Source: an uncultured bacterium (lineage in GTDB: Bacteria > Patescibacteriota > Minisyncoccia > Phycocordibacterales > UBA2100). From it: a stretch of 64,000 bases of DNA. Location: assembly GCA_903824595.1 (NCBI GenBank), contig CAIJXH010000007.1:5184-69183 (forward strand), given 5' to 3'. Under the pieces are notes generated by a model. It was not told the origin of the DNA. It did not search any database and saw only the letters and a program-made list of their open reading frames with translations. The first letter of the stretch is position 1; each line of letters opens with the position of its first letter. Shown piece by piece: positions 1 through 64,000 of this stretch. The position numbers and the translations under genes are program-made.

Positions 1-65
1 GTGTCGAGTGTCGCGCCGCTTTTGTCCAAGATGTAGACGTCGGCCTTGGGGATGAGATGCGCCAT
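1..65 (-). CDS. Partial CDS, N-terminal fragment only (MAHLIPKADVYILDKSGATLDT...); the gene continues beyond the window edge
   Basis: Reverse-strand ATG at 63-65 with an open frame to position 1; function not recognisable from 21 aa. Confidence 0.3.
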   Translation of the reverse strand, partial: MAHLIPKADVYILDKSGATLD

Positions 66-124
66 GAATACCCCGAAAATAGGGGACCCCGCGACAATAT
101 ATGAAACTGATTATATGTCAACAT

Positions 125-465
125 GTCAAGCATTTGCCAATCCATAGGAATCGTGCGATTATGATTGTCTGTGTTGGGTGGTCGCGCCATGAGTAATCGT
201 GGTGAGGAAAGTCCGGACACTGGCTCAGCAATGAGCAGCAGGGTAGAGGGTAACGCCCTCACGTCGCGAGACGAGAGATGCGAACAGTGACGCCACATCC
301 GAAAGGAAACGGGTCCCCGTGAGTGAGATTGTATTTCACGCATGGGGATAATCGCGCCGAAAAGCGCGGGTGCAACGGCAAAATTCTTACCTCTGTGCAA
401 GACCGTGCTTTTTGTGGGGTGCACCAATTGGACATCTCACAAAATGAGAGTTGCTTGACCTCGAG
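125..465 (+). ncRNA. rnpB: RNase P RNA (bacterial type)
   Basis: Universal P4 motif GAGGAAAGTCCGG at 204-216 and GGGTAACGCC at 248-257. A 5' segment GTCAAGCA (125-132) is complementary to TGCTTGAC (452-459), as expected for helix P1. A 3' region ATCTCACAAAATGAGAG resembles the P4 3' strand. No credible protein-coding frame; the track ORFs 259..474(-) and 479..880(-) are spurious. A possible hairpin at 459-478 follows. Exact ends are uncertain by about 10 nt. Confidence 0.75.
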
Positions 466-609
466 AGTAATCACGAGGCTAGATAAATGACCATCGTATC
501 CGTCTTTGTGTCACAGCTTTGACGTGATGATACAGAATCCGGCTTATAGACACAGTCATTATGCCCGCCTCACGGCGGGTGTTTTGATGCGTAAAAGTTA
601 TCCCGTCTG

Positions 610-2367
610 TTGTTCTGCCGAGCGATTCATATACTGTGGCACAATGGTGACATGCCTCGCGTGTATGCAGGACTCCGTTTGCTATCAACCGAAATACGCG
701 GTCTGCAAGCTGCGGTCTATGTTCTTGCAGGATGTGCGCTTGCGTCATCGCTTCTTGCGCTTGTTCGTGATCGTTTATTCGCGCACACGTTTGGAGCGGG
801 TGTAGAACTCGATCTCTATTATGCCGCATTTCGCATTCCAGATTTGCTTTTCGTGGCGACCAGCGCGCTGGTGTCGGCATACGTCCTCATTCCAGAATTG
901 ACGCGACGTTCTCATCTTGATCGCGTTGCGTACATCGACACCATTGTTACTGGATTTTCTTTTCTTTCGATAGTGGTAGCTTCAGTGCTCGCGTGGTGTG
1001 CTCCCACTATGCTATCTTTTTTGTTTCCGAGTTTCTCGAAAGCTGGGTTGCTTCCAGTGGTAACAAGCCTCACGCGCATTATGCTTATGCAACCAGTGCT
1101 GCTTGGGTGTTCGAATATTTTTGCTTCAATAACCCAATCGAGACGTCGCTATGCGCTATACGCGATATCGCCACTTCTCTACAATGTCGGAATCATCGTT
1201 GGCTTGTTGTATATATATCCGCTGTGTGGCATTACAGGACTGGCATGGGGCGTCGTGCTAGGAGCGCTGCTTCATGCGGGTATTCAGATTCCCTCAATCA
1301 TCAGCGATGGTTTTTTTCATCGAATACCTCGCATGCATGACGCGCGTACATTTTTCACAACTATCGCCACGTCTGTACCTCGTGCACTTACACTTTCCAT
1401 GAGTCAGCTTGCGTTTATAGGTCTCACCGCACTCGCCGCCACTCTCGCCCCAGGGTCAATAGCAATATTTATGTTTGCGTTCAATTTGCAAGCTGTGCCA
1501 CTCGCCATTATCGGAGCGTCGTATTCAGTCGCGGCATTTCCCGTACTTTCAAAATCAATCGCCTCTGGAAACCATGAAGTATTCATAGATCATATCGCTC
1601 GTGCTGCTCGATATATTTTGTTTTGGTCTCTCCCTGCATCGGCGCTTATCATGGTGTTACGAGCGCATATCGTACGGACAATTCTCGGATCAGGATCGTT
1701 TGATTGGACCGATACGCGTCTCACCGCGGCTTGTCTTGGTATTCTCTCGTTGTCGTTGGCGGCGCAAAGCATTCTCTTGCTCCTCGTGAGAGGGTATTAT
1801 GCTGCGGGACGCACTCTCGCCCCGTTGATTATCGCCAGTATCACTACCATCGCAACGCTTATTCTTGCGTCGGTATCTATTGCTCTGTTGCATAACGAAC
1901 ATGTGCTCGGCGCACTCGAACGCATGGTGCGTGCGGACGAAGGTCAAAATGGCATGATTATTGGACTCGCAATTGCATATGCAATAGGCTCGATAGGTGG
2001 AACATGCATACTTGTGATTCATTTCACACAAACATTCGGCGATTTCTTTTCCAAAATCACCCAAACACTGCGTCACGCATGTATTGCGGCGTGTACTGCG
2101 GGAGCTGCGGCATATACAATGCTCTGGCTGCTCGGACCTCTTACCACCTCGTCAACTTTGCTTGGTGTGGTAATTCGTGCAGGAATCGGTGGTGTTGCAG
2201 GCATTGGAATTGCAGGAGTAGTGTATGCAATTCTCGGCACCAATGAATATAGTGAGACGGTGCACTCTGCGAGCTCGTGTGTTACGCGTGCCGCTCCCGC
2301 TGGAGAGCCCTATCGTTTCTTCCGAAGATGTGGCACAGTAGAGCCTCATGGAACCAAAAATACGTAA
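610..2367 (+). CDS. murJ: Lipid II flippase MurJ/MviN family, polytopic membrane protein
   Basis: About 14 predicted TM helices. N-terminal region ...RDRLFAHTFGAGVELDLYYAAFRIPDLLF matches the MurJ signature (R-D-x-x-A-x-x-FG...D-A-F-x-x-AF-x-IP). The true start may be the internal Met at 652. Confidence 0.8.
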   Translation: MFCRAIHILWHNGDMPRVYAGLRLLSTEIRGLQAAVYVLAGCALASSLLALVRDRLFAHTFGAGVELDLYYAAFRIPDLLFVATSALVSAYVLIPELTRRSHLDRVAYIDTIVTGFSFLSIVVASVLAWCAPTMLSFLFPSFSKAGLLPVVTSLTRIMLMQPVLLGCSNIFASITQSRRRYALYAISPLLYNVGIIVGLLYIYPLCGITGLAWGVVLGALLHAGIQIPSIISDGFFHRIPRMHDARTFFTTIATSVPRALTLSMSQLAFIGLTALAATLAPGSIAIFMFAFNLQAVPLAIIGASYSVAAFPVLSKSIASGNHEVFIDHIARAARYILFWSLPASALIMVLRAHIVRTILGSGSFDWTDTRLTAACLGILSLSLAAQSILLLLVRGYYAAGRTLAPLIIASITTIATLILASVSIALLHNEHVLGALERMVRADEGQNGMIIGLAIAYAIGSIGGTCILVIHFTQTFGDFFSKITQTLRHACIAACTAGAAAYTMLWLLGPLTTSSTLLGVVIRAGIGGVAGIGIAGVVYAILGTNEYSETVHSASSCVTRAAPAGEPYRFFRRCGTVEPHGTKNT

Positions 2368-4129
2368 TTTCAGCATCATCGCTCATATTGATCACGGCAA
2401 ATCGACACTTGCTGATCGTATGCTTGAGATAACGCACACGATTGAACCGCGTCGAATGCAAGAACAGGTTCTCGATCGGATGGATTTGGAGCGCGAGCGT
2501 GGTATCACGATCAAAATGCAGCCCGTGCGTATGCATTGGACGCATCACGGAGAGGACTACGTGATCAATCTCATCGACACGCCCGGACATGTCGATTTTG
2601 CCTACGAAGTATCACGTGCACTCTCTGCCGTAGAGGGAGTGGTGTTGCTCGTGGACGCAACACAGGGAGTGGAGGCGCAGACACTCTCTGTTTTGTCGGT
2701 GGCAAAAGATCTCAATCTCACCATCATACCTGTCGTGTCGAAAATCGATGCCCCACATGCTCGCACGGAGGAAATCGTGATCGAACTAGCGGCGCTTTTG
2801 GGCTGTGCAGATTCGACTGTATTGCGCGCGTCGGGGAAGACAGGCGAAGGTGTCGCACGTGTACTCGATACGGTGATAGAGAGAATTCCCGCACCGAAAG
2901 CGACGGGCGATAAGGTGCAAGCGCTTGTGTTCGACTTTGGCTATTCCGATCATCGCGGCGTCATTATCTATACGCGCATATGCGGAGGACGTGTCGCCAA
3001 GGGCGATGCGCTCACGTTGGTTGCGGCACACGCGTCATTCACCGCGCTTGAAGTCGGAGTGCTTACGCCCGAAGAAAAGCAATGCAGCGAGCTTTCCGCG
3101 GGTGATATAGGCTACATCGTGACAGGTATCAAGAAGCCTGGCGTGGCGTCTGTAGGCGACACCGTAACGTCGACGAAAAACGCAGCTTTGGGATTTCCCG
3201 GATATCGAACACCTACTCCTGTCATTTGGGCTAGCGTGTATCCTGAGTCACAAGATGACTTGCTTCTTTTACGTCAATCGCTTGAGCGACTTCGTCTTTC
3301 AGATTCTTCACTTTCGTATGAAGAAGAATCCTCTGGTGTCATGGGTAGAGGATTTCGATGTGGCTTTCTCGGCATGTTACATCTTGAAATAATCATCGAG
3401 CGTCTTCGGCGTGAATTTGGGCTCAATCTTGTCGTCACACAGCCGACTACCGTATATGAGATAACGCGCTCCGATGGACGCGTCGAGGAAATCTATGCAC
3501 CTGCACGTTTCCCAGACGATGGCACCGCGACTCTCGTGCGCGAACTCTGGGCAGCGATTACCGTTATTACTCCACCAGAATATCTCGGCAACATTACGCA
3601 GCTGCTCTATGAACACGAAGCCATCCAAGGTGAGACAGAGTCATTGCCAGACAAAGTACAGATACACGCACGTATTCCGCTACGTGAACTCATGCGAGGT
3701 TTTTTTGATCGTCTCAAAAGTGTTTCTTCTGGGTTTGCGTCATTATCATACGTGCTCGACGGTATGCATCCTGCCGATGTCATCCGTCTCGATATATTGG
3801 TCGCCGAAGAACCCGTGCCCGCATTTGCTCGCATTGTCTCACGTCGTCGCGTGCAACATGAAGCAGAAGCGATGGTGGAGAAGCTCGAAAAACTTCTGCC
3901 GCGTCAGCTTTTCGAATTGAAAATCCAGGCGAAAACACAGGGTCGTATTATTGCATCTCGACGCAAATCAGCGATGCGTAAAGACGTGACGGGATATCTC
4001 TATGGCGGCGACATAACCCGCAAAATGAAATTGCTCGAGAAACAGAAAAAAGGGAAGAAGAAAATGCTTGCGCGCGGGACGGTCGACATCCCACACGACG
4101 TGTTTCTGAAAGTGGTGAAAGAAGGGTAG
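2348..4129 (+). CDS. lepA: Elongation factor 4 (LepA), translational GTPase
   Basis: N-terminus IRNFSIIAHIDHGKSTLADRMLE, DTPGHVDF G-motifs, and the LepA-specific C-terminal domain; 593 aa. Confidence 0.95.
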   Translation: MEPKIRNFSIIAHIDHGKSTLADRMLEITHTIEPRRMQEQVLDRMDLERERGITIKMQPVRMHWTHHGEDYVINLIDTPGHVDFAYEVSRALSAVEGVVLLVDATQGVEAQTLSVLSVAKDLNLTIIPVVSKIDAPHARTEEIVIELAALLGCADSTVLRASGKTGEGVARVLDTVIERIPAPKATGDKVQALVFDFGYSDHRGVIIYTRICGGRVAKGDALTLVAAHASFTALEVGVLTPEEKQCSELSAGDIGYIVTGIKKPGVASVGDTVTSTKNAALGFPGYRTPTPVIWASVYPESQDDLLLLRQSLERLRLSDSSLSYEEESSGVMGRGFRCGFLGMLHLEIIIERLRREFGLNLVVTQPTTVYEITRSDGRVEEIYAPARFPDDGTATLVRELWAAITVITPPEYLGNITQLLYEHEAIQGETESLPDKVQIHARIPLRELMRGFFDRLKSVSSGFASLSYVLDGMHPADVIRLDILVAEEPVPAFARIVSRRRVQHEAEAMVEKLEKLLPRQLFELKIQAKTQGRIIASRRKSAMRKDVTGYLYGGDITRKMKLLEKQKKGKKKMLARGTVDIPHDVFLKVVKEG

Positions 4130-4299
4130 TGTGCCACGCTCTACATTCACACTCCGAGAAGTGACAAAAGACCGGGGGCGAAAAAGAGAACCATTCCCAC
4201 GATAACAAGCACGGCAACAACCGTCCACACCGCGTTGATCATTCTTTTTGTTTTGTGGTGGAAAAGAAAATTCATACGAAGTGATAGAATTATACCCAT

Positions 4300-4701
4300 A
4301 TGCAAAGATATGGTCAACGAGACGTGCGTAAACCTGTGCGGCTCTTGCTGCGGCGGATTGGATTGTTAGCGCTCGCACTGACAGTCGTATTGGCAAGTAT
4401 TGCTGTGTGGAATGTATTTCAAAAGGAGCGTGATTCCGCAATGATGCGCTCTCAAAATGAGCATGAGCTCGCAAATCTCACCGCACGCAAAAAGGCGCTT
4501 GAACAGCGTCTTTCCGAACTTGGTACCGAGCGAGGTAAAGAAGCAATTCTGCGCGAACAATACTCGCTCGCAAGCGTGGGAGAGGGCATGATCACTATTG
4601 TCGATCCGTCGGAGCCTGCAAGCAATACATCGTTTGCCACGTCATCACCAAGTACGTCATGGCTCCACAATCTCTTTCTCTGGTGGTACAGTGTGTGGTG
4701 A
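4300..4701 (+). CDS. Septum formation initiator family protein (FtsB/DivIC-like)
   Basis: A single N-terminal TM helix, then a coiled-coil (KKALEQRLSELGTERGKEAILREQYSLASVGEGMITIV), resembling the FtsB/DivIC C-terminal region. Confidence 0.5.
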   Translation: MQRYGQRDVRKPVRLLLRRIGLLALALTVVLASIAVWNVFQKERDSAMMRSQNEHELANLTARKKALEQRLSELGTERGKEAILREQYSLASVGEGMITIVDPSEPASNTSFATSSPSTSWLHNLFLWWYSVW

Positions 4702-4703
4702 GG

Positions 4704-4774
4704 GCGGGTATAGTTTAGTGGCAGAACGAGTGCTTCCCAAGCATTAGATCGGGGTTCGATTCCCCGTACCCGCA
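4704..4774 (+). tRNA. tRNA-Gly (anticodon CCC)
   Basis: Cloverleaf: acceptor GCGGGTA/TACCCGC, D-arm, anticodon stem AGTGC/GCATT with loop TTCCCAA, T-arm GGGGTTCGATTCCCC, discriminator A. Confidence 0.85.
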
Positions 4775-4837
4775 CAGACGAACAACGTGAGTAGTGTGGG
4801 TAAGCGCAATGCTTGTGCATTGCGCGTCGGGGAATCG

Positions 4838-4905
4838 AACAGCGGAGCGATGCGAGGCGAGTACGCCGAGCCGCGAGCTGGTGTCCAGACCGAAACGAGC
4901 GACGG
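4838..4905. repeat. GC-rich ~70 nt module; copy A of a dispersed repeat (see 30856-30925 and 12100-12180)
   Basis: GAACAGCGGAGCGATG...CCGCGAGCTGGTG is shared almost exactly with 30856-30925, about 80% identity over about 65 nt. It lies between tRNA-Gly and the duplicated tRNA 3' end. Confidence 0.5.
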
Positions 4906-4923
4906 CGAGTTTCGAGTCGCGGA

Positions 4924-4951
4924 CGATTCCCCGTACCCGCACAGACGAACA
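4924..4951 (+). repeat. Direct repeat (28 bp) of the tRNA-Gly 3' end plus 11 nt of flank
   Basis: CGATTCCCCGTACCCGCACAGACGAACA is identical at 4757-4784 (the T-loop to 3' end of tRNA-Gly plus flank) and at 4924-4951; an att-core-like duplication. Confidence 0.8.
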
Positions 4952-4967
4952 CGGCGCGTGTGGTACC

Positions 4968-6149
4968 ATGAAAGATATGTTCGCGCGTTTGTTTATGATC
5001 ACACTGTTTCTTGTGTATGCGGGGACGTGTTTTCCTGTATATGCGGTGATACGCCCTCCTGTCACGCCACTTGTATCAAATGGCATGGTGATTACCTTCT
5101 ATGTTCCGTATCATGGCGAGGGATGTGAGAATTCAATGGAGGGATGCGACCTCACGTCTCGTAGAGGACTTGATAATCGCGCGGTACCGCAAAGTCTCGA
5201 TCAAGTCAGGTTTGGACAGGCGACATACGTTACGCTTGCGTCGTGTCCAAACAATTACGGAAAATATTATGCAATCGGATCTATTACATACAAAAGTGCG
5301 CTTGACGATAAGATGTACACGGTAAAAGATGTTGTTGGCTATGTGCATGATACGGGTGGTGCGTTTAGAAATGGAGTCATGTACCATGGAACAGATGGAT
5401 GCAACAAAATAGATGTTGCTACTACCATTTGCACGAAATGCAAAACAAATGCTCAAGCGAGCGCGTATGCCACAGGCAACAATGTCCGATACAAGCCGTT
5501 CGGTCTTGGTGTGCCGCCCGCGGAAACTGAAGAAGAAGCTTCCTCTGATGATGAAACAGGACGCGCAGAAGAAAAAACTGCCGATAAAAATCAGCTCACT
5601 ACCATTGTAACGACGGCATCGCGCACGCAGCAATCAGCCGATCCAATGAATCTATCGTCACTTATTCAGACACTGGTATCGTCGGGTAATCAAGCGTCTC
5701 GCTCCGCGAGTACTATCAACACGCCTCAAGCGCGATCTCCGCTCGATGTGTTTTCAAACGCCGACCAGTCGCTTTTTATGAATACAGGAACTACAAATCA
5801 AAACGTACGCGACGGTAATGCGACGCAAGCGCTTACTGAATTGGCAAATAAGGATAGCCAAGCGACAGTAGACAATCAAACGTCCCGTGACCTTATGCCA
5901 ACCCGCACCACATCAGCGCAAGCGTTGCACGTCACGAATCAACCAACGGACACCGTTAGTCCACAGCTAAGCCAATCAGGAGCTCATGCATCACTTTCCA
6001 CCATACGTGATGGCGCGTATTTTACGGATCCACAGACAGCTGTTTCCGCACAGCCTCCTTTCACATCTTCTGATGCAGCAGGCACGCACGGTATACAAAC
6101 CATCCGTTGGGGACAATTGCAAGTTTCCCCGATTCCTGTTACAAGCTAA
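4968..6149 (+). CDS. Secreted 3D-domain protein (MltA/RlpA-like double-psi beta-barrel) with a Ser/Thr/Gln-rich C-terminal tail
   Basis: Signal-peptide-like N-terminus MKDMFARLFMITLFLVYAGTC. 3D-domain signature ...VGYVHDTGGAFRNGVMYHGTDGCNKIDV with three conserved Asp. Start chosen at the ATG at 4968; the track ORF begins upstream inside the tRNA-linked repeat region. Confidence 0.7.
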   Translation: MKDMFARLFMITLFLVYAGTCFPVYAVIRPPVTPLVSNGMVITFYVPYHGEGCENSMEGCDLTSRRGLDNRAVPQSLDQVRFGQATYVTLASCPNNYGKYYAIGSITYKSALDDKMYTVKDVVGYVHDTGGAFRNGVMYHGTDGCNKIDVATTICTKCKTNAQASAYATGNNVRYKPFGLGVPPAETEEEASSDDETGRAEEKTADKNQLTTIVTTASRTQQSADPMNLSSLIQTLVSSGNQASRSASTINTPQARSPLDVFSNADQSLFMNTGTTNQNVRDGNATQALTELANKDSQATVDNQTSRDLMPTRTTSAQALHVTNQPTDTVSPQLSQSGAHASLSTIRDGAYFTDPQTAVSAQPPFTSSDAAGTHGIQTIRWGQLQVSPIPVTS

Positions 6150-6153
6150 TCCC

Positions 6154-6465
6154 ATGACATTTATTCGTCGAGTCGAAGATTTTATGTGCGAGCACTGTGG
6201 CGCATGGGTGAAAGGTACGGGATATACCAACCATTGTCCGCGCTGTCTCTGGAGCAAGCATGTCGATGTTGATCCTGGTGATCGCCGTGCGCCGTGCAAT
6301 GCCATGATGGAGCCAATACGTATTGAGGGTACAACGCCGCACTATGTTGTCGTACATCACTGTGTTGCGTGTGGTTTTGAGCGTCGCAACAGAATAGACA
6401 CAGACGATAATCCAGACGCGATCATTTCTATCATCAACGCACACGTTCGTAAGAATGTCATATAA
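6154..6465 (+). CDS. RNHCP-domain small zinc-ribbon protein
   Basis: The sequence CEHCGAWVKGTGYTNHCPRCLWSKHVD...HHCVACGFE contains the literal RNHCP-type motif and paired CxxC pairs; 103 aa. Confidence 0.6.
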   Translation: MTFIRRVEDFMCEHCGAWVKGTGYTNHCPRCLWSKHVDVDPGDRRAPCNAMMEPIRIEGTTPHYVVVHHCVACGFERRNRIDTDDNPDAIISIINAHVRKNVI

Positions 6466-6505
6466 GCAGCTCGCGTTTCGTGTATTTTTCGTATAGGATA
6501 GCGCG

Positions 6506-7606
6506 ATGGCTTTGAGTATTGGCATCGTCGGGCTACCCAACGTGGGAAAATCCACGCTCTTCAACGCGCTCACGAAAAAAGGCGTACCGGCAGAGAATTA
6601 TCCGTTCTGCACGATCGATCCGTCGGTAGGCGTGGTGGCGGTGCCTGATCACAGAATTGATGCGCTATCAGACATGTCGCACACGCAAAAAAAAGTTCCC
6701 GCAATAGTGGAATTTGTCGATATCGCTGGACTGGTAAAAGGCGCTTCGGAGGGAGAGGGACTGGGCAACCAATTTCTCTCGCACATCCGTGAAGTGGATG
6801 CAATTGCCGAAGTGGTGCGCATGTTTGACGACGAAGACGTGCATCATGTGCATGGCGACGTCGATCCGCGCCGAGACATTGAGGTGATTGATCTTGAGCT
6901 GGTGCTTGCCGATATGCAGACCGTCGAGAAGCGGTTTGATCGCGTCTCGCGTGACGCAAAAGGAGGTGACAAGGATCTCATTGCCGAGCGCGATGTGCTT
7001 GCCAAGATTCTTCCTGTACTTCAGCAAGGCAAGCCTGCGCGCATTGTGGAGCTCACCGAGGAAGAGAAAAAAGTCGCAAAAGGTCTACATTTGCTCACCA
7101 TGAAGCCGATTTTGTACGTGCTCAACAGAAAAGCGGGCATGATCAATGTGGATGCTGAGGGCGGCGACCGCTGGCAAGCGTTCAAAGATTTTATCGCCAC
7201 GCAGGGTGCGCAGTATGTGATTGTGGACGCGGGTGTGGAGCGCGACTTATCCGATGTACACGACGAAGAGCGTGCCGATTTCCGCCGCGAGCTCGGCGTA
7301 GCCGACGACGGACTCGACGCGCTCATAAAAGCAAGTTACTCGCTACTCGGTCTCATTTCATTTCTCACCACTGGGGAAGCGGAGACGCGCGCGTGGACAA
7401 TCTCACGCGGCGCTACTGCACCCGAAGCCGGTGCCGCTATCCACACCGATTTTCGCGACAAATTCATCCGCGCTACGGTCATTCGTTGGGATGTATTACT
7501 TCAAGAGGGTTCGATGGCAAAAGCGCGTGAAAAAGGGCTTGTACGCACGGAAGGGAAGGAATATGTGGTGCAGGATGGCGACGTGATGGAGTTTATGCAC
7601 AGCTAA
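6506..7606 (+). CDS. ychF: Ribosome-binding ATPase YchF (Obg-family GTPase/ATPase)
   Basis: [23 protein letters not shown], a TGS-like C-terminal domain; 366 aa, typical YchF length. Confidence 0.92.
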
Positions 7607-7634
7607 AGCATGGCATCCTGGGTGGTGTGATAGG

Positions 7635-8132
7635 ATGGAGCCTATGCGCAAAATCTTGCCGGCGAAAAAGGTGAAATCGACGAAAACGGATCATCACGCT
7701 GTGTTGCGTGCCGTCACGTATATTATGGAACATATGGCGACGCAGGAGGATGTGCGGGCGATCCGTCTGGAGATGGCGACCAAGCTCGCTACACGCAAAC
7801 ACATCGACGCACTACACAACGACTTCGAAATCATGGCGGAGGATATTGATTCGCTCAAAGCGGATGTGGATGTCTTGAAAACCGACGTTGCCGAAATCAA
7901 AAAAGAATTATCGGCAACAAAAACAGATGTGCTCACGTTCAAATATGAAACCGCCGAGAATTTCGTCGCGATCCGCGCGGAAATGGCGACGAAAGATCAT
8001 CTTTCGATGATGAAAGAAGAAATCATCGAGCGTCTGATGCCGACCGAACAAGCCGTCGACACCGACGCGACGACGATCGTCGGGCACGAACGACGCATCA
8101 CGCACCTTGAAAGACAAGTAGCAGTAGCCTAA
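7635..8132 (+). CDS. Hypothetical coiled-coil protein
   Basis: 165 aa with heptad-like repeats (DIDSLKADVDVLKTDVAEIKKELSATKTDV); no recognisable enzymatic motif. Confidence 0.45.
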   Translation: MEPMRKILPAKKVKSTKTDHHAVLRAVTYIMEHMATQEDVRAIRLEMATKLATRKHIDALHNDFEIMAEDIDSLKADVDVLKTDVAEIKKELSATKTDVLTFKYETAENFVAIRAEMATKDHLSMMKEEIIERLMPTEQAVDTDATTIVGHERRITHLERQVAVA

Positions 8133-8142
8133 CGCACCATAT

Positions 8143-9141
8143 ATGCAACCAATAAAAGTAACTCCTAAAGATTTCTTCCTCTGGGCAGGGGCAATGATAG
8201 CGCTGTATGCGAGCGTCTTTGCACTTATTTCGCTCTTTTTTGAGTATATCGATTACGTGTATCCCGATGCGTTGAATAGCTACGTCGATCCGTACTCTGG
8301 CTCCATGCGTAGCGCGATTGCCACGCTGCTCGTGCTCTTCCCGCTCTTTCTCGTACTCATGCGCCTCATTCGCAACGACATCGTCCGCGAGCCGGCGAAG
8401 AAGGATCTGTGGGTGCGGCGGTGGGCGCTCTTTCTCACGGTGTTTGTTGCCGGTGCAACGATTGCGATCGATCTCATCACGCTCGTCAATTATTTCCTCG
8501 GCGGCGATGTGACGATGCGTTTTGCGCTCAAGGTGGCGATCGTGCTTTTGGTGGCGGGAGGAGGCTTCATGCATTTCCTTGCCGACATTTGGGGGTACTG
8601 GATCGAATTTCCCAAACGAGCGCAGTGGGTTGGGTGGGGAGCGGGCGCGGTGATACTTCTCTCCGTTGCGGCGAGTTTCCTTATCATGGGCACGCCCGCA
8701 CAGATACGCCTGTATCGATTTGATGACCAAAAGGTGAGCGATCTCACCAGTATCCAGTGGCAGATCGTCAACTATTTCCAGCAGAAAGAAAAACTCCCTG
8801 AGACGCTTTTCGACCTCGTCGATCCCATTAGCGGATTCGTGGTACCGATTGATCCAGAGACCAACATGCCGTACCGATACGAGCGTATCAATCAGTATTC
8901 CTTCAAGCTTTGCGCCACGTTCAATCAGGCGACGCGCTCCAATACTTCTCAATCTCCGTACACCAAGCCGGCGCTCGCGGGCGGCCCCATCGGAGGCACT
9001 AGCGACCTTGAAAATCAGACATGGTACCACGGCACCGGCGACACCTGCTTCGCCCGCACCATCGACCCCGAGCGCTACCCGCCGTTCAAAAAATCGGATC
9101 AAACAGTGTCTAGCCAGCCAGCCCCGACAGTGGTACGCTAG
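8143..9141 (+). CDS. Hypothetical integral membrane protein (DUF5671-like, common in Patescibacteria)
   Basis: Several TM helices in the N-terminal half and a soluble C-terminal domain. The antisense 348 aa ORF 8098..9144 is Arg-rich and judged spurious. Confidence 0.55.
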   Translation: MQPIKVTPKDFFLWAGAMIALYASVFALISLFFEYIDYVYPDALNSYVDPYSGSMRSAIATLLVLFPLFLVLMRLIRNDIVREPAKKDLWVRRWALFLTVFVAGATIAIDLITLVNYFLGGDVTMRFALKVAIVLLVAGGGFMHFLADIWGYWIEFPKRAQWVGWGAGAVILLSVAASFLIMGTPAQIRLYRFDDQKVSDLTSIQWQIVNYFQQKEKLPETLFDLVDPISGFVVPIDPETNMPYRYERINQYSFKLCATFNQATRSNTSQSPYTKPALAGGPIGGTSDLENQTWYHGTGDTCFARTIDPERYPPFKKSDQTVSSQPAPTVVR

Positions 9142-9146
9142 CACTC

Positions 9147-11999
9147 ATGAAGCAGTACGATCACACAAAGATAGAGAAGAAATGGCAAAAAGAGTGGACG
9201 AAAAAAAAGCTGTATAAAACCGCCGACACGGTGAAAGGTAAAAAGAATTTCCACCTGCTCCTCGAGTTCCCCTATCCGTCCGGCAATTTGCACATCGGGC
9301 ACTGGTACGCCTTTGCGGTGCCCGACATTCTGGCGCGCACACTGCGAATGCAGGGAAAGAATGTGCTGTTCCCGTTTGGCTTCGACGCCTTTGGTTTGCC
9401 CGCCGAAAATGCCGCGATCAAGCGCGGACTCAATCCGCGCATTTGGACGTATCAAAACATGGCACACATGAAAAAGCAGATCGAAAGCTGTGGCGCGTCG
9501 CTCGATTGGTCGCGCGAGGTAGTTACCTGTGATCCATCCTACTATCGTTGGACGCAATGGATGTTTACGCAATTTTTCAAAAAAGGACTTGCGTACCAGA
9601 AAGAGACACCTGCCAACTGGTGCCCTTCGTGCAAGACCGTGCTCGCCAACGAGCAGCTCGTGGCAGGGAAGTGCGAGAGATGCGGCACCGAGGTGGAACA
9701 GCGCCAGATGCTTCAGTGGAATCTTGGTATTACGAAATATGCCGACCGCCTTACCGACGACCTCGCTGCCATCGACTGGCCCGAGCAGATCAAAGAAGCG
9801 CAACGCAATTGGATCGGGCGAAGCGAAGGAGCGGAGATTGATTTCAAGCTAACAATGGGCGAGAACATAACCGTCTTCACCACCCGTCCCGACACGCTTT
9901 TTGGTGCGACGTATCTCGTGCTTGCACCAGAACACCCTCTCGTAGCTCAATTCTACACAAGTCAGACTTGTGTAAATAGAGATGAAGTAGAAATGTATGT
10001 CAGACAAGCGAAGAAGAAGACCGATCTGGAACGACAGACGGAGCAAAAAGACAAAACGGGCGTCGAGCTCAAGGGTGTGAAGGCCATCAATCCTGCGACG
10101 GGAAAAGAAATCCCTGTGTGGATTGCCGATTATGTGCTTGGTCACTACGGCACCGGTGCCATTATGGCGGTGCCCGCACATGACGAGCGTGATTTTGCAT
10201 TTGCAAAAAAGTTCGGGTTGCCGATCGTGAATGTAATCGAGCCTCTTTCTGTTGATCTTGAAGGAGTGAGTCGCGCTCGACTCGACATGCCGTTTGTGGA
10301 GCGTCAGACCATTATCGCGTTTGTAAAACATTGGTCAGAAGACTCGTATCTTATTTTGGACTGGAAGCAGGTGGGGTGGCATTCGGGTGTTACGGGGGGA
10401 GTTGAAGATGGTCAAACACCGGAAGAGGCGGCGCGTGCGGAAATACACGAAGAAACAGGGTATCGCAACCTCAAGCTCCTACGAGTGTGCGGAAAAGGGC
10501 ATGAGAAATTTTTCCATGTTCCCAAAAATGTCAATCGATTGACCCACTATCAATGCTTTTTGTTTCAGCTTGAAAACGATGAGCGTGATGTGATTTCCGA
10601 CGATGAAGCACAAAAACATTCAATGCGATGGGTTCCTGCGCATCTTATCGAACATACTCTTACTGCCGCTGCGCAACGTTTTGAGTGGCGCATGCTTCAA
10701 TGTGAAGGTGCATACTGCGGTGATGGCGTACTACATAACTCCGGAGTATTCTCCGGACTCAATACAGAAGAAGCTGGAAAAAAAATGACAATGGCGTTTG
10801 GTCGCCCGAAGAAAACCTACCGCCTGCGCGACTGGGGTGTGTCGCGGCAGCGGTATTGGGGTGTGCCGATTCCGATTATCCATTGCGAAAAGTGCGGTGC
10901 GGTGCCGGTGCCCGACAAGGACTTGCCGGTGAAATTGCCGGAGGTGAAAGATTATTTGCCCACCGGTGATGGCAAATCGCCACTCGCAAAGGTGGAGAAA
11001 TGGGTCAGCGTGAAGTGTCCGCAGTGCAAAGGAAAAGCCAAACGTGAGACAGACACACTCGACACGTTCGTGGATTCTTCGTGGTACTTCTTGCGCTACG
11101 CCGATCCGAAGAACAAAACGAAATTCGCCGATCCAAAAAAGCTTAGTGCATGGATGCCGGTCGATCTCTACTCGGGTGGCGCGGAACACACTACCATGCA
11201 CCTCCTGTATTCGCGCTTCTGGCAAAAGGCGCTCTATGATTTGAAATTGGTCAAAGACAGCGAGCCATACACGCGCCGTATGAACCGCTCCCTCATCCTC
11301 GGACCCGACGGGCAGAAGATGAGCAAATCAAAAGGCAACGTGATCGATCCCGACGATGTGGTGAAGCGTCTCGGAGTCGACACAGTGCGCATGTATCTCG
11401 CCTTCGTGGGTCCGTACAACGAAGTGGCGAGCTATCCGTGGAATCCAGACGGCGTGGTGGGCGTGCGGCGATTTTTGGAGCGCGTGTGGCGTGCCGGGGA
11501 ATTGGTGGGGAAGAAGGAGGTCGCGACACTTGATGGCATCTTGCACAAGACGATCAAGAAAGTGGGCGACGACAACGCCGCGCTCAAATTCAACACCGCC
11601 ATCAGCGCACTCATGATTCTCCTGAATGCGATCGAAAAAGAGAAGGCGATAGGCACGAAACAGTGGGCGATCGTGCTGCGGCTGCTCGCGCCGTTTGCGC
11701 CGCACGTGGCGGAAGAATTGTGGCGCGCGGCAGGCAACAAAAAATCCATCCATCTCGAAACGTGGCCGAAATTTGATCCACAGAAACTCATCGACGAATC
11801 CGTGGTGATCGGCATACAGATCAACGGCAAAACGCGCGGCGAGGTTGCCATTGCCGCTGGCACCAGCAAGGAGGAAACAGAGAAAGCGGCGCGCGCGGCT
11901 ATCGCCGCGCGCCTTGAAGGCAAGCACATTCTCCGCACCATCGTCGTCCACAATCGTCTCGTGAATTTTGTTGTGAAGGAGGAATCGTCCCGCGACTAA
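9147..11999 (+). CDS. leuS: Leucyl-tRNA synthetase with an embedded Nudix-like domain (aa ~366-526)
   Basis: HIGH motif (PYPSGNLHIGHWY), KMSKS (KMSKSKGN), and the LeuRS-specific blocks YRLRDWGVSRQRYWG and DTFVDSSWYFLRY. The protein is 950 aa against about 800-860 for canonical LeuRS; the extra segment carries GGVEDGQTPEEAARAEIHEETGY, a Nudix-box-like motif. Confidence 0.95.
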   Translation: MKQYDHTKIEKKWQKEWTKKKLYKTADTVKGKKNFHLLLEFPYPSGNLHIGHWYAFAVPDILARTLRMQGKNVLFPFGFDAFGLPAENAAIKRGLNPRIWTYQNMAHMKKQIESCGASLDWSREVVTCDPSYYRWTQWMFTQFFKKGLAYQKETPANWCPSCKTVLANEQLVAGKCERCGTEVEQRQMLQWNLGITKYADRLTDDLAAIDWPEQIKEAQRNWIGRSEGAEIDFKLTMGENITVFTTRPDTLFGATYLVLAPEHPLVAQFYTSQTCVNRDEVEMYVRQAKKKTDLERQTEQKDKTGVELKGVKAINPATGKEIPVWIADYVLGHYGTGAIMAVPAHDERDFAFAKKFGLPIVNVIEPLSVDLEGVSRARLDMPFVERQTIIAFVKHWSEDSYLILDWKQVGWHSGVTGGVEDGQTPEEAARAEIHEETGYRNLKLLRVCGKGHEKFFHVPKNVNRLTHYQCFLFQLENDERDVISDDEAQKHSMRWVPAHLIEHTLTAAAQRFEWRMLQCEGAYCGDGVLHNSGVFSGLNTEEAGKKMTMAFGRPKKTYRLRDWGVSRQRYWGVPIPIIHCEKCGAVPVPDKDLPVKLPEVKDYLPTGDGKSPLAKVEKWVSVKCPQCKGKAKRETDTLDTFVDSSWYFLRYADPKNKTKFADPKKLSAWMPVDLYSGGAEHTTMHLLYSRFWQKALYDLKLVKDSEPYTRRMNRSLILGPDGQKMSKSKGNVIDPDDVVKRLGVDTVRMYLAFVGPYNEVASYPWNPDGVVGVRRFLERVWRAGELVGKKEVATLDGILHKTIKKVGDDNAALKFNTAISALMILLNAIEKEKAIGTKQWAIVLRLLAPFAPHVAEELWRAAGNKKSIHLETWPKFDPQKLIDESVVIGIQINGKTRGEVAIAAGTSKEETEKAARAAIAARLEGKHILRTIVVHNRLVNFVVKEESSRD

Positions 12000-12021
12000 A
12001 ACTTTTTCGTCAAAAAGTTTT
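11998..12021 (+). terminator. AT-rich perfect hairpin immediately after leuS (AAAACTTTTT-cgtc-AAAAAGTTTT)
   Basis: A 10 bp perfect inverted repeat overlapping the leuS stop codon. The stem is AT-only, so it is weak as an intrinsic terminator and may be a protein-binding site. Confidence 0.25.
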
Positions 12022-12099
12022 GCCTGGGCACCGCCTCGCAGTTTTGCCTACTGACAAAACAGGACTCCGTCGATTCGATTGAAAATGGAATCGAGTCAA

Positions 12100-12180
12100 G
12101 CGCTCGAAATCGTGCCGCCGCACGATGTCTCCGCCTGACCACGCTCGCGCGACCCGCCGTACTCGACGAGTCCCCGCGCT
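12100..12180. repeat. GC-rich module; copy C, a diverged relative of the 4838-4905 and 30856-30925 modules
   Basis: CGAGTCAAGCGCTCGAAATCG... is partly similar to GTCGAGCAAGCTTGCGAGACC in copy B. As in A and B, it lies directly upstream of a partial tRNA 3' end copy. Confidence 0.35.
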
Positions 12181-12184
12181 CGCC

Positions 12185-12275
12185 GTTCGATTCCCCGTAG
12201 GGACCCGACAACGCCTAAAAGCCCGACACAATGTGTCGGGCTCCAAGGCGTTGTGACCCTACGGGGAATCGAACC
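12185..12275. repeat. Long inverted repeat: the tRNA-Glu 3' end and an inverted partial copy, flanking a perfect 9 bp-stem hairpin (12221-12241)
   Basis: GTTCGATTCCCCGTAGGG occurs on the + strand at 12185-12202 and as its reverse complement inside tRNA-Glu at 12258-12275. The arms extend to about 30 bp (…GACAACGCC / GGCGTTGTG…) around GCCCGACACAATGTGTCGGGC. Confidence 0.65.
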
Positions 12276-12325
12276 CCGATTTAAGCCTTGAGAAGGCTCC
12301 GTCCTAACCGTTAGACGATAGGGCC
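12254..12325 (-). tRNA. tRNA-Glu (anticodon CTC)
   Basis: The reverse complement gives GGCCCTA...TAGGGTC acceptor, anticodon stem GAGCC/GGCTT with loop TTCTCAA, T-arm GGGGTTCGATTCCCC, discriminator A. Confidence 0.8.
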
Positions 12326-12358
12326 ATTCAAGCAAAATACATCAAAAACATCTTTTGC

Positions 12359-12673
12359 TCAACGTGCCGGCGTGCTTTGCAATTCTTTGAGCTTATCTTG
12401 TGCTTGTTTGATGATGTCTTGAATGTTGCCGAGCGATTCTTGTGCCGCGCCTTTTGTACCCTGTACCTTTGTCACGGTTGCGTGCAAAGTTCCGACTATG
12501 GGTGACAGATAGGTCTGATATGCCCACCACGGCAAGACAACCATACACGCAACGTAGATCAAGAATTTGAATATACCGCCCCAAAACGCATTTCTTCGCA
12601 TCGCGTGGAGCATGCGATTGTTGTCTCTTGCTAAGCGTTCGATTTCGCTGATACGATCAACCCCGTTTTCCAT
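12359..12673 (-). CDS. Hypothetical small membrane protein with a coiled-coil tail
   Basis: 104 aa; one or two TM segments (FWGGIFKFLIYVACMVVLPWWAY) and a C-terminal charged helix. Confidence 0.4.
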   Translation of the reverse strand: MENGVDRISEIERLARDNNRMLHAMRRNAFWGGIFKFLIYVACMVVLPWWAYQTYLSPIVGTLHATVTKVQGTKGAAQESLGNIQDIIKQAQDKLKELQSTPAR

Positions 12674-12705
12674 GGCGAGATTATAGCATGCTATAGTTTC
12701 ATCGC

Positions 12706-12777
12706 GCCCTCGTAGCTCAATGGATAGAGCAGTCCCGTCCTAAGGGAACGATGTGGGTTCGATTCCTGCCGAGGGCA
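12706..12777 (+). tRNA. tRNA-Arg (anticodon CCT)
   Basis: Acceptor GCCCTCG/CGAGGGC, D-arm GTAGCTCAATGGATAGAGC typical of tRNA-Arg, anticodon loop GTCCTAA, T-loop TTCGATT, discriminator A. There is one mismatch at the base of the anticodon stem. Confidence 0.72.
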
Positions 12778-12778
12778 C

Positions 12779-14308
12779 CTATAATTCGAACTGGTTCATT
12801 GATGTGTCGCTAGATAATGCATTCTTGAGTCTCTTTTCTGGTATTCTTGACATAAGTGCGAAAAAGGCACCAACGAGCATTACGCAAGAGGCGAGCATGA
12901 AGATCGTGTGGTATGCGGTAATCTGGGCCTTGAGTTCGATAAGCGCGATGAATTGTTGGGTGGCGTTTTGTGTATGTGTGTATAGTTCGCTGTTGTTTAC
13001 TATGGATAATACGTTGGATTCTGTGGTGTTTTTGAGTACGGTGCCAAAAATTGCTATACCGAATGCTCCCGCGATGTTGCGTACGAGCGCCAAGACTGAA
13101 GACGCTACGCCCATCTCGCTTTCTGGGACGAGTGAGGCGATCGCGTTCGTGCGTTGTGCCATGCCGAAACCAAGTCCAAACGACATGATAAAAAGCGGGA
13201 TCATAAGATCGAGAATGCTTGAGCGTACGTCGAGCCACGTGAAGAGCGACATGCCTATCGCGGCAACAATCGTCGAGAAAGCAATCACGTATTGTGTTTC
13301 CACTTTGCCGGTGAGCGCTCCGCCAATTGGTGAAGAAAGCATAAAGCCTGCTGCCATGGGAATGAAGATGAGTCCTGATTGCGTCGCACTGTAGCCAAGA
13401 AAGGTTTGTGCAAAAATAGGCAGGAGAAAAACACTTCCCATCATCCCCATGAATACAATAAAGTTATTCCCCAGTGTGTTGACGAATGGTCCGTGTGTAA
13501 AAAATTTGAGATCAATGATCGGCTCGGGGTGATGTTTCTCGATGCGATAGAACACATAACCAAAACCAAAAATACCGAGATAGCACAATGCGCTCTCGTA
13601 CGAAATCCAACCCCATTCTGTTCCTTTGTCGAGTACCAATACGAGCGATGAGAGTGCGATACCAAGCATGCTCGCACCCCACCAATCGAAGGCATGGGAA
13701 CTTCGTTCGACTTTCGATTCTGGAATGTAGGCGAGCGCCATGAGAAGTCCGATGATGCCGACGGGAAGGTTGACGAGGAATACTGATCTCCAGCCAAATG
13801 TATCGATCAAAGGACCTCCTATCAAAGGACCAAGAACTGCCGAAGCGGCAAAGGCGGATGACCATATTCCAAGTGCTTGCGCGCGCTCTTTGCCCTCGGA
13901 AAATGTGAATGCGATGATCGCCATTGCGGTGGGATAATCGGCAGAACTCGCAATTGCTTGAATGACACGAAATACAATCATGCTTCCAAGATTCCACGCA
14001 AACCCTGCCAAGACAGATCCGAAAATGAAGAGTCCAAACCCTGCAATATAGACGCGCTTTCTGCCTGTTGTGTCGCCAAGCTTTCCCCAGATAGGGACGA
14101 AGACAGCATTTGCGAGAATGTAGGCTGTCGCAATCCATCCAGCGGCGCTTACGGTGATCGAAAAGTCCTCAATGATTTTCGGCAGTGCAAGATTGACGAT
14201 CGTTTGATCGAGACGACCGAGAAACGTTCCGACGATGACGGTAATAAGAATGAGCCAGCGCGAGCTGTCTTTGGGTGCAAGCGAAGCCCCTACTGTTTGA
14301 ATACCCAT
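12779..14308 (-). CDS. MFS transporter, DHA2 (EmrB/QacA) family, 14 TMS
   Basis: N-terminal LALPKIIEDF...GRLGD-like motifs (GKLGDTTGRKR), 509 aa, 14 hydrophobic segments. It is the last gene of the MarR-HlyD-HlyD-MFS operon. The track ORF 12753..13394(+) overlapping it and tRNA-Arg is spurious. Confidence 0.85.
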   Translation of the reverse strand: MGIQTVGASLAPKDSSRWLILITVIVGTFLGRLDQTIVNLALPKIIEDFSITVSAAGWIATAYILANAVFVPIWGKLGDTTGRKRVYIAGFGLFIFGSVLAGFAWNLGSMIVFRVIQAIASSADYPTAMAIIAFTFSEGKERAQALGIWSSAFAASAVLGPLIGGPLIDTFGWRSVFLVNLPVGIIGLLMALAYIPESKVERSSHAFDWWGASMLGIALSSLVLVLDKGTEWGWISYESALCYLGIFGFGYVFYRIEKHHPEPIIDLKFFTHGPFVNTLGNNFIVFMGMMGSVFLLPIFAQTFLGYSATQSGLIFIPMAAGFMLSSPIGGALTGKVETQYVIAFSTIVAAIGMSLFTWLDVRSSILDLMIPLFIMSFGLGFGMAQRTNAIASLVPESEMGVASSVLALVRNIAGAFGIAIFGTVLKNTTESNVLSIVNNSELYTHTQNATQQFIALIELKAQITAYHTIFMLASCVMLVGAFFALMSRIPEKRLKNALSSDTSMNQFEL

Positions 14309-14919
14309 AGTTTCGCCGACATGCCGTTTTCAAGGTCAGGATGCGCGCGCGTGTCGAATGCGATTTTCACGTCAAAACTTTGTGTCGGGCGTTTGTCGGA
14401 AATCGAAAACACAACATCGCCTGAATGCGACGTGGGCGATATCTCATCAACAACGCCACCGAAAACTTTGCTTCCAAACGCATCAACAGTGAATTTTGCT
14501 TTCTGTCCGATTCGGATTGAAGTGAATCCCTTATCTTCCTCCACTTTTCCAACAACGCGTAATTGAGAAGGGTCGATCGTGGTGACAACGGGTGTGCCAG
14601 GGGCGATAGATGCGCCTGTATCGGTGCGCGCACTAATGACAAGTCCTCCCGTTGTTGACTTGACGAGTTCGACACCAACCTGTGCGACAATCGTATTCGG
14701 TGCGATCATGTCGCCAACGGAAACGTAGGTGTTGCGTAGCACGCCGCCCGCGCTAGAAGCAAGCTCCACCGACGGTGCGGTAATTTGTGCTTTATCGATA
14801 TAGACGGTGCGCGCTGATGCGGCGATGTATGCGGTAGCCGCGATGCCGCCTCCGCATACCATCACGATCGCGCAAGCAATCATAACAAGAGAACGACGTG
14901 TTGGTTGTGCATGAATCAT
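14290..14919 (-). CDS. HlyD-family periplasmic adaptor, short form (TM + lipoyl + beta-barrel, no coiled-coil hairpin)
   Basis: TM anchor, YIDKAQITAP...VSVGDMIAPNTIVAQV (biotin-lipoyl-like half), and a C-terminal barrel; 209 aa. Confidence 0.6.
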   Translation of the reverse strand: MIHAQPTRRSLVMIACAIVMVCGGGIAATAYIAASARTVYIDKAQITAPSVELASSAGGVLRNTYVSVGDMIAPNTIVAQVGVELVKSTTGGLVISARTDTGASIAPGTPVVTTIDPSQLRVVGKVEEDKGFTSIRIGQKAKFTVDAFGSKVFGGVVDEISPTSHSGDVVFSISDKRPTQSFDVKIAFDTRAHPDLENGMSAKLWVFKQ

Positions 14920-14921
14920 AT

Positions 14922-16310
14922 TTAGTGTGTGATGGGAATGGTAACGTTGGCGTTCATGCCGATGCCGATTGCGGGATCGTCCTGATCGAATTGTAGTGTT
15001 ATTTTGTATGCAGGAACGCCATTTTGCATCGTTGGTGCATGATCAACAATCGTTACGGTGGCAGGGAATACGCGATGTGTTCCGTACGCATCGAGCGTAA
15101 TCATTGAACGTGCTCCAACGGATATTGAGACTGCGTCTTTCGCCGACACGTACGCGTGTACTTGAAGCGCGCTTTTTGGTGATAATGATATTGCCGATGT
15201 ATTTGCCGCGACTATATCACCCACGTTGGCGTGTATGCTGGCGACCGTCCCATCGAATGGTGCGACAATAATCGCCTTTGCGATTTGTGCATTCGCAGCC
15301 GCGACCTGTGCTGCCGCCGCTTCCACGCGTGCCTCTTGCGCCGCGATATCCTGCGTCGTGGCAGGTGCGGTGATTTGATGAAGCGCGGCGGTAGCTGACT
15401 GCACGGCGAGTGTGTCGTTTTTGATGCGCTGCGATTGGTTTTGCGTGACAGAGATGAGTGCTCCAACGAGATCGCGTAGAGCGTTTGCTGATGTGTATGC
15501 GCCCGCGATGGAAACGCTGTTGAAGTTTGTGCTCGGGACTGCGTTGGTGAGTGTCTCCAGTAATTGATTACCGTATGCTCGCAACACGTCGAGGTGTGCG
15601 TTGGCTCGAGTGAGTGCCTCTACACGATCGCTGGATGATGAATCATCGGAGAGTGTTGAGATTTCTTGTTTCCATGTGGCGAGTTCGTTGCCGACAACAA
15701 CACGATTACTCACGAGATCGTTTACGTTTTGTGAATTGCTCGATTGAAATACGAGCGAGGGCGATGCCGAATCTGGATTGGAAAAGAGAGAATCTGAATA
15801 CGTATGTATGGCTCCATATGCTTTGCCGTAACTGTCGCGTGTCACGTCGAGCGCGTTGACGTAGTCATTAGCAAGTGTTTGCGATGCAATGTCACGCGCA
15901 GTCTGTTTTGCATCCACATCCACTTGTCGTGCACCGACGTTCATTGCGTCGAGCGTTGCTTGCTCTGCTTTTTGCGACGCAGCGGCTTGTGCGCGCGATG
16001 CAACAAGCGCGCTTGTGTCTACTGAAGCGAGTAGTTGTCCTTGGGAGATTGGTTGTCCGACAACAACATCGATATGTGTAACGCGACCACTCGTTTCAAA
16101 TGCGAGATCTGGATTTTGCGCTGGCTCTACGATGCCTGTACTCGTTATGTTTTGAAGTATCGTTGTGTCATCGATGTGCGGCGTGTCGCGCGGCGCGCTG
16201 GTTGCCTGATAGTAGTATGCGCCGCTTCCCAGAGCTGTGAAGATGACGAAAGCAAACGATCCGAGGATGATTGGATGCCTAAAGACGTTTTTTTCAAAGA
16301 GAGAGATCAT
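14922..16310 (-). CDS. HlyD/EmrA-family membrane fusion protein
   Basis: N-terminal TM, a lipoyl half (GIVEPAQNPDLAFETSGRVTHIDVVVGQPISQGQLLASVD), a long Ala/Gln-rich coiled coil, and a second lipoyl half plus beta-barrel (IIVAPFDGTVASIHANVGDIV). Confidence 0.75.
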   Translation of the reverse strand: MISLFEKNVFRHPIILGSFAFVIFTALGSGAYYYQATSAPRDTPHIDDTTILQNITSTGIVEPAQNPDLAFETSGRVTHIDVVVGQPISQGQLLASVDTSALVASRAQAAASQKAEQATLDAMNVGARQVDVDAKQTARDIASQTLANDYVNALDVTRDSYGKAYGAIHTYSDSLFSNPDSASPSLVFQSSNSQNVNDLVSNRVVVGNELATWKQEISTLSDDSSSSDRVEALTRANAHLDVLRAYGNQLLETLTNAVPSTNFNSVSIAGAYTSANALRDLVGALISVTQNQSQRIKNDTLAVQSATAALHQITAPATTQDIAAQEARVEAAAAQVAAANAQIAKAIIVAPFDGTVASIHANVGDIVAANTSAISLSPKSALQVHAYVSAKDAVSISVGARSMITLDAYGTHRVFPATVTIVDHAPTMQNGVPAYKITLQFDQDDPAIGIGMNANVTIPITH

Positions 16311-16316
16311 ACTGTG

Positions 16317-16730
16317 TTAGCGATTATTGGAAACAATACTGTGTAATATGCGCGTGAATTCGCGACGATCACGTTCGCTCAAATGCGTAAGCATGTCGGT
16401 AAGGATGCGTGAGCGTCGTATGACACTCTTCTCAAACATCTTTGTGCCACGCGCCGTGAGTGCGAGATGTATTTTTCGTCGATCGTGTGCGTGGGATATG
16501 CGCGCGAGAAGGTGTAATGATACCATCTCTGCGATAAGTGCGGTGACCGTGGGGGCCTTCACCTTCAAGTGATGAGCGATATCTTGCATGGCAGGAGAGC
16601 CTGTGTCGTGCACAAAATGTAATACTTCGAGTTGCGGTAGAGTGAGCTTTGTTTCAGTACGCATGCGCGAACGTGCCATGCGTCCAAACTCAAACATAAG
16701 AGACAATATGCTGGGTGTTTGTTTTGTCAT
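16317..16730 (-). CDS. MarR-family transcriptional regulator (likely repressor of the efflux operon)
   Basis: Winged-helix block LTLPQLEVLHFVHDTGSPAMQDIAHHLKVKAPTVTALIAEMVSLHLLARISHAHDRRKIHLALTARG. Start taken at the internal Met (MTKQTP...). Confidence 0.8.
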   Translation of the reverse strand: MTKQTPSILSLMFEFGRMARSRMRTETKLTLPQLEVLHFVHDTGSPAMQDIAHHLKVKAPTVTALIAEMVSLHLLARISHAHDRRKIHLALTARGTKMFEKSVIRRSRILTDMLTHLSERDRREFTRILHSIVSNNR

Positions 16731-16830
16731 ACGAATAGTTAGATAACCTAATTGTATACATACCAAACTACCGTGTCAATGATGGTCGCGCACGTATACT
16801 TGCATTGCTTTGCAAGGTGTGGTATAAAGA

Positions 16831-17961
16831 TTGCCTATGACACACGCACGTTTCCTTGCTTTTTTTGTCACGTTATCATTTGTGTTGACGGGATCTGTAT
16901 CGGCGCAAACGTATACCGCGCTCGGTGGCGGCACTGTTACTCCTTCGTATTGTTCTACGCTAAGCGATCTGTCGTTTGGATCTTCGGACAGTACGTCGGG
17001 AGGTGAAGTGTCGCGCGTGCAGTCTGTTTTGGTTGCGCAACAGTATCCGGGCGGTGGCGCATGGATGATCACGGGTCATTTTGGAGCTGCGACGCGACAA
17101 GCAGTGCTTCTGTATCAAAGACAGCATAATTTGTATGTCACGGGTAGTGTTGATGAAAAAACACGCGCCACGATGGGTTTGTGCACTTCTTCTTTGCAGT
17201 ATGCTCCTGTTTCTCTTCCTACCGCGTATATGTCTACGGTGACGTCGCCTGTGTTTGGTAGTCCTTATGCAAACATTGTTTCGTCAACATGCGGTTTCGG
17301 GAGTTCGTTGTGTGCGACAAACGCTCGTCCAGCTATCACCTATGTAACGCCTCAAATCGGTTCGGTCGGTACAAGTGTTACCATATACGGTTCAGGCTTC
17401 AGTCGCTCAAATAATGCGATCCATTTTGGTCCGGGAGTTATTGCAAGCCTCATGTCTCTGGACGGCACATCGTTGTCGTTCACTGTGCCTGCATCTTTGG
17501 TTGGATATGGGTCTGGGGCGACGGTGCTCGGCACGTATCAAGTATCGGTAAGTGATGCGTCTGGAACGATCAGTAATCAGGTACCGTTCACCGTCGTTGC
17601 GTCTAATAGTACTCCTGTAGCGACAAGTTCGACGCGTGACGAGTCGGATACGTATACCAGCGCACCCGTGATTTCAAGTATTGTTCCTGCTGTGGGACGA
17701 CCTGGCGCGCTCGTGATCATTCAAGGAGCTAACTTCGCTCCATCAGGTAACATTATTCATTTTGGGACGGGTGGCTCGCTCAATGTATCTTCTTCCAACG
17801 ATGGAACTATTATCTATTTCACCATTCCCTATACGACGAGCTCATGCGATGTAGGTGGATCTTCGTGCAATCCTGTATCTGTGTCTGCTGGAGTGTATCC
17901 GGTGTCTGTTGAAACAGGCTCTGGTACGAGCGGTGTTCTCACGCTAACGGTTTCTCGCTAA
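16831..17961 (+). CDS. Secreted protein with a peptidoglycan-binding domain (PG_binding_1-like) and IPT/TIG-like repeats
   Basis: A signal peptide; a PG-binding helix bundle (VSRVQSVLVAQQYPG...AATRQAVLLYQRQHNLYVTGSVDEKTRATMGL); two copies of a VTIYGSGFS...IHFG / LVIIQGANFAPSGNIIHFG repeat. Confidence 0.6.
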   Translation: MPMTHARFLAFFVTLSFVLTGSVSAQTYTALGGGTVTPSYCSTLSDLSFGSSDSTSGGEVSRVQSVLVAQQYPGGGAWMITGHFGAATRQAVLLYQRQHNLYVTGSVDEKTRATMGLCTSSLQYAPVSLPTAYMSTVTSPVFGSPYANIVSSTCGFGSSLCATNARPAITYVTPQIGSVGTSVTIYGSGFSRSNNAIHFGPGVIASLMSLDGTSLSFTVPASLVGYGSGATVLGTYQVSVSDASGTISNQVPFTVVASNSTPVATSSTRDESDTYTSAPVISSIVPAVGRPGALVIIQGANFAPSGNIIHFGTGGSLNVSSSNDGTIIYFTIPYTTSSCDVGGSSCNPVSVSAGVYPVSVETGSGTSGVLTLTVSR

Positions 17962-17995
17962 AAGACGAGGCTTGCGGGGATGGTATACTTCCGTC

Positions 17996-18355
17996 ATGGA
18001 AGCGCGCGTACCGCCAATGTATCAACACGAGGATCGTCCGTGGGGGAGTTTTGAAAGATTTACGCTCAATGAGCCAACAACAGTCAAGATAATTACTGTT
18101 CGCGCAGGGGAAGCGACAAGTCTTCAAAAGCACGCGCATCGTCGTGAATTTTGGAGAATCATTGCGGGTGATGGTTTTGTTTTGATAAATGGCGTGCGCG
18201 ATCATGCGCGCGAGGGTGATGAGTTTACGGTGCCACAGGGTACAACACATCGTTTGGAGGGAGGCGTCTCCAACATGGTGTTATTGGAGATCGCGTTCGG
18301 TTATTTTGATGAAAATGATATTGAAAGAATAGAAGATCGTTATCATCGTGTATGA
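17996..18355 (+). CDS. Cupin-domain protein resembling the C-terminal cupin of type II phosphomannose isomerase / ManC
   Basis: EDRPWGSFERF...AGEATSLQKHAHRREFWRIIAGDG...GDEFTVPQGTTHRLEG, the cupin_2 pattern with a conserved His/Glu cluster. Confidence 0.65.
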   Translation: MEARVPPMYQHEDRPWGSFERFTLNEPTTVKIITVRAGEATSLQKHAHRREFWRIIAGDGFVLINGVRDHAREGDEFTVPQGTTHRLEGGVSNMVLLEIAFGYFDENDIERIEDRYHRV

Positions 18356-19530
18356 TGCTGACCGCGATAGAGCGTTTGACCACAGTGATTACCCGTCCCG
18401 ATTTTGCACTACTTGATGCGAGTGTCTTTTTGTGTGGTGTATTGTTTTTGTTTTGGCTTGGAAGTGTGCGGAGGGATACGCGGCGACCACCTTCGGTGGT
18501 CGCCGCGTGCACACTTGCGCGTTTTACGCACAATCCGATTCTTACTCCCCATCCAGGACATGAGTGGGAAAACGAAGCAGTGTTCAATCCTGCAGCAATA
18601 GTCGATCGTGGACGCGTACACCTTTTTTATCGTGCTCTCGGATTTGACGGAATATCCCGTATCGGGTATGCGTGGAGTGATGACGGTTTCAATTTCACGC
18701 GTGTACCAGATCCTGTGTTTGCCCCAGACTCATGCGTTCCCGTGCGCGATGTGCAGACTATTGCTTCGGCACGCTATGATCGCGATATGTATGCGTCGGG
18801 AGGAGGATGGGGTGGTGTTGAAGATCCGCGTGCAGTGCGTATTGGTGATCGCGTATACATGTCTTTCAGTCTATTTGAACACTGGGGTTCTATTCGTATG
18901 GGAGTGACGTCGATTGAAATATCCGATCTTATATCGCATACGTGGACATGGGCATCGCATCGCGTGATATCGCCTCAAAATGAGACACATAAAAACTGGG
19001 TGCTGTTTCCAGAAAAAATACATGGGAAATTTGCTATCATACATGCACTCACGCCGCATAGTATGATTGAATACGCGGACTCTCTCGATCAATGGCATGA
19101 GCAGCCCATCAAAAGCAACAATCGTCGAGGGGGGAGAGTGGGTAAGTGGGATTCTTTTGTGCGTGGCGCCGCGGCACCACCTATACGCACAGAGAAAGGG
19201 TGGTTACTTTTTTATCATGGCATGGATCTTACAAAACCACGTATTGGATATCACGTAGGTGCCATGTTGCTTGATCTTGAAGATCCGACGATTGTTCGAT
19301 GTCGTTCTGATGAGCCGATTTTGTCGCCGATGATGCCGTATGAAAATGATTGGAAACCCGGAGTGGTGTATGCAAGCGGAGCCGTCATAAAAGACAATAC
19401 GCTTTTTGTATACTATGGCGGTGGTGACAAAACCGTAAACGTAGCAACGGCGCCGCTCGATCAATTTCTCTCGCAACTCACAGGTAATGTGCATATCGAA
19501 CTCGATTGCACCAACACTGTAGTATCATAA
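18352..19530 (+). CDS. Glycoside hydrolase family 130-like protein (DUF377; mannoside phosphorylase fold) with an N-terminal TM anchor
   Basis: NPILTPHPGHEWENEAVFNPAAIVDRGRVHLFYRA...DPRAVRIGDRVYM...GKWDSFVRGAAAPPIRTEKGWLLFYHG, the GH130 signature blocks. Confidence 0.75.
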   Translation: MMLTAIERLTTVITRPDFALLDASVFLCGVLFLFWLGSVRRDTRRPPSVVAACTLARFTHNPILTPHPGHEWENEAVFNPAAIVDRGRVHLFYRALGFDGISRIGYAWSDDGFNFTRVPDPVFAPDSCVPVRDVQTIASARYDRDMYASGGGWGGVEDPRAVRIGDRVYMSFSLFEHWGSIRMGVTSIEISDLISHTWTWASHRVISPQNETHKNWVLFPEKIHGKFAIIHALTPHSMIEYADSLDQWHEQPIKSNNRRGGRVGKWDSFVRGAAAPPIRTEKGWLLFYHGMDLTKPRIGYHVGAMLLDLEDPTIVRCRSDEPILSPMMPYENDWKPGVVYASGAVIKDNTLFVYYGGGDKTVNVATAPLDQFLSQLTGNVHIELDCTNTVVS

Positions 19531-19534
19531 GTGG

Positions 19535-21457
19535 ATGTATATCGTACATCGTGATCCGCGCAACCCAATCGTCGGACCAAACGCAGAGCGTGCGTTTGAT
19601 GCGCGTGCGTCGTTCAATGGCTGTCCGATAAAAAAAAGAGGCGTGACGCATATTTTGTATCGAGCGCTCGGCGTACCCGATCCTCTTGGTGCGCGCGATG
19701 GGGCGTCTGTGGTGGCGATAGCTTCGGCAAAAAGCGGAGCCTCGTTTGTCGACAATCGTGTTTTCATTGCTCCACAAGAATCGTGGGATAGGTATGGATG
19801 CGAGGATCCGCGCGTTACTTTTTTTGAGGGGACACATGTTATTTTCTATACAGCACTCAACGGAGTGCCATTCAATGCACAAACCATAAAAGTGGGGGTT
19901 GCGCTTTCTCGTGATTTGAAAACGATCGATGAACGACATCTCGTGACACCGTTCAATGCTAAGGCGATGGCGCTTTTTCCCGAACGGATAGGTGGCAAAA
20001 TCACCGCCATTCTCACGGCTCATACTGATGAGCCGCCCACCAGAATCGCCATAGCGCAAGTGGATACGCTTGCACAGCTTTGGGATGAGTCGCGTTGGAA
20101 GGAGTGGCACGCATCACTCGCAGATCACTGCATAGGGGCTGCTCGTTTCGATACGGAACAAGTAGAAGTCGGGGCGCCACCCATAGCAACGAAAGAAGGC
20201 TGGCTCGTTATCTACTCGCGCATTCAGAGATATTTTGGGGGTGGTCAACCCATATTCGGCATCGAAGCACTTCTGCTCGACCGCAACGATCCCAGGCGCA
20301 TCATTGGACGTACCAAAGGGCCTATTCTCGCGCCTGAAGAATCATATGAGCGTTATGGAATGGTGCCTAATATCGTGTTCCCGTCAGGTGCTCTCGTGGA
20401 AGGTGATCGTCTCACGATATATTATGGAGCGGCGGATACGGTGTGTGCACGCGCATCGCTCTCGCTGAACGATCTTCTGGCGGCTATGGTTTTGGAGCGG
20501 CGAGCGGCAATTGCGATACGCGATACACACAATCCTATTATCACGCCTCAATCGGGTCATACATGGGAAAAAAAAGCAGTATTCAACACAGCCGCGATTG
20601 ATATCGGTGGAAGCATACATCTTTTGTATCGAGCAATGTCCGACATAAACACATCAACGTTTGGATATGCGCGTCTACGCGATGGGTTGTCGGTGGATGA
20701 GAGAAGTGACAATCCTGTGTATGTGCCGCGCGCCGATTTTGAAATGAAGCATGGTTCTTCAGACGGAAATTCCGGGTGCGAAGATCCGAGGCTTTCGATC
20801 ATTGATGACAGAATATATATGTGCTACACCGCTTTTGACGGCACTCACGCTTGGAGTGGTGCGCTATCTTCGATTTCGAAAACTGATTTTCTCGCGAAAA
20901 AATGGGAATCATGGTCATCTCCTCGCATCATCACGCCGGACGGAGTTGCCGACAAAGACGTGTGTCTTTTGCCCGAAAAAATAGAAGGGAAGTACATGGT
21001 GTTTCATCGCGTTGACTCCAGTCTCTCTATCGGAGCAGATTTTATAAGTGACATTGAGCGCGATCGCGTCCAGCACAGCGTAAGTATTATGAGTCCTCGT
21101 CCGGGACTGTGGGATAGCGAAAAAATAGGCGTAGCTGGCCCACCCATCAAGACATCGGCTGGCTGGCTTCTCATATATCATGGCGTATCACGTAATGCGA
21201 CATATCGTCTCGGAGCGGCGTTACTCGATTTGAAAGATCCGACGGTTGTTATTGCGCGCACCACCGATACTATTTTCGAACCAGAAATGCCTTATGAACG
21301 CGAAGGACAAGTCAAAAATGTTGTATTCTCGTGCGGAGCAGTCGCGCGCAAAGACACGCTCTTTCTCTATTATGGTGGCGCAGACACCGTGATTGGTGTG
21401 GCGACATTTTCGATCAAGAAACTTCTCTCCATTCTCCAACCTAACGTGCTTCTGTAA
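19535..21457 (+). CDS. Tandem double GH130-like domain protein
   Basis: Two full GH130 units: the first begins RNPIVGP...HILYRALG, and the second HNPIITPQSGHTWEKKAVFNTAAIDIGGSIHLLYRA; 640 aa. Confidence 0.75.
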   Translation: MYIVHRDPRNPIVGPNAERAFDARASFNGCPIKKRGVTHILYRALGVPDPLGARDGASVVAIASAKSGASFVDNRVFIAPQESWDRYGCEDPRVTFFEGTHVIFYTALNGVPFNAQTIKVGVALSRDLKTIDERHLVTPFNAKAMALFPERIGGKITAILTAHTDEPPTRIAIAQVDTLAQLWDESRWKEWHASLADHCIGAARFDTEQVEVGAPPIATKEGWLVIYSRIQRYFGGGQPIFGIEALLLDRNDPRRIIGRTKGPILAPEESYERYGMVPNIVFPSGALVEGDRLTIYYGAADTVCARASLSLNDLLAAMVLERRAAIAIRDTHNPIITPQSGHTWEKKAVFNTAAIDIGGSIHLLYRAMSDINTSTFGYARLRDGLSVDERSDNPVYVPRADFEMKHGSSDGNSGCEDPRLSIIDDRIYMCYTAFDGTHAWSGALSSISKTDFLAKKWESWSSPRIITPDGVADKDVCLLPEKIEGKYMVFHRVDSSLSIGADFISDIERDRVQHSVSIMSPRPGLWDSEKIGVAGPPIKTSAGWLLIYHGVSRNATYRLGAALLDLKDPTVVIARTTDTIFEPEMPYEREGQVKNVVFSCGAVARKDTLFLYYGGADTVIGVATFSIKKLLSILQPNVLL

Positions 21458-21468
21458 CGTCTCTCGCC

Positions 21469-22791
21469 TCAAAAGAATGGTATTGAGATATTGAAAAATT
21501 GGGTGAGAAGTATGATGTTGAGGCACAATACCAATACCGCTCCTGCTGATGCGAAAATTTTGGTCAAGCGTCCGTTTGCGAATGTTCCCATAATATCGTG
21601 ACGCGACGTGAGCATGATGAGTGCTATCACGGGAACTGGGAGCGTGAGACTGAGGACTACCTGACTCAATACGAGTGCATGAGTCGCTTCTACCCCCAGT
21701 AATACAACGACGAACGACGGCATCATGGTTATCAATCGTCGTAACCATAGCGGAATCGATATCGTGGTGAAATCTTGCATGATGGTTTGTCCTGCCATAG
21801 TGCCAACCACGGAGCTTGAAATACCTGAAGCAAGGAGTGAAAGGAGAAACACTCCTGCGGCGGTAATACCCATGAGTGGTGTGAGTGTAAGGTAGGCGGT
21901 TTGAATGCTCGCTGCTTGAGAGTGACCTGTTGCATAGAATACAGAACTTGCCATCGCAACCATTGCCATGTTGACTATTCCAGCTGCTCCAAGTGCGGCG
22001 AGAACTTCCCAATTGGAATACCACAACACCGTACGACGATCTTCATCGTTGCGTACGCGCATACGATTTTGTGTGAGACTAGAGTGCAGATAAATCGCGT
22101 GAGGCATGACGGTCGCCCCCACGATACCTACGGCGAGTGTAAGTGCGTCGGCGTTTGAGATGTGTGGTACCACTGAATGATACGCAAAATCTATTATATT
22201 GGGACGTGTAATGAGAAATTCGACGAGGTAGCTCAAACTTATGAGAGATACAAATGCACCGATGACGATTTCCATCGGTCGAAATCCATAATTTTGCAGG
22301 AGCAATATGCCATACGTTACAAAACCGACAACAACGAGACTCGCGAGTATAGGCAATCCAAAAAGAATACTCAAACCGATTGCTCCACCCAAAAATTCTG
22401 CCAAATCGGTTGCCATGGCCGACACCTCGCTCGTAGCCCACATGCAATACACCACGGGAGCAGGGAAGTGTTCGCGCGAAAGTGACGCGAGACTCTTTCC
22501 CGTGATGATGCCTAATTTTGCTGAAAGCGATTGGAAGAGCATTGCGATACAATTGGAAACGACGACGACCCACAAAAGCTCATAGCCGAACTGCGCTCCT
22601 GCTTGAATGTTTGTAGCAAAATTACCGGGATCCATGTAGGCGATTGAAGCGATGATCGCGGGACCAAGAAATGGAAGGAGGCGTTTGATCCCGGAAGATT
22701 CTCCAGAAAGCGCTCGTTCTCCTGCCGATATGGTCCTATTCGACCATTCGGAGACATGTAGCAATTCACTAATCATATGAGATAGTGTCAA
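21469..22791 (-). CDS. mntH: Nramp-family divalent metal (Mn2+/Fe2+) transporter
   Basis: LGPAIIASIAYMDPGNFATNIQAGAQFGYELLWVVV, which contains the Nramp DPGN motif; about 11 TM helices; 440 aa. Confidence 0.9.
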   Translation of the reverse strand: MTLSHMISELLHVSEWSNRTISAGERALSGESSGIKRLLPFLGPAIIASIAYMDPGNFATNIQAGAQFGYELLWVVVVSNCIAMLFQSLSAKLGIITGKSLASLSREHFPAPVVYCMWATSEVSAMATDLAEFLGGAIGLSILFGLPILASLVVVGFVTYGILLLQNYGFRPMEIVIGAFVSLISLSYLVEFLITRPNIIDFAYHSVVPHISNADALTLAVGIVGATVMPHAIYLHSSLTQNRMRVRNDEDRRTVLWYSNWEVLAALGAAGIVNMAMVAMASSVFYATGHSQAASIQTAYLTLTPLMGITAAGVFLLSLLASGISSSVVGTMAGQTIMQDFTTISIPLWLRRLITMMPSFVVVLLGVEATHALVLSQVVLSLTLPVPVIALIMLTSRHDIMGTFANGRLTKIFASAGAVLVLCLNIILLTQFFNISIPFF

Positions 22792-22936
22792 GTATACGCT
22801 ATATGTTGAATTCTATCCAGTATCAAAAGGTAGCATTATCCGCTCAATCACCCACTCACCCTGCTCTTTCCAAGACCTATTTCGTTCGCTATACTCTCAA
22901 ACAACACTGACGTGCGTATCAGTGTGTGACGATCAT

Positions 22937-23008
22937 TCCGGGGTAACTCAATGGTAGAGTGGCTCCCTGTTAAGGAGTAAGTTGTGGGTTCGAGTCCCAC
23001 CCCCGGAG
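22937..23008 (+). tRNA. tRNA-Asn (anticodon GTT)
   Basis: Acceptor TCCGGGG/CCCCGGA, anticodon stem GCTCC/GGAGT with loop CTGTTAA, T-arm GTGGGTTCGAGTCCCAC, discriminator G. Confidence 0.85.
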
Positions 23009-24566
23009 CCGAAGGTCGGATAATATACCACCCTGAAAAAACCCATTGTTTTGGGCTTTTTCAGTTTTTGGTGTTTTGTAGAAGGCTTCCTCTGCTTGCA
23101 AAAGTTCTGCAAACAAGGGGGAGGGAACGGAGGTTACTATAACCCCATCGGCAACCTCGAAGTGTTCCCAGAAAAACGCAAGGTATTGCCGCTTGAGATC
23201 AAATGATGCTTTCGTGTATGCGTGATAGATGTCGCGTGCCAGCAGCAGTACCTCCTGCGCGACATCTACATTCATGTCTCGCTGATCTTCCAGTCCAAGT
23301 AGGTCGTCGTCAATGTCTGTCATTTGAGTCGTGATCTCTTTTCGTATTCGAGTGAAATCTGCGTCTTGAATGACACCATCGAAGAGTTTATCCTCTGCGG
23401 TCTTTCGTTTGCCTTCAAGGGCGGTTCTCTTGTTCACGAGTGCTTGTCGCCGACCATCGTACCTCTTCCGCCTATCAAGAAAGATGTGTTTCGTCTTGTT
23501 TATGACGATATTGATGAACTCGTCCGAGAATTGCAGGTCTTTGAACTTTTCGGCAATCTTGCTTTCAAGATCGACTTGCTCGCAATACCGCCCGCACCCC
23601 ATCCTGTTGGAGCAATGGTAGTAAGCGATACCTTTTCTAATGCCACTCTGCGACATAGCGTTTTCCATGATTGGCACAGCGCACGAAACCAGAGAGGAGC
23701 CATTTATGCTTTCGCCTGCGGCACGCCTTGTGATTGTTGTGTTCAAGTATCGTCTGTACCTGATTGAATGTCGCCTCGTCGATGAGCGGCTCATGCTTGC
23801 CGTTCTTGTTGTGTACCTTTCCCCACTTCACTTCACCGAGGTAGATGCGATTACGCAACAAATCATAGATGCGGCTCGGTGATAAGGGGTTCCCTTTGTG
23901 GCTTCGCAGTCCGCGACGACTCATCGCGTCGGCAAGGTCGTATACGCTGTATACACCAGTTGCATAGAGACGGAAGAGTTCGGTAATGAGTGGAGCGGCT
24001 ATCGGGTCTGGGACGATTATCTTGCGCCCAACACGACTCACGTTTGGGTCAGGATTATCGGTGTTGACATATCCTGCGGGAGGAATGGTGGGGAAGTAGC
24101 CCGCCTCGGTTTTTGCGTAGAGTGTACTTTTCACCTTGTCCGATATTTGGTCGCGGTAATACTGATTGATGTTCGCGTGCATTCGATCCGACATTTTTGA
24201 GTGAGCATTGTTTTCGGGGCTTGCCTGTTGAATGTAGATGAGTCGGATGTCGTTTTCGAAGATAAGATCCATGAATTCGATATGCGCTCGTTCGTTGCGA
24301 AACATACGATCCGACGCAAGGGTAATAACTGCCTCGATTTTCTTTGTTGTGATGAGGTTTCTGATGTGATTCAGCCCAGGTCGTTCGGCTTTATGACCGC
24401 TAATGCCGCCATCATCGAGAATCTCTAGCAGATCGTACCCGTCGCGCTCTGCACGTTCACGACAGAGCTTTTCCTGTACCTCCAAGGATAGTCCATCATC
24501 TTTTTGATCTTTTGAACTTACCCTTACGTAACCGACTGCCAATGGTTTTTCTTTTTTATGATTCAT
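22970..24566 (-). pseudogene. Large serine recombinase, split by a frameshift into two overlapping ORFs (23637..24566 N-terminal part; 22970..23794 C-terminal part)
   Basis: The N-terminal ORF carries the resolvase catalytic domain (AVGYVRVSSKDQ...) and the recombinase domain, ending ...GFVRCANHGKRYVAEWH. The second frame continues with the zinc-ribbon part (YYHCSNRMGCGRYCEQVDLESKI) and a coiled coil; together about 535 aa. The last ~12 codons run through the tRNA-Asn gene. Confidence 0.7.
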
Positions 24567-24653
24567 AGTGCGTATAATAAGTACTAATGTTTAGAAGTAA
24601 TGTGTACGCGAGTGTGGATACATGAGTTGTCTGAATCATCCACACTCAATCCG

Positions 24654-25664
24654 CTACTCATCGGAGGAAACACTAGATGGGTTTTCGTCCGATCCGACAG
24701 TTATCGAGTAATGTGCTTTGTTGTGTTTACTGGTTGTCCGTGCCAAACGCCCCTCGTCCACAAGTTGTGTGAGAGCCGAAGTGAGCACTGATCGGCTGAA
24801 GGCTTTTTCCACCGATTCGTCAATCTCTGTCAGGGAGAGTTCTGTAGCGTCTGTTTTTGCGAATGCTCCCATCACAGCGTTTTTTGCTTCATCCCGCTTC
24901 TCTCTTTGTTTGTCATATTCACCGATATATTCAAGACACACAGTGCCTAATGCAGTGTCCGCCATCACCTTTGCGGCAAACTCATCTTGCACGGGTGCCT
25001 GTCGAAGTTTATGTTGAGCAAATATGACGACACGCTCTTTCTTCTGGTACGAGAGCGCTATGTGGGAATCCACTGCCGCGAAGATGTCGGATGAGCCACG
25101 CAAGCTATTCGGCGACGTTGCACCCTGAAACAATTCTTTGCGATGATGGTGAGTACATATTACGCTCACGCCCTTGGCAGTGATTCTTTTCAGGTTGCCG
25201 AACACTACAGCAATCTGTCTCGAGTCGTTTTCATCTCCTTTGTGGAATCGAATAAGCGAATCTAAAACAATGAGTCCAATGCTCTCCTGTTCAACGTATC
25301 TAAGGAGTGCTGCGACATGCTCCTCCTTGTCTAACTGGAAGCCCTCGTCAAAGTTGAACCACACAAATGCATCCATCGATGCGCCAAGTGATATGAGTCG
25401 CTCTTTGATGTGCTTCGCATGGTTTTCTTTGTCGAGAATGAGTACATTGCGTTGGTGGGGGATTGTGAATTGTCCGAGGAATGGTTTGCGTCCAGCCACG
25501 CACAACGCGAGATGCAAGCACGCCCACGTCTTGTAACTTGCAGGCATTCCCGAGATGACCGTGATGGTCTGTGTCGGGATCAGTCTCTCGACGAGCCAAT
25601 TATCGGTGCCATATTCTGTACCGAGAATGTCGCGTACTGTCGTCGCTTCGAATTTCTTTTCCAT
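24654..25664 (-). CDS. RecA-like P-loop ATPase (AAA_25 / RepA-like helicase-loader family), typical of plasmid and integrative-element replication modules
   Basis: A Walker A-like ISGMPASYKTW, a Walker B LIVLDSLIRFH, and a C-terminal acidic tail. Confidence 0.65.
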   Translation of the reverse strand: MEKKFEATTVRDILGTEYGTDNWLVERLIPTQTITVISGMPASYKTWACLHLALCVAGRKPFLGQFTIPHQRNVLILDKENHAKHIKERLISLGASMDAFVWFNFDEGFQLDKEEHVAALLRYVEQESIGLIVLDSLIRFHKGDENDSRQIAVVFGNLKRITAKGVSVICTHHHRKELFQGATSPNSLRGSSDIFAAVDSHIALSYQKKERVVIFAQHKLRQAPVQDEFAAKVMADTALGTVCLEYIGEYDKQREKRDEAKNAVMGAFAKTDATELSLTEIDESVEKAFSRSVLTSALTQLVDEGRLARTTSKHNKAHYSITVGSDENPSSVSSDE

Positions 25665-25684
25665 ATCAGTGAATATGTTACTTG

Positions 25685-25912
25685 CTAATGGTTTCTAGGA
25701 GATTGCTCCTCCTCCAATCTTTCCTGTGCTTTTCGCTCGGCACCCTGTTCAAGGATTTGCGCCGCCAGAAGCTCGGCAAAAAGCAGTGCTGCCTGTGTTA
25801 TCCGCTCATGGTTCTTGTATGCGTTATTGTTGATAATGTCTCCCATGCGCGGGTAGTTTCCCAAAAGAAAACTGCCCAAACTATTGGGCAAGATAGAGCG
25901 ACGATAGGGCAT
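25685..25912 (-). CDS. Hypothetical small protein (75 aa)
   Basis: An ORF in the intergenic space of the element's minus-strand operon; no recognisable motif. Confidence 0.3.
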   Translation of the reverse strand: MPYRRSILPNSLGSFLLGNYPRMGDIINNNAYKNHERITQAALLFAELLAAQILEQGAERKAQERLEEEQSPRNH

Positions 25913-25923
25913 CAGATTTTGCC

Positions 25924-26778
25924 CTATTCAGGGTACTCAACGATCATTAGATATTTACCTGCGCCCCTATCAGGATTCAGAACATCCACATGAATATCTT
26001 GTGATGACGCCTTTCTCAACTTACTTCGGATACGCCTCACATCATCGCGGAATTGATCTTTTTTGCGATTTGCAATTTTCAGCATTGCTTGGACGGAGGT
26101 AAGTGTTCCATCTCTGATCGACACATTACCGCGCTTCTCCATGCGATTCTCGAACAAGATCTCCACAATTTTGCCCTGAGAACGATAGAAAGGGACTTTG
26201 AATTTTCCATAGTCCAAATACCCATTCGCAAACTTCAAATGACATGCCTCGCGATTTCGGACGGATTTTTTCAAGTCATGTTCTATTTTTTTCAGCTTCT
26301 GTGGCAAGGTAGCTCCATCGAAAGAGAAATTGGCAACAATTGCGTCGATGGTGAACGGACCATCCACGTCGGGAACCTCAACGACTTGTGATTTGAGATT
26401 CTTGATGACATCCATTTTCTCAAGTTCAATCAGGAATCTCTCTTTGATCATCGAAACCACTCGCATCGTTGGATTTACGGCAACTGCTGAAAACAGTCCG
26501 ACAACGAGTGTGTAATCATTCGGTGCGGGTTTTTTGGCACGAACAATGGACAGAAGTTTTTCAACCATCTCGAGTTGGTACTCACTCTGACGAGAATATA
26601 TGCCGCGTAAAAATTCCTCATCCATCCTATCCGTGATCAAACGGACTGGTGTCTTGGAAATGCGTCGCGCTGTCTCTAAATGCTGAATCTCGTGAATGAT
26701 CTCTGGCGCAAGATTATCAAATGGCGGATGATTCATAGTCATCAGTAGTTTCCAGTTTTTATGCCCTATATAGTACAT
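25924..26778 (-). CDS. Hypothetical protein (possible replication/initiator protein of the element)
   Basis: 284 aa, basic C-terminus; first gene of the minus-strand operon, beside a divergent intergenic region that holds hairpins. The start may be the internal Met at 26742. Confidence 0.45.
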   Translation of the reverse strand: MYYIGHKNWKLLMTMNHPPFDNLAPEIIHEIQHLETARRISKTPVRLITDRMDEEFLRGIYSRQSEYQLEMVEKLLSIVRAKKPAPNDYTLVVGLFSAVAVNPTMRVVSMIKERFLIELEKMDVIKNLKSQVVEVPDVDGPFTIDAIVANFSFDGATLPQKLKKIEHDLKKSVRNREACHLKFANGYLDYGKFKVPFYRSQGKIVEILFENRMEKRGNVSIRDGTLTSVQAMLKIANRKKDQFRDDVRRIRSKLRKASSQDIHVDVLNPDRGAGKYLMIVEYPE

Positions 26779-27022
26779 AAAAAACTAAAAACTACGAAAA
26801 GAATAGCGATAATGTCGCAATCGCTCTGCATCGGACAAAGACAGCCGCGCATAAACACGAGACGATAATCGAACCATTTGAACACTTTGATCATCCGCTT
26901 TTCGCAAGGGTGTGCGAACAGTGGTATAGTGGCGGGGTACGTTTCGGCGTACTCACACAACCAATATCGAGCCGCAAGGCTAGTGCCTAAACCATCGAGT
27001 CATCGGTGGCATGGTGCGAAAA

Positions 27023-27063
27023 CGTAAGTCACAGAAAACCCGTCATTCAGGGCGTGACTTACG
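27023..27063. promoter_or_regulatory. Perfect 10 bp inverted repeat (CGTAAGTCAC...GTGACTTACG) with a 21 nt spacer in the divergent intergenic region of the element
   Basis: It lies between divergently transcribed genes 25924..26778(-) and 27103..27720(+); a candidate operator or origin. Confidence 0.3.
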
Positions 27064-27102
27064 TTATAGGGGGAAACTCCTATATGACCGCAAGGTCTCC
27101 TG

Positions 27103-27720
27103 GTGGCGGGCTTTATGTTGGAACAAAAAACACAATTTATTCAGAATGAAGTACTTGGCTTGGTTATTCGAGGTGCATTTCCGCCGTACACTAAAATCTA
27201 TGCCAAGATTGCCACGGAAAAAAACAGGGCACGAATGCGACACATAATCCGTGAGAAGATTGTTGAAATGGCGGAATTGTATCGGCAAAAGCATGTTTCT
27301 CCCGAGGCACATGTTGATAACATCGAGACATTGCAAAAATATATCAATACGCAATGTTGTAATTTTTTGACGAAAGAAATCTCTTTCGGTATCGCTCAAA
27401 AACTATTGAATCTCTATCTAAAATATGAATGGTGCCTGAATAGATTCAATCACGATGTACATCCGCCACATTGTCCTGTGGACTCCATTGTAATCAAGCA
27501 AGCGAACAAGGAGGGTGCGAAAATACCACCAAAGCCGCCATGGTCTCAAATGGCAGCGAATGATTACCTGTACGCGATAGAAGAAATTGGCAGGGTGGCT
27601 AGTAAGTGCCAAAAGAATATGCCCGCATGGGAATTGGATATCTTCAATGCGAATAATCCTGCCTACGGATTTGATGTCAGTGTGGATAAATCGGTTGGAT
27701 TTTTATCGGATGGAAACTAA
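27103..27720 (+). CDS. Hypothetical protein
   Basis: 205 aa, several Cys (CCNF, HCPVD); no recognisable domain. The start could be the Met at 27115. Confidence 0.45.
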   Translation: MAGFMLEQKTQFIQNEVLGLVIRGAFPPYTKIYAKIATEKNRARMRHIIREKIVEMAELYRQKHVSPEAHVDNIETLQKYINTQCCNFLTKEISFGIAQKLLNLYLKYEWCLNRFNHDVHPPHCPVDSIVIKQANKEGAKIPPKPPWSQMAANDYLYAIEEIGRVASKCQKNMPAWELDIFNANNPAYGFDVSVDKSVGFLSDGN

Positions 27721-27742
27721 TATCGTATCGTACTAAAAAATC

Positions 27743-28837
27743 ATGAGAAACACATCATTCAAAATCTTTTTCGCGCTCGGCTTGTTTATTCTCATGCTTC
27801 CGCAATTTTCGTTTGCCGAGTTCACTTCAGATTTGCATTACGGTTCCACTGGTGCCGATGTTTCCGCGCTTCAAGAATTTCTTACCCAACAGAAAGTGTA
27901 TTCCGGTCCGACAAGTGGCAGTTTCTATTCACTCACCCTAGCGGGTGTAAAAAAGTTCCAATCTGCTGAAGGAATAACACCGGTGAGCGGCTATGTCGGA
28001 CGCGTAACGCGAGGAGTAATAAATCAAATTCTTGCAGGACAGGTTTCAACATCGGAAGAAAATGCCACTACGACGCGACCACCTGTGGATTTATCGCAAC
28101 AAAAAGATCAATCCTCCTCTATATCAAGTGTCTCACCAACTATTACACTTCCCAATGGTGCAATAGTGCGACTGAATACGGACGGTGCTGTTACTTCATA
28201 CACACCACCAACAACTCTTCGATCGTCAGTGGCAGAGCAAAATCAGAAATCTTCACGAGACATCACAACTCAAACACCGACACTGACCCCTCTTCCAACA
28301 CCATCAATAGCCATACCCACATCTTCGCCCATAATAGATTCATCTACCACATCGACTGTTGCTGTTGCGCGCGCTCTTACCATAGCAAATAGTCCGCACA
28401 CTGTTTCGAAAACGGTCGTTGTTGGTAGCCAAAGAGTATCCTTCGCGACAATCCAACTTGTTGCATCCGACTCGCCTTACGATATTTATGTAGGTGCACT
28501 GCCACTTATTCTCAATGTAGGAAATTCCGCAAAAGCAACTGACATTAGTGATTGTATGATATGGCTTAGTGGTAACCTGATCAATGCTGGCGCTAATATC
28601 GTGAGTTTTCCGAAGGTTGGCACAAAGACAATTTTTAGTTTTGACCCAACTGTAATGGTGCCAAAATACGGCGCACTCTCACTCCCTCTCACCTGCAATA
28701 TCGCAACCTCTTCTACACCTGGCGGAACATATTCATGGTCTGTCGACACGAATACAACAGACTATATTGGTCTTTCTTCCGCAACCATAATCAACGTAGC
28801 AGATGGTCCATCGCCAACAATTACTATCTCAAACTGA
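27743..28837 (+). CDS. Secreted protein with an N-terminal peptidoglycan-binding domain, a Ser/Thr/Pro linker and a C-terminal beta-rich domain
   Basis: A signal peptide (MRNTSFKIFFALGLFILMLPQFSFA), a PG_binding_1-like block (GSTGADVSALQEFLTQQKVYSGPTSGSFYSLTLAGVKKFQSAEGI), and a T/S/P-rich linker. Confidence 0.6.
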   Translation: MRNTSFKIFFALGLFILMLPQFSFAEFTSDLHYGSTGADVSALQEFLTQQKVYSGPTSGSFYSLTLAGVKKFQSAEGITPVSGYVGRVTRGVINQILAGQVSTSEENATTTRPPVDLSQQKDQSSSISSVSPTITLPNGAIVRLNTDGAVTSYTPPTTLRSSVAEQNQKSSRDITTQTPTLTPLPTPSIAIPTSSPIIDSSTTSTVAVARALTIANSPHTVSKTVVVGSQRVSFATIQLVASDSPYDIYVGALPLILNVGNSAKATDISDCMIWLSGNLINAGANIVSFPKVGTKTIFSFDPTVMVPKYGALSLPLTCNIATSSTPGGTYSWSVDTNTTDYIGLSSATIINVADGPSPTITISN

Positions 28838-28854
28838 GAGACATCCTTCAAACC

Positions 28855-29691
28855 ATGCAGGACTTGCTGTCATTTATAGTGAGACGTTTGGGTTGGAGGG
28901 CGTTGCATCTGATACTACCATTGAGCATCATTGCTCTCTCGGTGGCGGGCTGTGTGGCGATTGTGTACTACACGAGTAGACCTGCCGACAGTCTCTTGTG
29001 TCCAAGCGCATACACCACCACCGAAGAGGCGACGGCATCCTTCCAAGCATTCACGAATAACTTTTACGACGCACATCCAGATGCCTCACTGAGTGATCTT
29101 GCTGCCGCACGCCACGACTTCTATGTATCGCATCACTGCACGCAAGAACTTGCGGCATACCAACAAGCAGTAGATGGTAACGCTGATCCTGCGACAATGA
29201 AGATGATAGACCAAGCGATTGGAAAGGTTTTGACAGCAATAAAGGACGCCGAATCAAAACGCCCGCCCGGCATTGGAGCGTCACCCAGCGAAAAAGAAAT
29301 CTACGAAAATCCCTATATCAAGCACATCCGTACAGCCTTACACGGGTACTTGGACGGGACGAATGATGGGGTTGAAGTGGATAGTCTTGCTCTCGGCACA
29401 CAGAATGAGCGTTGCGGTCTTGAACACTTTGACAAATCGTATTACAGGAGCAAATTTGTCATTTACAGTGCCGAAAACAATGAGTACGGAGGAGTCGAAG
29501 CCAACATAATTTTTATTGATAAGCCCAACGCTGTATTCTGGGCTTGGGTCTATCAATATGGTGGTGATGAGAATGGCGATAAGAAATATGCCTTGAGAGG
29601 CTTTTGCGAGCAGAAATTACCTGCGGAACATAAAGCCGAATTGCTCAAGACAATGTCGGAGTTTGCACACGAATCCAAATACTCCATTTGA
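28855..29691 (+). CDS. Hypothetical membrane-anchored protein
   Basis: An N-terminal TM (LHLILPLSIIALSVAGCVAIVYY) followed by a soluble domain. Start at the ATG at 28855; the track ORF starts upstream inside the previous gene. Confidence 0.5.
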   Translation: MQDLLSFIVRRLGWRALHLILPLSIIALSVAGCVAIVYYTSRPADSLLCPSAYTTTEEATASFQAFTNNFYDAHPDASLSDLAAARHDFYVSHHCTQELAAYQQAVDGNADPATMKMIDQAIGKVLTAIKDAESKRPPGIGASPSEKEIYENPYIKHIRTALHGYLDGTNDGVEVDSLALGTQNERCGLEHFDKSYYRSKFVIYSAENNEYGGVEANIIFIDKPNAVFWAWVYQYGGDENGDKKYALRGFCEQKLPAEHKAELLKTMSEFAHESKYSI

Positions 29692-29912
29692 TCGGTGTTG
29701 AAGACGATGCTTCAAAGTGCGCACATCAGTCTAATGTTGGAACCTGCCACAAACAATATACGGTTCCACCTTTTCTTTTTGCTGCGAAGCGTTTAGGTGG
29801 GAATGATAAGGTGAGAGCGGGCGGAGTCATGTTATGTGAATCCGTGCGCAATCAAATACAACTGTGCGGGCGGCTCGCATTCTGTCTCCACACATGCCAT
29901 AATTTCAACGGC

Positions 29913-30067
29913 AAGAACATTGCTTCAATCCCTGCACTACCGCTGGCTATTTATATGTCCGTAAGCCACGCGGGTTGGTACTTGAAAAGTGCCTTCATCG
30001 TCCTCAGATCTACGTAGAGCGGAGAATCGATACAGTAATGCAGGGATTGAAAGAATGTCGTTGCTTG
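29913..30067. repeat. Imperfect ~30 bp inverted repeats (29913-29940 and 30035-30067) separated by ~95 bp in a non-coding stretch
   Basis: CAAGAACATTGCTTCAATCCCTGCACTAC pairs with GTAATGCAGGGATTGAAAGAATGTCGTTGCTTG; the arms are about 85% complementary. Confidence 0.4.
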
Positions 30068-30225
30068 TCGCCAACCCTATGACAGAGTATCACAAAAACG
30101 AACAATGGGAAGTAAAATGCATACAAACAAGAGAACATAGCATGTATTTACAGAGATTTTTATGACATTTAGAGATACTGGTAAGGGTTGTTGACAGGAT
30201 AAATGGGAGGAGTAAAATCAGCTGT

Positions 30226-30600
30226 ATGGAAGAATATAACTTTGATGAGTTCAATTCGGTTGGGACAAGATTCAATCCAACAATTAGTCTTGGCGATTCG
30301 GAAAGGTTTTATTTGGGCGGTTCCTTCTGTAGGAAATACAACATATCCGATATGGTTGGGGTAAAACTTATGTACGATAAAGCAAAAAATGCTGTGGGTT
30401 TTAGGTTCTTGAAGCAGAAAGAAGACGGTATGATTGGCCTAAAGAGACTTGGTAAAGATTCCGCGTACATCAATGCAAAAGCATTTCTTGGCATGTATGA
30501 TATAGAGTATAAGAAGTTCTCGAATCGTTACTTACCAAAAGAGGTCAATAGTGGAGATAAGAAGATTCTGGTCATTGAACTCAAAGAGACAATGAAGTAG
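30226..30600 (+). CDS. Hypothetical protein (124 aa)
   Basis: A complete ORF preceded by a GGGAGGAG RBS-like purine run; no recognisable domain. Confidence 0.45.
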   Translation: MEEYNFDEFNSVGTRFNPTISLGDSERFYLGGSFCRKYNISDMVGVKLMYDKAKNAVGFRFLKQKEDGMIGLKRLGKDSAYINAKAFLGMYDIEYKKFSNRYLPKEVNSGDKKILVIELKETMK

Positions 30601-30855
30601 ATTCGCTAAAGTTGTCGAAAATATCGTTTCGTAAAACGGACTACTATCAATGTTGATCAACAGATGTTTCCATTCGTTGCATCAATCTGATCATTATCAG
30701 CCGATGTTCCATCTGCAACATGAATTCTCTGTTGAAAAATAGGGGTATATTTATGTCATGTTCCGGGAGCCGCTGACATACATCGCCTACAGGGCGATTC
30801 TGTCATATGCGGCTCCGAGGGAGACAAGCGCCTGGACGCTTGTCGAGTGGGACGA

Positions 30856-30925
30856 GAACAGCGGAGCGATGTCGAGCAAGCTTGCGAGACCGCGAGCTGG
30901 TGCCTAACCCGAGCCGAGTGTCGAT
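30856..30925. repeat. GC-rich module; copy B, closely related to 4838-4905
   Basis: GAACAGCGGAGCGATGTCGAGCAAGCTTGCGAGACCGCGAGCTGGTG lies in a 450 bp non-coding stretch, about 20 nt before the imperfect tRNA-Asn 3' end copy. Confidence 0.5.
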
Positions 30926-31052
30926 GAGGTGAGAGGTGAAGGAGAGTCTACCCCGGAGCAAAGAAGTTTTAGTTCCCTTTTCAATTTTTCAACCCCGATT
31001 TTTCTTTTTAGGCAGGGGCGGCGCAGAAATGCCAAAATACGGAGAGTGAATC

Positions 31053-31508
31053 TCAGCTCGATCGTACAATGTATTTTTTGCTCGCTATGTAAAATACAGG
31101 AATGTTGATTAAGTAAGTCATGAGCCGTAGTACAAGAACCGGAATCAGGTCAACGGTGGTGCCTTTCAAGATCATAAAAACGATTGGATCAGCGAAAAAT
31201 TCAAGCGAAAGAACCGCGACAAATACAAGCGAAAGAACCGCCAGATAGATTGTCGAAAGTCTCACAATTTTCATCGGATCGTTAACGATGTACATTCGAT
31301 TTACATAGCGCGCCGAATATATAACAGCGAGATATACGATGAGCGGCGACACGACGAGAGTAATAAGACCTTGCAGTAAGCCTTCAATATTCAATGAGCG
31401 AAATACAAAAGACAGAATAATGTCTCCCACAAACGGAACGACAAGCCCTGCTGTAAGATAGTGCGTCGTCGCAATATACCAATTCGCCGATGTCTTTTTT
31501 GCGGGCAT
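31053..31508 (-). CDS. Hypothetical integral membrane protein (4 TM)
   Basis: 151 aa, hydrophobic throughout. Confidence 0.5.
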   Translation of the reverse strand: MPAKKTSANWYIATTHYLTAGLVVPFVGDIILSFVFRSLNIEGLLQGLITLVVSPLIVYLAVIYSARYVNRMYIVNDPMKIVRLSTIYLAVLSLVFVAVLSLEFFADPIVFMILKGTTVDLIPVLVLRLMTYLINIPVFYIASKKYIVRSS

Positions 31509-31563
31509 AATCTTATTATTATACCCCTTTCGTTAGCATGGCTGGCCACAAGTCCATGTCGGT

Positions 31564-32112
31564 GTGGGGAAAACTTGTCAGCTGGTCAAAAGACGCTATT
31601 TCCTCGATCCCGCCGACTTTCGAGGTGCTATAATCAGCATGATGATTTTTTTGATGGTTGGATCTGCCGCGATTTTTATTGTGAGTGTCAGTTTTCTTTT
31701 TCTGTTCCGCGATACCATTGACGATTCGATATGGTTTATCCCACTACTCTCCGGCGTGATCGTCGGTTTCCTGTTCTTGCTCGCCGCCGTGAGCAAATTC
31801 ATACCGCAACATCCTCAAGCAGAAGAATTCCGCAGAGCGCGGAGAAAATCCAAGTTCATCAGAAATGCCATCGTATTCGCACTCTGTATACCTTTCATTG
31901 TCGCGGCAACACTAACTCCACGATACGTTCAACTCATAGTAACAGAAGAGGAATGGTCCCGCGTTTTCGTCGAAGAACAGTATCAGGGTAAATGTTATAC
32001 GAAGGAATGGAACCTCTCGCGAATAAAGTGTATCGGGACAGGTTTCGACTGGCCGCTTGAGAAACTGCTCTGGTTGATGAGCAAACCAGGTCTATTGAAC
32101 ATTCTAAGGTAG
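31564..32112 (+). CDS. Hypothetical membrane protein
   Basis: 182 aa, three N-terminal TM helices and a soluble C-terminus. Confidence 0.5.
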   Translation: MGKTCQLVKRRYFLDPADFRGAIISMMIFLMVGSAAIFIVSVSFLFLFRDTIDDSIWFIPLLSGVIVGFLFLLAAVSKFIPQHPQAEEFRRARRKSKFIRNAIVFALCIPFIVAATLTPRYVQLIVTEEEWSRVFVEEQYQGKCYTKEWNLSRIKCIGTGFDWPLEKLLWLMSKPGLLNILR

Positions 32113-32401
32113 GCTGGTTTGGATGGGACGACGCTCCAGTAGTGCGCAACATAATAGTCGCTATATGATTATTGCGACACAATAGTACCGATTGCCACAT
32201 CTGCGGGACGAGCGTTTATGGATAATGGTGTCCCAATTTCTGACCCCAATTTTTGAGTAGTGTACAGCCAAAGCAAAAGACTGGACGAGCGGAATCAAAA
32301 GTGTCGCTCGCGTGAAGCTATCTATTTCTGCAAATAGGTACATACTCATGGTATTAGCTGAGGCATCAGCATGAGTGCTCTGATGCATAATCGACACTTG
32401 T

Positions 32402-32539
32402 ATGCTTACAACAATTGCAATCGTTCTTTTGGTTCTATGGGTTTTCGGTTTTATAGGATTTCATGTGCTAGGAGGGTTTATTCACATTCTTTTAGTCGTT
32501 GCCGTCATTATGTTGTTGTTGAGAATTATTCAAGGATAA
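32402..32539 (+). CDS. Small membrane protein of the lmo0937-like family (45 aa; below the track cutoff)
   Basis: MLTTIAIVLLVLWVFGFIGFHVLGGFIHILLVVAVIMLLLRIIQG; the G-x-IHILLVVA block is characteristic of this widespread small-protein family. It is in a different frame from the track ORF 32371..32823, which is spurious. Confidence 0.45.
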   Translation: MLTTIAIVLLVLWVFGFIGFHVLGGFIHILLVVAVIMLLLRIIQG

Positions 32540-32554
32540 GATTCATAACCACAT

Positions 32555-33490
32555 ATGACATACATGGCACACATATCAAAACTACGGAGACGTGGCGTAT
32601 TCATGACCCTCTTGTTATGTGTGCTTTGTGTCGTGTCATTCGGGATATTCTATTTCAAGAACGCGGCGTCCATTGTACATATCGCGAAGGTTATGGGCAT
32701 CACATCAATTTTAGAAATTGCGTCAAATGGGAGTACAACATTGATTGCGGGTATACAGCCAGGTGGAGGCAAAACCACTACAACCACATCCATGTTTGGT
32801 GTCGTACAACCGCCGCTTTCTGAATATATGGAGGTTATGGATGGATGTGGTCCATACTACGATACGGGGACATGCGTAAATATGCGTTCTGGTCCGGGTA
32901 TCACGTACTCCGTGGTTGCGCGTTTGCGCACTGGCGTAGTTTTGCGAGTAAAAAAAGAGGTCACAATTGATGGTGTGATATGGGATAACATCGGATTTGA
33001 TAATGAGGTGCGCTACAAAGATCGTCTTCCAGAAGATCTATATGTTGCGGCTGCGTTTGTTCGAAATTTCTATCATGACGGAAACTATGTGTGGATGAAA
33101 AGTGCCGCGACCACTACAAAGCGAATCGTGGTTGATGTATCGGAACAAATGTTATACGCCTATGATGGTGCCACTCTTTTTATGAAAGAGCCTGTGTCAA
33201 CAGGTCTTGAGCTAACTCCAACCGCACGTGGTACTTTTACCGTATTCAAAATGACACCAGCCCGATACATGCAAGGACCATTGCCCGGAGTGAGTGAGCA
33301 AATATATGACTTGCCGGGAGTTCCGTGGAATCTGTATTTTACAGAAGGAGGTGCCGTCATTCACGGTGCGTATTGGCACGATCATTTTGGTGAACCGTGG
33401 TCTCATGGGTGTGTGAATTTGCCACCCCAGAAGGCAAAGCAACTCTACGAGTGGGCGGTCATTGGCACAAAAGTAACCATTCAGAATTGA
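32555..33490 (+). CDS. L,D-transpeptidase (YkuD domain) with an N-terminal TM anchor
   Basis: C-terminal catalytic block ...IHGAYWHDHFGEPWSHGCVNLPPQKAKQLYEW (the His...SHGC motif). Confidence 0.8.
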   Translation: MTYMAHISKLRRRGVFMTLLLCVLCVVSFGIFYFKNAASIVHIAKVMGITSILEIASNGSTTLIAGIQPGGGKTTTTTSMFGVVQPPLSEYMEVMDGCGPYYDTGTCVNMRSGPGITYSVVARLRTGVVLRVKKEVTIDGVIWDNIGFDNEVRYKDRLPEDLYVAAAFVRNFYHDGNYVWMKSAATTTKRIVVDVSEQMLYAYDGATLFMKEPVSTGLELTPTARGTFTVFKMTPARYMQGPLPGVSEQIYDLPGVPWNLYFTEGGAVIHGAYWHDHFGEPWSHGCVNLPPQKAKQLYEWAVIGTKVTIQN

Positions 33491-33538
33491 TACGTGGTGT
33501 TTCCTTGTGTATCCGTGCAATCTATGTAGTATGGCGTA

Positions 33539-34174
33539 ATGATATTTCCATTCATCGTTATCAACACGCAATCATCCGTATTCACAACCACGCCTCACTC
33601 TCAACAAATTATTCTCGCGTCATCACGCACGCAAAGCGTAGAAGCTGCTCACACGGCTTCCGATGTCCCGTTTTATTCTCAATTTGTCGACATATCGGCA
33701 CCTGCGTGGAAGAAAGTCGGATGCGGGATTGCGAGTCTTGCCATGATTATCGATTTTTATAAACCTGCCGTACCAGTAAACACATTGTTGACGCGGGGCA
33801 TTGCGGCTGGCGCATACACACAAAATGCAGGCTGGTCGTACAAAGGACTCATTGCGCTCGCCCAAAAATATGGACTCGAAGGAGCTAGTTATGATCTCTC
33901 GAAACTCGGTACGAATGTCGCTCTCAAAAAATTCAAAACCCTACTCAATGATGGTCCTGTTATAGCATCGGTGCACTACAAATTTGACCCGCACAGTTCA
34001 ATACCGCATCTTGTGGTAATAAACAGAATAGAGGACGACACCCTGTATTACAACGATCCCGCTGCAAAGAGCGGAGACAAGCAAATCTCTGTCACTGATT
34101 TTGAAAGAGGGTGGAAAATGAGATTCATCGTTTTTAGGCCTGTTGTTGAAAAAGAAAGTGGCGCATCTGTCTGA
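33539..34174 (+). CDS. C39-like papain-fold peptidase domain protein (Peptidase_C39_2 / YvpB-like)
   Basis: PFYSQF...WKKVGCGIASLAMIIDFY (a catalytic Cys context), with His/Asp later (HLVVINRIEDD). Confidence 0.6.
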   Translation: MIFPFIVINTQSSVFTTTPHSQQIILASSRTQSVEAAHTASDVPFYSQFVDISAPAWKKVGCGIASLAMIIDFYKPAVPVNTLLTRGIAAGAYTQNAGWSYKGLIALAQKYGLEGASYDLSKLGTNVALKKFKTLLNDGPVIASVHYKFDPHSSIPHLVVINRIEDDTLYYNDPAAKSGDKQISVTDFERGWKMRFIVFRPVVEKESGASV

Positions 34175-34211
34175 TACGGGATGGTGGTCAACAAAATCAG
34201 TGTATACTGTT

Positions 34212-34757
34212 ATGATGCATACCATGCGAGCGGAAGGAGAAAAAGTACCAGATGTTGTATTCAAGACGCGCGTGCGCGATGAGTCGATTGGAGGAGAAAA
34301 TCCGTATCGTTGGCAAGACAGATCGTCACACGACATATTCGACGGTAAACGAGTCGTTGTGTTTGGATTGCCGGGAGCGTTTACTCCCACATGCTCATCG
34401 ACACATGCTCCTGGGTTTGAATCGGTATATGACGATCTTGTGTCGTGTGGTGTTGACGACGTGTACTGTTTGTCTGTGAATGATGCGTTTGTGATGAAGC
34501 AGTGGGCAGACAAACTCGGTATCAAGAACATCAAAATGCTTCCCGATGGCAACGCAGAATTTACGCGTGGCATGGGAATGTTGGTAAAAAAAGAAAATCT
34601 AGGGTTTGGAGAACGAAGCTGGCGCTACTCGATGCTTGTTGAGAACGGTGTAATCAAGAAATTATTTGTAGAGCCAGGGCACGCCGACAATCACGAAGAA
34701 GATCCATTTGAAGTTTCCGACGCGCTCACGATGCGTGCGTATCTCAAGAATACATAA
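34212..34757 (+). CDS. Peroxiredoxin, Prx5-like subfamily (AhpC/TSA fold)
   Basis: VVVFGLPGAFTPTCSSTHAPGF, the peroxidatic Cys motif of Prx5-type enzymes. Start at the internal ATG. Confidence 0.8.
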   Translation: MMHTMRAEGEKVPDVVFKTRVRDESIGGENPYRWQDRSSHDIFDGKRVVVFGLPGAFTPTCSSTHAPGFESVYDDLVSCGVDDVYCLSVNDAFVMKQWADKLGIKNIKMLPDGNAEFTRGMGMLVKKENLGFGERSWRYSMLVENGVIKKLFVEPGHADNHEEDPFEVSDALTMRAYLKNT

Positions 34758-34826
34758 CGCCTGCGTTTTGGCGCATTGGACAGCGCGCTTTCGTTTGTCG
34801 CACAATACCTATATAATGGGCGCTCT

Positions 34827-35897
34827 ATGAAGAATTACTACGATATTCTTGGGGTAGGAAAAACCGCCAGCGAGGAAGAGATAAAGAGCGCGTTTCGTAA
34901 GCTTGCGCATAAATACCATCCCGATAAGAAAGGTGGCGATGAAGCTAAATTCAAAGAAGCCAGCGAGGCGTATGCAGTGCTGTCTGATAAAAAGAAACGC
35001 GCCGAGTATGATACCTATGGTAAAACGTTTGCTGGTGGAGCAGGGTCTGGCGCTGGAGGATTTGGTGGATTTGATTTTTCAGGATTCCAAAATGGATTCG
35101 GCGGGCAAGGAGTCGAGTTCGATCTTGGTGATATTTTTGGCGACGTATTTGGGGGCGGATCCGCGCGATCATCTTCGCGGGGTCGTGACATATCAATAGA
35201 CATAGAGCTGTCGTTCCGTGAGTCGATTTTTGGTACCGAACGACGCGTGCTGCTCTCAAAGATGTCGACGTGCGAAGAATGCGCTGGTTCTGGCGCCAAG
35301 AAAGGAAGTAAGATTGTTTCCTGCAATCACTGCAATGGAAAAGGGGCCATCAAAGAAACCCGCAATACTTTTTTTGGTCAGTTCGTGTCGTCACGACCGT
35401 GCGCGACATGCCGCGGATCGGGTACTGTTCCTGAGACACCGTGCGCGCGTTGTCGCGGCGAAGGTGTATCGAAACGAGAAGAAGAAATTCATGCGGTGAT
35501 TCCTTCGGGTATTCAAGATGGGGAAATGATTCGTATGCCAGGCAAAGGAGAGGTGGCACGCGGTTCTTCGCCAGGAGATTTGTATATCAAAATACACGTA
35601 AAACAAGAGCGTGATTTTACTCGCGATGGTGTCAACATACTCACAACGCTCCCCATCAAGTTGTCCGATGCGCTCCTGGGTGGCGAGTACCGCATTCGCA
35701 CGCTTGACGGAGAAGAAACTATCACCATTACACCGGGCATACTTCATGGCGATATGTTGCGAGTCAAAGGTAAGGGAGTGCCACACGGAAGAGGCAGCAG
35801 GGGCGATCTTTTGGTGCGTATTGCTATCGATATCCCAAAGAAACTTTCTAAAGAGGCACGGGCTCTTGTGGAAAAGCTTCGTGCAGAGGGTATTTAG
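34827..35897 (+). CDS. dnaJ: Chaperone DnaJ (Hsp40)
   Basis: J-domain with HPD (YHPDKK), a Gly/Phe-rich region, four CxxCxGxG zinc-finger repeats, and a C-terminal substrate-binding domain. Confidence 0.92.
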
Positions 35898-35914
35898 TTT
35901 GTTAGAATCATTCA

Positions 35915-36400
35915 ATGAATCACAGCATGGCTGCTTTTATACATCTATCTCCCGATTGGATCGTGATCGGTGTGTGTGTCGTTGTTCTTTCGTTTGATGC
36001 GTTTCGTTCTGGTGTGGGTAGGGTAGTCGCGTGCGCACTAGCGTTTCCTATAACCTCTGTTTTTTTGGATGACGTCTCTCGCGCGTGGTTTGTCGAAACA
36101 TTCGTCGCGCGACTCTCGACACCTCTTCTGAATGCGGCAGAATACGGTGTCGTGTTTGCCGTCGTCTACGTACTCGTGTATCGCATGAGCATGTGTTATT
36201 TCGGAGAAAGCGGTCATGTGTTGCTCGCGCTTTTGTCTGGTATGGCTGGAACGGTGATCATTGTTACGTTCTTTGTGCACACGCCAGCTCTTGCGGTGTT
36301 GTGGAATATCGGACAGCCGATTCGCGCGCTATTTGCCGCGCACTATGTATTCTGGTGGCTTCTTGGTTCGTACGGTGCTCTCGCGTGGGCGCGAGGGTGA
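35915..36400 (+). CDS. Hypothetical membrane protein (CvpA-like topology)
   Basis: 161 aa, four hydrophobic helices. Confidence 0.4.
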   Translation: MNHSMAAFIHLSPDWIVIGVCVVVLSFDAFRSGVGRVVACALAFPITSVFLDDVSRAWFVETFVARLSTPLLNAAEYGVVFAVVYVLVYRMSMCYFGESGHVLLALLSGMAGTVIIVTFFVHTPALAVLWNIGQPIRALFAAHYVFWWLLGSYGALAWARG

Positions 36401-36413
36401 CGTCGTATTGGTT

Positions 36414-37841
36414 TTATATTTTGTTTATTGCATTGACGATCGCGCCACTGATTGTTACAGGCGATCCGACAAAGAATGGTTTGATGGAATCCGTGTCGGT
36501 CGTCCCATCTTCGGTGAGAAATGCCGATGTGTCGCCTACGATACCCGTGTTTCCTGCGGGAATTGGATAAATACCATACCCATACGTATCACCCAGAAGA
36601 TAAATGCTCGCACCATCGTCTATAGTGAACTGAACGGTGCGATTTGATCCTGTTGTCCCTATATCGCCTTGGATATACACATCGAGCGTATTTCCTTTCT
36701 TGATGCGAATGCCATCGGGAAAGTTGGCGGTGTAATCGCGTCCGTCAACATCTGTTGCTGCCGACGTGTCACCCGCGATCACGCGCACATTTTGTATGTC
36801 AGAAGGATTTATCGTACCGATTTGGCGCCATGTTATCGCGTAAAGTATCTGATCTTCTTGGGATCCTGCGGTGATGCGAATGCCGGAAAAGCGCACGGAA
36901 GTATCATTGATCGTGTGGGTGGTTGCGACGCTTGGGCCGTACGAGGAGAGTGTTACCGACGCGGTACCTATTTGGAGACTTGCGTTGATTTTCTGGAACG
37001 TTCCTCGAACGGGTAGCGGACCGACGACAGGCGCGGATGCGTCGATTGCGTCGAGGGCAAACGTTGCCGTCTCATCATCATATTCTGAAAGATCGGCCGC
37101 CATGGCTCCCGCAATGGTAAGTGTTTTTGTTTCTCCTGCATGCACGATAAAGGGTTTGCTAAAGACAGCCTTCTGATCTGTGTGGAGATATGTGTAGCTC
37201 AATTCATTACCCGCTTCATCGAGTAATGAAAGATAGCTAAACGCGCCTATGTGCGACGGGCCGACACGCTCCACGGTGACGCTTCGCACGGTTATATCGC
37301 CGTGTTGTGCCGTCATGGTGAATGTGGTGAATGGCACGTAGAGTGCGTCGTGTGGCGCAATTGATGCGGCAGGTTGTGTGGTTGTGCCGATGCGCAACAT
37401 AACTGTTTCGACAGCCGCGACGGCAGCTGTTTGCGTGTTGGTGCTCATGTCCGTATTGGAAACAGTAGAGCATATGGCGTGCAATTTCTGTCGTGTCGCA
37501 ATACCGAATATGCCGCTACCTTTAGTAATTCCAGATGGGATGAGTATGTCTGATGCGTACTTTTCTTGAAATATCGAGAGTGCTCTTTTGGTTGCAAGCC
37601 CAAAATAGGAACTCTCTGCGCCGGGAGATCCCGCGCCATGTGCCGCGATGCGCGTATGGTTGTCTGCATTGAGAAAACGCTGCAGTGCGCGCACGTCATC
37701 ACCGTGCATTCCGATAGTAAGATTACGTTCCCAAGTAAAAGGACACACACTGGATGCGTGCGCGATCACAGGGAGACACGCGAACACAGTCAACATATAT
37801 GCAAACTTGATGGAAGTGGTGAACGTGAGCGCATTGCGCAT
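36414..37841 (-). CDS. Secreted protein with a peptidoglycan-binding domain and a large beta-rich C-terminal region
   Basis: A signal peptide (MRNALTFTTSIKFAYMLTVFACLPVIAHA) and a PG_binding_1-like block (MHGDDVRALQRFLN...YFGLATKRALSIFQEKY). Start chosen at the internal Met; the track start at 38060 would overlap the divergent gene. Confidence 0.55.
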   Translation of the reverse strand: MRNALTFTTSIKFAYMLTVFACLPVIAHASSVCPFTWERNLTIGMHGDDVRALQRFLNADNHTRIAAHGAGSPGAESSYFGLATKRALSIFQEKYASDILIPSGITKGSGIFGIATRQKLHAICSTVSNTDMSTNTQTAAVAAVETVMLRIGTTTQPAASIAPHDALYVPFTTFTMTAQHGDITVRSVTVERVGPSHIGAFSYLSLLDEAGNELSYTYLHTDQKAVFSKPFIVHAGETKTLTIAGAMAADLSEYDDETATFALDAIDASAPVVGPLPVRGTFQKINASLQIGTASVTLSSYGPSVATTHTINDTSVRFSGIRITAGSQEDQILYAITWRQIGTINPSDIQNVRVIAGDTSAATDVDGRDYTANFPDGIRIKKGNTLDVYIQGDIGTTGSNRTVQFTIDDGASIYLLGDTYGYGIYPIPAGNTGIVGDTSAFLTEDGTTDTDSIKPFFVGSPVTISGAIVNAINKI

Positions 37842-37955
37842 GTATGCAAGTGTATCATGCGCAACGGGCGCGTGAGCTGGATTTTGTATACAATTTGTGT
37901 AAAGTGTCGCTCGGGAATGATGTTCTTTGGCAAATACGTAAGAGGGAGGGTATCG

Positions 37956-39008
37956 ATGCAAAACATAGCTGACTTTCTGATCGGGCGAAATCGCGAGCAA
38001 AGTGAGATTTTCTCCAGCCCTAATCAGCGACTTGTTAGGCAACAGTATCGGGCAAAACATCCGACAAAAGTGGTGGTAATAAAGTGTATGGATGGACGAC
38101 TCAATTTTCCTGTCATCACACGCACGCCACCGGGGATCATGTATCCGTTTCGGATGATGGGAGGGCTTTTTGACATGGGCTTCCCCTGGTTTGGAGACTT
38201 GGCTGGTGATCTGATCGTGAAGGCTATCTCAAAAGGTGCAGACTGTCTTTTTCTTTGCACCTATCACTTTTCAGAAGGTGACAATCCGCGTCGTGGGTGT
38301 AAAGGTTCCGGGTGCGACATTGGCAGAAGTCGTTCGGCGGCGTTTGCACTCAAGCACTCCATAGAAGAAATCTACGGACGCGGGCCCGTCTACCCGATCG
38401 TTGTGGGAGTCGAGACCGATTCCGACGCTCTCATCTTCCACGATGGTTCTGGTGGGGACGAGATCGATATCCGAGCGCATGTTACCTGTGGGGAGGATGA
38501 ATTACGCAGCGCCATAGATACGCTGTATTACGACATGAAGCAGGAGATAAGGAGAGATCTCCTTCCGATCGTGGTGGGTAATGTTGAGCACGTACGTTGT
38601 GTGCGTGCATCGAGGCGTACTCCTCTTGAGATGAATCACCTTGAACAAGCGGTTTGTGTGGGGCGAGGATTTGATTGGCTCCACCTTCCAAACAAAGCGC
38701 TTATCATTGGGCCTTTTAGCTCTAATTGGGAACATGAGATATATATCGCTGGAACTATCGTAGACATGAATCTTCGTCTTGCAGAAGCGGGGACACTGAC
38801 GTTGGATTACGAGGGAGCGGCGCTGGTGTGCGCGTCTTCGCATAGGGAAGGCGGCATAGAGAAAGATCGCGCATTGATGCGCGCACGCTATTTTGAGCGT
38901 GTTGCGACACATGTCCTGCGCACGCACGTGCCGAGTCTGAAGTTTCGTACCATCACCGGAACGGTGGACATGCAAACACGTTTTTTGAATGTCGCGAACA
39001 TATCGTAA
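37956..39008 (+). CDS. Hypothetical protein (350 aa) with a CxDGR motif and a Cys-rich block
   Basis: AGAGGGAGGG RBS 8 nt upstream; KCMDGRLNFP and HFSEGDNPRRGCKGSGC; no family confidently recognised. Confidence 0.5.
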   Translation: MQNIADFLIGRNREQSEIFSSPNQRLVRQQYRAKHPTKVVVIKCMDGRLNFPVITRTPPGIMYPFRMMGGLFDMGFPWFGDLAGDLIVKAISKGADCLFLCTYHFSEGDNPRRGCKGSGCDIGRSRSAAFALKHSIEEIYGRGPVYPIVVGVETDSDALIFHDGSGGDEIDIRAHVTCGEDELRSAIDTLYYDMKQEIRRDLLPIVVGNVEHVRCVRASRRTPLEMNHLEQAVCVGRGFDWLHLPNKALIIGPFSSNWEHEIYIAGTIVDMNLRLAEAGTLTLDYEGAALVCASSHREGGIEKDRALMRARYFERVATHVLRTHVPSLKFRTITGTVDMQTRFLNVANIS

Positions 39009-39075
39009 GTCACGATCAACGCCGACGAGCAGCAGCTCGTCGGCGTCTTCATGTGCGGTATGGTATGATTGGCGT

Positions 39076-39687
39076 ATGGACGTTCATGCGATGTTTGGCG
39101 CTGTTGCGGGAGTTCTCGTGTTTGTCGAATTTGGTCTGTACATTCTTGCAATATATGGACGCGACTATCGTCTATGCGCGCTTCGTGTACCCACAACCCC
39201 CAATCGAGCGACGTGGTTTATTTGGGCGCTGCTTGGTATTATCACTGCGGCAAGTTATTGGGCGATCGGTGCTACCGATACGGTGTGGTATGCGTGTGCG
39301 TACGCCATTGGTTTTATTTCCGTGGCGATCATGTCGATATGGTACGGAGAAGGGGGCGTGGACACGCTCGACATATTTTGTCTCTTGGGTGCAATGGTGA
39401 GCGCGTTGTTTTGGTGGAAGTTCAATTCGCCGACGGTTGCCCTTGTCATGACCATGACGATCGACGCATGTGGTATGGTCCCAACGCTTCGGAAAATATG
39501 GACAAAACCAGAAAGCGAGAACGCACTCGCGTGGAGTGTGTCTGCTGTCGCTAGCGCATCCAATATCTTGGCAATTTCATGGGTGAGCGCATCGCTGCCG
39601 ATCGTGGCGTACCCCGTGTACATGGCTGTTGCCAACATGAGCGCGGCGCTGCTTCTGCGTGTGCCGCGACCGCAGCGTTCTTCATGA
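39076..39687 (+). CDS. Hypothetical integral membrane protein (6 TM)
   Basis: Hydrophobic throughout; start taken at the internal Met. Confidence 0.5.
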   Translation: MDVHAMFGAVAGVLVFVEFGLYILAIYGRDYRLCALRVPTTPNRATWFIWALLGIITAASYWAIGATDTVWYACAYAIGFISVAIMSIWYGEGGVDTLDIFCLLGAMVSALFWWKFNSPTVALVMTMTIDACGMVPTLRKIWTKPESENALAWSVSAVASASNILAISWVSASLPIVAYPVYMAVANMSAALLLRVPRPQRSS

Positions 39688-39870
39688 TCGAAATATAGTG
39701 TATACTTTTTGGTATGGACAAGAATTCAAAATTGCTCATGATCGTATTTTTCTCGCTTTTGATCGCTTCGGCACTTTTGATATTTTATCGCACCATGATA
39801 CTTCGCGATTACGACGTCATAACCTCGAGCACACACGAGTATCCGCCCGTCTCCCCATAACAGGTCGTGT

Positions 39871-40902
39871 ATGACACTTTCATCGCAAACGCAAGAGACT
39901 GGCGCAGGCACAAAAGAAGGCGTGTCGTTTTCTGCGCACGATTACGCACACATGTACTATCCGCCTATCCGTAACGCGAAAGCATTTCTGCCGCTGGCGC
40001 GCTTTGTTCGGAAACAGTATGAGCAATCTCCGATACTCGATCTGCGTGCCGTCATGCAAGAGATGCCCGGCGTGGAATACATAGCGGCGGAAAATATAGT
40101 GATTCTTGATTTTCAGAGATTTGTGGTACGCGAGCTGCTTCCTTCTTTTGAAGATGGGGAAGCCGTTATTCTCGATATCGGAGGAGGTCCGACCATCTAC
40201 CAACATATTGCACTGTCACTCATCGCCAAACGAATCGTCCATTCTGAATATTCGGAAGAAAATCGTAATGAGGTATGGCAGTGGATCAATAAAGAAGAAA
40301 AATCATTTAGATGGGAAGGGTATTTTGATCTCGTGCGATACATGCTCCAAGAAGACGAGGTCGTCGTCAAAGAGGTGTTGCGACAAAAACAGATGTATCC
40401 ACTCTATGCGCGCGGTACCATATTGAGTTACCTCTTGACCACTGAAATACAGATCAGCGTATTGCAGCAGTACGTGCGCGACCTTATTACCGACGTGGCA
40501 CATGGCGACGTGTTCAAAAAAGATCTCGATCTGCCTGTTGAAGTGCCCGCAAAGTTTGATGTGGTGACGTGTAATTTCGTCATAGAAAGCGCAACAGGGG
40601 ATTGTGCTCAATGGGAGATTGGTATGAAAAATAGTATTGCCCACATACAGCAAGGCGGATATTTTGTACTTACGTCGATAAAAGATTGCGATTGGTACTC
40701 GGTGGGAGACAAGAAAGTTCCCGCGTGCAATGTCGACGAACACGACATCAAGGAAATATGTGAGCGCAATGGTATTCGCGTTATTGCGCAGCGCGTGTTG
40801 AATGGATGCGATAAAGCGACGTTTGGGTATGAGGGTATGGTGTTTACTCTTGGGCAGTTTGGTAAACCCGAGCCGAAGCCCGATTATAAATTCAAATGGT
40901 AA
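39871..40902 (+). CDS. Class I SAM-dependent methyltransferase (NNMT/PNMT/TEMT-like fold)
   Basis: Motif I VILDIGGGPT, post-I acidic residue, and the FDVVTCNFVIESAT motif IV region. Confidence 0.6.
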   Translation: MTLSSQTQETGAGTKEGVSFSAHDYAHMYYPPIRNAKAFLPLARFVRKQYEQSPILDLRAVMQEMPGVEYIAAENIVILDFQRFVVRELLPSFEDGEAVILDIGGGPTIYQHIALSLIAKRIVHSEYSEENRNEVWQWINKEEKSFRWEGYFDLVRYMLQEDEVVVKEVLRQKQMYPLYARGTILSYLLTTEIQISVLQQYVRDLITDVAHGDVFKKDLDLPVEVPAKFDVVTCNFVIESATGDCAQWEIGMKNSIAHIQQGGYFVLTSIKDCDWYSVGDKKVPACNVDEHDIKEICERNGIRVIAQRVLNGCDKATFGYEGMVFTLGQFGKPEPKPDYKFKW

Positions 40903-40936
40903 GTGACGTGTATCTGGTGTAGATTTCTTTAGATAT

Positions 40937-41869
40937 ATGGAGCACTTTGGTATGCATGTAGTACGACGAGACGACCCGCGCTACATGGAAGCAGTGGTCA
41001 AAAAGAAGTCACAAGAAGATCCGCGAGAGATTGTGATCCGCGAAAAAACTGCCGCGCAGATGCTCAAGGAGGAGTGGGCGCGCGATGCGTTTGCGAGAAT
41101 TAGAGACATTCAGATCGAGTACCTAAAAGACGCCGTGGCACACGCGGATGACCAGGAACACGTGCACGCGCGCACACAAAACACGGTTCGTGAATTGTCG
41201 TCATTGCTACGCTCGAGTATCGTGAGCGGTTCTGAATTTCTCAAAGAAATACCGCGAGGCTCTCCTGTTCTTGTTGCCACCAATCATCTCGGCGCATACA
41301 AGCTCGTCGGAATAAAACCAAAAGAAGACATTGGTGTCGATATTCCCGGCTATGACGCCATGTACCCGTATCTCATGTATTTTTCGGCACTCGCACCTGT
41401 GGCTGATGCGCTTGGCGATACGATATACTACGTATCTGAAGATTTTCCCGGTGTATTCGGTGATGTTCACTCGGCGGCAGGTTTTGTACATGTTCCGCCT
41501 GCGTCTATTCCCATCGAAGGCGGTCGTACGGCGGTGCTCACTGAACAAACAAGAGCGACCATAATCAGGCACAAAAATGCCGCGATTGTGAATTTTCCAG
41601 AAGGTGGTACGAGTGGAAAATATACCGATCTTGATATTTATGATCTCGATCCATTCAAAACGGGCGGCTATGTAGTTGCTTCCGAACTCGGTATTCGTAT
41701 TGTACCTGTCGCGCAATACTTCGACAAAGATAAAGGAATGCAATTGTGTGTGTTCGATCCGGTTGTCCCTCCACAAGGAGCTTCAAAAGACGTGTACGAG
41801 CATCTTGCAAAAAACGATCAGGAGAAAATGCAGGCGTGGCTCGATGTGTGTCGCAATCGGATGAAATAA
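40937..41869 (+). CDS. Lysophospholipid acyltransferase (PlsC-like) superfamily protein with a degenerate HX4D motif
   Basis: Block I LVATNHLGAYK (His present, Asp replaced) and block III FPEGGTSGK. Confidence 0.5.
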   Translation: MEHFGMHVVRRDDPRYMEAVVKKKSQEDPREIVIREKTAAQMLKEEWARDAFARIRDIQIEYLKDAVAHADDQEHVHARTQNTVRELSSLLRSSIVSGSEFLKEIPRGSPVLVATNHLGAYKLVGIKPKEDIGVDIPGYDAMYPYLMYFSALAPVADALGDTIYYVSEDFPGVFGDVHSAAGFVHVPPASIPIEGGRTAVLTEQTRATIIRHKNAAIVNFPEGGTSGKYTDLDIYDLDPFKTGGYVVASELGIRIVPVAQYFDKDKGMQLCVFDPVVPPQGASKDVYEHLAKNDQEKMQAWLDVCRNRMK

Positions 41870-41905
41870 AATCAATCATGCCTGTTCCTGTGGTCAAGGC
41901 GACGT

Positions 41906-44900
41906 GTGTCTGGTACTATTTTTACATATCATAATCCTCTAATCTTACCTATGCCCACGCCCCCACGCACTTTTCCAGTAACACAAACATACACCACCTC
42001 AACATGCGCGCTTGTAGCACTTTCCGTACTTTTTGGTGCATGGTATGCACACGCAGATACGATATCAGTGAATACCGACGACCGTGTTGCCACATCATCT
42101 GTACCAGCACTCGTGTCAGATGCAACCTCCACACCCGACACGGTCGCCACGTCCACCGATCCATCATCCGACGACGCGAGCACTACCGACGACGTATCTT
42201 CCGATGAAGAAGATGTAGCACTCGACCTCGGCGACGATCATACCGAGCTCGATGCCGCCAAAGACATGACCGGCGTCGTGCGCCAGAGCAAGCCATACAC
42301 CTGCGGACCAGCCTCGCTTGCCACCTTGCGCACACAAATGGGAGAGACCACGAGCGAGGAAGACGTGTTGCGCTACTTCACGGGCGACAACCTCACCGAA
42401 GACCGCGGCACCAACCTCCTTGCGCTCAAAAACGCCGCGCAGGAGCTCGGCAGCACCGTCTACCTCAAGAAACTCTCCGCCGAGCAGGTGCTCACGTACA
42501 TCCAAGACACCGGTGATCCCGTGCTCATTCACGACGAAAAGCCGGGAGTCGGCGGACACTTTTCCGTCATACGCTCATACGATGCCGACAGCGCGATGGT
42601 GGAACTTTCCGACACGGAAGCGGGCAACATCAAGTACTCGGTGGAGAGTTTCAAACACATCTACACAGGCGACACGCTCATCATTTCCGACGACACGAGC
42701 AACGATCTCCTCAACGCCACCTCCACCGATCTTTCCAACGACTATGCTGCGGAGGTGTGGGGCAAGTATGTGCCGGTGGCTGTGGCTGCCAACGGAAAGA
42801 GCGCGGCTGCCACGGCGGCGGTTACCGCATTCAACATCTGCATCACCAACGCGATGAAGACCGTCAACTACACCCAGCGCAACAATGCTCGTGCCGTCTG
42901 CTATACCACGCTCGGTACCGACCTGAAAGGCACGTCGTCCACCGATCCGCTCTCCAATTTCCAGGAGCTCCAGGTCGCCGCAACCGTCGAGGGGACGATG
43001 CTTCTCGGCAACCTCGACAAAACCAATGAAACCGCCATCGGCACGTCCGACCTTCTCGCCGCACTCCGCTCCGTCCTCGCCGCCCAACAGACATACATCT
43101 CCGTATTCCCCACACTCACCAGCTACCTCTCGCAAGCCAGTGCAACACTCGCCACGCTTGCAAGCACGATCACGACACTCCAAAACCAAATCACTCCGCT
43201 TCAGTCCAAGCTCTCACAAGCACAGACCGACAAGGGAATACTCGATATCGCTATCACACAAAAACAATCCGCCATCACTCCGCTGCAGAACGAAGTCAAC
43301 GGCGGTACCTTCGTCCAAAACGGCACCACCTTCTCGCTCGGCGCAGTCGGCAGTCAGCTCTCCGCACAGTCCACAACCCTGAAAACACTCTCGGCAAATC
43401 TCGCCAGCAAACTCTCTTCGCTCGACGGTCAAATAGCCAACAAGCGAAGCTCGATCAATTCATACACCAGTAGCCGTACCTATTGGCAAAATCAAATCAA
43501 CATATACCAATCCGATGTAAACAACTGGCAATCTCAATACAACAACGCCGTCGCCTCCGTGAGCTACTTCTGGAATCAGTACCAGGCAGACATCAGAGCG
43601 CGCCGCAGTACCTCATACGACTACACCAACTACGCCGCATGGCTCACCAAGCAAAACACCTACTCCTCCTACCTCAACACCGCCCGCTCCAACCTCTCCT
43701 CGGCACAAAACAATTACAGCTACTACAATTCTCAAATCAACCAGCTCACGAGCGACATCGCTTCGCTCCAGGCACAGAAAGATTCTGCCAATAGCGCCGT
43801 CTCCGCCGCTTCCGCCGAAGCCGCTCGCCTCCAACGACTCAAGGACTTTGGCGATCAGGAAATGAATCGCAAGAAAGGTCTGCTCGCAACACTCCAGAGC
43901 GAGCTCGCCAATCTCCAAAATCAGCTTTCTGCCAAAGTCGCTTCCATCACCAGCTACACCGCCCAGCTCACGCCACTCAAAGCAAAGCTCGCCACACTCC
44001 AATCCGCCCAATCCCTCGCCACCCAGATCACCGCGCAGACACAGATCATTGATGGTGTGAAGGCGAAGTATGGCTTCACAACATTGACGTACACAAATCA
44101 AGACGAAACAAATCGTCTCATCACCGAGGAGCTGACGAATGAGAAGGGGTGGGATCGTTCAGTGGAAGTCGGCGCTACCGCCAGTATCCAACAAGCAGCG
44201 GTGACCACTGCTCCAACAGGCGTGTGGCTCGTGGGTGCGATATCGGGCGTCGTGCAAGGATTGTATTCTGTCGCCGAAGGATTCGAGACACTCGTATTCT
44301 CTCCACTCACTACTGCTCAAAACATCGGAAGTGCCGTATCTAACTACGACAAAACCGCAACTGCCATCTACGATGGTCTCAAAGGTCGCGCCGTTGCCAT
44401 TGTATATGTCGACAACACCAACTTCTTCAGTATCTACAATGCGGGCGTAGCTGTTGGATCGACTGCGTTTGATGTATGTACGGTCGCTTGTACACTCGGT
44501 GGAGGCATTGCGGTCAAGGGTGTACAAGTATCGAAAACCGCGATAAATGTCTCCGGCACAGCTGATCGTACGGCGGAGATCACCAAAGTCGCGCAAACAC
44601 TCCGCGCCACACTGGCAGCAAAGATCACTACCATGGTTGCTGATCTGAAATCAGCATCGTCAATTTCCGCTCTGCTCACCAAGGTAGACGCTTACAATAT
44701 CCCCAATGTCGGCGTGGGCTCAACGAAAGTACTTCTCGGGAGTGCGAGTGATGCGAGGGTGGTGTTTGATGCAATGACGAAAGGGTGGAAAATTGAGAAA
44801 GATGTGGTCGCATCGGATGGATCTGCTATTTATGTGCGAACATCCACAGACGGCAAATACTCCCTTGATTACCGAACGAAGTCCACATCTTCAATCTCAG

Positions 44901-45001
44901 ATCCGACCTTAACGCATCAGGCGACGATTGATGTGGTGCCAAGAGATGCTGCTGGCAAACCAATCAGTGGCGCACAGGTTGAGATTAAATTTGCACAATA
45001 A
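41906..45001 (+). CDS. Giant (1031 aa) secreted or surface protein: an N-terminal C39-like peptidase domain, a ~450 aa Gln/Asn/Ser-rich coiled coil, and a C-terminal globular domain
   Basis: A TM/signal at aa ~30-50, an acidic T/S/D linker, then KPYTCGPASLATL...GVGGHFSVIRSYD (Cys/His of a C39 papain-like fold), and heptad-rich sequence from aa ~370-760. Confidence 0.7.
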   Translation: MSGTIFTYHNPLILPMPTPPRTFPVTQTYTTSTCALVALSVLFGAWYAHADTISVNTDDRVATSSVPALVSDATSTPDTVATSTDPSSDDASTTDDVSSDEEDVALDLGDDHTELDAAKDMTGVVRQSKPYTCGPASLATLRTQMGETTSEEDVLRYFTGDNLTEDRGTNLLALKNAAQELGSTVYLKKLSAEQVLTYIQDTGDPVLIHDEKPGVGGHFSVIRSYDADSAMVELSDTEAGNIKYSVESFKHIYTGDTLIISDDTSNDLLNATSTDLSNDYAAEVWGKYVPVAVAANGKSAAATAAVTAFNICITNAMKTVNYTQRNNARAVCYTTLGTDLKGTSSTDPLSNFQELQVAATVEGTMLLGNLDKTNETAIGTSDLLAALRSVLAAQQTYISVFPTLTSYLSQASATLATLASTITTLQNQITPLQSKLSQAQTDKGILDIAITQKQSAITPLQNEVNGGTFVQNGTTFSLGAVGSQLSAQSTTLKTLSANLASKLSSLDGQIANKRSSINSYTSSRTYWQNQINIYQSDVNNWQSQYNNAVASVSYFWNQYQADIRARRSTSYDYTNYAAWLTKQNTYSSYLNTARSNLSSAQNNYSYYNSQINQLTSDIASLQAQKDSANSAVSAASAEAARLQRLKDFGDQEMNRKKGLLATLQSELANLQNQLSAKVASITSYTAQLTPLKAKLATLQSAQSLATQITAQTQIIDGVKAKYGFTTLTYTNQDETNRLITEELTNEKGWDRSVEVGATASIQQAAVTTAPTGVWLVGAISGVVQGLYSVAEGFETLVFSPLTTAQNIGSAVSNYDKTATAIYDGLKGRAVAIVYVDNTNFFSIYNAGVAVGSTAFDVCTVACTLGGGIAVKGVQVSKTAINVSGTADRTAEITKVAQTLRATLAAKITTMVADLKSASSISALLTKVDAYNIPNVGVGSTKVLLGSASDARVVFDAMTKGWKIEKDVVASDGSAIYVRTSTDGKYSLDYRTKSTSSISDPTLTHQATIDVVPRDAAGKPISGAQVEIKFAQ

Positions 45002-45008
45002 ATTAAGT

Positions 45009-45461
45009 ATGAAACCATCGTATTCCATTGAAAATGAAGTGCTTGAGGAGGTACTCACATACATTAAGAATAATCCGGACCACTCCTCGTTGGCGTATGT
45101 CATTGGCATTCTTGGCTATACTTCTGAACAAAAAAAGAAATACGGACTGCGGGAATATCCGCAGCCAGAATACACAACCACAGAATTAGAAGAGATTAGA
45201 AGCTTGGCATCAGTCGAGGTTAAAGAGCGGACTCTCTCCTACCTCAAAAAGCTTTTGAAGGATGGGCAGATAAAAGTAAGACTGATACATATTGACACAA
45301 AAGAAATGACTGACTTCAATACGTCCGATGATGCGGAAAGAATGGTCGGGACGCTTCGCAAGATGTGGAGTGAATGCCCACAGGAAGATCTCACAAGTTT
45401 TGAACTATCTCAATACATCACGCTCTTCGGAAACCCATGGCCCATTTATAAAAACCATTAA
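45009..45461 (+). CDS. Hypothetical protein (150 aa)
   Basis: A complete ORF with its ATG 8 nt after the giant gene's stop; no recognisable domain. Confidence 0.45.
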   Translation: MKPSYSIENEVLEEVLTYIKNNPDHSSLAYVIGILGYTSEQKKKYGLREYPQPEYTTTELEEIRSLASVEVKERTLSYLKKLLKDGQIKVRLIHIDTKEMTDFNTSDDAERMVGTLRKMWSECPQEDLTSFELSQYITLFGNPWPIYKNH

Positions 45462-45475
45462 GATAAATAAAAACT

Positions 45476-46213
45476 ATGAAAATAAAATATACGACATTGG
45501 CGATAATCGGATTTATGGTCGTTTGTGCATTTTGTTTTGCAGCATACATGAATATAGTATTTCGCGCTTCTCATGTGCAAGATCGAGATGCAGAACCAAT
45601 TCTTGACGCGACTTTTCCGCCCACTGCTGGTCGTGTACCCACGCATCAATCAGATGATATATCGCTATTAGAATACTTGCGTCGAGAAATCTACGAGGCG
45701 TCGCCTCCGAAATATACTCACATCAAGCTGGATCCTAGTGTTGAAAGCGCGACATGGTACTCACTCTCATATATTCCATACAACATCTCCATTGACCTGC
45801 CTTTCCCGGAACTTGATATAGCGACTGGTTATCCCAGAGACGGTCATACAATGAAGCTACCTGACGCAAATAGTATTGAGGTTTTCACTCTCGATTTCAA
45901 GCAAGCTTTTATCGACAGTGATAACATGAAAAATATCGTGACACATCTATGTGATCGGATATTAAAACAAGCAACAAGTGATCCTGTGTCACCCCTTGTG
46001 ATCACTTCATCAAAATCCGGCGTGAATAGAAACGGTATTGGATATGTGATCATTGATGCAAAAGGCTCACCTGCTTCTTCGCTCAGTGCTGTAACTTTAG
46101 TCACACTGCTTGCTCCAGAAGCGGTGGTAACGATGACCGTGGCCAATATTCCCAATCAATCAAGCGTTGTTGAATCGATCGTGTCATCGGCACATAGCCC
46201 AACGAAACCGTAA
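45476..46213 (+). CDS. Hypothetical membrane-anchored protein (245 aa)
   Basis: A single N-terminal TM (LAIIGFMVVCAFCFAAYMNIVF), then a soluble domain. Confidence 0.45.
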   Translation: MKIKYTTLAIIGFMVVCAFCFAAYMNIVFRASHVQDRDAEPILDATFPPTAGRVPTHQSDDISLLEYLRREIYEASPPKYTHIKLDPSVESATWYSLSYIPYNISIDLPFPELDIATGYPRDGHTMKLPDANSIEVFTLDFKQAFIDSDNMKNIVTHLCDRILKQATSDPVSPLVITSSKSGVNRNGIGYVIIDAKGSPASSLSAVTLVTLLAPEAVVTMTVANIPNQSSVVESIVSSAHSPTKP

Positions 46214-46321
46214 GGTATCCGAGACAGCTGTCCACGCAGTCTCCTTACGTTCCTGTTTCCTCATGCACACTTTTCGACAGAGTGATATTCACAGGCTCCG
46301 TCGAGGTGGTAGAATTTCAGC

Positions 46322-47167
46322 ATGAGTCCAGCTCTGTGTAATTTTGGAGAGTCTCAATATCTATTGTTCGGACCAAACGTGGCACCTCTTGTGTATTATT
46401 CGCATATCCCCATAATGTTGGCGTCTTTGATGTTGGCGCTGCTTATTATCAGGCAGAACATGAATGGTCTGGCAAACCGTGTACTATTTTTCACCGTCAT
46501 AGTTTTTGCCACGTGGTTGTTTCTCGATTCTGTGTATTGGGCAAGCAACAGAAGTGACGTTGCTATGTTTATGTGGTCGGTTACTATCTTGATCGAACCA
46601 CTCGTGTACATAGGAAGCCTATATTTTCTCTATGTCCTCATTGATAAACAGGATGTGGCATTTCGTATCAAGCTGAAATGGTTCTTACTATGGGTACCAT
46701 TAGCCGTGATTGCTCCTACTCAATATCTTTTGTCAGGCGTTGAGGTGTCGTCTTGTTTAGTAAAAGAAAATTCGCTGTCATTTTATTCATATTTTATTGA
46801 GGTAGTGTGCATCATGTGGATAACAGCTCTCGCGTGCCAACGCTATCGTGCATCGACAATAAAAGAACAGAAGGACAAAATAATATTTTTGACCACGGGG
46901 GTGCTCTTGTTATGCTTGGCGTTCACGTGGGGTAATTTGTTCGGCAGTTTTACTGAAAATTGGCAGATCGCTCAATATGGATTATTCGGAATGCCTATTT
47001 TTATCGCATTTCTACTGTACGCAATAGAAAAATATAAAATATTCAATATCCACCTCATTGGATCCTTGCTGTTCCTTATCGTTATGGCATTTTCTATTAC
47101 GGCAACGTACTATCGCGCCATGGTATTGCACGATTACGATATCGTCGACTCAAGATCGCAGCAGTAG
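46322..47167 (+). CDS. Stand-alone membrane sensor domain (7-8 TM), a paralog of the N-terminal half of the histidine kinase at 47685..49328, lacking HisKA/HATPase
   Basis: Collinear similarity to the kinase N-terminus (LFGPNVAPLVYYSHIP vs IFGPNVPALVYYAHLP; YSYFIEVV; GLFGMPIFIAFLLYAIEKYKIFNI vs GLFGMPVFIAFLAYTIVKYRTFNI), but ending before the kinase core. Confidence 0.65.
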   Translation: MSPALCNFGESQYLLFGPNVAPLVYYSHIPIMLASLMLALLIIRQNMNGLANRVLFFTVIVFATWLFLDSVYWASNRSDVAMFMWSVTILIEPLVYIGSLYFLYVLIDKQDVAFRIKLKWFLLWVPLAVIAPTQYLLSGVEVSSCLVKENSLSFYSYFIEVVCIMWITALACQRYRASTIKEQKDKIIFLTTGVLLLCLAFTWGNLFGSFTENWQIAQYGLFGMPIFIAFLLYAIEKYKIFNIHLIGSLLFLIVMAFSITATYYRAMVLHDYDIVDSRSQQ

Positions 47168-47188
47168 ACTCATTGAGTCTCGCGTCTC

Positions 47189-47587
47189 CTATTCCTTGAT
47201 GTCCTCAAGCGACAGCCCGTTACGTTCGAAATACTTATTATCAAACTGGCGATAATCGCAGAGAAGCTCTTCTCCCGGGAGAATATCGCGCGCCGCGATG
47301 TCTCTCGTTGGCGTTGACTCGATATTCAATCGTTTTTGAGAATGATTGATGTATCGCTGACCATCGGCGCACAGGACGTATTTTTGCAATTGCTTGTCAA
47401 AATAGCAATAGTAGTACATATATGCCCGAGCCACAGGCGGCAGACATTCTATCTTTTCAGAAGGAAACGACACATCGTACTCAGGATCGTATTCCCACGT
47501 AATGGTGCCTTTTGGAATCATCTGATCCGCAAAAAGACCAAATCCGTGAACATCACTATCGCGCACTACCGTTTTTACTTTTATCAT
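47189..47587 (-). CDS. SET-domain protein (putative protein-lysine methyltransferase), 132 aa
   Basis: GFGLFADQMIPKGTITWEY...RYINHS...LPGEELLCDY, matching SET motifs GxG, (R)FINHS and ELxxDY. Confidence 0.72.
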   Translation of the reverse strand: MIKVKTVVRDSDVHGFGLFADQMIPKGTITWEYDPEYDVSFPSEKIECLPPVARAYMYYYCYFDKQLQKYVLCADGQRYINHSQKRLNIESTPTRDIAARDILPGEELLCDYRQFDNKYFERNGLSLEDIKE

Positions 47588-47684
47588 CCGCTGATGATAC
47601 CATAGGAAATACGTTTGTACATTGCGTTGTATGTATAGTGTGTATAACGTGGTACATGCATTGTTCGGATGTTACAATCCGAAA

Positions 47685-49328
47685 ATGGATCCATCAGTGA
47701 CGTTTTGTAGTTTTGAGGGAGCAAAATTCCTCATTTTTGGTCCAAACGTACCTGCTCTTGTCTACTATGCTCACTTACCGAATATCATAATATCTCTGTG
47801 TCTGGCTTTTTTTATTTTATTTCAAAATAGAAAAATGCTAGCAAATCAGGTTTTGTTTGGCACAATACTTTCATTTGTGATCTGGGCGTTCTTTGCTCTC
47901 GTATTCTGGGCAACCAATAACCCAGGTGTCGTGATATTCAGCTGGTCGATGGATGTGTTATTTGAACCATTAGTATACGTAGGATGTTTATATTTGCTCT
48001 ATGTTTTGTTCGAAAAACGCGATCTTCCACTTACGTGGAAAAGCATGTTCACCATACTGTACGTACCCTTCGCGCTTCTTGTACCAACGCGACTCACCCT
48101 TTCAGGTGTAGATTTGTCAACGTGTCTTGCGGTCGAGGGTCCTGTTGCACTGTATTACTCCTATTTCATAGAAATCGTGATATCGATCTGGGCGTTCGTG
48201 TATGCGACTGGGCGGATTTTATATACAGCAAACCCAGAAACTAAAAAGGAGCGCCTCTTTCTATCTATGGGCGTTTTGTTCCTACTTTTCTCGTTTGGGT
48301 GGGGTAATATTATTGGCAGTTTTACAGAGGACTGGAAACTGGGTCTGTATGGCCTTTTTGGCATGCCTGTGTTTATTGCGTTTCTTGCCTACACAATCGT
48401 AAAATATCGAACGTTTAATATTCGTGTGGTTGGATCGGTGGCACTGGTTTTGGCGCTCTGCGCCCTCAATTTCTCGTTGCTGTTCGTGCAGCATGTCGAG
48501 GTATTCCGTGGTGTTGCGGCACTTACGTTTACTATTTCGAGCGTGTTCGGGTATCTGCTCATCAGGAATGTGCGCAATGCCATGCGTCAGCGTGCTTTGA
48601 TCGAGCAACAAGAACGCGCTCTTGAAGTTACCAACAATGAGCAGGAGGCGCTACTTCGTTTTGTGAGTCATGAAATAAAAGGATATCTCACCAAAAGTGA
48701 GGCGGTGTTTGCTGAAATTGGTGAAGGGACGTATGGCGAGCCGACGCCTCGTATCAAACAGATGGCGGAGGGAGCACTTGCCGAGATGCGCAAAGGCGTG
48801 GATATGGTCATGTATATTCTCAAGGCAGCTAATTTCAAGAAGGGTACGGTGGGATACGAAAAACATCCTTTTGACTTGAAGGCAGTCGTGCGCGCCTCTA
48901 TTGTCGCGCTTCAGCCATTGGCAGACGAACGACACATTACCGTTACGTCGTCCGTGAGCGATGAAGAGTTCACTATGACAGGCGATGAGTCGAAAATAAG
49001 CGAGCACGTCACACGCAATTTGATAGACAATGCTCTTCGGTACACTCTTGCGGGAGGGAAGGTGCACGTATCACTTTCACATTGTGTAAATGGCGACGTA
49101 TGTTTTGCGGTCACAGATACGGGGATTGGTATCACCAAAGAAGATATGCGCAACTTATTCACTGAAGGTGGACATGGCAAAGATTCTATTACCACCAACG
49201 TGCACTCGACTGGTTATGGACTTTTCATCGCGAAACAAGTCGTTGGCGCGCACAACGGAAGGGTATGGGCAGAATCGGATGGGGAGGGAAAGGGGTCGAA
49301 GTTTGTCGTCGAGTTTCCGCGGGAGTGA
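47685..49328 (+). CDS. Sensor histidine kinase (multi-TM sensor + HisKA + HATPase_c)
   Basis: H-box FVSHEIKGYL; N, G1 and G2 boxes (DNALRYT, VTDTGIGI, GYGLFIAKQVVGAHNGRVW). No response regulator is adjacent. Confidence 0.85.
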   Translation: MDPSVTFCSFEGAKFLIFGPNVPALVYYAHLPNIIISLCLAFFILFQNRKMLANQVLFGTILSFVIWAFFALVFWATNNPGVVIFSWSMDVLFEPLVYVGCLYLLYVLFEKRDLPLTWKSMFTILYVPFALLVPTRLTLSGVDLSTCLAVEGPVALYYSYFIEIVISIWAFVYATGRILYTANPETKKERLFLSMGVLFLLFSFGWGNIIGSFTEDWKLGLYGLFGMPVFIAFLAYTIVKYRTFNIRVVGSVALVLALCALNFSLLFVQHVEVFRGVAALTFTISSVFGYLLIRNVRNAMRQRALIEQQERALEVTNNEQEALLRFVSHEIKGYLTKSEAVFAEIGEGTYGEPTPRIKQMAEGALAEMRKGVDMVMYILKAANFKKGTVGYEKHPFDLKAVVRASIVALQPLADERHITVTSSVSDEEFTMTGDESKISEHVTRNLIDNALRYTLAGGKVHVSLSHCVNGDVCFAVTDTGIGITKEDMRNLFTEGGHGKDSITTNVHSTGYGLFIAKQVVGAHNGRVWAESDGEGKGSKFVVEFPRE

Positions 49329-49605
49329 GCAATATGCAGTTCCTATGATGAACAAAAAAGACTGGGATTTTGATTCCGTTGAGTGTTGGAGGAGACTCAT
49401 CTTGCGCAATTTGAAAGATGTGGAATCATTCTATGTATGAAGCGCGCAGAATCGTATGACTTTGCAGCACGGATTGTGATCTCGCTGATTGCAATTGGTT
49501 TGGTAGGAGGTGCGGTTGTGTGGGCGGTGTCGCCTGTATCGTCTATGACGATTGCAATGCCATGGTCGGCATCGCACGCCGATACGGTGCAACCCTAACG
49601 TACGT

Positions 49606-50055
49606 ATGAAATCTACCGTCTCATTTGCAGAATTGAAGAGAAAGCGCACACCGCTTCGCAACATCAACATTGAGCATCGTGAACGTCTCACGCGCGTGGA
49701 GCTATTTGCGGTGTGGATCACGGAGCACGTGGGCACCATGGGTTTTTTCGCTCTTATTTTATTGTGGACTCTTGCATGGCTAAGCTGGAATATCTTTGCT
49801 CCAAGATCGTTACAGTTCGATCCGTTCCCTGCTTTTGTGTTTTGGTTGTTCATTTCCAATATGATCCAGATTCTCCTCATGCCACTCATCATGGTAGGAC
49901 AAAATTTACAAGGAAAACATTCAGAGGCGCGAGCTGAGGCTGATTTTGAAGTAAACAAACAAGCAGAACAGGAAATCGAAATGATTATCACTCATCTCGA
50001 AAACCAGGAAGAGCTCCTGCATCGTCTTCTTGCGCGCATTGAAAATGACCGATGA
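49606..50055 (+). CDS. DUF1003-family membrane protein
   Basis: MKSTVSFAELKRKRTPLRNINIEHRERLTRVELFAVWITEHVGTMGFFALI..., the pattern typical of DUF1003; two TM helices. Confidence 0.55.
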   Translation: MKSTVSFAELKRKRTPLRNINIEHRERLTRVELFAVWITEHVGTMGFFALILLWTLAWLSWNIFAPRSLQFDPFPAFVFWLFISNMIQILLMPLIMVGQNLQGKHSEARAEADFEVNKQAEQEIEMIITHLENQEELLHRLLARIENDR

Positions 50056-50605
50056 CGAGCTCATAGCGCAGTATTTGAACGGTGATACATGCGCGCTCGA
50101 GACGCTCGTCGATCGATATATGGGGCGCGTATACAATCTCACGCTTCATATAACGAACGATCAGTCGGCGGCAGACGATGCGACACAGGAAGCGTTTGTG
50201 CGAGCATGGCGTGCGATACGCGGATATCGTACGGGAATGAGCTTCAAGGCGTGGCTGTTTCGTATCGCGCGTAACGCGGCACTTGATTGGGTGCGCAAAA
50301 AGAAAGACGTGGCATTTTCGGTGCTCGATCATGATACAGATGCGTCATTGCAATTTGTCGACACCATTGTCGATGAACACCCTCTTCCCGATGCGTATGC
50401 CATAACGCAAGAGAGTATTCGCCATACCACGGCACTCCTTGCGCGCCTGCGTCCAGACCATCGTGAGATTGTGGTATTGAGACACACCAGCAATCTCACC
50501 TTTGAAGAGATTGGCGCTCTCGTTCGGCGTCCGTTACATACCGTAAAGAGTCAATATCGTCGCGCGATTGCCGCGCTTCGTGAATGTGTGCACCAAAACC
50601 AGTAA
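50045..50605 (+). CDS. RNA polymerase sigma-70 factor, ECF subfamily
   Basis: Region 2 (AQYLNGDTCALETLVDRY...DATQEAFVRAWR) and region 4 (EIVVLRHTSNLTFEEIGALVRRPLHTVKSQYRRA). Confidence 0.85.
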   Translation: MTDDELIAQYLNGDTCALETLVDRYMGRVYNLTLHITNDQSAADDATQEAFVRAWRAIRGYRTGMSFKAWLFRIARNAALDWVRKKKDVAFSVLDHDTDASLQFVDTIVDEHPLPDAYAITQESIRHTTALLARLRPDHREIVVLRHTSNLTFEEIGALVRRPLHTVKSQYRRAIAALRECVHQNQ

Positions 50606-50623
50606 CGAGCTCGTATAGGTAGT

Positions 50624-51019
50624 ATGCACATGCCGATGATCAATCCGCCCGCATATGTACGGAGACGCGTCATTTCACGCATCGCGCGCATGGAATATCG
50701 ACGGTCGGCGGTCCGTTTTTCCGTACTGCTTACCGCGTGTTCTGTATCGACGAGTGTGACCGCTGTTGCTATAGTGTCGGTCTCGCAAGAACTCGCGCGC
50801 TCTGGTTTTTACTCGTATCTTGCACTGCTTGGTTCTGATTCAAATGTTATACTTGCCTCGTGGCACGATTTCGCACTATCTCTGATTGAAGCACTTCCTG
50901 TTGCAAACATAGCGTTTGCACTCGCCGCGGCGACAGCATTGTTCTTTTCGTTACCGCATCTTGTACGCGCTATGCGTGAATTACGCAGATCGCGCGAGTA
51001 TCATGTAGTACTGTCATAG
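50624..51019 (+). CDS. Putative anti-sigma factor / membrane protein downstream of the ECF sigma
   Basis: 131 aa, two or three TM segments; anti-sigma function assigned by position only. Confidence 0.35.
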   Translation: MHMPMINPPAYVRRRVISRIARMEYRRSAVRFSVLLTACSVSTSVTAVAIVSVSQELARSGFYSYLALLGSDSNVILASWHDFALSLIEALPVANIAFALAAATALFFSLPHLVRAMRELRRSREYHVVLS

Positions 51020-51030
51020 CAAAGTATTGT

Positions 51031-51528
51031 ATGCAATCATCAATACCAGCGTTATTTGAATCCAAAATGTTTCGAATGATATCGATTGGTATCGCGCTAC
51101 TGCTTGTCGCGGTATGTATATTCCGAGCAGGTATGAGTATTGGATATAGAAAAGCAGCTTTTACATACCAGCAAGGCGATAATTACTATCGTGCGTTTGG
51201 CAGACACGTTCCGCGCCCGTACGGGATACCTATGCATGATGAATTCATGGATACGCATGGTGCTGTGGGGAAAATAATCAGTGTTGATGCGGCGTCTATC
51301 GTCGTATCCAGTCCTGATGGTATCGAAAGAGTAATCAGTATGTCCACGACCACGCGCATAAAATATCTCGACGATACCGTCCCTGCGACGAGTCTTCATG
51401 TAGATGATTTTGTCGTAATATTTGGCGTTCCAGACAAATCATCGCGCGTGGACGCAAAACTCATCCGTATCTTACCCCCTCCGCCCGAGACATCCACCAC
51501 AAGCACGTCTCATCGTTCATCGCTATGA
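51031..51528 (+). CDS. Hypothetical membrane-anchored periplasmic protein
   Basis: An N-terminal TM and a soluble domain; distantly similar in architecture to 55285..55707. Confidence 0.45.
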   Translation: MQSSIPALFESKMFRMISIGIALLLVAVCIFRAGMSIGYRKAAFTYQQGDNYYRAFGRHVPRPYGIPMHDEFMDTHGAVGKIISVDAASIVVSSPDGIERVISMSTTTRIKYLDDTVPATSLHVDDFVVIFGVPDKSSRVDAKLIRILPPPPETSTTSTSHRSSL

Positions 51529-53300
51529 TGTCTCTTTTCTCGCGCGCTTCGTATAGTTCGGTGATTGCGACAATCAAAGCACATCGGTTGTTGGGTGCTG
51601 GCATTGTGGTGGTGTGCGTGATCGCGAGCTACTGGTTCTACGGCACGTATCTGTCTGCAAGCGCAACAACCACGTATGTACTGGGCACGGTTGAAAAGGG
51701 AACTATCGTCGCGTCGGTGTCGGCGAGCGGTCAGGTGTCGGCCTCCAATCAGCTCGATATCAAGCCGCGCGTGTCGGGCGAGCTTCTTTCTGTGTTGGTT
51801 GTCGCGGGTCAAAAAGTATCGGCAGGACAATTGATTGCGGTTATCGATCCATCCAGCGCGCAAAAAACAGTACGCGACGCAGAGGTCAATGTGCAGAGCG
51901 CGCAGCTGTCTCTCGACAAAATTCAACAGCCAGCCGATGCTCTTTCTCTTATTCAAGCACAAGATGCGCTTGCGCAAGCGTCGACCACGTTGGCAAAAGC
52001 ATACGACGACGGATTCAATGACGTATCGAATGCATTCTTGTCGCTTCCTGGTGACATGGATGGACTCAAAAATATTCTGTATGGATATGATGCAACGCCA
52101 TCAAAATCACAGAGCAATATCTCGGCGTACGCGGATATGGTCGATTCGAGCGATCCTGCCGTCATCGCCTTCAAACAGGACGCGGCAACGAAATATCAAA
52201 GCGCACTCGATGCCTACAACGCAGCTTTTCTCGCGTATCGCGCACTATCTCGTGCTTCTGATGTTGCAGCTATAGAGCACAGCATCTCGCAGACGTATGA
52301 CACGATCAAGCGCATTGCCGACGCAACCAAAAGCGCCAACGATTTTTTGGGACTGGTAAAAGGTAAATTGACCGACAAAAATCAACCCATCCCCACCACA
52401 TTGACGACACACATGTCTGCGCTCGGTACGTACATTTCCGACACGGGTTCGCATCTCGACGAGCTTCTAAATATCAAAAACACTATCACATCGTCGGAAT
52501 ATTCTATTGCGGAAAGAACACAGTCACTTTCCGATCTCCATGCGGGCGCAACTCCACTCGATATTCAATCGGCAAAACTCACGCTTCAACAACGACAAAA
52601 CGCGCTCGCAGATGCACAAAGCGCGCTGGCGGATTATTACGTACGTGCACCGTTTTCTGGCATTATCGCATCGGTGAATGCAAAAAAATACGATACTGCA
52701 GGATCGGGTTCCGTCATAGCTACACTCATCACCGATCAGCAGATGGCAGAACTTTCACTCAACGAAGTGGATGCCGCAAAAGTGACGGTAGGCAATAAAG
52801 CAACCGTCACGTTTGACGCGATCGACACGTTGACCATGACGGGCAAGGTGGCGGAAATCAACACCATTGGAACAGTATCGCAAGGAGTGGTTTCGTACGC
52901 GGTGCGCATAGGCTTTGATGCACAAGACGCACGTATCAAACCGGGCATGACGGCAAACGCCGCGATTCAAACCGAAGTGCATCAAGATGTGCTCATGGTG
53001 CCCTCGAGCGCTGTCAAGACAAAAAACGACGCAAACTATGTGCTCGTGTTTGATCCTGCGCTCTCGGCAGCAGAGGTGGCTAAAGCAGGTTCAACGGGCA
53101 TCGCCTCGAGTGTCGCGCCAAAACAAGTTCCAGTGCAAACGGGAATCGCGGATGATACAAACATAGAAATTGTCTCTGGGTTGTCCGAAGGACAACAAAT
53201 TATCATCCGATCGACGAGTGCTTCCGCAAAAACAACCACCACCTCGTCGACATCTTCGACGCGCAACGCACTGGGAGGCGGTCCGGGTATTCGTCTTTGA
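51525..53300 (+). CDS. Efflux periplasmic adaptor subunit (HlyD/MacA-like) of the downstream ABC exporter
   Basis: TM anchor; lipoyl half QVSASNQLDIKPRVSGELLSVLVVAGQKVSAGQLIAVID; a long coiled coil; VRAPFSGIIASVNAKKYD; a beta-barrel and MP domain. Confidence 0.75.
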   Translation: MMSLFSRASYSSVIATIKAHRLLGAGIVVVCVIASYWFYGTYLSASATTTYVLGTVEKGTIVASVSASGQVSASNQLDIKPRVSGELLSVLVVAGQKVSAGQLIAVIDPSSAQKTVRDAEVNVQSAQLSLDKIQQPADALSLIQAQDALAQASTTLAKAYDDGFNDVSNAFLSLPGDMDGLKNILYGYDATPSKSQSNISAYADMVDSSDPAVIAFKQDAATKYQSALDAYNAAFLAYRALSRASDVAAIEHSISQTYDTIKRIADATKSANDFLGLVKGKLTDKNQPIPTTLTTHMSALGTYISDTGSHLDELLNIKNTITSSEYSIAERTQSLSDLHAGATPLDIQSAKLTLQQRQNALADAQSALADYYVRAPFSGIIASVNAKKYDTAGSGSVIATLITDQQMAELSLNEVDAAKVTVGNKATVTFDAIDTLTMTGKVAEINTIGTVSQGVVSYAVRIGFDAQDARIKPGMTANAAIQTEVHQDVLMVPSSAVKTKNDANYVLVFDPALSAAEVAKAGSTGIASSVAPKQVPVQTGIADDTNIEIVSGLSEGQQIIIRSTSASAKTTTTSSTSSTRNALGGGPGIRL

Positions 53301-53313
53301 CACACATCATCGC

Positions 53314-54027
53314 ATGATCGAAGTTACTTCTATAGTGAAAACGTACGGATCTGGCGAAGCGGCATTTCAGGCGCTCAATGGAGTTTCTTTTACCATCAAT
53401 GACGGGGAATTTGTCGCCATTATGGGACCGTCTGGATCGGGAAAGTCGACGCTCATGCATATCCTTGGATGTCTCGATACCCCCACGTCGGGATCATATT
53501 TTCTTGATGGCAAAGACGTGTCTACGCGCACCGATGATGAGCTTGCCGATATTCGTCGCTTGCATATAGGATTTGTATTTCAGGCGTTCAATCTCCTTCC
53601 TCGCACGACGGTCTTACGCAATGTCATGTTGCCCCTTGTATATGCAGGTGTAGAAGAAAGTGAGCGCGATAAGCGTTCCAAAAAGGCACTCCTTGCGGCA
53701 GGACTGGCAGAATCTCATTTCGGACACATGAGCAATCAGCTCTCGGGCGGACAAATTCAGCGCGTTGCCATCGCTCGAGCGCTCGTCAACGATCCCACGC
53801 TCATACTTGCTGACGAACCGACAGGTAATCTCGATACAAAAACGGGAGAGGTAGTACTGGGCACGTTTCAACGACTCAATAGGGAACATGGGCGCACTGT
53901 CATACTGATTACTCATGAACAAGATGTCGCCGAGCACGCAGAACGCATCATCACCTTGCGCGATGGAATAATTATCACTGATTCGCGATCGCATACGCGC
54001 CGACAAGCACATCACCATGAAAACTAA
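53314..54027 (+). CDS. ABC transporter ATP-binding protein (MacB/LolD-type)
   Basis: Walker A GPSGSGKSTL, Q-loop, signature LSGGQIQRVAIARAL, Walker B ILADEPTGNLD, H-loop. Confidence 0.9.
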   Translation: MIEVTSIVKTYGSGEAAFQALNGVSFTINDGEFVAIMGPSGSGKSTLMHILGCLDTPTSGSYFLDGKDVSTRTDDELADIRRLHIGFVFQAFNLLPRTTVLRNVMLPLVYAGVEESERDKRSKKALLAAGLAESHFGHMSNQLSGGQIQRVAIARALVNDPTLILADEPTGNLDTKTGEVVLGTFQRLNREHGRTVILITHEQDVAEHAERIITLRDGIIITDSRSHTRRQAHHHEN

Positions 54028-55243
54028 CGATATCATACACGAAACATACACCGCACTATCTGCCAACAAAGTGCGTTCTGGGTTGACGATTCTCGGCATC
54101 GTCATTGGTATAGCATCAGTTATCGCGATGGTATCTATAGGCGCAGGCGCTTCGCAGTCGATCTCGTCATCCATAAAATCACTCGGATCGAATCTCATTC
54201 AAGTGACTCCCGGGGCGCAGCGAACGCAGGGTTTTGGAGCAAGTGGAGGTCGCGGAAATGCAAAAACACTCACCAACGCAGATGCGGCGGCAATAGCATC
54301 ACAGGTCACCAACATAGAAGCTGTCGATTCCGAGGTGTCTGGACGCTATCAAGTGACTGCAAAAGGCACCAACACCAATACGACGGTTATGGGGGTCACC
54401 TCGAAATATCCGCAAATACGCAACGTCGAAATAGCGGAGGGATCGTTCATTACCGATGCACAAAATGATACAGGCGCAAAGGTTGCGGTGCTCGGACCAA
54501 CGGTGCGTGATGATCTTTTTGGAGCTGATGCAGAGGGAATTGTCGGGCAACGTATCAGAATCAGCGGCGCAGAATTCAAAGTGATCGGCATTACGGTTGC
54601 AAAAGGGGGCACGGGATTCCAAAATCAGGATGACATGCTCTTCATACCCGTCACCACATCGCAACGATACCTATCGGGCAATCAGTATCTTTCAACCATC
54701 GCGATACAAGCCTCAAATCAGGACGTCATGACGCACGTGCAAAATGACGTAACGGCTCTGCTGCTGTCGCGACACAACATCTCTGATGCAACGCAAGCGG
54801 ATTTTAGCGTACTCAACCAAAACGACATCCTCTCAACTGCATCGAGCATAACATCGACGCTCACCTACCTGCTTGCCGCGATTGGATGTATTTCGCTTGT
54901 GGTTGGGGGAATTGGCATCATGAACATGATGCTCACCGCGGTCACGGAGCGCACGAGAGAAATAGGACTACGTAAGGCGATAGGAGCAAAGCGCGCGGAT
55001 ATCTCGGCGCAGTTTCTTGCAGAAGCTGTTGCACTCACTTTGGTGGGCGGCGTTATCGGGATTACGCTCGGGTGGGGAATAGCCTATCTCGTCAACATGA
55101 CAGGTGCGGTAAAAACGAGTGTCTCGCTCGCCTCGGTGCTGCTTGCTTTTGGTGTATCAGCATTGACGGGAATCATATTTGGATACTACCCAGCTCGTCG
55201 TGCCGCCTCGCTCAATCCGATCGAGGCGCTGCGATACGAGTAG
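54017..55243 (+). CDS. ABC transporter permease, FtsX/MacB family (4 TM with a large periplasmic domain)
   Basis: An N-terminal TM, about 220 aa of periplasmic domain, and three C-terminal TMs with the FtsX-type block IGIMNMMLTAVTERTREIGLRKAIGA. Confidence 0.85.
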   Translation: MKTNDIIHETYTALSANKVRSGLTILGIVIGIASVIAMVSIGAGASQSISSSIKSLGSNLIQVTPGAQRTQGFGASGGRGNAKTLTNADAAAIASQVTNIEAVDSEVSGRYQVTAKGTNTNTTVMGVTSKYPQIRNVEIAEGSFITDAQNDTGAKVAVLGPTVRDDLFGADAEGIVGQRIRISGAEFKVIGITVAKGGTGFQNQDDMLFIPVTTSQRYLSGNQYLSTIAIQASNQDVMTHVQNDVTALLLSRHNISDATQADFSVLNQNDILSTASSITSTLTYLLAAIGCISLVVGGIGIMNMMLTAVTERTREIGLRKAIGAKRADISAQFLAEAVALTLVGGVIGITLGWGIAYLVNMTGAVKTSVSLASVLLAFGVSALTGIIFGYYPARRAASLNPIEALRYE

Positions 55244-55284
55244 CGTAGTACTATTAGAATGCGTTTACATAATACACATACCAT

Positions 55285-55707
55285 ATGAATCGTACACATG
55301 TAGTAACGGGAGTAGTGGGCATAGTCGTCATAGCATCGGGAGCGTTTTATGGAGGAATGACGTATGGAAAGAGCGTTGTTCCTTCGCGAGGTCAGGGCGG
55401 CAACGGGCAGTTTGGTGTTGGTTCAATGCGTCGAACTGCAAACGGCGGTTTTGTATCGGGCGCAGTTCTCACAAAAGATGCGACCAGCATAACCATAAAA
55501 ACACGAGACGGGAGCACAAAAATCGTACTCGTGAGCCCTTCAACACAGGTGATGAAAAGTGCATCGGGCTCATTTGATGATGTGGCGGTTGGCGCCGATG
55601 TCATTGCCACGGGTGCCGCTAATGCCGACGGAAGCGTTTCCGCGCAGTCGCTGCAAATCAGACCCGTCAATGACTCAGGACGTATGCAGACTCCTGGAGA
55701 CCGCTAA
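55285..55707 (+). CDS. Hypothetical secreted / membrane-anchored protein
   Basis: 140 aa; an N-terminal TM and a Gly/Ser-rich beta domain. Confidence 0.45.
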   Translation: MNRTHVVTGVVGIVVIASGAFYGGMTYGKSVVPSRGQGGNGQFGVGSMRRTANGGFVSGAVLTKDATSITIKTRDGSTKIVLVSPSTQVMKSASGSFDDVAVGADVIATGAANADGSVSAQSLQIRPVNDSGRMQTPGDR

Positions 55708-55718
55708 TACGTGGTAGC

Positions 55719-56702
55719 ATGGTGACCATGCTTGTCGATGACATAACACTAGAGCTTAGAGCTGGAGATGGCGGAAGAGGTGCCGTTGCTTTCAACAAAG
55801 TGAAGCTTTCTCGTGGTCCAACGGGTGGTGATGGTGGAAGAGGTGGCTCACTATATTTCGAAGGGGTCGCCGATTTGAATGGTCTTGCTTCCTATGCGCA
55901 TCGCAAAGAGATCCGCGCCGAATCAGGTAAAAATGGAAGGGGACAATTTCTCGATGGTAGGGCAGGCGAAGATCTCGTACTGCCTATTCCAATCGGAACA
56001 TCTATCATCAACTCACAATCAGGATATGTGAGAGAGATGGAACGCGTGGGGCAGAGAATACTTGCAGCGGCAGGAGGCATGGGAGGAAAAGGTAATTTCA
56101 AATTCCGCTCCGCCATCAATACCAGCCCGCAAGAATACCAAGAAGGACTTGCTGGTGATCATCTTACGTTCAATCTCAAACTCAAACTGATTGCAGACAT
56201 AGGACTGATCGGTCTTCCAAACGCAGGAAAGTCGAGTTTGATCAATGAGCTCACGTCGGCGAAGAGCAGGGTTGGCGCGTATGCGTTTACAACACTCGAA
56301 CCGCACCTTGGTTCATACTACGGACTTATTATTGCCGATATACCGGGTCTCATTGAGGGTGCCTCCGCAGGCAAGGGGCTTGGGGTAAAATTTTTACAAC
56401 ACATTGAGCGTACGCATACATTGTTCCATCTCGTGTCTGCCGAGTCGGATGATCCTGTGCGCGACTATCGCATCATTCGCAAAGAACTCAAGGCGTATGA
56501 CGAATCTCTCATGGGGAAAACAGAGTATGTGTTGCTCACCAAAATAGACATGATATCCCCGGAAGAGCTCAAGAAGAAGCTAGCGGCTTTGAAGCGATCG
56601 CGCATACAGGTAATGCCAATTTCTGTTTTGGATGACAACACGCTTGCGCCACTCAAACAGCTGCTCAACGCGCTCAAGAAAGAAAAAATGCCGTCTCAAT
56701 AA
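55719..56702 (+). CDS. obg: GTPase Obg/CgtA
   Basis: Gly-rich Obg fold N-terminus (AGDGGRGAVAFNKVKLSRGPTGGDGGRGGS) and G-domain (IADIGLIGLPNAGKSSL, DIPGLIEGA). Confidence 0.92.
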   Translation: MVTMLVDDITLELRAGDGGRGAVAFNKVKLSRGPTGGDGGRGGSLYFEGVADLNGLASYAHRKEIRAESGKNGRGQFLDGRAGEDLVLPIPIGTSIINSQSGYVREMERVGQRILAAAGGMGGKGNFKFRSAINTSPQEYQEGLAGDHLTFNLKLKLIADIGLIGLPNAGKSSLINELTSAKSRVGAYAFTTLEPHLGSYYGLIIADIPGLIEGASAGKGLGVKFLQHIERTHTLFHLVSAESDDPVRDYRIIRKELKAYDESLMGKTEYVLLTKIDMISPEELKKKLAALKRSRIQVMPISVLDDNTLAPLKQLLNALKKEKMPSQ

Positions 56703-56715
56703 TCAAACAGTACGT

Positions 56716-57753
56716 ATGTCAACATTCAGCAGTGGCGCCGCGCTAGATACACGAACTGACGTACAGAAACAAAAAGATTGGCAGCAGCGGGAGGTGCTTG
56801 CTTCTGCCGCTTCGGTGCAGTGGGCGGAGAAACCGCAAAGCGCATGGCGCACGTTCCCCATTTTCAATCAGGACGGTAGCGGGAGCTGTGTGATGCAATC
56901 ACAATGCAAAGAAATGGGTATTATGCGCTATCTCACCGACGGGAGATATGTACATTTTTCCGTCGCCGATGGCTATCAGCGTCGAGCCAACAAGCCTGCT
57001 CCAGGCATGGGCTCCGACGACGCGCGCCGCATCGCCGCGTCGGGAATCACGCTCGAGCTGCTCGCGCCGTCGCAAAACATGAGCGACGCGGATCTTGATG
57101 CAGAGACCGTCGAACCGTACAAGAGGGAAGTGGGGTCTGTGTTTGCGGTGCCCAATCATCTCGCGCTTCCGATAAAAAACATAGACGCGGTCGCTTCCAC
57201 CATACAGGCGACGCGCAAGGGTGTGATGGTATGGTTCTATTTTCTCATTGACGAGTGGACCGCAGTGCCTACGGTGAAATATCCGGCGCTCGATCTCGAT
57301 GCTCCGTCAGTCGCGCGGCACAGCGTGACCGCAGTCGATTTCACCATCCAAAACGGCGAGAAGTGTCTCATTATCGAAGACAGCTGGGGCACGTCGGCGG
57401 GCATCGCTGGGCAGCGCGTCATCACCGAGCGTTTTTTCAATGCGCGCAATTGGTTTGCCGATTACCTCGTCAATTTTGCATTCAAGGGCACACCCGCCAA
57501 GCCGCAGTATTTTTTTGGCACGAGCCTCGAGCTCAACGACCAAAACGGCGACGTAAAAGCACTCCAAGACTGTCTTCGCTACGACGGAGAATTTCCGAGC
57601 AACGCTGACAGCACGGGCTTTTTTGGCTCCATTACCAAAAAAGCAGTGGGCGACTACCAGCTCAAGCATGGCGTGATTTTCTCATCCGCCGACCCTGGAT
57701 ACGGCAGGGTCGGCCCCAAAACCCGCGCTGCTCTCAATACTCAATTCGCGTAA
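56716..57753 (+). CDS. Protein with a C-terminal peptidoglycan-binding domain and an N-terminal Cys-containing putative peptidase domain
   Basis: C-terminus GDVKALQDCLRYDGEF...GFFGSITKKAVGDYQLKHGV...GRVGPKTRAALN (PG_binding_1). N-terminal domain has QDGSGSCVMQSQCKEMG. Confidence 0.5.
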   Translation: MSTFSSGAALDTRTDVQKQKDWQQREVLASAASVQWAEKPQSAWRTFPIFNQDGSGSCVMQSQCKEMGIMRYLTDGRYVHFSVADGYQRRANKPAPGMGSDDARRIAASGITLELLAPSQNMSDADLDAETVEPYKREVGSVFAVPNHLALPIKNIDAVASTIQATRKGVMVWFYFLIDEWTAVPTVKYPALDLDAPSVARHSVTAVDFTIQNGEKCLIIEDSWGTSAGIAGQRVITERFFNARNWFADYLVNFAFKGTPAKPQYFFGTSLELNDQNGDVKALQDCLRYDGEFPSNADSTGFFGSITKKAVGDYQLKHGVIFSSADPGYGRVGPKTRAALNTQFA

Positions 57754-57780
57754 TAGTCAGAAAAGGTATAAAATCGCCGT

Positions 57781-58572
57781 ATGAATCAGAATTGGTCGCT
57801 GCTCAAATCGCGCACGTTCTGGACCCTGTGTTCTACGTTTATTATCAACGGGGTCAATGCTATGGCACCATTTATTCCCGCACAATATCAAGTGGGTGTG
57901 AATGCACTTTTGGCGATGTTGACCATGTATTTCCACGTCAATCCGAGCCAACAGTACGATTCAGTGCCAACTCCTGCGCCTACTCCGTATCCAGCCCCGG
58001 CTCCGACACCAGTGCCATTTCCCACTCCTGCCCCCATTCCTACACCAACTCCAAGCCCGACTCCCGTCCCTACGCCTACCCCCGCACCCATCGCAAATTG
58101 GACTATTCCCGTGCCGTCGCAATACTTCACACTCTCGCAAACGTACCTCAACGAAGACTGGACGCTCTATCCGAAATTCGGTCATCACACAGGCGTCGAC
58201 TACGGCGGACATGGACAAAGTGACATTCCACTCTTTGCGTGCGCCGACGGCGAAATCGTGTATCGCGATGGTGCGGAATCCGCGTGGGGTGCGTCGCTTG
58301 GCAACCATTTCGCGCTGTACGTCCCCTCAACAAATCAGTCATTCCTCTATTGCCACATGAGCTCGCTTCCCCCTGCGCTCGGCGCGGTGAAGGCGGGGCA
58401 ACAGATCGGCATTATGGGCAACACGGGGAAAAGTGCGGGCGGTGCGATCCACCTGCATCTCGAAGGATTCCACGGGCGATTCCAGATCGCTTGGCGCTCA
58501 TTTACCTCGCTCGACGATATCAAATCCAAGACCTTCGACGCCGATGCATGTATCCGTGCACAATTAGGATAA
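57781..58572 (+). CDS. M23-family metallopeptidase (LytM-like) with a Pro/Thr/Ala-rich linker
   Basis: HHTGVDYG...(D)...HxH block IHLHLEGF; linker PTPAPTPYPAPAPTPVPFPTPAPIPTPTPSPTPVPTPTPAP. Confidence 0.8.
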   Translation: MNQNWSLLKSRTFWTLCSTFIINGVNAMAPFIPAQYQVGVNALLAMLTMYFHVNPSQQYDSVPTPAPTPYPAPAPTPVPFPTPAPIPTPTPSPTPVPTPTPAPIANWTIPVPSQYFTLSQTYLNEDWTLYPKFGHHTGVDYGGHGQSDIPLFACADGEIVYRDGAESAWGASLGNHFALYVPSTNQSFLYCHMSSLPPALGAVKAGQQIGIMGNTGKSAGGAIHLHLEGFHGRFQIAWRSFTSLDDIKSKTFDADACIRAQLG

Positions 58573-58602
58573 CGAAGCGCACAAAAGACAGTTTTCGTGG
58601 GG

Positions 58603-59881
58603 GTAACTCCTCACACCCCACTATCCCCACCTCGCGAATAGACGACCGTCAATACTCATGCCACCGTTGAGCGATGAGACTCACTCCGCAGACTATCCGC
58701 TCTCGCATGCAGGAGTGGCGCAACCTCAAGAAGCTTCACACGGCAAGGAACAGAGAACATCACGCACGAATGCTTCGTATCGTCGTGTGCTCCCACATCC
58801 CGACGACGTCACGAGACGTGAGCGTCATGCCATCGCGGATTGTCCACACGGACACGCACTCACCAAGAAACGAGATCGTATCTTCTTACACGCACGACAT
58901 TCCCGCGATTGTGTTGCCGGAAGTCGTCGAGCACACCATCGAAACGGGATACTGCGCGACGTGCAAGAAACGATTCAACGCCATGCCGATTCCTCCCGCG
59001 CCCGTCATGTTCGGTCCGTACATCAAACGTCTCGTCGCAACCCTCTCCGCCGTCCACCGCCTCTCGCATACGCAAATACAATCGCTCCTCTTCCTTCACT
59101 ACCATACGAGCGTGAGCGACGGAGAAATTGCCAAGATGCTCGCGGGGGAGGCGGAGAAGCTCCGACCAGAAAAAGAGCGCCTCAAGAGCGCCATTCAACT
59201 ATCGAGCATCCGGCATATCGACGAGACCAGCTGGCAGGTGTGCCTCGACGATGGGCAGGGGAAGTTCTGCTGGGTCATGTCCGACGCACTTTCCGCCAAG
59301 CGCGTGTACGAACTTGGCAATAGCAGAGGCAAGGGTAACGCGGATCGGCTTCTCGGTACGCATGAGAGCGTCACGGTCTCCGATGACTACGGCGCGTATC
59401 GAATGCTCACCAATCACCAGCTCTGTTGGGCGCACCTCGTGCGCGGCTTTCGCGACCTCGCGCAGTCAACACACCTTCCAGAGAGGATCAAGAAACACTG
59501 CCGCGATCTCTCGCAGAGATTGTCCGTCCTCTACCGCGCTATTGATGCACATCGCGATCCGTCCCGCGCAGAAGAGTTTGCCGCTTGTCTCCGCGATCTC
59601 GCGACTCCCTTTCAGGAAGAGCCGAAGAAACTCAGGACGCTCAAGACCACGTTGTTGAAAAACATTCCTCGCTATCTCACTGCGCTTTCGAATCCCCGCA
59701 TCCCGCTCACCAACAACCGCGCCGAACGCGACCTGCGTCACGTCGTCCTGAAGCGCAACGTTTCCTTCGGCTCGCGCAACGCAAAAGGTGCGGAGCACAC
59801 CGGCATCCTCCTCTCCTGTCTCATGACCAGAAAAGCCGAGGGGACGCTGGGGGAGTATTTGGCGTGGGTGTGAGGAGTTAC
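58603..59881. mobile_element. IS66-family insertion sequence, single-ORF (ISBst12-like) type, 1279 bp
   Basis: Perfect 15 bp terminal inverted repeats GTAACTCCTCACACC (58603-58617 / 59867-59881 inverted), starting with the IS66-typical GTAA. Flanked by an 8 bp direct repeat, tCGTGGGG / cCGTGGGG (7/8). The internal ORF has the IS66 TnpC signature. Confidence 0.75.
58674..59873 (+). CDS. IS66-family transposase
   Basis: An N-terminal zinc finger (CATCKKRF), DETSWQV, SDDYGAYRML, and QLCWAHLVRGFRDL, matching the DE...DxY...CWAHxRR blocks of IS66 TnpC. Confidence 0.8.
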   Translation: MRLTPQTIRSRMQEWRNLKKLHTARNREHHARMLRIVVCSHIPTTSRDVSVMPSRIVHTDTHSPRNEIVSSYTHDIPAIVLPEVVEHTIETGYCATCKKRFNAMPIPPAPVMFGPYIKRLVATLSAVHRLSHTQIQSLLFLHYHTSVSDGEIAKMLAGEAEKLRPEKERLKSAIQLSSIRHIDETSWQVCLDDGQGKFCWVMSDALSAKRVYELGNSRGKGNADRLLGTHESVTVSDDYGAYRMLTNHQLCWAHLVRGFRDLAQSTHLPERIKKHCRDLSQRLSVLYRAIDAHRDPSRAEEFAACLRDLATPFQEEPKKLRTLKTTLLKNIPRYLTALSNPRIPLTNNRAERDLRHVVLKRNVSFGSRNAKGAEHTGILLSCLMTRKAEGTLGEYLAWV

Positions 59882-59929
59882 CCGTGGGGGGATTTACAAG
59901 ATGAATACGGTGTGTTATTGTTGTCGCAC

Positions 59930-61195
59930 ATGGAAGTTTCAGGATCGGATGCACGACAAGCACCCTCATTCAATGGACTCGGCATCGCGCCAGCGATTTT
60001 GGAATTGTTGAACACGCGCAATCTCACGTCCCCGACCCCCATACAACACAAAGCAATACCCATAGGCATCGCGGGTCAAGACGTTATTGGCGTTGCACAA
60101 ACGGGTACGGGCAAGACGCTCGCCTTTGGGATACCTCTCATCCAGCGTATCGCCGCATCAAAAGGTCGTGCGCTCATTTTGCTTCCCACGCGCGAGCTAG
60201 CACTGCAGGTAGACGAAACGCTCGGACAATTCGGTGCGCGATTTGGTTTGCGTGGCGCCGTACTTATCGGCGGCGCATCAATGGGTATGCAAATTGCGGA
60301 TTTGCGTCGCAGTCCGCACGTCATTATTGCTACACCGGGTCGCCTGCTCGATCACATGCAAAACGGCACCATCCGCCTCGACGACATTTCAATACTCGTA
60401 CTCGACGAAGCCGACCGCATGCTCGACATGGGATTCTGGCCGCAGATTCGCGAGATTATCGCGGCGGTGCCCCGTGAGCGCCAGACCATGCTTTTTTCCG
60501 CCACACTCTCGCGCGAGATCACCGACTTGGCGACCAAACACATGAAGACGCCCACCTCGATCGAAGTAGCGCCGCCGGGCACAACCGCCGACAAAATCAG
60601 TCAGGAATTTTTCATCGTGCGCAAAGATCAAAAAATGCAGCTGCTCGAGAGCGTGCTTTCTAAATATCTTGGGAGCACGATCGTCTTCTCGCGCACCAAG
60701 CATGGCGCCAAACGCATTGCGCGCGCCGTGCGCGACATGGGTCATACATCGGCTGAAATCCATGCAAACCGCTCACTCGCGCAGCGTCGTGAAGCACTCG
60801 AAGGATTCAAAAGAGGGAAGTACCGCGTCTTGGTGGCGACCGATATAGCCGCTCGCGGCATCGACGTGCAGGATATTGAGCTCGTAGTGAATTATGACGT
60901 CCCATCCAAGACAGAAGATTACGTGCATCGCATCGGACGCACTGCGCGCGCAGGTAAGGATGGCCACGCGATTTCTTTTGCCATGCCCGATGAGAAGCGA
61001 GACATTCGCGACATCGAGCGCCTTATCCGCAAGCCGCTCCCTATTTCAGTGACGCCTGTCTTGCCGCCTGCACGCATCATGGCGCACGTGCCCGAATTTG
61101 ACGATCGTCCTCGTCACTTCTCACCGCGCCCGCGCAGCTTCGCTCCCCGCGGTCGCTCGTTCTCTCCTCGCAATCCGCATCGCAGTGCACGCTGA
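59930..61195 (+). CDS. DEAD-box ATP-dependent RNA helicase with an Arg/Ser-rich C-terminal tail
   Basis: Q-motif (TPIQHKAIP), motif I AQTGTGKT, DEAD (VLDEADRMLDMGF), SAT, ARGID, HRIGRTARAG. The tail is RPRHFSPRPRSFAPRGRSFSPR. Confidence 0.9.
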   Translation: MEVSGSDARQAPSFNGLGIAPAILELLNTRNLTSPTPIQHKAIPIGIAGQDVIGVAQTGTGKTLAFGIPLIQRIAASKGRALILLPTRELALQVDETLGQFGARFGLRGAVLIGGASMGMQIADLRRSPHVIIATPGRLLDHMQNGTIRLDDISILVLDEADRMLDMGFWPQIREIIAAVPRERQTMLFSATLSREITDLATKHMKTPTSIEVAPPGTTADKISQEFFIVRKDQKMQLLESVLSKYLGSTIVFSRTKHGAKRIARAVRDMGHTSAEIHANRSLAQRREALEGFKRGKYRVLVATDIAARGIDVQDIELVVNYDVPSKTEDYVHRIGRTARAGKDGHAISFAMPDEKRDIRDIERLIRKPLPISVTPVLPPARIMAHVPEFDDRPRHFSPRPRSFAPRGRSFSPRNPHRSAR

Positions 61196-61376
61196 TAAGC
61201 TGTCGGTACGTATCCCCTCACGACACGATTCTCCGAGGTCGGGATTTTTCTGCTGAAAAATCCCTCTGTCTCGCGCCGACGCGCTGCAAAGACCTCGTCG
61301 AACATGTCGTGAGGATATGCGCGTGAAGCTGTCCACAGGAGTAACGTCTCTTTCGTGTCCTCGTGCGGTACAATGA

Positions 61377-61829
61377 ATGCATATGCGCTCTCTCATCGCG
61401 GCTTGTGTTACTGGCGTGGTCTGTGGAGTACTATGCTTCGTGCCTGTCACAACCTATGCCGACGATCTTGTGGCGACCATTCGACAGGAAATTATGAAAG
61501 ACCCACGCACAGCCCAGATGTCGCCTGCACAGATTGATCAGATGGTGCACGTACTCACCGTCACTGCACAAAAAGAGGGTATAACGGCACATGATATGAC
61601 GTGGCGACCTCCTGTTGTTGCCGCGCCAAAGCTGTCGTTTGCAGAGCAGCTCACTCATTCGCCATGCTCCGTCATCCCATTTGCATGTGCCATAAATATG
61701 GCGTTCGGATTTGATGATTCATATCCACAAATACCTCTCACGCTCGCTCTATCAGCAATGGCGCTCATAGCAATCACAGGACTTATACATCATCATCACC
61801 ATACGAAACACGACACAATCACAGAGTGA
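61377..61829 (+). CDS. Hypothetical secreted/membrane protein with a His-rich C-terminus
   Basis: Signal peptide; a C-terminal TM; the tail HHHHHTKHDTITE. Confidence 0.4.
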   Translation: MHMRSLIAACVTGVVCGVLCFVPVTTYADDLVATIRQEIMKDPRTAQMSPAQIDQMVHVLTVTAQKEGITAHDMTWRPPVVAAPKLSFAEQLTHSPCSVIPFACAINMAFGFDDSYPQIPLTLALSAMALIAITGLIHHHHHTKHDTITE

Positions 61830-61896
61830 CAGTTGACCGCGAGTATGTTTGCGAGTACTATCATGAGGCAAGAGACCCGTGCGGTCTTTTCTTTTT

Positions 61897-63681
61897 ATGG
61901 AAATTAGAAACATAGCTATTATCGCCCACGTTGACCATGGGAAGACGACGCTTACCGACGCGCTATTGCGTCAGACAGGTGTTGCCGAAGAGGGGGTGTC
62001 GATGGACTCTAATGCGCTCGAACGCGAACGCGGGATCACTATTTACGCGAAAAACGCCGCCGTGTTTTATAAAGACACCAAAATCAACATTGTTGATACG
62101 CCTGGACATGCCGATTTCGGGAGCGAGGTTGAACGTGTATTGCGCTCAATTGATTCCGTGCTCCTTGTGGTAGACGCGCAAGAAGGGCCGATGCCGCAAA
62201 CACGTTTCGTCTTGAAAAAATCGCTTGAGCTTGGTTTGAAACCCATCGTCATCATCAACAAGATCGACAAGCCTGCAGCCGATCCTGCGCGCTGCGAAGA
62301 CGATGTGCTCGAGCTTTTCATGGAGCTTGGCGCTAGCGACGAACAGTGTAATTTCACTGTCGTGTATGCGATTGGTAAACAGGGCATCGCCAAAATGAAA
62401 CTCACTGACGAGTCGAAGGATCTCACGCCGCTTCTGGAAACCATTCTTGAAAAGGTCCCATCCTCCGCCGCGATGTTTACAGAGGGTAATGCCGCGCTGG
62501 CACAACCATTCAATCTGGGCTACGACAACTTTCTCGGACGTCTCGCGATCGTGCGTGTGTACGAAGGATTGCTCAAAACGGGCGACACGGTTTTCGTAAA
62601 GAAGCCAACAGGCGAAACACGCAGCGGTAAAATCACCAAAATGTTTACATTCAAAGGCCTGCAGAAAATAGAAGCAGCAGAGGTGAGCGCTGGAGATATC
62701 GCGATGATCGCAGGACTTCCCGATATATTCATAGGAGAAACCATTACGACCGACGAGAATGCAAACCCACTTCCCGCAATCGCGATCGACGAACCAACCA
62801 TTACCCTCAATTTCCTCGTCAACAATTCTCCCTTCGCAGGACGTGAGGGCAAGTTTGTCACGTCGCGCCAGATCCGCGATCGTCTCGAGCGGGAACTTGA
62901 AATCAATGTCGGACTCCGCATCAATTTCGATTCGGCGGATTCGTTCAAAGTTTCTGGTCGCGGCGAGCTGCATATTGCGATTCTTCTTGAGAATATGCGT
63001 CGCGAAGGATATGAAATGCAGGTGTCGCAGCCGCAAGTTATTGTCCGCGAAGAAGAAGGCAAAAAGCTTGAGCCGTATGAGGAAGTGATAGTTGACACGC
63101 CGCAGGAATATCAGGGCGCGATCATTGAGCGTCTCGGCACGCGCAAATTTGTCATGAAAGATTTGAAGGTTCACGAAAATCAAGTGCGCCTCATTTTTGA
63201 GGGTCCGACACGCGGACTTCTCGGCTATCGCAATCAGTTTGTGCTCGACACAAAAGGCGAGGGAATTCTTTCGTCACGCGTGCTTGGTTTTCGCGAATAT
63301 GCGGGCGAGATCAAGAAGCGCGCGGTTGGATCTATGATTTCGATGGCAAGCGGTAAAGCGCTTGGCTTTTCGCTCTGGAATCTTCAGGAGCGCGGCGTCC
63401 TCTACATTCATCCCGCGACAGAGGTGTATGAGGGACAGGTAATCGGCAATACGTCAAAGGGCGAGGAAATGACCGTCAATCCGACAAAAGGAAAGAATCT
63501 CACCAACGTCCGCGCTTCTTCTTCCGACGAAGCAATCAATCTTATTCCTCCGTATGAAATCACTATCGAGCGCGGCTTGGAAGTGATGGCGGAAGATGAA
63601 TACCTCGAAATCACACCACTTTCAGTACGCTTGCGCAAACAACAGCTTACCGAAAACGATCGAACGAAGGCGAGACGGTAG
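61897..63681 (+). CDS. typA: Translational GTPase TypA/BipA
   Basis: IRNIAIIAHVDHGKTTLTDALLRQTG, DTPGHADF, and C-terminal BipA-specific domains; 595 aa from the ATG at 61897. Confidence 0.92.
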   Translation: MEIRNIAIIAHVDHGKTTLTDALLRQTGVAEEGVSMDSNALERERGITIYAKNAAVFYKDTKINIVDTPGHADFGSEVERVLRSIDSVLLVVDAQEGPMPQTRFVLKKSLELGLKPIVIINKIDKPAADPARCEDDVLELFMELGASDEQCNFTVVYAIGKQGIAKMKLTDESKDLTPLLETILEKVPSSAAMFTEGNAALAQPFNLGYDNFLGRLAIVRVYEGLLKTGDTVFVKKPTGETRSGKITKMFTFKGLQKIEAAEVSAGDIAMIAGLPDIFIGETITTDENANPLPAIAIDEPTITLNFLVNNSPFAGREGKFVTSRQIRDRLERELEINVGLRINFDSADSFKVSGRGELHIAILLENMRREGYEMQVSQPQVIVREEEGKKLEPYEEVIVDTPQEYQGAIIERLGTRKFVMKDLKVHENQVRLIFEGPTRGLLGYRNQFVLDTKGEGILSSRVLGFREYAGEIKKRAVGSMISMASGKALGFSLWNLQERGVLYIHPATEVYEGQVIGNTSKGEEMTVNPTKGKNLTNVRASSSDEAINLIPPYEITIERGLEVMAEDEYLEITPLSVRLRKQQLTENDRTKARR

Positions 63682-63727
63682 GGGGGTTGCGATAGTGTCG
63701 TGATTTTGTTAGTATCCCGTGATCAGT

Positions 63728-64000
63728 ATGTCAGCAACCGATATAAAAACATTGTTTGAAGCCGGAATGCACTCGGGTCTTGCTCGCGCGCGCCGTCACC
63801 CAAGCGCCGCACGTTTTATCTGCACTGCGAAAGATAGGGCGGATATATTTGATTTGGAAGAAACGGAACGGCGGCTTGCGACAGCCGCGGCGTTCGCTGC
63901 AGCATGTGCAGGATCAGGCAAACAAATCGTGTTTGTGTCGGGCAAACATGAAGCGATAGAGATCGTAAAACAGGCAGCTCTTAGAGCAGGCATGCCCTAC
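63728..64000 (+). CDS. rpsB: 30S ribosomal protein S2, N-terminal part (runs off the window end)
   Basis: An open frame from the ATG at 63728 to the window end (MSATDIKTLFEAGMHSGLARARRHPSAARFI...IVFVSGKHEAIEIVKQAALRAGMPY) matches the S2 N-terminal pattern (G-x-HFGH-x-x-rrWnP...ilFVgtK...A...g.pY). It is in a different frame from the track ORF 63756..63959. Confidence 0.55.
   Translation, partial: MSATDIKTLFEAGMHSGLARARRHPSAARFICTAKDRADIFDLEETERRLATAAAFAAACAGSGKQIVFVSGKHEAIEIVKQAALRAGMPY

Follow-up and report, generated by a model that had tools for sequence, protein, structure and literature searches.

This locus raises the question of whether a serine recombinase gene that runs into a tRNA gene marks a mobile element and, if so, where that element ends. 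The analyzed DNA, a stretch of 64,000 nucleotides (below, the window), comes from a candidate-phyla-radiation bacterium. The first-pass annotation had placed here an element of about 8 kb at tRNA-Asn, with a serine rather than a tyrosine recombinase. This outline holds, as related recombinases abut a tRNA gene in 10 of 13 distinct elements and the attP site could be rebuilt. We estimate at roughly 80% the probability that positions 23012-30772, that is, 7,761 bp and not the 7.97 kb originally proposed, are an integrative element that its own large serine recombinase (LSR) placed at the very 3' end of tRNA-Asn(GTT). It is one of a family of islands, 6-11 kb long, in which an unusual serine recombinase targeting tRNA genes is always combined with the orphan LOOT RNA. 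The composition profile proposed in the annotation was computed, and the GC content was 0.455 in the element and 0.49-0.51 in the flanks; the atypical composition extends to ~33-34 kb, past the mapped right end. The YkuD-C39 gene pair to the right of the element is a conserved host pair.

The tRNA-Asn(GTT) gene (22937-23010, plus strand) was confirmed by ARAGORN, which found a single tRNA-Asn in the window, and by Rfam (tRNA, 70.4 bits). The ten related recombinase genes run into, or stop right at, the 3' end of genes for tRNA-Asn, tRNA-His, tRNA-Lys, or tRNA-Gln. In the window, L099, L116/117, and L113 (which has a group I intron), the convergent tRNA that overlaps or directly adjoins the 3' end of the recombinase gene is tRNA-Asn. 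The same place is taken by tRNA-His in L096/097, tRNA-Lys in L100, L101, and L105, tRNA-Gln in L114/115, and a group I intron with a tRNA 3' end in L095. No tRNA adjoins the recombinase in three related elements, L094, L102, and L104. As the tRNA always adjoins the recombinase gene, it might be cargo of the element, with the real insertion site elsewhere. We regard this as hardly credible, since related elements share a conserved recombinase-side arm despite having different tRNA species, ordinary host genes lie past the tRNA (in L114, for example, CTP synthase, FtsEX, and RF-1), the window has no second tRNA-Asn, and the rebuilt crossover falls within the last bases of the tRNA, leaving its body outside the element.

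Comparison of the two junctions yielded a common 7-bp core, GGAGCCG, at 23005-23011 and 30766-30772. In attL (23005-23033), the core is formed by the last 6 nt of tRNA-Asn and the next base, and is followed by the element-side P arm, whose end, ATAATATACC (23020-23029), mirrors GGTATATTTAT on the opposite side of the element. The P-arm motif G[GT]TATATTA is kept in nine related loci (alignment A3). In attR, the right end of the element (30744-30772), the P' arm GGTATATTTATGTCATGTTCCG precedes the core, to the right of which the sequence reads GCTGACATACATCG... This distal site was the top match of the mirror-image query, by itself only ~1.6 sd above shuffles; we accepted it because it is homologous to sites in other elements. 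It matches L094 and L113 (blastn, E = 4.6e-5), the alignment of distal sites from four elements (A2) has 38 invariant columns, and a homologous site is present in seven related elements from other metagenomes. The attP rebuilt from the element-side arms is 47 bp long and reads, on the recombinase-sense strand, GGTATATTAT-CCGACCTT-CGGCTCC-CGGAACATGAC-ATAAATATACC, with 10/11-nt terminal inverted repeats and the core at the center. This reconstruction, for which both window junctions were used, has homologues elsewhere, and L114 has a perfect 11-nt inverted repeat and a 9-nt core. The size and symmetry of the site are those expected for an LSR. With the crossover at the very end of the tRNA gene, insertion leaves the tRNA intact and creates no long direct repeat.

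The recombinase gene itself provides a further link between the two ends. It had been described as a single gene reading through the tRNA; its stop codon does lie there, but the gene consists of two overlapping ORFs on the minus strand. The N-half (23637-24566, 309 aa) contains the Resolvase catalytic domain (PF00239, E = 1.3e-24), the Recombinase domain (PF07508, E = 1.5e-15), and the first zinc ligands, C297 and H300. The C-half (22970-23656, 228 aa; phrog_95 integrase, positions 395-558) contains the second half of the zinc ribbon (YYHC..C..C), a coiled-coil region, and a C-terminus. Its stop codon at 22970 is 41 nt within tRNA-Asn, and the final 14 codons run antisense to the tRNA. At the other end of the element, the in-frame reconstruction identified a detached 3' tail of this gene, 39 codons and a stop (30647-30766, minus strand; PEHDINIPLFFNREFMLQMEHRLIMIRLMQRMETSVDQH), which is in frame with the C-half only in the circular element. 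When the recombinase 3' end was joined to the distal site, the reading frame was continuous in all seven elements, and a conserved tail of 30-43 aa was restored (tblastn between tails, E = 1e-7 to 1e-12). The in-frame junction and the conserved tail in 7/7 elements indicate that the recombinase gene spans attP and that integration swaps its C-terminus. In the circular form, the recombinase ends in the conserved tail of ~40 aa encoded at 30647-30766; upon integration, 14 codons read from the tRNA gene in antisense take its place. The tail in the window has MEHRL where the consensus is MAQRL, and this copy could be less active, given this departure.

These data also bear on the right end proposed in the first-pass annotation, 30944-30959, where the tRNA 3' end had been said to reappear. 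The last 9 nt of the tRNA, CCCCGGAGC, do have an exact same-strand copy at 30951-30959, preceded by GAGTC with an indel. Moreover, 30759-30960 has an unusually stable fold (-90.4 kcal/mol, z = -4.1) and a higher G+C content than the DNA around it. Hence the element might end at 30959 with a direct repeat of the tRNA end, or 30773-30959 might be the stump of an older element at the same tRNA, making a tandem site. The annotation had allowed that the match might be no better than chance, and this is what we observe: a window of this size should contain the 9-mer 0.24 times by chance, the 18-mer occurs nowhere else even with 3 mismatches allowed, and, when the tRNA 3' region was aligned locally to 23.2-40 kb, 30944-30959 was outside the top five, the best score being 22 against a shuffle mean of 21.4. 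The left flank of this site carries neither the P'-arm motif nor tail-coding homology, while 30744-30772, ~190 bp to the left, has both, as well as homologues in other elements. LSRs are not known to generate long direct repeats. We therefore rejected 30944-30959, which lies outside the element, and consider both variants of this explanation very improbable. The sequence to the right of 30959 is AAAGAAGTTTTAG.

The split of the recombinase is shared within a subclade. All 19 homologous N-halves, 58-71% identical, end in ...RYV[AG]EWH-stop at the same residue, as in the window, where the N-half ends in ...RYVAEWH-stop (alignment A1). At the DNA level, the split site in six elements reads CGN TAT GTC GNN GAR TGG CAT TAR, with invariant TAT, GTC, and CAT codons and with an ATG in the +1 frame. 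This ATG, 17 nt ahead of the N-half stop, is conserved in the six elements together with the junction, and gene callers begin the C-half there. Intact relatives have RY-T..EWH-LKKKL-AYYHC in a single frame, without the +1 ATG. In the joined recombinase, Pfam finds Zn_ribbon_recom at 290-331, spanning the ORF junction. The C-halves are intact, with pairwise identity of 53-72%, compared to 54-71% for the N-halves. Judged from these sequences, the two-ORF recombinase is not a pseudogene, because 19 homologues are split at a single shared codon and neither half is less conserved than the other.

That all members have the stop and the frame change at one identical codon could also be explained by programmed ribosomal frameshifting (+1 or -2 at UGG CAU UAR) joining both ORFs into one full-length LSR. 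A -2 shift would give the five-residue EWH-AYYHC spacing of the intact relatives, and a zinc ribbon shared between two chains would be unusual. Still, a slippery sequence is absent, and tRNA-His paired with CAU is unable to re-pair with AUU (+1) or GGC (-2). The +1-frame ATG is invariant and arose through a clade-specific Thr-to-Val change (TAT GTC), which is easier to reconcile with an independent start than with a shift. The sequence after the stop varies (AAA AGG, GCG TAA, ACG CAA, GAA GGG). Frameshifting thus seems unlikely, if less so than the other alternatives considered here. We suggest that the halves are translated separately, probably by termination-reinitiation, and would assemble around the zinc site.

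A recombinase in two frames and a tail departing from the family consensus might be taken as signs of an immobile, decaying remnant, with a pseudogene disrupted by a frameshift and the region fixed as host DNA. Every assembly with these genes has the same integrated form; no empty tRNA-Asn site and no circular junction were found among the contigs carrying the genes of the element, and the nearest relatives do not keep synteny with the window. On the other hand, the same split recurs in the 19 homologues with both halves intact and equally conserved, and the att arms on both sides are intact, as are the core and the detached tail ORF. We consider decay quite improbable and favor an integrative element with its own recombinase.

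The element is made up of a recombinase-side module and a divergently transcribed cargo module with the LOOT RNA at its head. On the recombinase side (all minus strand), the predicted RecA-like ATPase is indeed an AAA_25 protein of the RecA-fold, RepA/DnaB-like type (24654-25664, 336 aa; PF13481, E = 1e-28). It aligns with the helicase portion of primase/helicase families in PHROG and, weakly, with plasmid AAA ATPases. Its homologues adjoin the recombinase in L100 and L114/115, and it is presumed to be the replication helicase of the excised form. The small ORF annotated next to it is present (25685-25912, 75 aa), is called as a gene in independent assemblies, and has no family match in Pfam, PHROG, NCBIfam, or PADLOC. 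The first gene of this operon encodes a protein of 284 (or 272) aa (25924-26778), formerly a possible initiator. This label found no support in the HMM searches that had been proposed for it, as there was no match in Pfam, PHROG, NCBIfam, or PADLOC, nor a fold match for its confident AlphaFold model (AF2, pLDDT 82). It has only 12 relatives among 1.84 billion representatives, with homologues in the same position in L088 (43% identity) and L116 (25%). Given their position, these three proteins would replicate or maintain the excised circle. Capsid, packaging, or relaxase genes were not recognized in the element by Pfam and PHROG searches.

The LOOT RNA (RF03000) was missed in the first-pass annotation, which noted in the divergent region a perfect 10-bp inverted repeat. 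The repeat exists, but it is 11 bp long (27022-27032/27054-27064) and is a stem of LOOT. The RNA with its 3' extension occupies 26984-27117 on the plus strand, the Rfam model covering 26984-27098 at full length with 74.9 bits (gathering score 46.4). Its apical loop CCCGUCA (27039-27045) pairs with UGGCGGG (27104-27110). This extra helix, outside the Rfam model, is 100% paired, with four of the seven pairs compensatory, and is followed by a U-run and then by the ATG of the first cargo gene (27115). All 13 related loci that extend 2.5 kb or more upstream of the recombinase have LOOT at the head of the cargo side, with position and strand unchanged. As the pseudoknot-like 3' helix and the U-run abut the first cargo start codon, we read LOOT as a putative cis-acting leader, which would act by attenuation or translational control on any downstream cargo.

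The cargo genes (plus strand) had been annotated as hypothetical or secreted. The first of them (27115-27720, 201 aa) has no family match in Pfam, PHROG, NCBIfam, or PADLOC; its position varies in content, being taken in other elements by NOV_C, DUF4365/Mrr-like, or zinc-ribbon proteins. The second (27743-28837, 364 aa) contains a PG_binding_1 domain (PF01471, E = 1.4e-8) and, having a hydrophobic N-terminus, is probably secreted. Two further ORFs from the ORF list follow, one of up to 318 aa (28735-29691), with no family match in the same four databases, and one of 124 aa (30226-30600), also called as a gene in independent assemblies. The cargo of relatives includes defense-like genes (HEPN_AbiU2, Mrr_cat, KAP_NTPase).

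The recombinase has the same domain order (Resolvase, Recombinase, zinc ribbon, coiled-coil region) as those of known LSR elements and prophages (phiC31, Bxb1, A118, SPbeta, SCCmec Ccr), with partial NCBIfam matches to CcrB and XisF. Like them, the element lacks long direct repeats, and its att site is short (here ~47 bp), imperfectly palindromic, and built around a small core of identity, but it targets tRNA genes at their 3' end (cf. Mageeney et al.). It also differs in that the gene spans attP, one subclade is split within the zinc ribbon, and LOOT is a constant companion. The myxophage Mx8 integrates into a tRNA-Asp gene. Its attP similarly lies in the 3' end of the integrase coding sequence (intP/intX), and integration creates a new 3' end and an altered protein (PMC6070905). 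In that case, the integrase is a tyrosine recombinase of a 50-kb phage, whereas here a serine recombinase of a 6-11 kb element swaps a conserved tail of 30-43 aa. Tyrosine-integrase islands at tRNA genes (Islander-type, tycheposons, PICI-like satellites) are also small, occupy the tRNA 3' end, have the integrase at the tRNA-proximal edge, and carry a replication-type ATPase and variable cargo including defense-like genes. By contrast, the elements described here use a recombinase of another family and chemistry, have no recognized capsid, packaging, or relaxase genes, and displace a tRNA fragment of 5-9 nt rather than tens of nucleotides. The LOOT motif (RF03000; Weinberg/Breaker ZWD collection) is listed in two papers only as a metagenome-derived RNA of unknown function (PMC7779021; PMC7657543), and some of the context seen here may already have been noted when it was discovered. 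The window copy is a full-length match to the published motif; in the family described here, LOOT occupies a constant position within a mobile element and has an additional covarying helix that the Rfam model does not cover.

The tRNA-Asn(GTT) gene at 22937–23010 (+) is intact according to both ARAGORN and Rfam. As the first-pass annotation had noticed, a serine recombinase (identified by Pfam) reads into it from the opposite strand, with its stop codon 41 nt inside the tRNA gene. The same annotation took the recombinase for a single gene, and in this respect it has to be corrected: whereas a large serine recombinase is expected to be one polypeptide, this one comprises two overlapping ORFs in different frames, an N-terminal half of 309 aa with the Resolvase and Recombinase domains (23637–24566, −) and a C-terminal half (22970–23656, −; raw ORF 22970–23794). 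The Resolvase catalytic domain (PF00239, residues 10–156, E = 1.3e-24) matches the TP901-1 integrase (3bvp), and the Recombinase domain (PF07508) occupies residues 189–276 (E = 1.5e-15). The phrog_95 integrase is covered consecutively and in order, positions 83–387 by one half and 395–558 by the other. A zinc ribbon (PF13408) was seen only after joining both ORFs, at 25.6 bits against the cutoff of 25.3.

The proposed integrated element at tRNA-Asn is genuine, but it had been wrongly delimited. Its right end had been placed at a supposed repeat of the tRNA end, GAGTCTACCCCGGAGC, at 30944–30959, which shares with the tRNA end no more than an exact 9-mer and, across an indel, a 5-mer. A 9-mer is expected 0.24 times per window, and an 18-mer of the tRNA end had no second match at up to three mismatches. 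In a Smith-Waterman comparison of the tRNA 3' region with 23.2–40 kb, the repeat was outside the top five, and even the best score, 22, equalled the shuffle mean (21.4 ± 2.1). The match is thus at chance level, the outcome that the annotation itself had named as speaking against the repeat. It also lies ∼180 bp outside the right end as mapped here. A repeat search of the window yielded no direct repeats flanking the element, and terminal tRNA k-mers gave nothing convincing as att sites in related elements.

The ends were found by comparison with related loci. The element-side arm beside the tRNA contains the motif G[GT]TATATTA[AT], kept in nine loci. In a mirror-image search for this motif preceded by the terminal bases of the tRNA, the best match in the window was at 30744–30771, on its own ∼1.6 sd above shuffles. 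In L114, a related element at tRNA-Gln, the same search gave a perfect 11-nt inverted copy beside a 9-nt copy of the tRNA-Gln end. With blastn, the distal site of the window matched two further related elements, L094 and L113 (E = 4.6e-5), and an alignment of the four distal sites, ∼75 nt long, has 38 invariant columns, although the adjacent cargo is unrelated. Both window junctions, 23005–23011 and 30766–30772, have the 7-bp core GGAGCCG, and the element between them is 7,761 bp long. As is usual for tRNA islands, one end lies inside an intact tRNA gene, the core comprising the last 6 nt of tRNA-Asn. The rebuilt attP is 47 bp long, with inverted ends of 10/11 nt around the central 7-bp core, and this design recurs in L113, L114, and L094. 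As reconstructed, the att sites are short, with partial dyad symmetry and no long direct repeats, as in large serine recombinase systems. The predicted attP of the circular form is GGTATATTATCCGACCTTCGGCTCCCGGAACATGACATAAATATACC, and the predicted empty attB is ...GGTTCGAGTCCCACCCCCGGAGCCGCTGACATACATCGCC.... The displaced tRNA copy at the distal end has only 6–7 nt (GGAGCC[G], 30766–30772); what validates it is the conserved arm and tail beside it rather than its own length. No attP junction was seen, and the element is predicted to be mobile from sequence comparison.

Just outside the right end, a G+C-rich stretch of ∼190 nt (30773–30960) has a folding energy of −90.4 kcal/mol (z = −4.1 relative to shuffles) and opens with a long hairpin that takes in the displaced tRNA end. 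No family was matched in an Rfam search of 30759–30960. This stretch is presumably the tRNA-Asn trailer from before the insertion; conceivably, it is what an older insertion left behind. G+C content stays low up to ∼33 kb, past the mapped end.

One metagenome scan and exact look-ups provided DNA for 13 distinct related elements. In the window, L099, and L116/117, tRNA-Asn faces the recombinase gene in convergent orientation, overlapping or directly adjoining its 3' end. The recombinase 3' end likewise meets a convergent tRNA-Asn with a group I intron in L113, a group I intron and a tRNA 3' end in L095, tRNA-His in L096/097, tRNA-Lys in L100, L101, and L105, and tRNA-Gln in L114/115. L094, L102, and L104 are not next to a tRNA. 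Judging from these positions, tRNA targeting is a trait of the recombinase family. The intron-bearing tRNA genes that serve as integration targets in L113 (11592–11826) and L095 (6301–6584) are missed by ARAGORN, and the one in L113 was assigned to Asn from its exon sequence. The occurrence of such genes is in line with group I introns reported in 2026 from tRNA-Asn genes of Patescibacteria (PMC13011429). Earlier, tRNA targeting by serine integrases had been predicted in only 14 of 297 cases and was said to need proof (Mageeney et al.).

A conserved stretch inside the distal end resembled a mini-ORF of 20–24 codons. When the 3' end of the recombinase was connected at the core with the distal site, the mini-ORF continued the recombinase frame in the window, L113, L114, and L094, and also in three elements with an intact recombinase, L097, L100, and L102. 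The frame is restored in all seven elements, with a chance probability of ∼(1/3)^7. The restored tails have the consensus PE[HQ]..I.I....[RK][ES][YF]M..L...L..I[KR].[LM] and match each other in tblastn with E = 1e-7 to 1e-12. The integrated form of the window recombinase ends with ...DLRLRGWDSNPQLTP, of which the last 14 residues, starting from the second R, come from the antisense strand of the tRNA. The circular form would end with ...DLRLPEHDINIPLFFNREFMLQMEHRLIMIRLMQRMETSVDQH, its detached tail being encoded at 30647–30766. We infer that this swap of tails may control the direction of recombination.

In the three elements away from tRNA genes, L094 (11540–11615), L102 (11553–11644), and L104 (8620–8686), the integrated-form tails have in common another conserved peptide, ..V[DE]..RT.I....E[IY]Y[IV]P[DE]L, and also carry tRNA-Asn-like antisense sequence. 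Their target could be the end of another element or a degenerate tRNA fragment.

With the frame-repaired recombinase as query, we retrieved many intact homologues of 515–560 aa in candidate-phyla-radiation genomes as well as proteins of ∼305 aa consisting of the N-half only, with 58–71% identity. All 19 N-halves terminate identically, with ...RYV[AG]EWH-stop. The junction DNA, available for six elements, reads CGN TAT GTC GNN GAR TGG CAT TAR, with the TAT, GTC, and CAT codons invariant, and the C-half resumes in the +1 frame at an invariant ATG made by TAT GTC, 17 nt upstream of the stop, to give a peptide starting with M-S-[QV]-[SN]-G-I-.... In unsplit relatives, Thr replaces Val at this position, there is no +1 ATG, and the sequence continues in a single frame as EWH-LKKKL-AYYHC. 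The C-halves are uninterrupted, with pairwise identity of 53–72% compared with 54–71% for the N-halves. Since the split is kept in 19 homologues, with both halves intact and equally conserved, the gene is not a pseudogene. In the joined ORFs, the Pfam domain Zn_ribbon_recom (residues 290–331) spans the junction 309/310, and hence the zinc ligands C297 and H300 are in one ORF, while YYHC..C..C is in the other. The two ORFs could be joined by a frameshift into one fused protein; still, we found no slippery site at the junction, since neither shifted frame would let tRNA-His re-pair. This absence, together with the invariant ATG, favours two polypeptides, probably produced by coupled reinitiation, over the frameshift fusion.

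The same strain is present in several metagenomes (ERZ1426604, ERZ27229596, ERZ27313044, ERZ18622979, SRR8496343, ERR4193020, and JGI 3300023311), in each case with an unchanged arrangement and with the recombinase in two frames. The recombinase gene is also where several independent assemblies break, at 23658–23794: of the contigs matching the window, L005 and L006 begin at 23671 and L007 at 23658, and L002 departs from the window sequence at 23794, continuing with 48 unrelated nucleotides. The breaks probably arose because related elements from the same communities tangled the assembly graph.

The divergent intergenic region of the element contains a LOOT RNA (RF03000) at 26984–27098 (+), which scores 74.9 bits against the gathering threshold of 46.4 and covers model positions 1–121. 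The perfect inverted repeat reported for this region by the first-pass annotation is present; it is the long stem of LOOT (27022–27032/27054–27064), and the RNA as such had been missed. LOOT was found in all 13 related loci with at least 2.5 kb of sequence upstream of the recombinase, without exception on the strand opposite to the recombinase and leading the cargo side. Downstream of it are mutually unrelated genes, which encode NOV_C, DUF4365/Mrr-like, and zinc-ribbon proteins as well as proteins with no assigned function. Beyond the 121-nt Rfam model, we observed a conserved UGRYGGG followed by a U-run; UGRYGGG pairs with the apical loop CCCRUCA (in the window, 27039–27045 with 27104–27110, and the U-run at 27111–27114). 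In this additional helix of seven pairs, 84 of 84 cells are paired in 12 sequences, with compensatory changes in four of the seven pairs. The covariation score is 0.403, compared with 0.157 ± 0.033 for shuffles (0 of 500 reach it), and slid controls have 31–64% of cells paired. The helix, formed by the same columns in L094–L116, competes with the apical CCC/GGG pairing of the Rfam consensus, and the latter is impossible in 3 of the 12 sequences.

The first cargo gene starts within a few bases after the helix and U-run (ATG at 27115 in the window), and with this layout LOOT may be an attenuator or a translational leader. Apparent starts abutting LOOT, VVGFLF and MWWAF, were rejected as an artefact, as they result from translating the conserved 3' helix and U-run. 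A role as a guide RNA for target choice was also rejected, since the variable hairpins do not track the tRNA species targeted. One contig, L102, carries two LOOT RNAs in tandem (8020–8139 and 13812–13928), each with its own serine recombinase, which suggests that elements of this family may accumulate at a single site.

Upstream of the recombinase, on the same strand (−), there are genes for an AAA_25 ATPase (Pfam E = 1e-28) and ORFs of 75 and 284 aa. The 284-aa protein had been labelled a possible initiator; it has only 12 relatives among 1.84 billion representatives and a confident predicted model without a fold match, leaving this label unsupported. The right-hand side has four cargo ORFs, one of them with a peptidoglycan-binding domain (Pfam). 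None matched defence or phage families, and PADLOC gave no match for the window cargo. Known defence proteins, as expected of an anti-phage defence island, were not recognised here, although relatives carry HEPN_AbiU2, Mrr_cat, KAP_NTPase, and NOV_C. In particular, L114 has KAP_NTPase on the cargo side (2474–5680), inside the mapped element, and in L116, HEPN_AbiU2, Mrr_cat, and DUF4238 (2155–4721) lie beyond a tRNA-Arg (4873–4945) that may mark the element end and a second island. The cargo region of the window also contains a 534-nt non-coding stretch (29692–30225) with an inverted repeat of 30 nt (29911–29940/30035–30064, 83% complementary); an Rfam search of 29650–30260 gave no match.

In the element, no capsid, packaging, lysis, or helper-hijacking genes of a prophage or satellite were recognised. 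Its PHROG matches are limited to integrase and primase/helicase-type families and a weak endolysin-like peptidoglycan-binding domain. Searches of IMG/VR viral contigs with the 284-aa protein, the ATPase, and the recombinase found no relatives, there was no DNA match among GenBank phages, and the plasmid search yielded only weak ATPase matches with 23–32% identity.

Judging from relatives of its YkuD protein, the host is a Parcubacteria-type (Adlerbacteria-like) bacterium of the candidate phyla radiation, and the YkuD-C39 genes at 32555–34174 are a conserved host gene pair. No empty tRNA-Asn site was found among same-strain contigs and the nearest genomes with Nramp or YkuD relatives. On the right, YkuD relatives with 75–82% identity keep YkuD-C39 and not the upstream region, and exact look-ups of the right-hand 124-aa and 151-aa proteins returned same-strain contigs only. 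The left neighbour was rejected as an anchor, being a probable transfer from Proteobacteria, with two Patescibacteria relatives lacking synteny. This Nramp transporter gene (21469–22776), beside the tRNA, is 59–64% identical to alphaproteobacterial proteins, with only two Patescibacteria (66–67%) among the best 80 genome matches, and looks like a horizontal acquisition.

Elsewhere, contig L006 follows the window to 12253, the 3' side of tRNA-Glu (12253–12325), and continues with 111 unrelated nucleotides; hence, a second tRNA gene marks a strain-variable junction. Two blocks have atypical composition: 41000–48000, with GC of 0.54–0.58 and GC skew down to −0.38 at 42–44 kb and GC of 0.41–0.43 at 45–48 kb, and 57000–62000, with GC of 0.55–0.58 at 57–61 kb.

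Taken together, these features (tRNA targeting by a serine integrase, a gene spanning attP, a conserved split, and the LOOT RNA) apparently define an undescribed family of elements. A tentative reading, to which we assign a probability of about 0.3, is that in such "LOOT elements" an attP-crossing, state-sensing integrase and, in one subclade, a two-chain enzyme are coupled to LOOT as a cis-acting switch for cargo. The integrase would have one C-terminal tail when circular and another when integrated, and the swap would set the direction of recombination instead of, or besides, a separate directionality factor. The subclade would have a natural two-chain enzyme assembled across a shared zinc ribbon.

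Serine integrases are major tools of genome engineering, and normally a separate factor decides in which direction they act. A change of the C-terminus upon integration, if true, would be a new design principle for them, and so would a natural two-piece integrase split inside the zinc ribbon. To our knowledge, the targeting of tRNA genes is ascribed almost entirely to tyrosine integrases; a clade of serine integrases directed at the terminal bases of tRNA-Asn, -His, -Lys, and -Gln changes this picture and supplies predicted attP/attB pairs ready for testing. The orphan LOOT RNA gains a genomic context and a testable role. Mobile elements of the candidate phyla radiation are, as far as we know, barely catalogued, and these bacteria gain a recognisable class, some members of which have defence genes. 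The nearest precedent for the arrangement of the recombinase gene is the integrase of myxophage Mx8, with attP inside int (PMC6070905). However, the Mx8 enzyme is a tyrosine integrase, whereas in the window element the gene spanning attP encodes a serine integrase.

Follow-up and report, generated by a model that had tools for sequence, protein, structure and literature searches.

A sensor histidine kinase gene and a small SET-domain methyltransferase gene lying back to back form the core of a module that is conserved across Patescibacteria. The pairing, which holds in about three-quarters of the loci of this kinase family, points to a hitherto undescribed connection of protein methylation with two-component signalling. 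The window that we analysed is a 64,000-nucleotide stretch of DNA from an uncultured bacterium; relatives are Parcubacteria/Paceibacteria-type MAGs, and the bacterium is a small-genome member of the Patescibacteria/CPR. The SET protein (SET1, 132 aa) is encoded at positions 47189–47587 on the minus strand and the kinase (547 aa) at 47685–49328 on the plus strand, separated by a 97 bp spacer (47588–47684) with predicted back-to-back promoters. The mechanical ORF of the kinase begins with a TTG at 47622; as the N-termini of its orthologs line up with the ATG at 47685, the start was placed there. Convergent with SET1 on its other side is a plus-strand ORF of 281 aa (46322–47167) encoding a paralog of the kinase's sensor domain. 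The first-pass annotation had drawn attention to this three-gene arrangement, and all three ORFs were confirmed in position and strand. Its interpretation held in part: the link between SET and signalling was strengthened, whereas a conserved triad, a recent duplication, a host-directed effector and the rarity of bacterial SET proteins were not. The conserved feature is the divergent kinase–SET pair and not the sandwich.

Seen from the SET side, an orthologous kinase lay head-to-head with SET1 in 28 of 80 species-representative loci. These 28 loci covered 26 of the 28 CPR-labelled genomes and none from cyanobacteria, Proteobacteria or Bacteroidota. Seen from the kinase side, 61 non-identical metagenome loci contained SET1 in 27 cases and a second SET family, SET2, in 19, with either SET immediately upstream of the kinase in 46 of the 61 and any SAM-dependent methyltransferase (SET, PRMT-like or NNMT-like) present in 54. 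The loci in which a kinase ortholog adjoined SET numbered 28 from genomes and 27 from metagenomes. SET2 is encoded on the same strand as the kinase and just upstream of it, its stop codon falling 2–11 nt before the kinase start in 10 loci. SET1 and SET2 have zero pairwise similarity, yet both pass PF00856, and SET2 has an NHSC...CxCGxxxC arrangement, unlike SET1. A further protein, c4, is PRMT-like, and its PDB matches were exclusively PRMTs. As the unrelated SET1 and SET2 and the PRMT-like c4 take the kinase-side slot, the pattern amounts to enzymes that share one chemistry displacing each other in situ. Flanking genes outside the core varied between loci, while the core was retained. Conservation of the pair argues strongly that SET and the signalling proteins are functionally linked, and it was on these proteins that lysine methylation had been suggested to act.

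Conservation of this kind might also reflect co-regulation only, with SET methylating a housekeeping protein (ribosomal, translational or nucleoid) and sharing a bidirectional promoter region with a kinase on which it does not act and which does not act on it. Predicted −10-like boxes end about 7 nt upstream of each ATG in the 97 bp spacer, the predicted promoter of SET being TGTACA-16-TATCAT and that of the kinase TGTTACAAT. Equivalent divergent spacers measured about 30–100 bp in most of 42 other loci, and no common operator was seen in the divergent intergenic regions of the 42. Neither SAM riboswitches nor others were found near the locus. Start codons only 30–100 bp apart fit mere co-regulation, as does the roughly 50–60% identity of SET1 across phyla that lack the kinase, which is expected with a universal substrate. 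Left unexplained are the filling of the slot beside one kinase family by unrelated SET, PRMT-like and NNMT-like enzymes, the close packing of SET2 upstream of the kinase, and the tracking of SET presence by a lysine-containing cytoplasmic loop described below. We consider this explanation unlikely.

An HMM check bore out the SET assignment of the 132 aa protein, which scored 43 bits against PF00856 (cutoff 22.4; E 6.6e-11) over profile positions 1–104 of 105. SET1 contains the motifs HGFGLF (GxG), RYINHS (NH) and GEELLCDY with the catalytic Tyr, and residues G17, N81, H82, E106, E107 and Y112 were invariant among 30 homologs. Its profile matched the SET domains of MLL1/KMT2, LegAS4 and SET8, with the catalytic motifs in register with those of MLL1. 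The post-SET Cys/zinc cluster is absent, the sequence containing neither NHSC nor CxCxxxxC, and the C-terminus is a conserved FDxxYFxRxG segment. Such a cluster occurs in many but not all SET enzymes, and as some active enzymes lack it, its absence is compatible with activity of SET1. The SET domain starts at residue 1 of the sequence, in which no hydrophobic leader or signal sequence was found, and Pfam returned no secretion-associated or targeting domain. SET1 is thus essentially a bare SET domain, predicted to be cytoplasmic.

These features bear on the proposal that SET works as an effector inside a host or partner cell, to which it would be delivered and whose chromatin-like proteins it would methylate in the manner of Chlamydia NUE or Legionella RomA/LegAS4. 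Patescibacteria are often epibionts, which speaks for the proposal in a general way, and the best NCBIfam match of SET1 was the SET region of LegAS4, though at 27 bits against a cutoff of 550. Against it stand the bare domain without signal peptide, secretion or targeting domain, and close orthologs (50–57% identity) in free-living cyanobacteria, Bacteroidota and Proteobacteria that lack this kinase. Moreover, the coupling at operon level to inner-membrane proteins and to a kinase facing the cytoplasm is conserved, and secretion genes are not among the conserved members of the cluster. The epibiont effector idea of the first-pass annotation is accordingly very improbable. Its premise, that SET proteins are uncommon in bacteria and found mainly in host-associated ones, no longer holds: 99 relatives of SET1 are spread over many free-living phyla, and SET proteins are not rare in bacteria (PMC3980110). 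The PADLOC defence-system models gave no match for SET, the paralog, c2 (a membrane protein treated below) or SET2, and only weak generic ATPase-domain matches for the kinase.

The kinase matched PF02518 (HATPase_c) with an E of 2.7e-23 and has the N box DNALRYT at 448, G1 box DTGIGI at 478 and G2 box GYGLF at 510. Its H box, SHEIK, contains H329, a His that was 100% conserved in 71 full-length family members; PF00512 was not reported for the window kinase at E≤0.01, though it was for orthologs. AF2 helices and hydropathy gave about nine TM helices with the N-terminus outside, followed by the DHp and ATPase core, and no large extracytoplasmic domain, the AF2 model of the sensor being of low confidence (pLDDT 65). 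The sensor family comprises 937 cluster representatives. In agreement with the earlier remark that no response regulator is nearby, tblastn with five REC probes, including two patescibacterial ones, found no receiver domain in the 64 kb, a test by tblastn rather than an HMM scan of every ORF. Of 108 kinase-family loci, just 5 had a REC domain at a distance of up to about 5 kb, in each case as a stand-alone domain. The kinase is an orphan, and its partner regulator, if any, is therefore encoded elsewhere. No SET–kinase or SET–REC fusion proteins were found; long kinases add a GAF domain only.

Among 106 conserved columns of the full-length kinases, D113 and K119 were the two most SET-specific. 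D113 was present in 93% of SET-linked and 0% of SET-less kinases and K119 in 93% and 10%, respectively; as the SET-less comparison set is small (10–20 sequences) and phylogenetically clustered, the two residues could be a clade marker. K119 was never replaced by Arg, unlike the other basic residues of the loop. Where loci contain tandem copies, the distal ones lose D/K and the SET-adjacent ones keep them, with L119 a partial exception to the D/K pattern. By the positive-inside rule, the TM3–TM4 loop that carries both residues is predicted to be cytoplasmic. This signature adds a little to the case that SET acts on the signalling proteins.

Our best overall reading, which we hold tentatively and with less than even confidence, is that of a methylation-coupled sensor-kinase module. 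SET1 would be an active cytoplasmic lysine methyltransferase working within the module, and its likeliest target would be the cytoplasmic TM3–TM4 loop (D113...K119) of the kinase. Methylation of this loop would set the signalling state of the kinase, by a logic like that of CheR on chemoreceptors but with lysine chemistry. The kinase would then pass its signal to a response regulator whose gene lies elsewhere, perhaps a stand-alone receiver like those beside a few orthologs. A more specific claim, and a doubtful one, is that of a two-component receptor, widespread in Patescibacteria, whose output is set or adapted by lysine/arginine methylation, with a dedicated SET or PRMT-like enzyme methylating the K119 loop of the kinase and, in this genome, also of the paralog. 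As SET1 orthologs occur in phyla lacking the kinase, the substrate of SET1 may be more universal than the kinase loop.

Other members of the cluster were considered as well. The gene c2 (39076–39687, plus strand) encodes a 203 aa 7TM protein with a predicted PQ-loop/SWEET-like fold, its length confirmed by P0038. Homologs of c2 adjoin SET1 in 31 genome loci and are its usual convergent neighbour, the 3' ends overlapping (median −8 nt, n=40). In the window c2 lies 7.5 kb upstream of SET, and because about 7.5 kb of other genes separate the two, the paralog stands in the usual place of c2. Adjoining c2 is a gene for an NNMT/PNMT/TEMT-family SAM-dependent N-methyltransferase (39871–40902, plus strand; PF01234, E 1.9e-33). 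NNMT is a recurrent alternative member of the cluster, and homologs with 36–42% identity occur in c2-(c3)-NNMT-(c4)-kinase operons (L095, L098, L101, L103). The lineage-specific plus-strand genes between this pair and the paralog (40937–46213) comprise one for an acyltransferase and one for a C39-peptidase/coiled-coil protein of 1031 aa, as seen in Pfam matches, together with ORFs of 177 and 245 aa, and none of them clusters with module neighbours in 160 other loci. An AdoMet-decarboxylase homolog (AdoMet_dc) is part of the usual cluster; AdoMet_dc, c4 and REC were searched for in the 64-kb window and none was present. A 282 aa membrane protein in the kinase position of two loci (c43; L016/L028) was rejected as a hidden sensor homolog, with an hhalign probability of 0.1%.

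The NNMT family, the AdoMet decarboxylase and the transporter-like 7TM protein fit a small-molecule logic as much as protein methylation. On such a reading, a cationic metabolite or lipid head group with N-methylation would be made or modified by the interchangeable methyltransferases together with the AdoMet-decarboxylase homolog, the PQ-loop-fold protein would move the compound across the membrane, and the multi-pass kinase would sense it, serving either homeostasis or, as in LuxM/LuxN and CqsA/CqsS, as the receptor half of a synthase/receptor pair; the paralog would be a second ligand-binding module. NNMT/PNMT/TEMT enzymes, annotated as small-molecule N-methyltransferases, take the place of SET in some clusters, and in the window one adjoins c2; AdoMet_dc occurs in 17 genome loci, and methyltransferases of differing type would yield lineage-specific products. 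In addition, the sensor resembles membrane-ligand sensors in having no large extracytoplasmic domain, and SET1 without the kinase adjoins c2 in Bacteroidota and, in cyanobacteria, a fatty-acid desaturase together with an SMR (SugE/Gdx-like) exporter. The predicted fold of c2 resembles that of the SWEET and cystinosin transporters: the AF2 model (pLDDT 92, pTM 0.88) has seven helices, and the top Foldseek matches were the KDEL receptor, SWEET and cystinosin (TM 0.55–0.60, probability about 1.0). These matches are moderate (E 0.04–0.1, about 0.04 at best); no Foldseek match reached E≤0.001, and no Pfam PQ-loop or MtN3 match was obtained at E≤5. The structural and profile matches of SET1 and c4 were all protein methyltransferases, and to our knowledge all characterised SET-domain and PRMT enzymes methylate proteins. 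The cluster holds no conserved biosynthetic scaffold enzyme, and D113/K119 lie on the cytoplasmic side, not the ligand side. We judge the small-molecule explanation unlikely.

The paralog was aligned with the kinase from residue 1 to about residue 258, with 120 of 258 positions identical (47%; E 5e-81), in line with the 45–50% estimated by eye for a collinear, kinase-less copy. It has eight predicted TM helices, seen as eight hydropathy peaks, and ends after TM8. The DHp and ATPase domains are absent, no Pfam or NCBIfam model matched, and window-wide tblastn found no kinase-core remnants after the paralog or elsewhere, which extends the earlier observation that none lay downstream. Public gene calls start the protein at M37 (245 aa, P0034); as conservation begins at residue 1, the 281 aa form is favoured. 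Only 21 nt separate its stop from the 3' end of SET, and because two independent assemblies (L087, L088) reproduce this junction with 99.9–100% identity, it is not an assembly artefact.

A local or recent duplication was not borne out by the sensor phylogeny. The paralog and the adjacent kinase were exclusive sisters in 1 of 100 bootstraps, a recent tandem duplication was rejected, and the nearest relatives of the paralog are full-length kinases (P0035/L120, L104). Descent from the kinase of an NNMT-type cluster was not supported, with 46–47% identity and no grouping, and a foreign composition was rejected, GC3 being the same as in neighbouring genes. Candidates for further kinase-less copies were dismissed in turn: P0036, from an ordinary SET-c4-kinase cluster, is frameshifted by one base where its contig ends, P0083 is a kinase split in two whose ATPase ORF follows downstream, and other short sensor matches end inside TM helices. 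As no further genuine kinase-less copy was found among about 1,000 family members examined, the expectation that the triad would be conserved in relatives failed. We conclude that the paralog is an old, diverged, truncated copy peculiar to this genome or lineage.

It may be a non-functional remnant, the undecayed 5' part of a second kinase gene severed by the c2/SET rearrangement. Its closest relatives are full-length, it is the single genuine kinase-less copy among the roughly 1,000 family members examined, and it ends just past TM8, 21 nt from the SET stop, at the synteny breakpoint. On the other hand, the frame is intact over 281 codons and GC3 equals that of the neighbours. Of the 44 positions with at least 90% conservation across 33 kinase-bearing sensors, the paralog retains 40, D113 and K119 among them, and the four changed positions carry conservative substitutions only; this conservation could, however, date from before the truncation. 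The best promoter-like site in the region (46288–46315) is directly upstream. The lost part left no remnants anywhere in the window, which argues that the truncation was not recent. We regard a remnant as a possibility of less than even likelihood. Within the methylation-coupled module, the paralog would be a sensor copy that lost the last helix and the whole kinase core and kept the ligand-side residues and the D113/K119 loop. It would probably act as a co-sensor or decoy, pairing with the membrane domain of the kinase or competing for ligand or SET.

SET-domain and PRMT enzymes are regarded as eukaryotic regulators of chromatin and proteins, and what is known of them in bacteria concerns chiefly effectors directed at hosts and enzymes that modify nucleoid proteins. 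In the poorly understood Patescibacteria, a sensor-kinase family of about 1,000 clusters is almost always encoded next to a methyltransferase. If the coupling is direct, N-methylation would join the known ways of tuning two-component signalling, SET domains would gain an endogenous bacterial function, and a handle would be available on sensing by ultra-small, host-dependent bacteria. If the K119 reading is true, chemoreceptor methylation would have a counterpart not known before, and a SET domain would for the first time have a signalling role in bacteria. A literature search of incomplete coverage found no mention of SET domains in Patescibacteria or of lysine methylation of a sensor kinase.

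Minimal SET forms have about 130 aa, a size like that of SET1. PBCV-1 vSET, Methanosarcina Go1-SET, Chlamydia NUE/cpnSET and Legionella LegAS4/RomA share PF00856 and the NH and ELxxDY motifs with it, whereas SET1 is without a post-SET zinc cluster, targeting domains or signs of secretion, and what is conserved around it is a sensor kinase with membrane proteins, not chromatin or host-interaction genes. Minimal prokaryotic and viral SET lysine methyltransferases are reviewed in PMC3980110. The kinase sensor appears remotely like HisKA_7TM (PF16927), likewise a polytopic N-terminal sensor with no large periplasmic domain that is fused to DHp and ATPase domains, and for which no ligand is known (PMC5847659). 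One family member scored 28.5 bits against the PF16927 cutoff of 28.6, and weak matches occurred in 2 of 32 aligned members (best E 6.6e-5); the window kinase and the paralog had no match even at E≤5, and the helices here number about nine rather than seven. LuxM–LuxN and CqsA–CqsS are signal synthase/receptor-kinase pairs that use SAM. They too place a multi-pass membrane kinase beside SAM-using enzymes; in contrast, the enzymes here belong to protein-methyltransferase families, with no acyl-homoserine-lactone or CAI-1-type synthase. SpdC with WalK (PMC5854430) provides an example of a kinase-less, non-catalytic polytopic membrane protein encoded near a sensor kinase on which it is presumed to act. 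In the present case, a truncated paralog of the kinase's own sensor, confined to one lineage, would take the accessory role, and the interaction is putative.

A further parallel is the CheR/CheB–MCP–CheA system, and the likeness would be functional only. CheR, CheB, CheW and MCP domains are absent from SET, the kinase, the paralog and c2, the only trace of CheR being a 0.032 match in c4. Here a single polypeptide is both receptor and kinase, and a SET protein (lysine N-methylation) or a PRMT-like one stands in place of the glutamate O-methyltransferase; kinase methylation is a prediction, and no demethylating enzyme was identified. Both systems link a SAM-dependent methyltransferase genetically to a membrane receptor, which in turn controls a histidine kinase. 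Stand-alone receivers adjoin some of the kinase orthologs, and the residue pattern on the receptor side tracks the presence of the methyltransferase.

The three open reading frames were present as the first-pass annotation described: the paralog, a kinase-less 281 aa sensor copy (46322-47167, + strand), a 132 aa SET-domain protein (47189-47587, − strand) and a 547 aa kinase (47685-49328, + strand). Only 21 nt separate the paralog stop from the SET 3′ end, and this junction was found again, at 99.9-100% identity, in two independent assemblies. The paralog had no Pfam or NCBIfam match but, as the annotation had claimed, was collinear with the N-terminus of the kinase (120/258 identities over kinase residues 1-258, E 5e-81) and lacked a kinase core; tblastn with the kinase matched only the two sensor copies and the kinase's own core. 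The SET assignment, for which a search with PF00856 had been proposed, scored 43 bits (cutoff 22.4). The motifs HGFGLF, RYINHS and GEELLCDY were invariant or nearly so among 30 homologs and aligned in register with the SET cores of MLL1, SET8 and LegAS4; profile and motifs thus place the protein in the SET family, and the post-SET cluster is absent. The kinase contains HATPase_c (E 2.7e-23) and intact H (H329), N, G1 and G2 boxes, the catalytic features of a histidine kinase. Five REC probes detected no receiver domain in the 64 kb, in agreement with the earlier statement that no response regulator is nearby. For each of the three genes a −10-like box ends about 7 nt before the ATG (46288-46321, 47588-47684), leaving no space for a Shine-Dalgarno sequence, which suggests leaderless transcripts.

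In two distant genomes an orthologous kinase was head-to-head with SET, and its N-terminal membrane domain was 47% identical to the paralog. In a survey of 80 loci containing the window's SET family (SET1), the kinase was directly upstream of SET on the opposite strand in 28, comprising 26 of the 28 CPR-labelled genomes and two MAGs with vague labels; this kinase was beside SET in none of the surveyed loci from cyanobacteria, Proteobacteria or Bacteroidota. The SET homologs and best loci came from Patescibacteria/CPR MAGs, among them Komeilibacteria, Nomurabacteria, Kaiserbacteria, Taylorbacteria, Zambryskibacteria, Uhrbacteria and the Parcubacteria group. The SET1 family is not rare: species-representative genomes gave 99 relatives, and those in cyanobacteria, Bacteroidota and many Proteobacteria were 35-57% identical. 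This spread over many phyla agrees with the published picture of a wide distribution of SET genes among free-living bacteria (PMC3980110). The suggestion that SET acts on a host was unsupported, and we regard a host-directed effector as very improbable.

The same relationship was examined from the kinase side. A sensor-domain profile matched 937 cluster representatives at E<=1e-3; at E<=1e-30 there were 323, and most of the matches were kinases 540-570 aa long. Searching with the sensor alignment brought up 80 metagenome loci, of which the 61 that were non-identical and extended far enough upstream were counted. SET1 was present in 27/61 and a second family, SET2, in 19/61, so that either SET occurred in 46/61 (75%). 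A PRMT-like protein (c4) was encoded in nine of the 61 and an NNMT/PNMT/TEMT-family methyltransferase in four; overall, 54/61 (89%) contained a SAM-dependent methyltransferase. SET2 (about 167 aa; PF00856 E 8.5e-11 to 4.6e-15) contains NHSC and a CxCGxxxC post-SET motif and has no significant pairwise similarity to SET1. It is co-directional with the kinase gene directly downstream and in ten loci stops 2-11 nt before it (copies include L131:4476-4976 (+), L093:4396-4905, L121:2062-2562, L143:~4300-4800 and about 15 more), and the kinases that it accompanies are more distant relatives within the same family. Among kinases at least 43% identical to that of the window, SET1 accompanied 21/28 and c2, a small membrane protein, 22/28.

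The conserved feature is therefore the kinase-SET pair, recovered from both sides, rather than the sandwich that the first-pass annotation emphasized; its proposed link between SET and signalling proteins gained support. As non-homologous enzymes of the same chemistry fill one slot in two orientations, methyl transfer is argued to belong to the system itself and not to be a coincidence of gene neighbourhood. The high conservation of SET1 across phyla would fit another explanation, in which SET is only co-regulated with the kinase and acts on an unrelated housekeeping substrate; we consider this quite unlikely. A REC was nearby in only 5/108 loci, always as a stand-alone domain, and members of the family, the window kinase included, are thus typically orphans.

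When all neighbouring genes were called crudely and clustered, the canonical order was kinase(−), optional c4(−), SET1(+), c2(−) and c3(−), with outer flanking genes that differ from locus to locus. The protein c3 is an S-adenosylmethionine decarboxylase (AdoMet_dc) homolog (PF02675, E 9.6e-24), and c4 is a class I methyltransferase; in the PDB it has relatives only among protein arginine methyltransferases, with which it aligns through the double-E loop. The c2 protein (about 200 aa) has no family assignment; its AlphaFold model (pLDDT 92, pTM 0.88) has seven helices and resembles the KDEL receptor, SWEET and cystinosin (TM 0.55-0.60, probability ~1, E ~0.04), and on this model c2 has a predicted PQ-loop/SWEET 3+1+3 fold. 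The 3′ ends of SET1 and c2 overlap (median −8 nt, n=40). These loci share a conserved, closely packed module: an orphan kinase with several membrane passes, a methyltransferase that is usually SET, a protein of predicted PQ-loop fold and, in many cases, AdoMet_dc.

The c4 gene lies between the kinase and SET1 and encodes about 322 aa with a double-E-like loop, SENIYTGMFFE (L018:4546-5514(−), L039:6394-7362(−) and 18 further loci, including L013, L019, L020, L046, L048, L052-L054, L098, L101, L103 and L106). Its solved-structure relatives are all eukaryotic (PRMT9/7/3/8/CARM1/1/6, E 5e-9 to 1e-4); to our knowledge bacterial PRMT homologs have scarcely been described. Two CPR genomes with SET1 but no kinase have, at the kinase's position and divergent from SET, a multi-pass protein of 282-295 aa (L016:5077-5925(−), L028:1798-2685(−)) that had no Pfam match and was unrelated to the sensor (hhalign probability 0.1%).

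The SET1-c2 pair reaches beyond Patescibacteria, being adjacent and co-directional in three Bacteroidota genomes, possibly through lateral transfer; there SET1 is followed by c2 and no kinase is present (L031:3554-4571, L036:6001-7013, L042:6001-7013). In seven cyanobacterial loci (L024, L025, L026, L033, L035, L038 and L047, ~4700-6450) a fatty-acid desaturase gene and a SugE/Gdx-like SMR gene (PF00893) always precede SET1, which starts at or overlaps the SMR stop; here too SET1 is paired with a small membrane protein resembling cation transporters. The occurrence of SET1 with c2 or an SMR exporter in phyla lacking the kinase, the transporter-like character of c2 and the presence of the NNMT family would all suit a metabolite or lipid system, in which the kinase would sense a cationic N-methylated compound and the methyltransferases, AdoMet_dc and c2 would handle it. 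We judge this unlikely.

The window has its own version of the module. Its c2 (39076-39687; 38% identical to c2 of locus L012, E 1.7e-40; gene call confirmed by the database relative P0038) is in the expected orientation, 7.5 kb away from SET, and the paralog, convergent with SET, occupies the usual c2 place. Beside c2 is an NNMT/PNMT/TEMT-family methyltransferase gene (39871-40902, + strand; PF01234, E 1.9e-33). This family, unusual in bacteria, is annotated for small-molecule N-methylation, and homologs of the window protein fill the methyltransferase slot of c2-(c3)-NNMT-(c4)-kinase operons in L095, L098, L101 and L103. AdoMet_dc and c4 are absent from the window. Between the NNMT gene and the paralog are genes for an acyltransferase, a 1031 aa protein (41906-45001, + strand) with an N-terminal Peptidase_C39 domain and a long Q/S/T/A-rich coiled coil, and two unassigned ORFs, none of which was near the module in the clustered neighbours of other loci. 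The 1031 aa region (GC 54%, GC3 62%) is above its neighbours in GC, and a second, small C39-like peptidase is encoded 8 kb upstream of it (33539-34171, + strand). Downstream of the kinase (49552-55243, + strand) are genes for DUF1003, an ECF sigma factor (50030-50605), two small membrane proteins, a possible anti-sigma factor among them, and a MacAB-like HlyD/ABC/FtsX exporter; none adjoins the module in other genomes. The window also contains a LOOT RNA, a structured RNA (26984-27098, + strand; RF03000, 74.9 bits), a class A RNase P RNA (166-562, + strand) and four tRNAs.

Hydropathy and an AF2 model gave about nine helices for the kinase and eight for the paralog. Odd loops carry K/R charges of +2, +3, +4 and +3 and even loops at most +1; this distribution predicts that the sensor N-terminus is outside and the kinase core inside, and that the C-terminus of the paralog would be outside. 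D113 and K119, six residues apart in the predicted cytoplasmic TM3-TM4 loop (EKRDLPLTWK; loop peptide ...LFEKRDLPLTWKSM...), were the two most differential of 57 conserved sensor columns (77 SET-linked vs 20 SET-less sequences) and the top two of 106 full-length columns (61 vs 10). In the full-length alignment D113 was present in 93% of SET-linked vs 0% of SET-less sequences and K119 in 93% vs 10%. The K119 position is lysine-specific; at the other basic positions of the loop, K and R replace each other. In L034 and L037 the distal tandem copies have F/E and the SET-adjacent copies D/K, both kinases flanking the c2-SET core keep D/K in L048, L110 and L117, and SET-less L160 has neither residue; L119 fits this pattern only in part. 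The kinase and the paralog of the window both have D/K. D113/K119 is thus a candidate contact or acceptor site, a lead rather than proof since the SET-less set is small and phylogenetically clustered. Our tentative interpretation, somewhat short of an even chance, is that SET is a cytoplasmic lysine methyltransferase whose target belongs to the module, with the kinase's D113/K119 loop the most plausible candidate, and that methylation would tune signalling in a logic akin to that of CheR and chemoreceptors.

Two cysteines are invariant, C8 in the N-terminal tail and C147 next to a predicted beta-hairpin in the TM4-TM5 loop, both of which are external. They are accompanied on the outer side by invariant acidic and aromatic residues, and the paralog retains all of them (residues noted in 47685-48400 were C8, C147, E151, H30, E94-P95, W217 and Y222-P228). 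This arrangement points to a disulfide bond or to a site that binds a ligand or metal.

Neighbour-joining trees of up to 66 sensor domains, with weakly supported deep nodes, grouped the window kinase with orthologs in L020, L021, L045, L091 and L094 (53-56% identity). The paralog (45-47% identical to the kinase) formed a long branch near the second copy of L119 and the SET-linked kinases of L104 and L120 (= P0035). Paralog and kinase were exclusive sisters in 1/100 bootstraps, and the smallest clade with both had a median of 20 members. From these trees the paralog appears to be old, or acquired from a related lineage, and to descend from a full-length kinase; NNMT-type kinases, considered as its source, did not group with it. 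Second sensor-family kinases flank the c2-SET core in L048, L052, L053, L110, L117, L119 and L164, and tandem copies occur in L034, L037 and L160, so sensor duplication is a recurring theme at the locus. Each of the other apparently kinase-less relatives proved to be an artefact or a split gene. Of 44 positions that are at least 90% conserved in 33 sensors attached to a kinase, the paralog keeps 40, a number within the 38-44 kept by the kinases, and its four changes are all conservative. Its GC3 is that of its neighbours, and the region's best promoter-like site is directly upstream. This residue conservation could predate truncation, in which case the paralog could be a remnant that has not yet decayed, a somewhat unlikely outcome in our estimation. 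The paralog is probably functional, as a co-sensor or decoy that would modulate signalling by pairing with the kinase or by competing for ligand or SET.

Any relationship of the sensor to HisKA_7TM, for which no ligand is known (PMC5847659), is remote at best. Defence-system models gave no match, and none of the literature that could be searched dealt with SET domains in Patescibacteria, SET-kinase neighbourhoods or sensor-kinase lysine methylation. CheR and MCP domains are missing, so this is not a chemotaxis system. The parts all come from known families, and the conserved association of this kinase with interchangeable SET, PRMT-like and NNMT-like partners appears to be undescribed.
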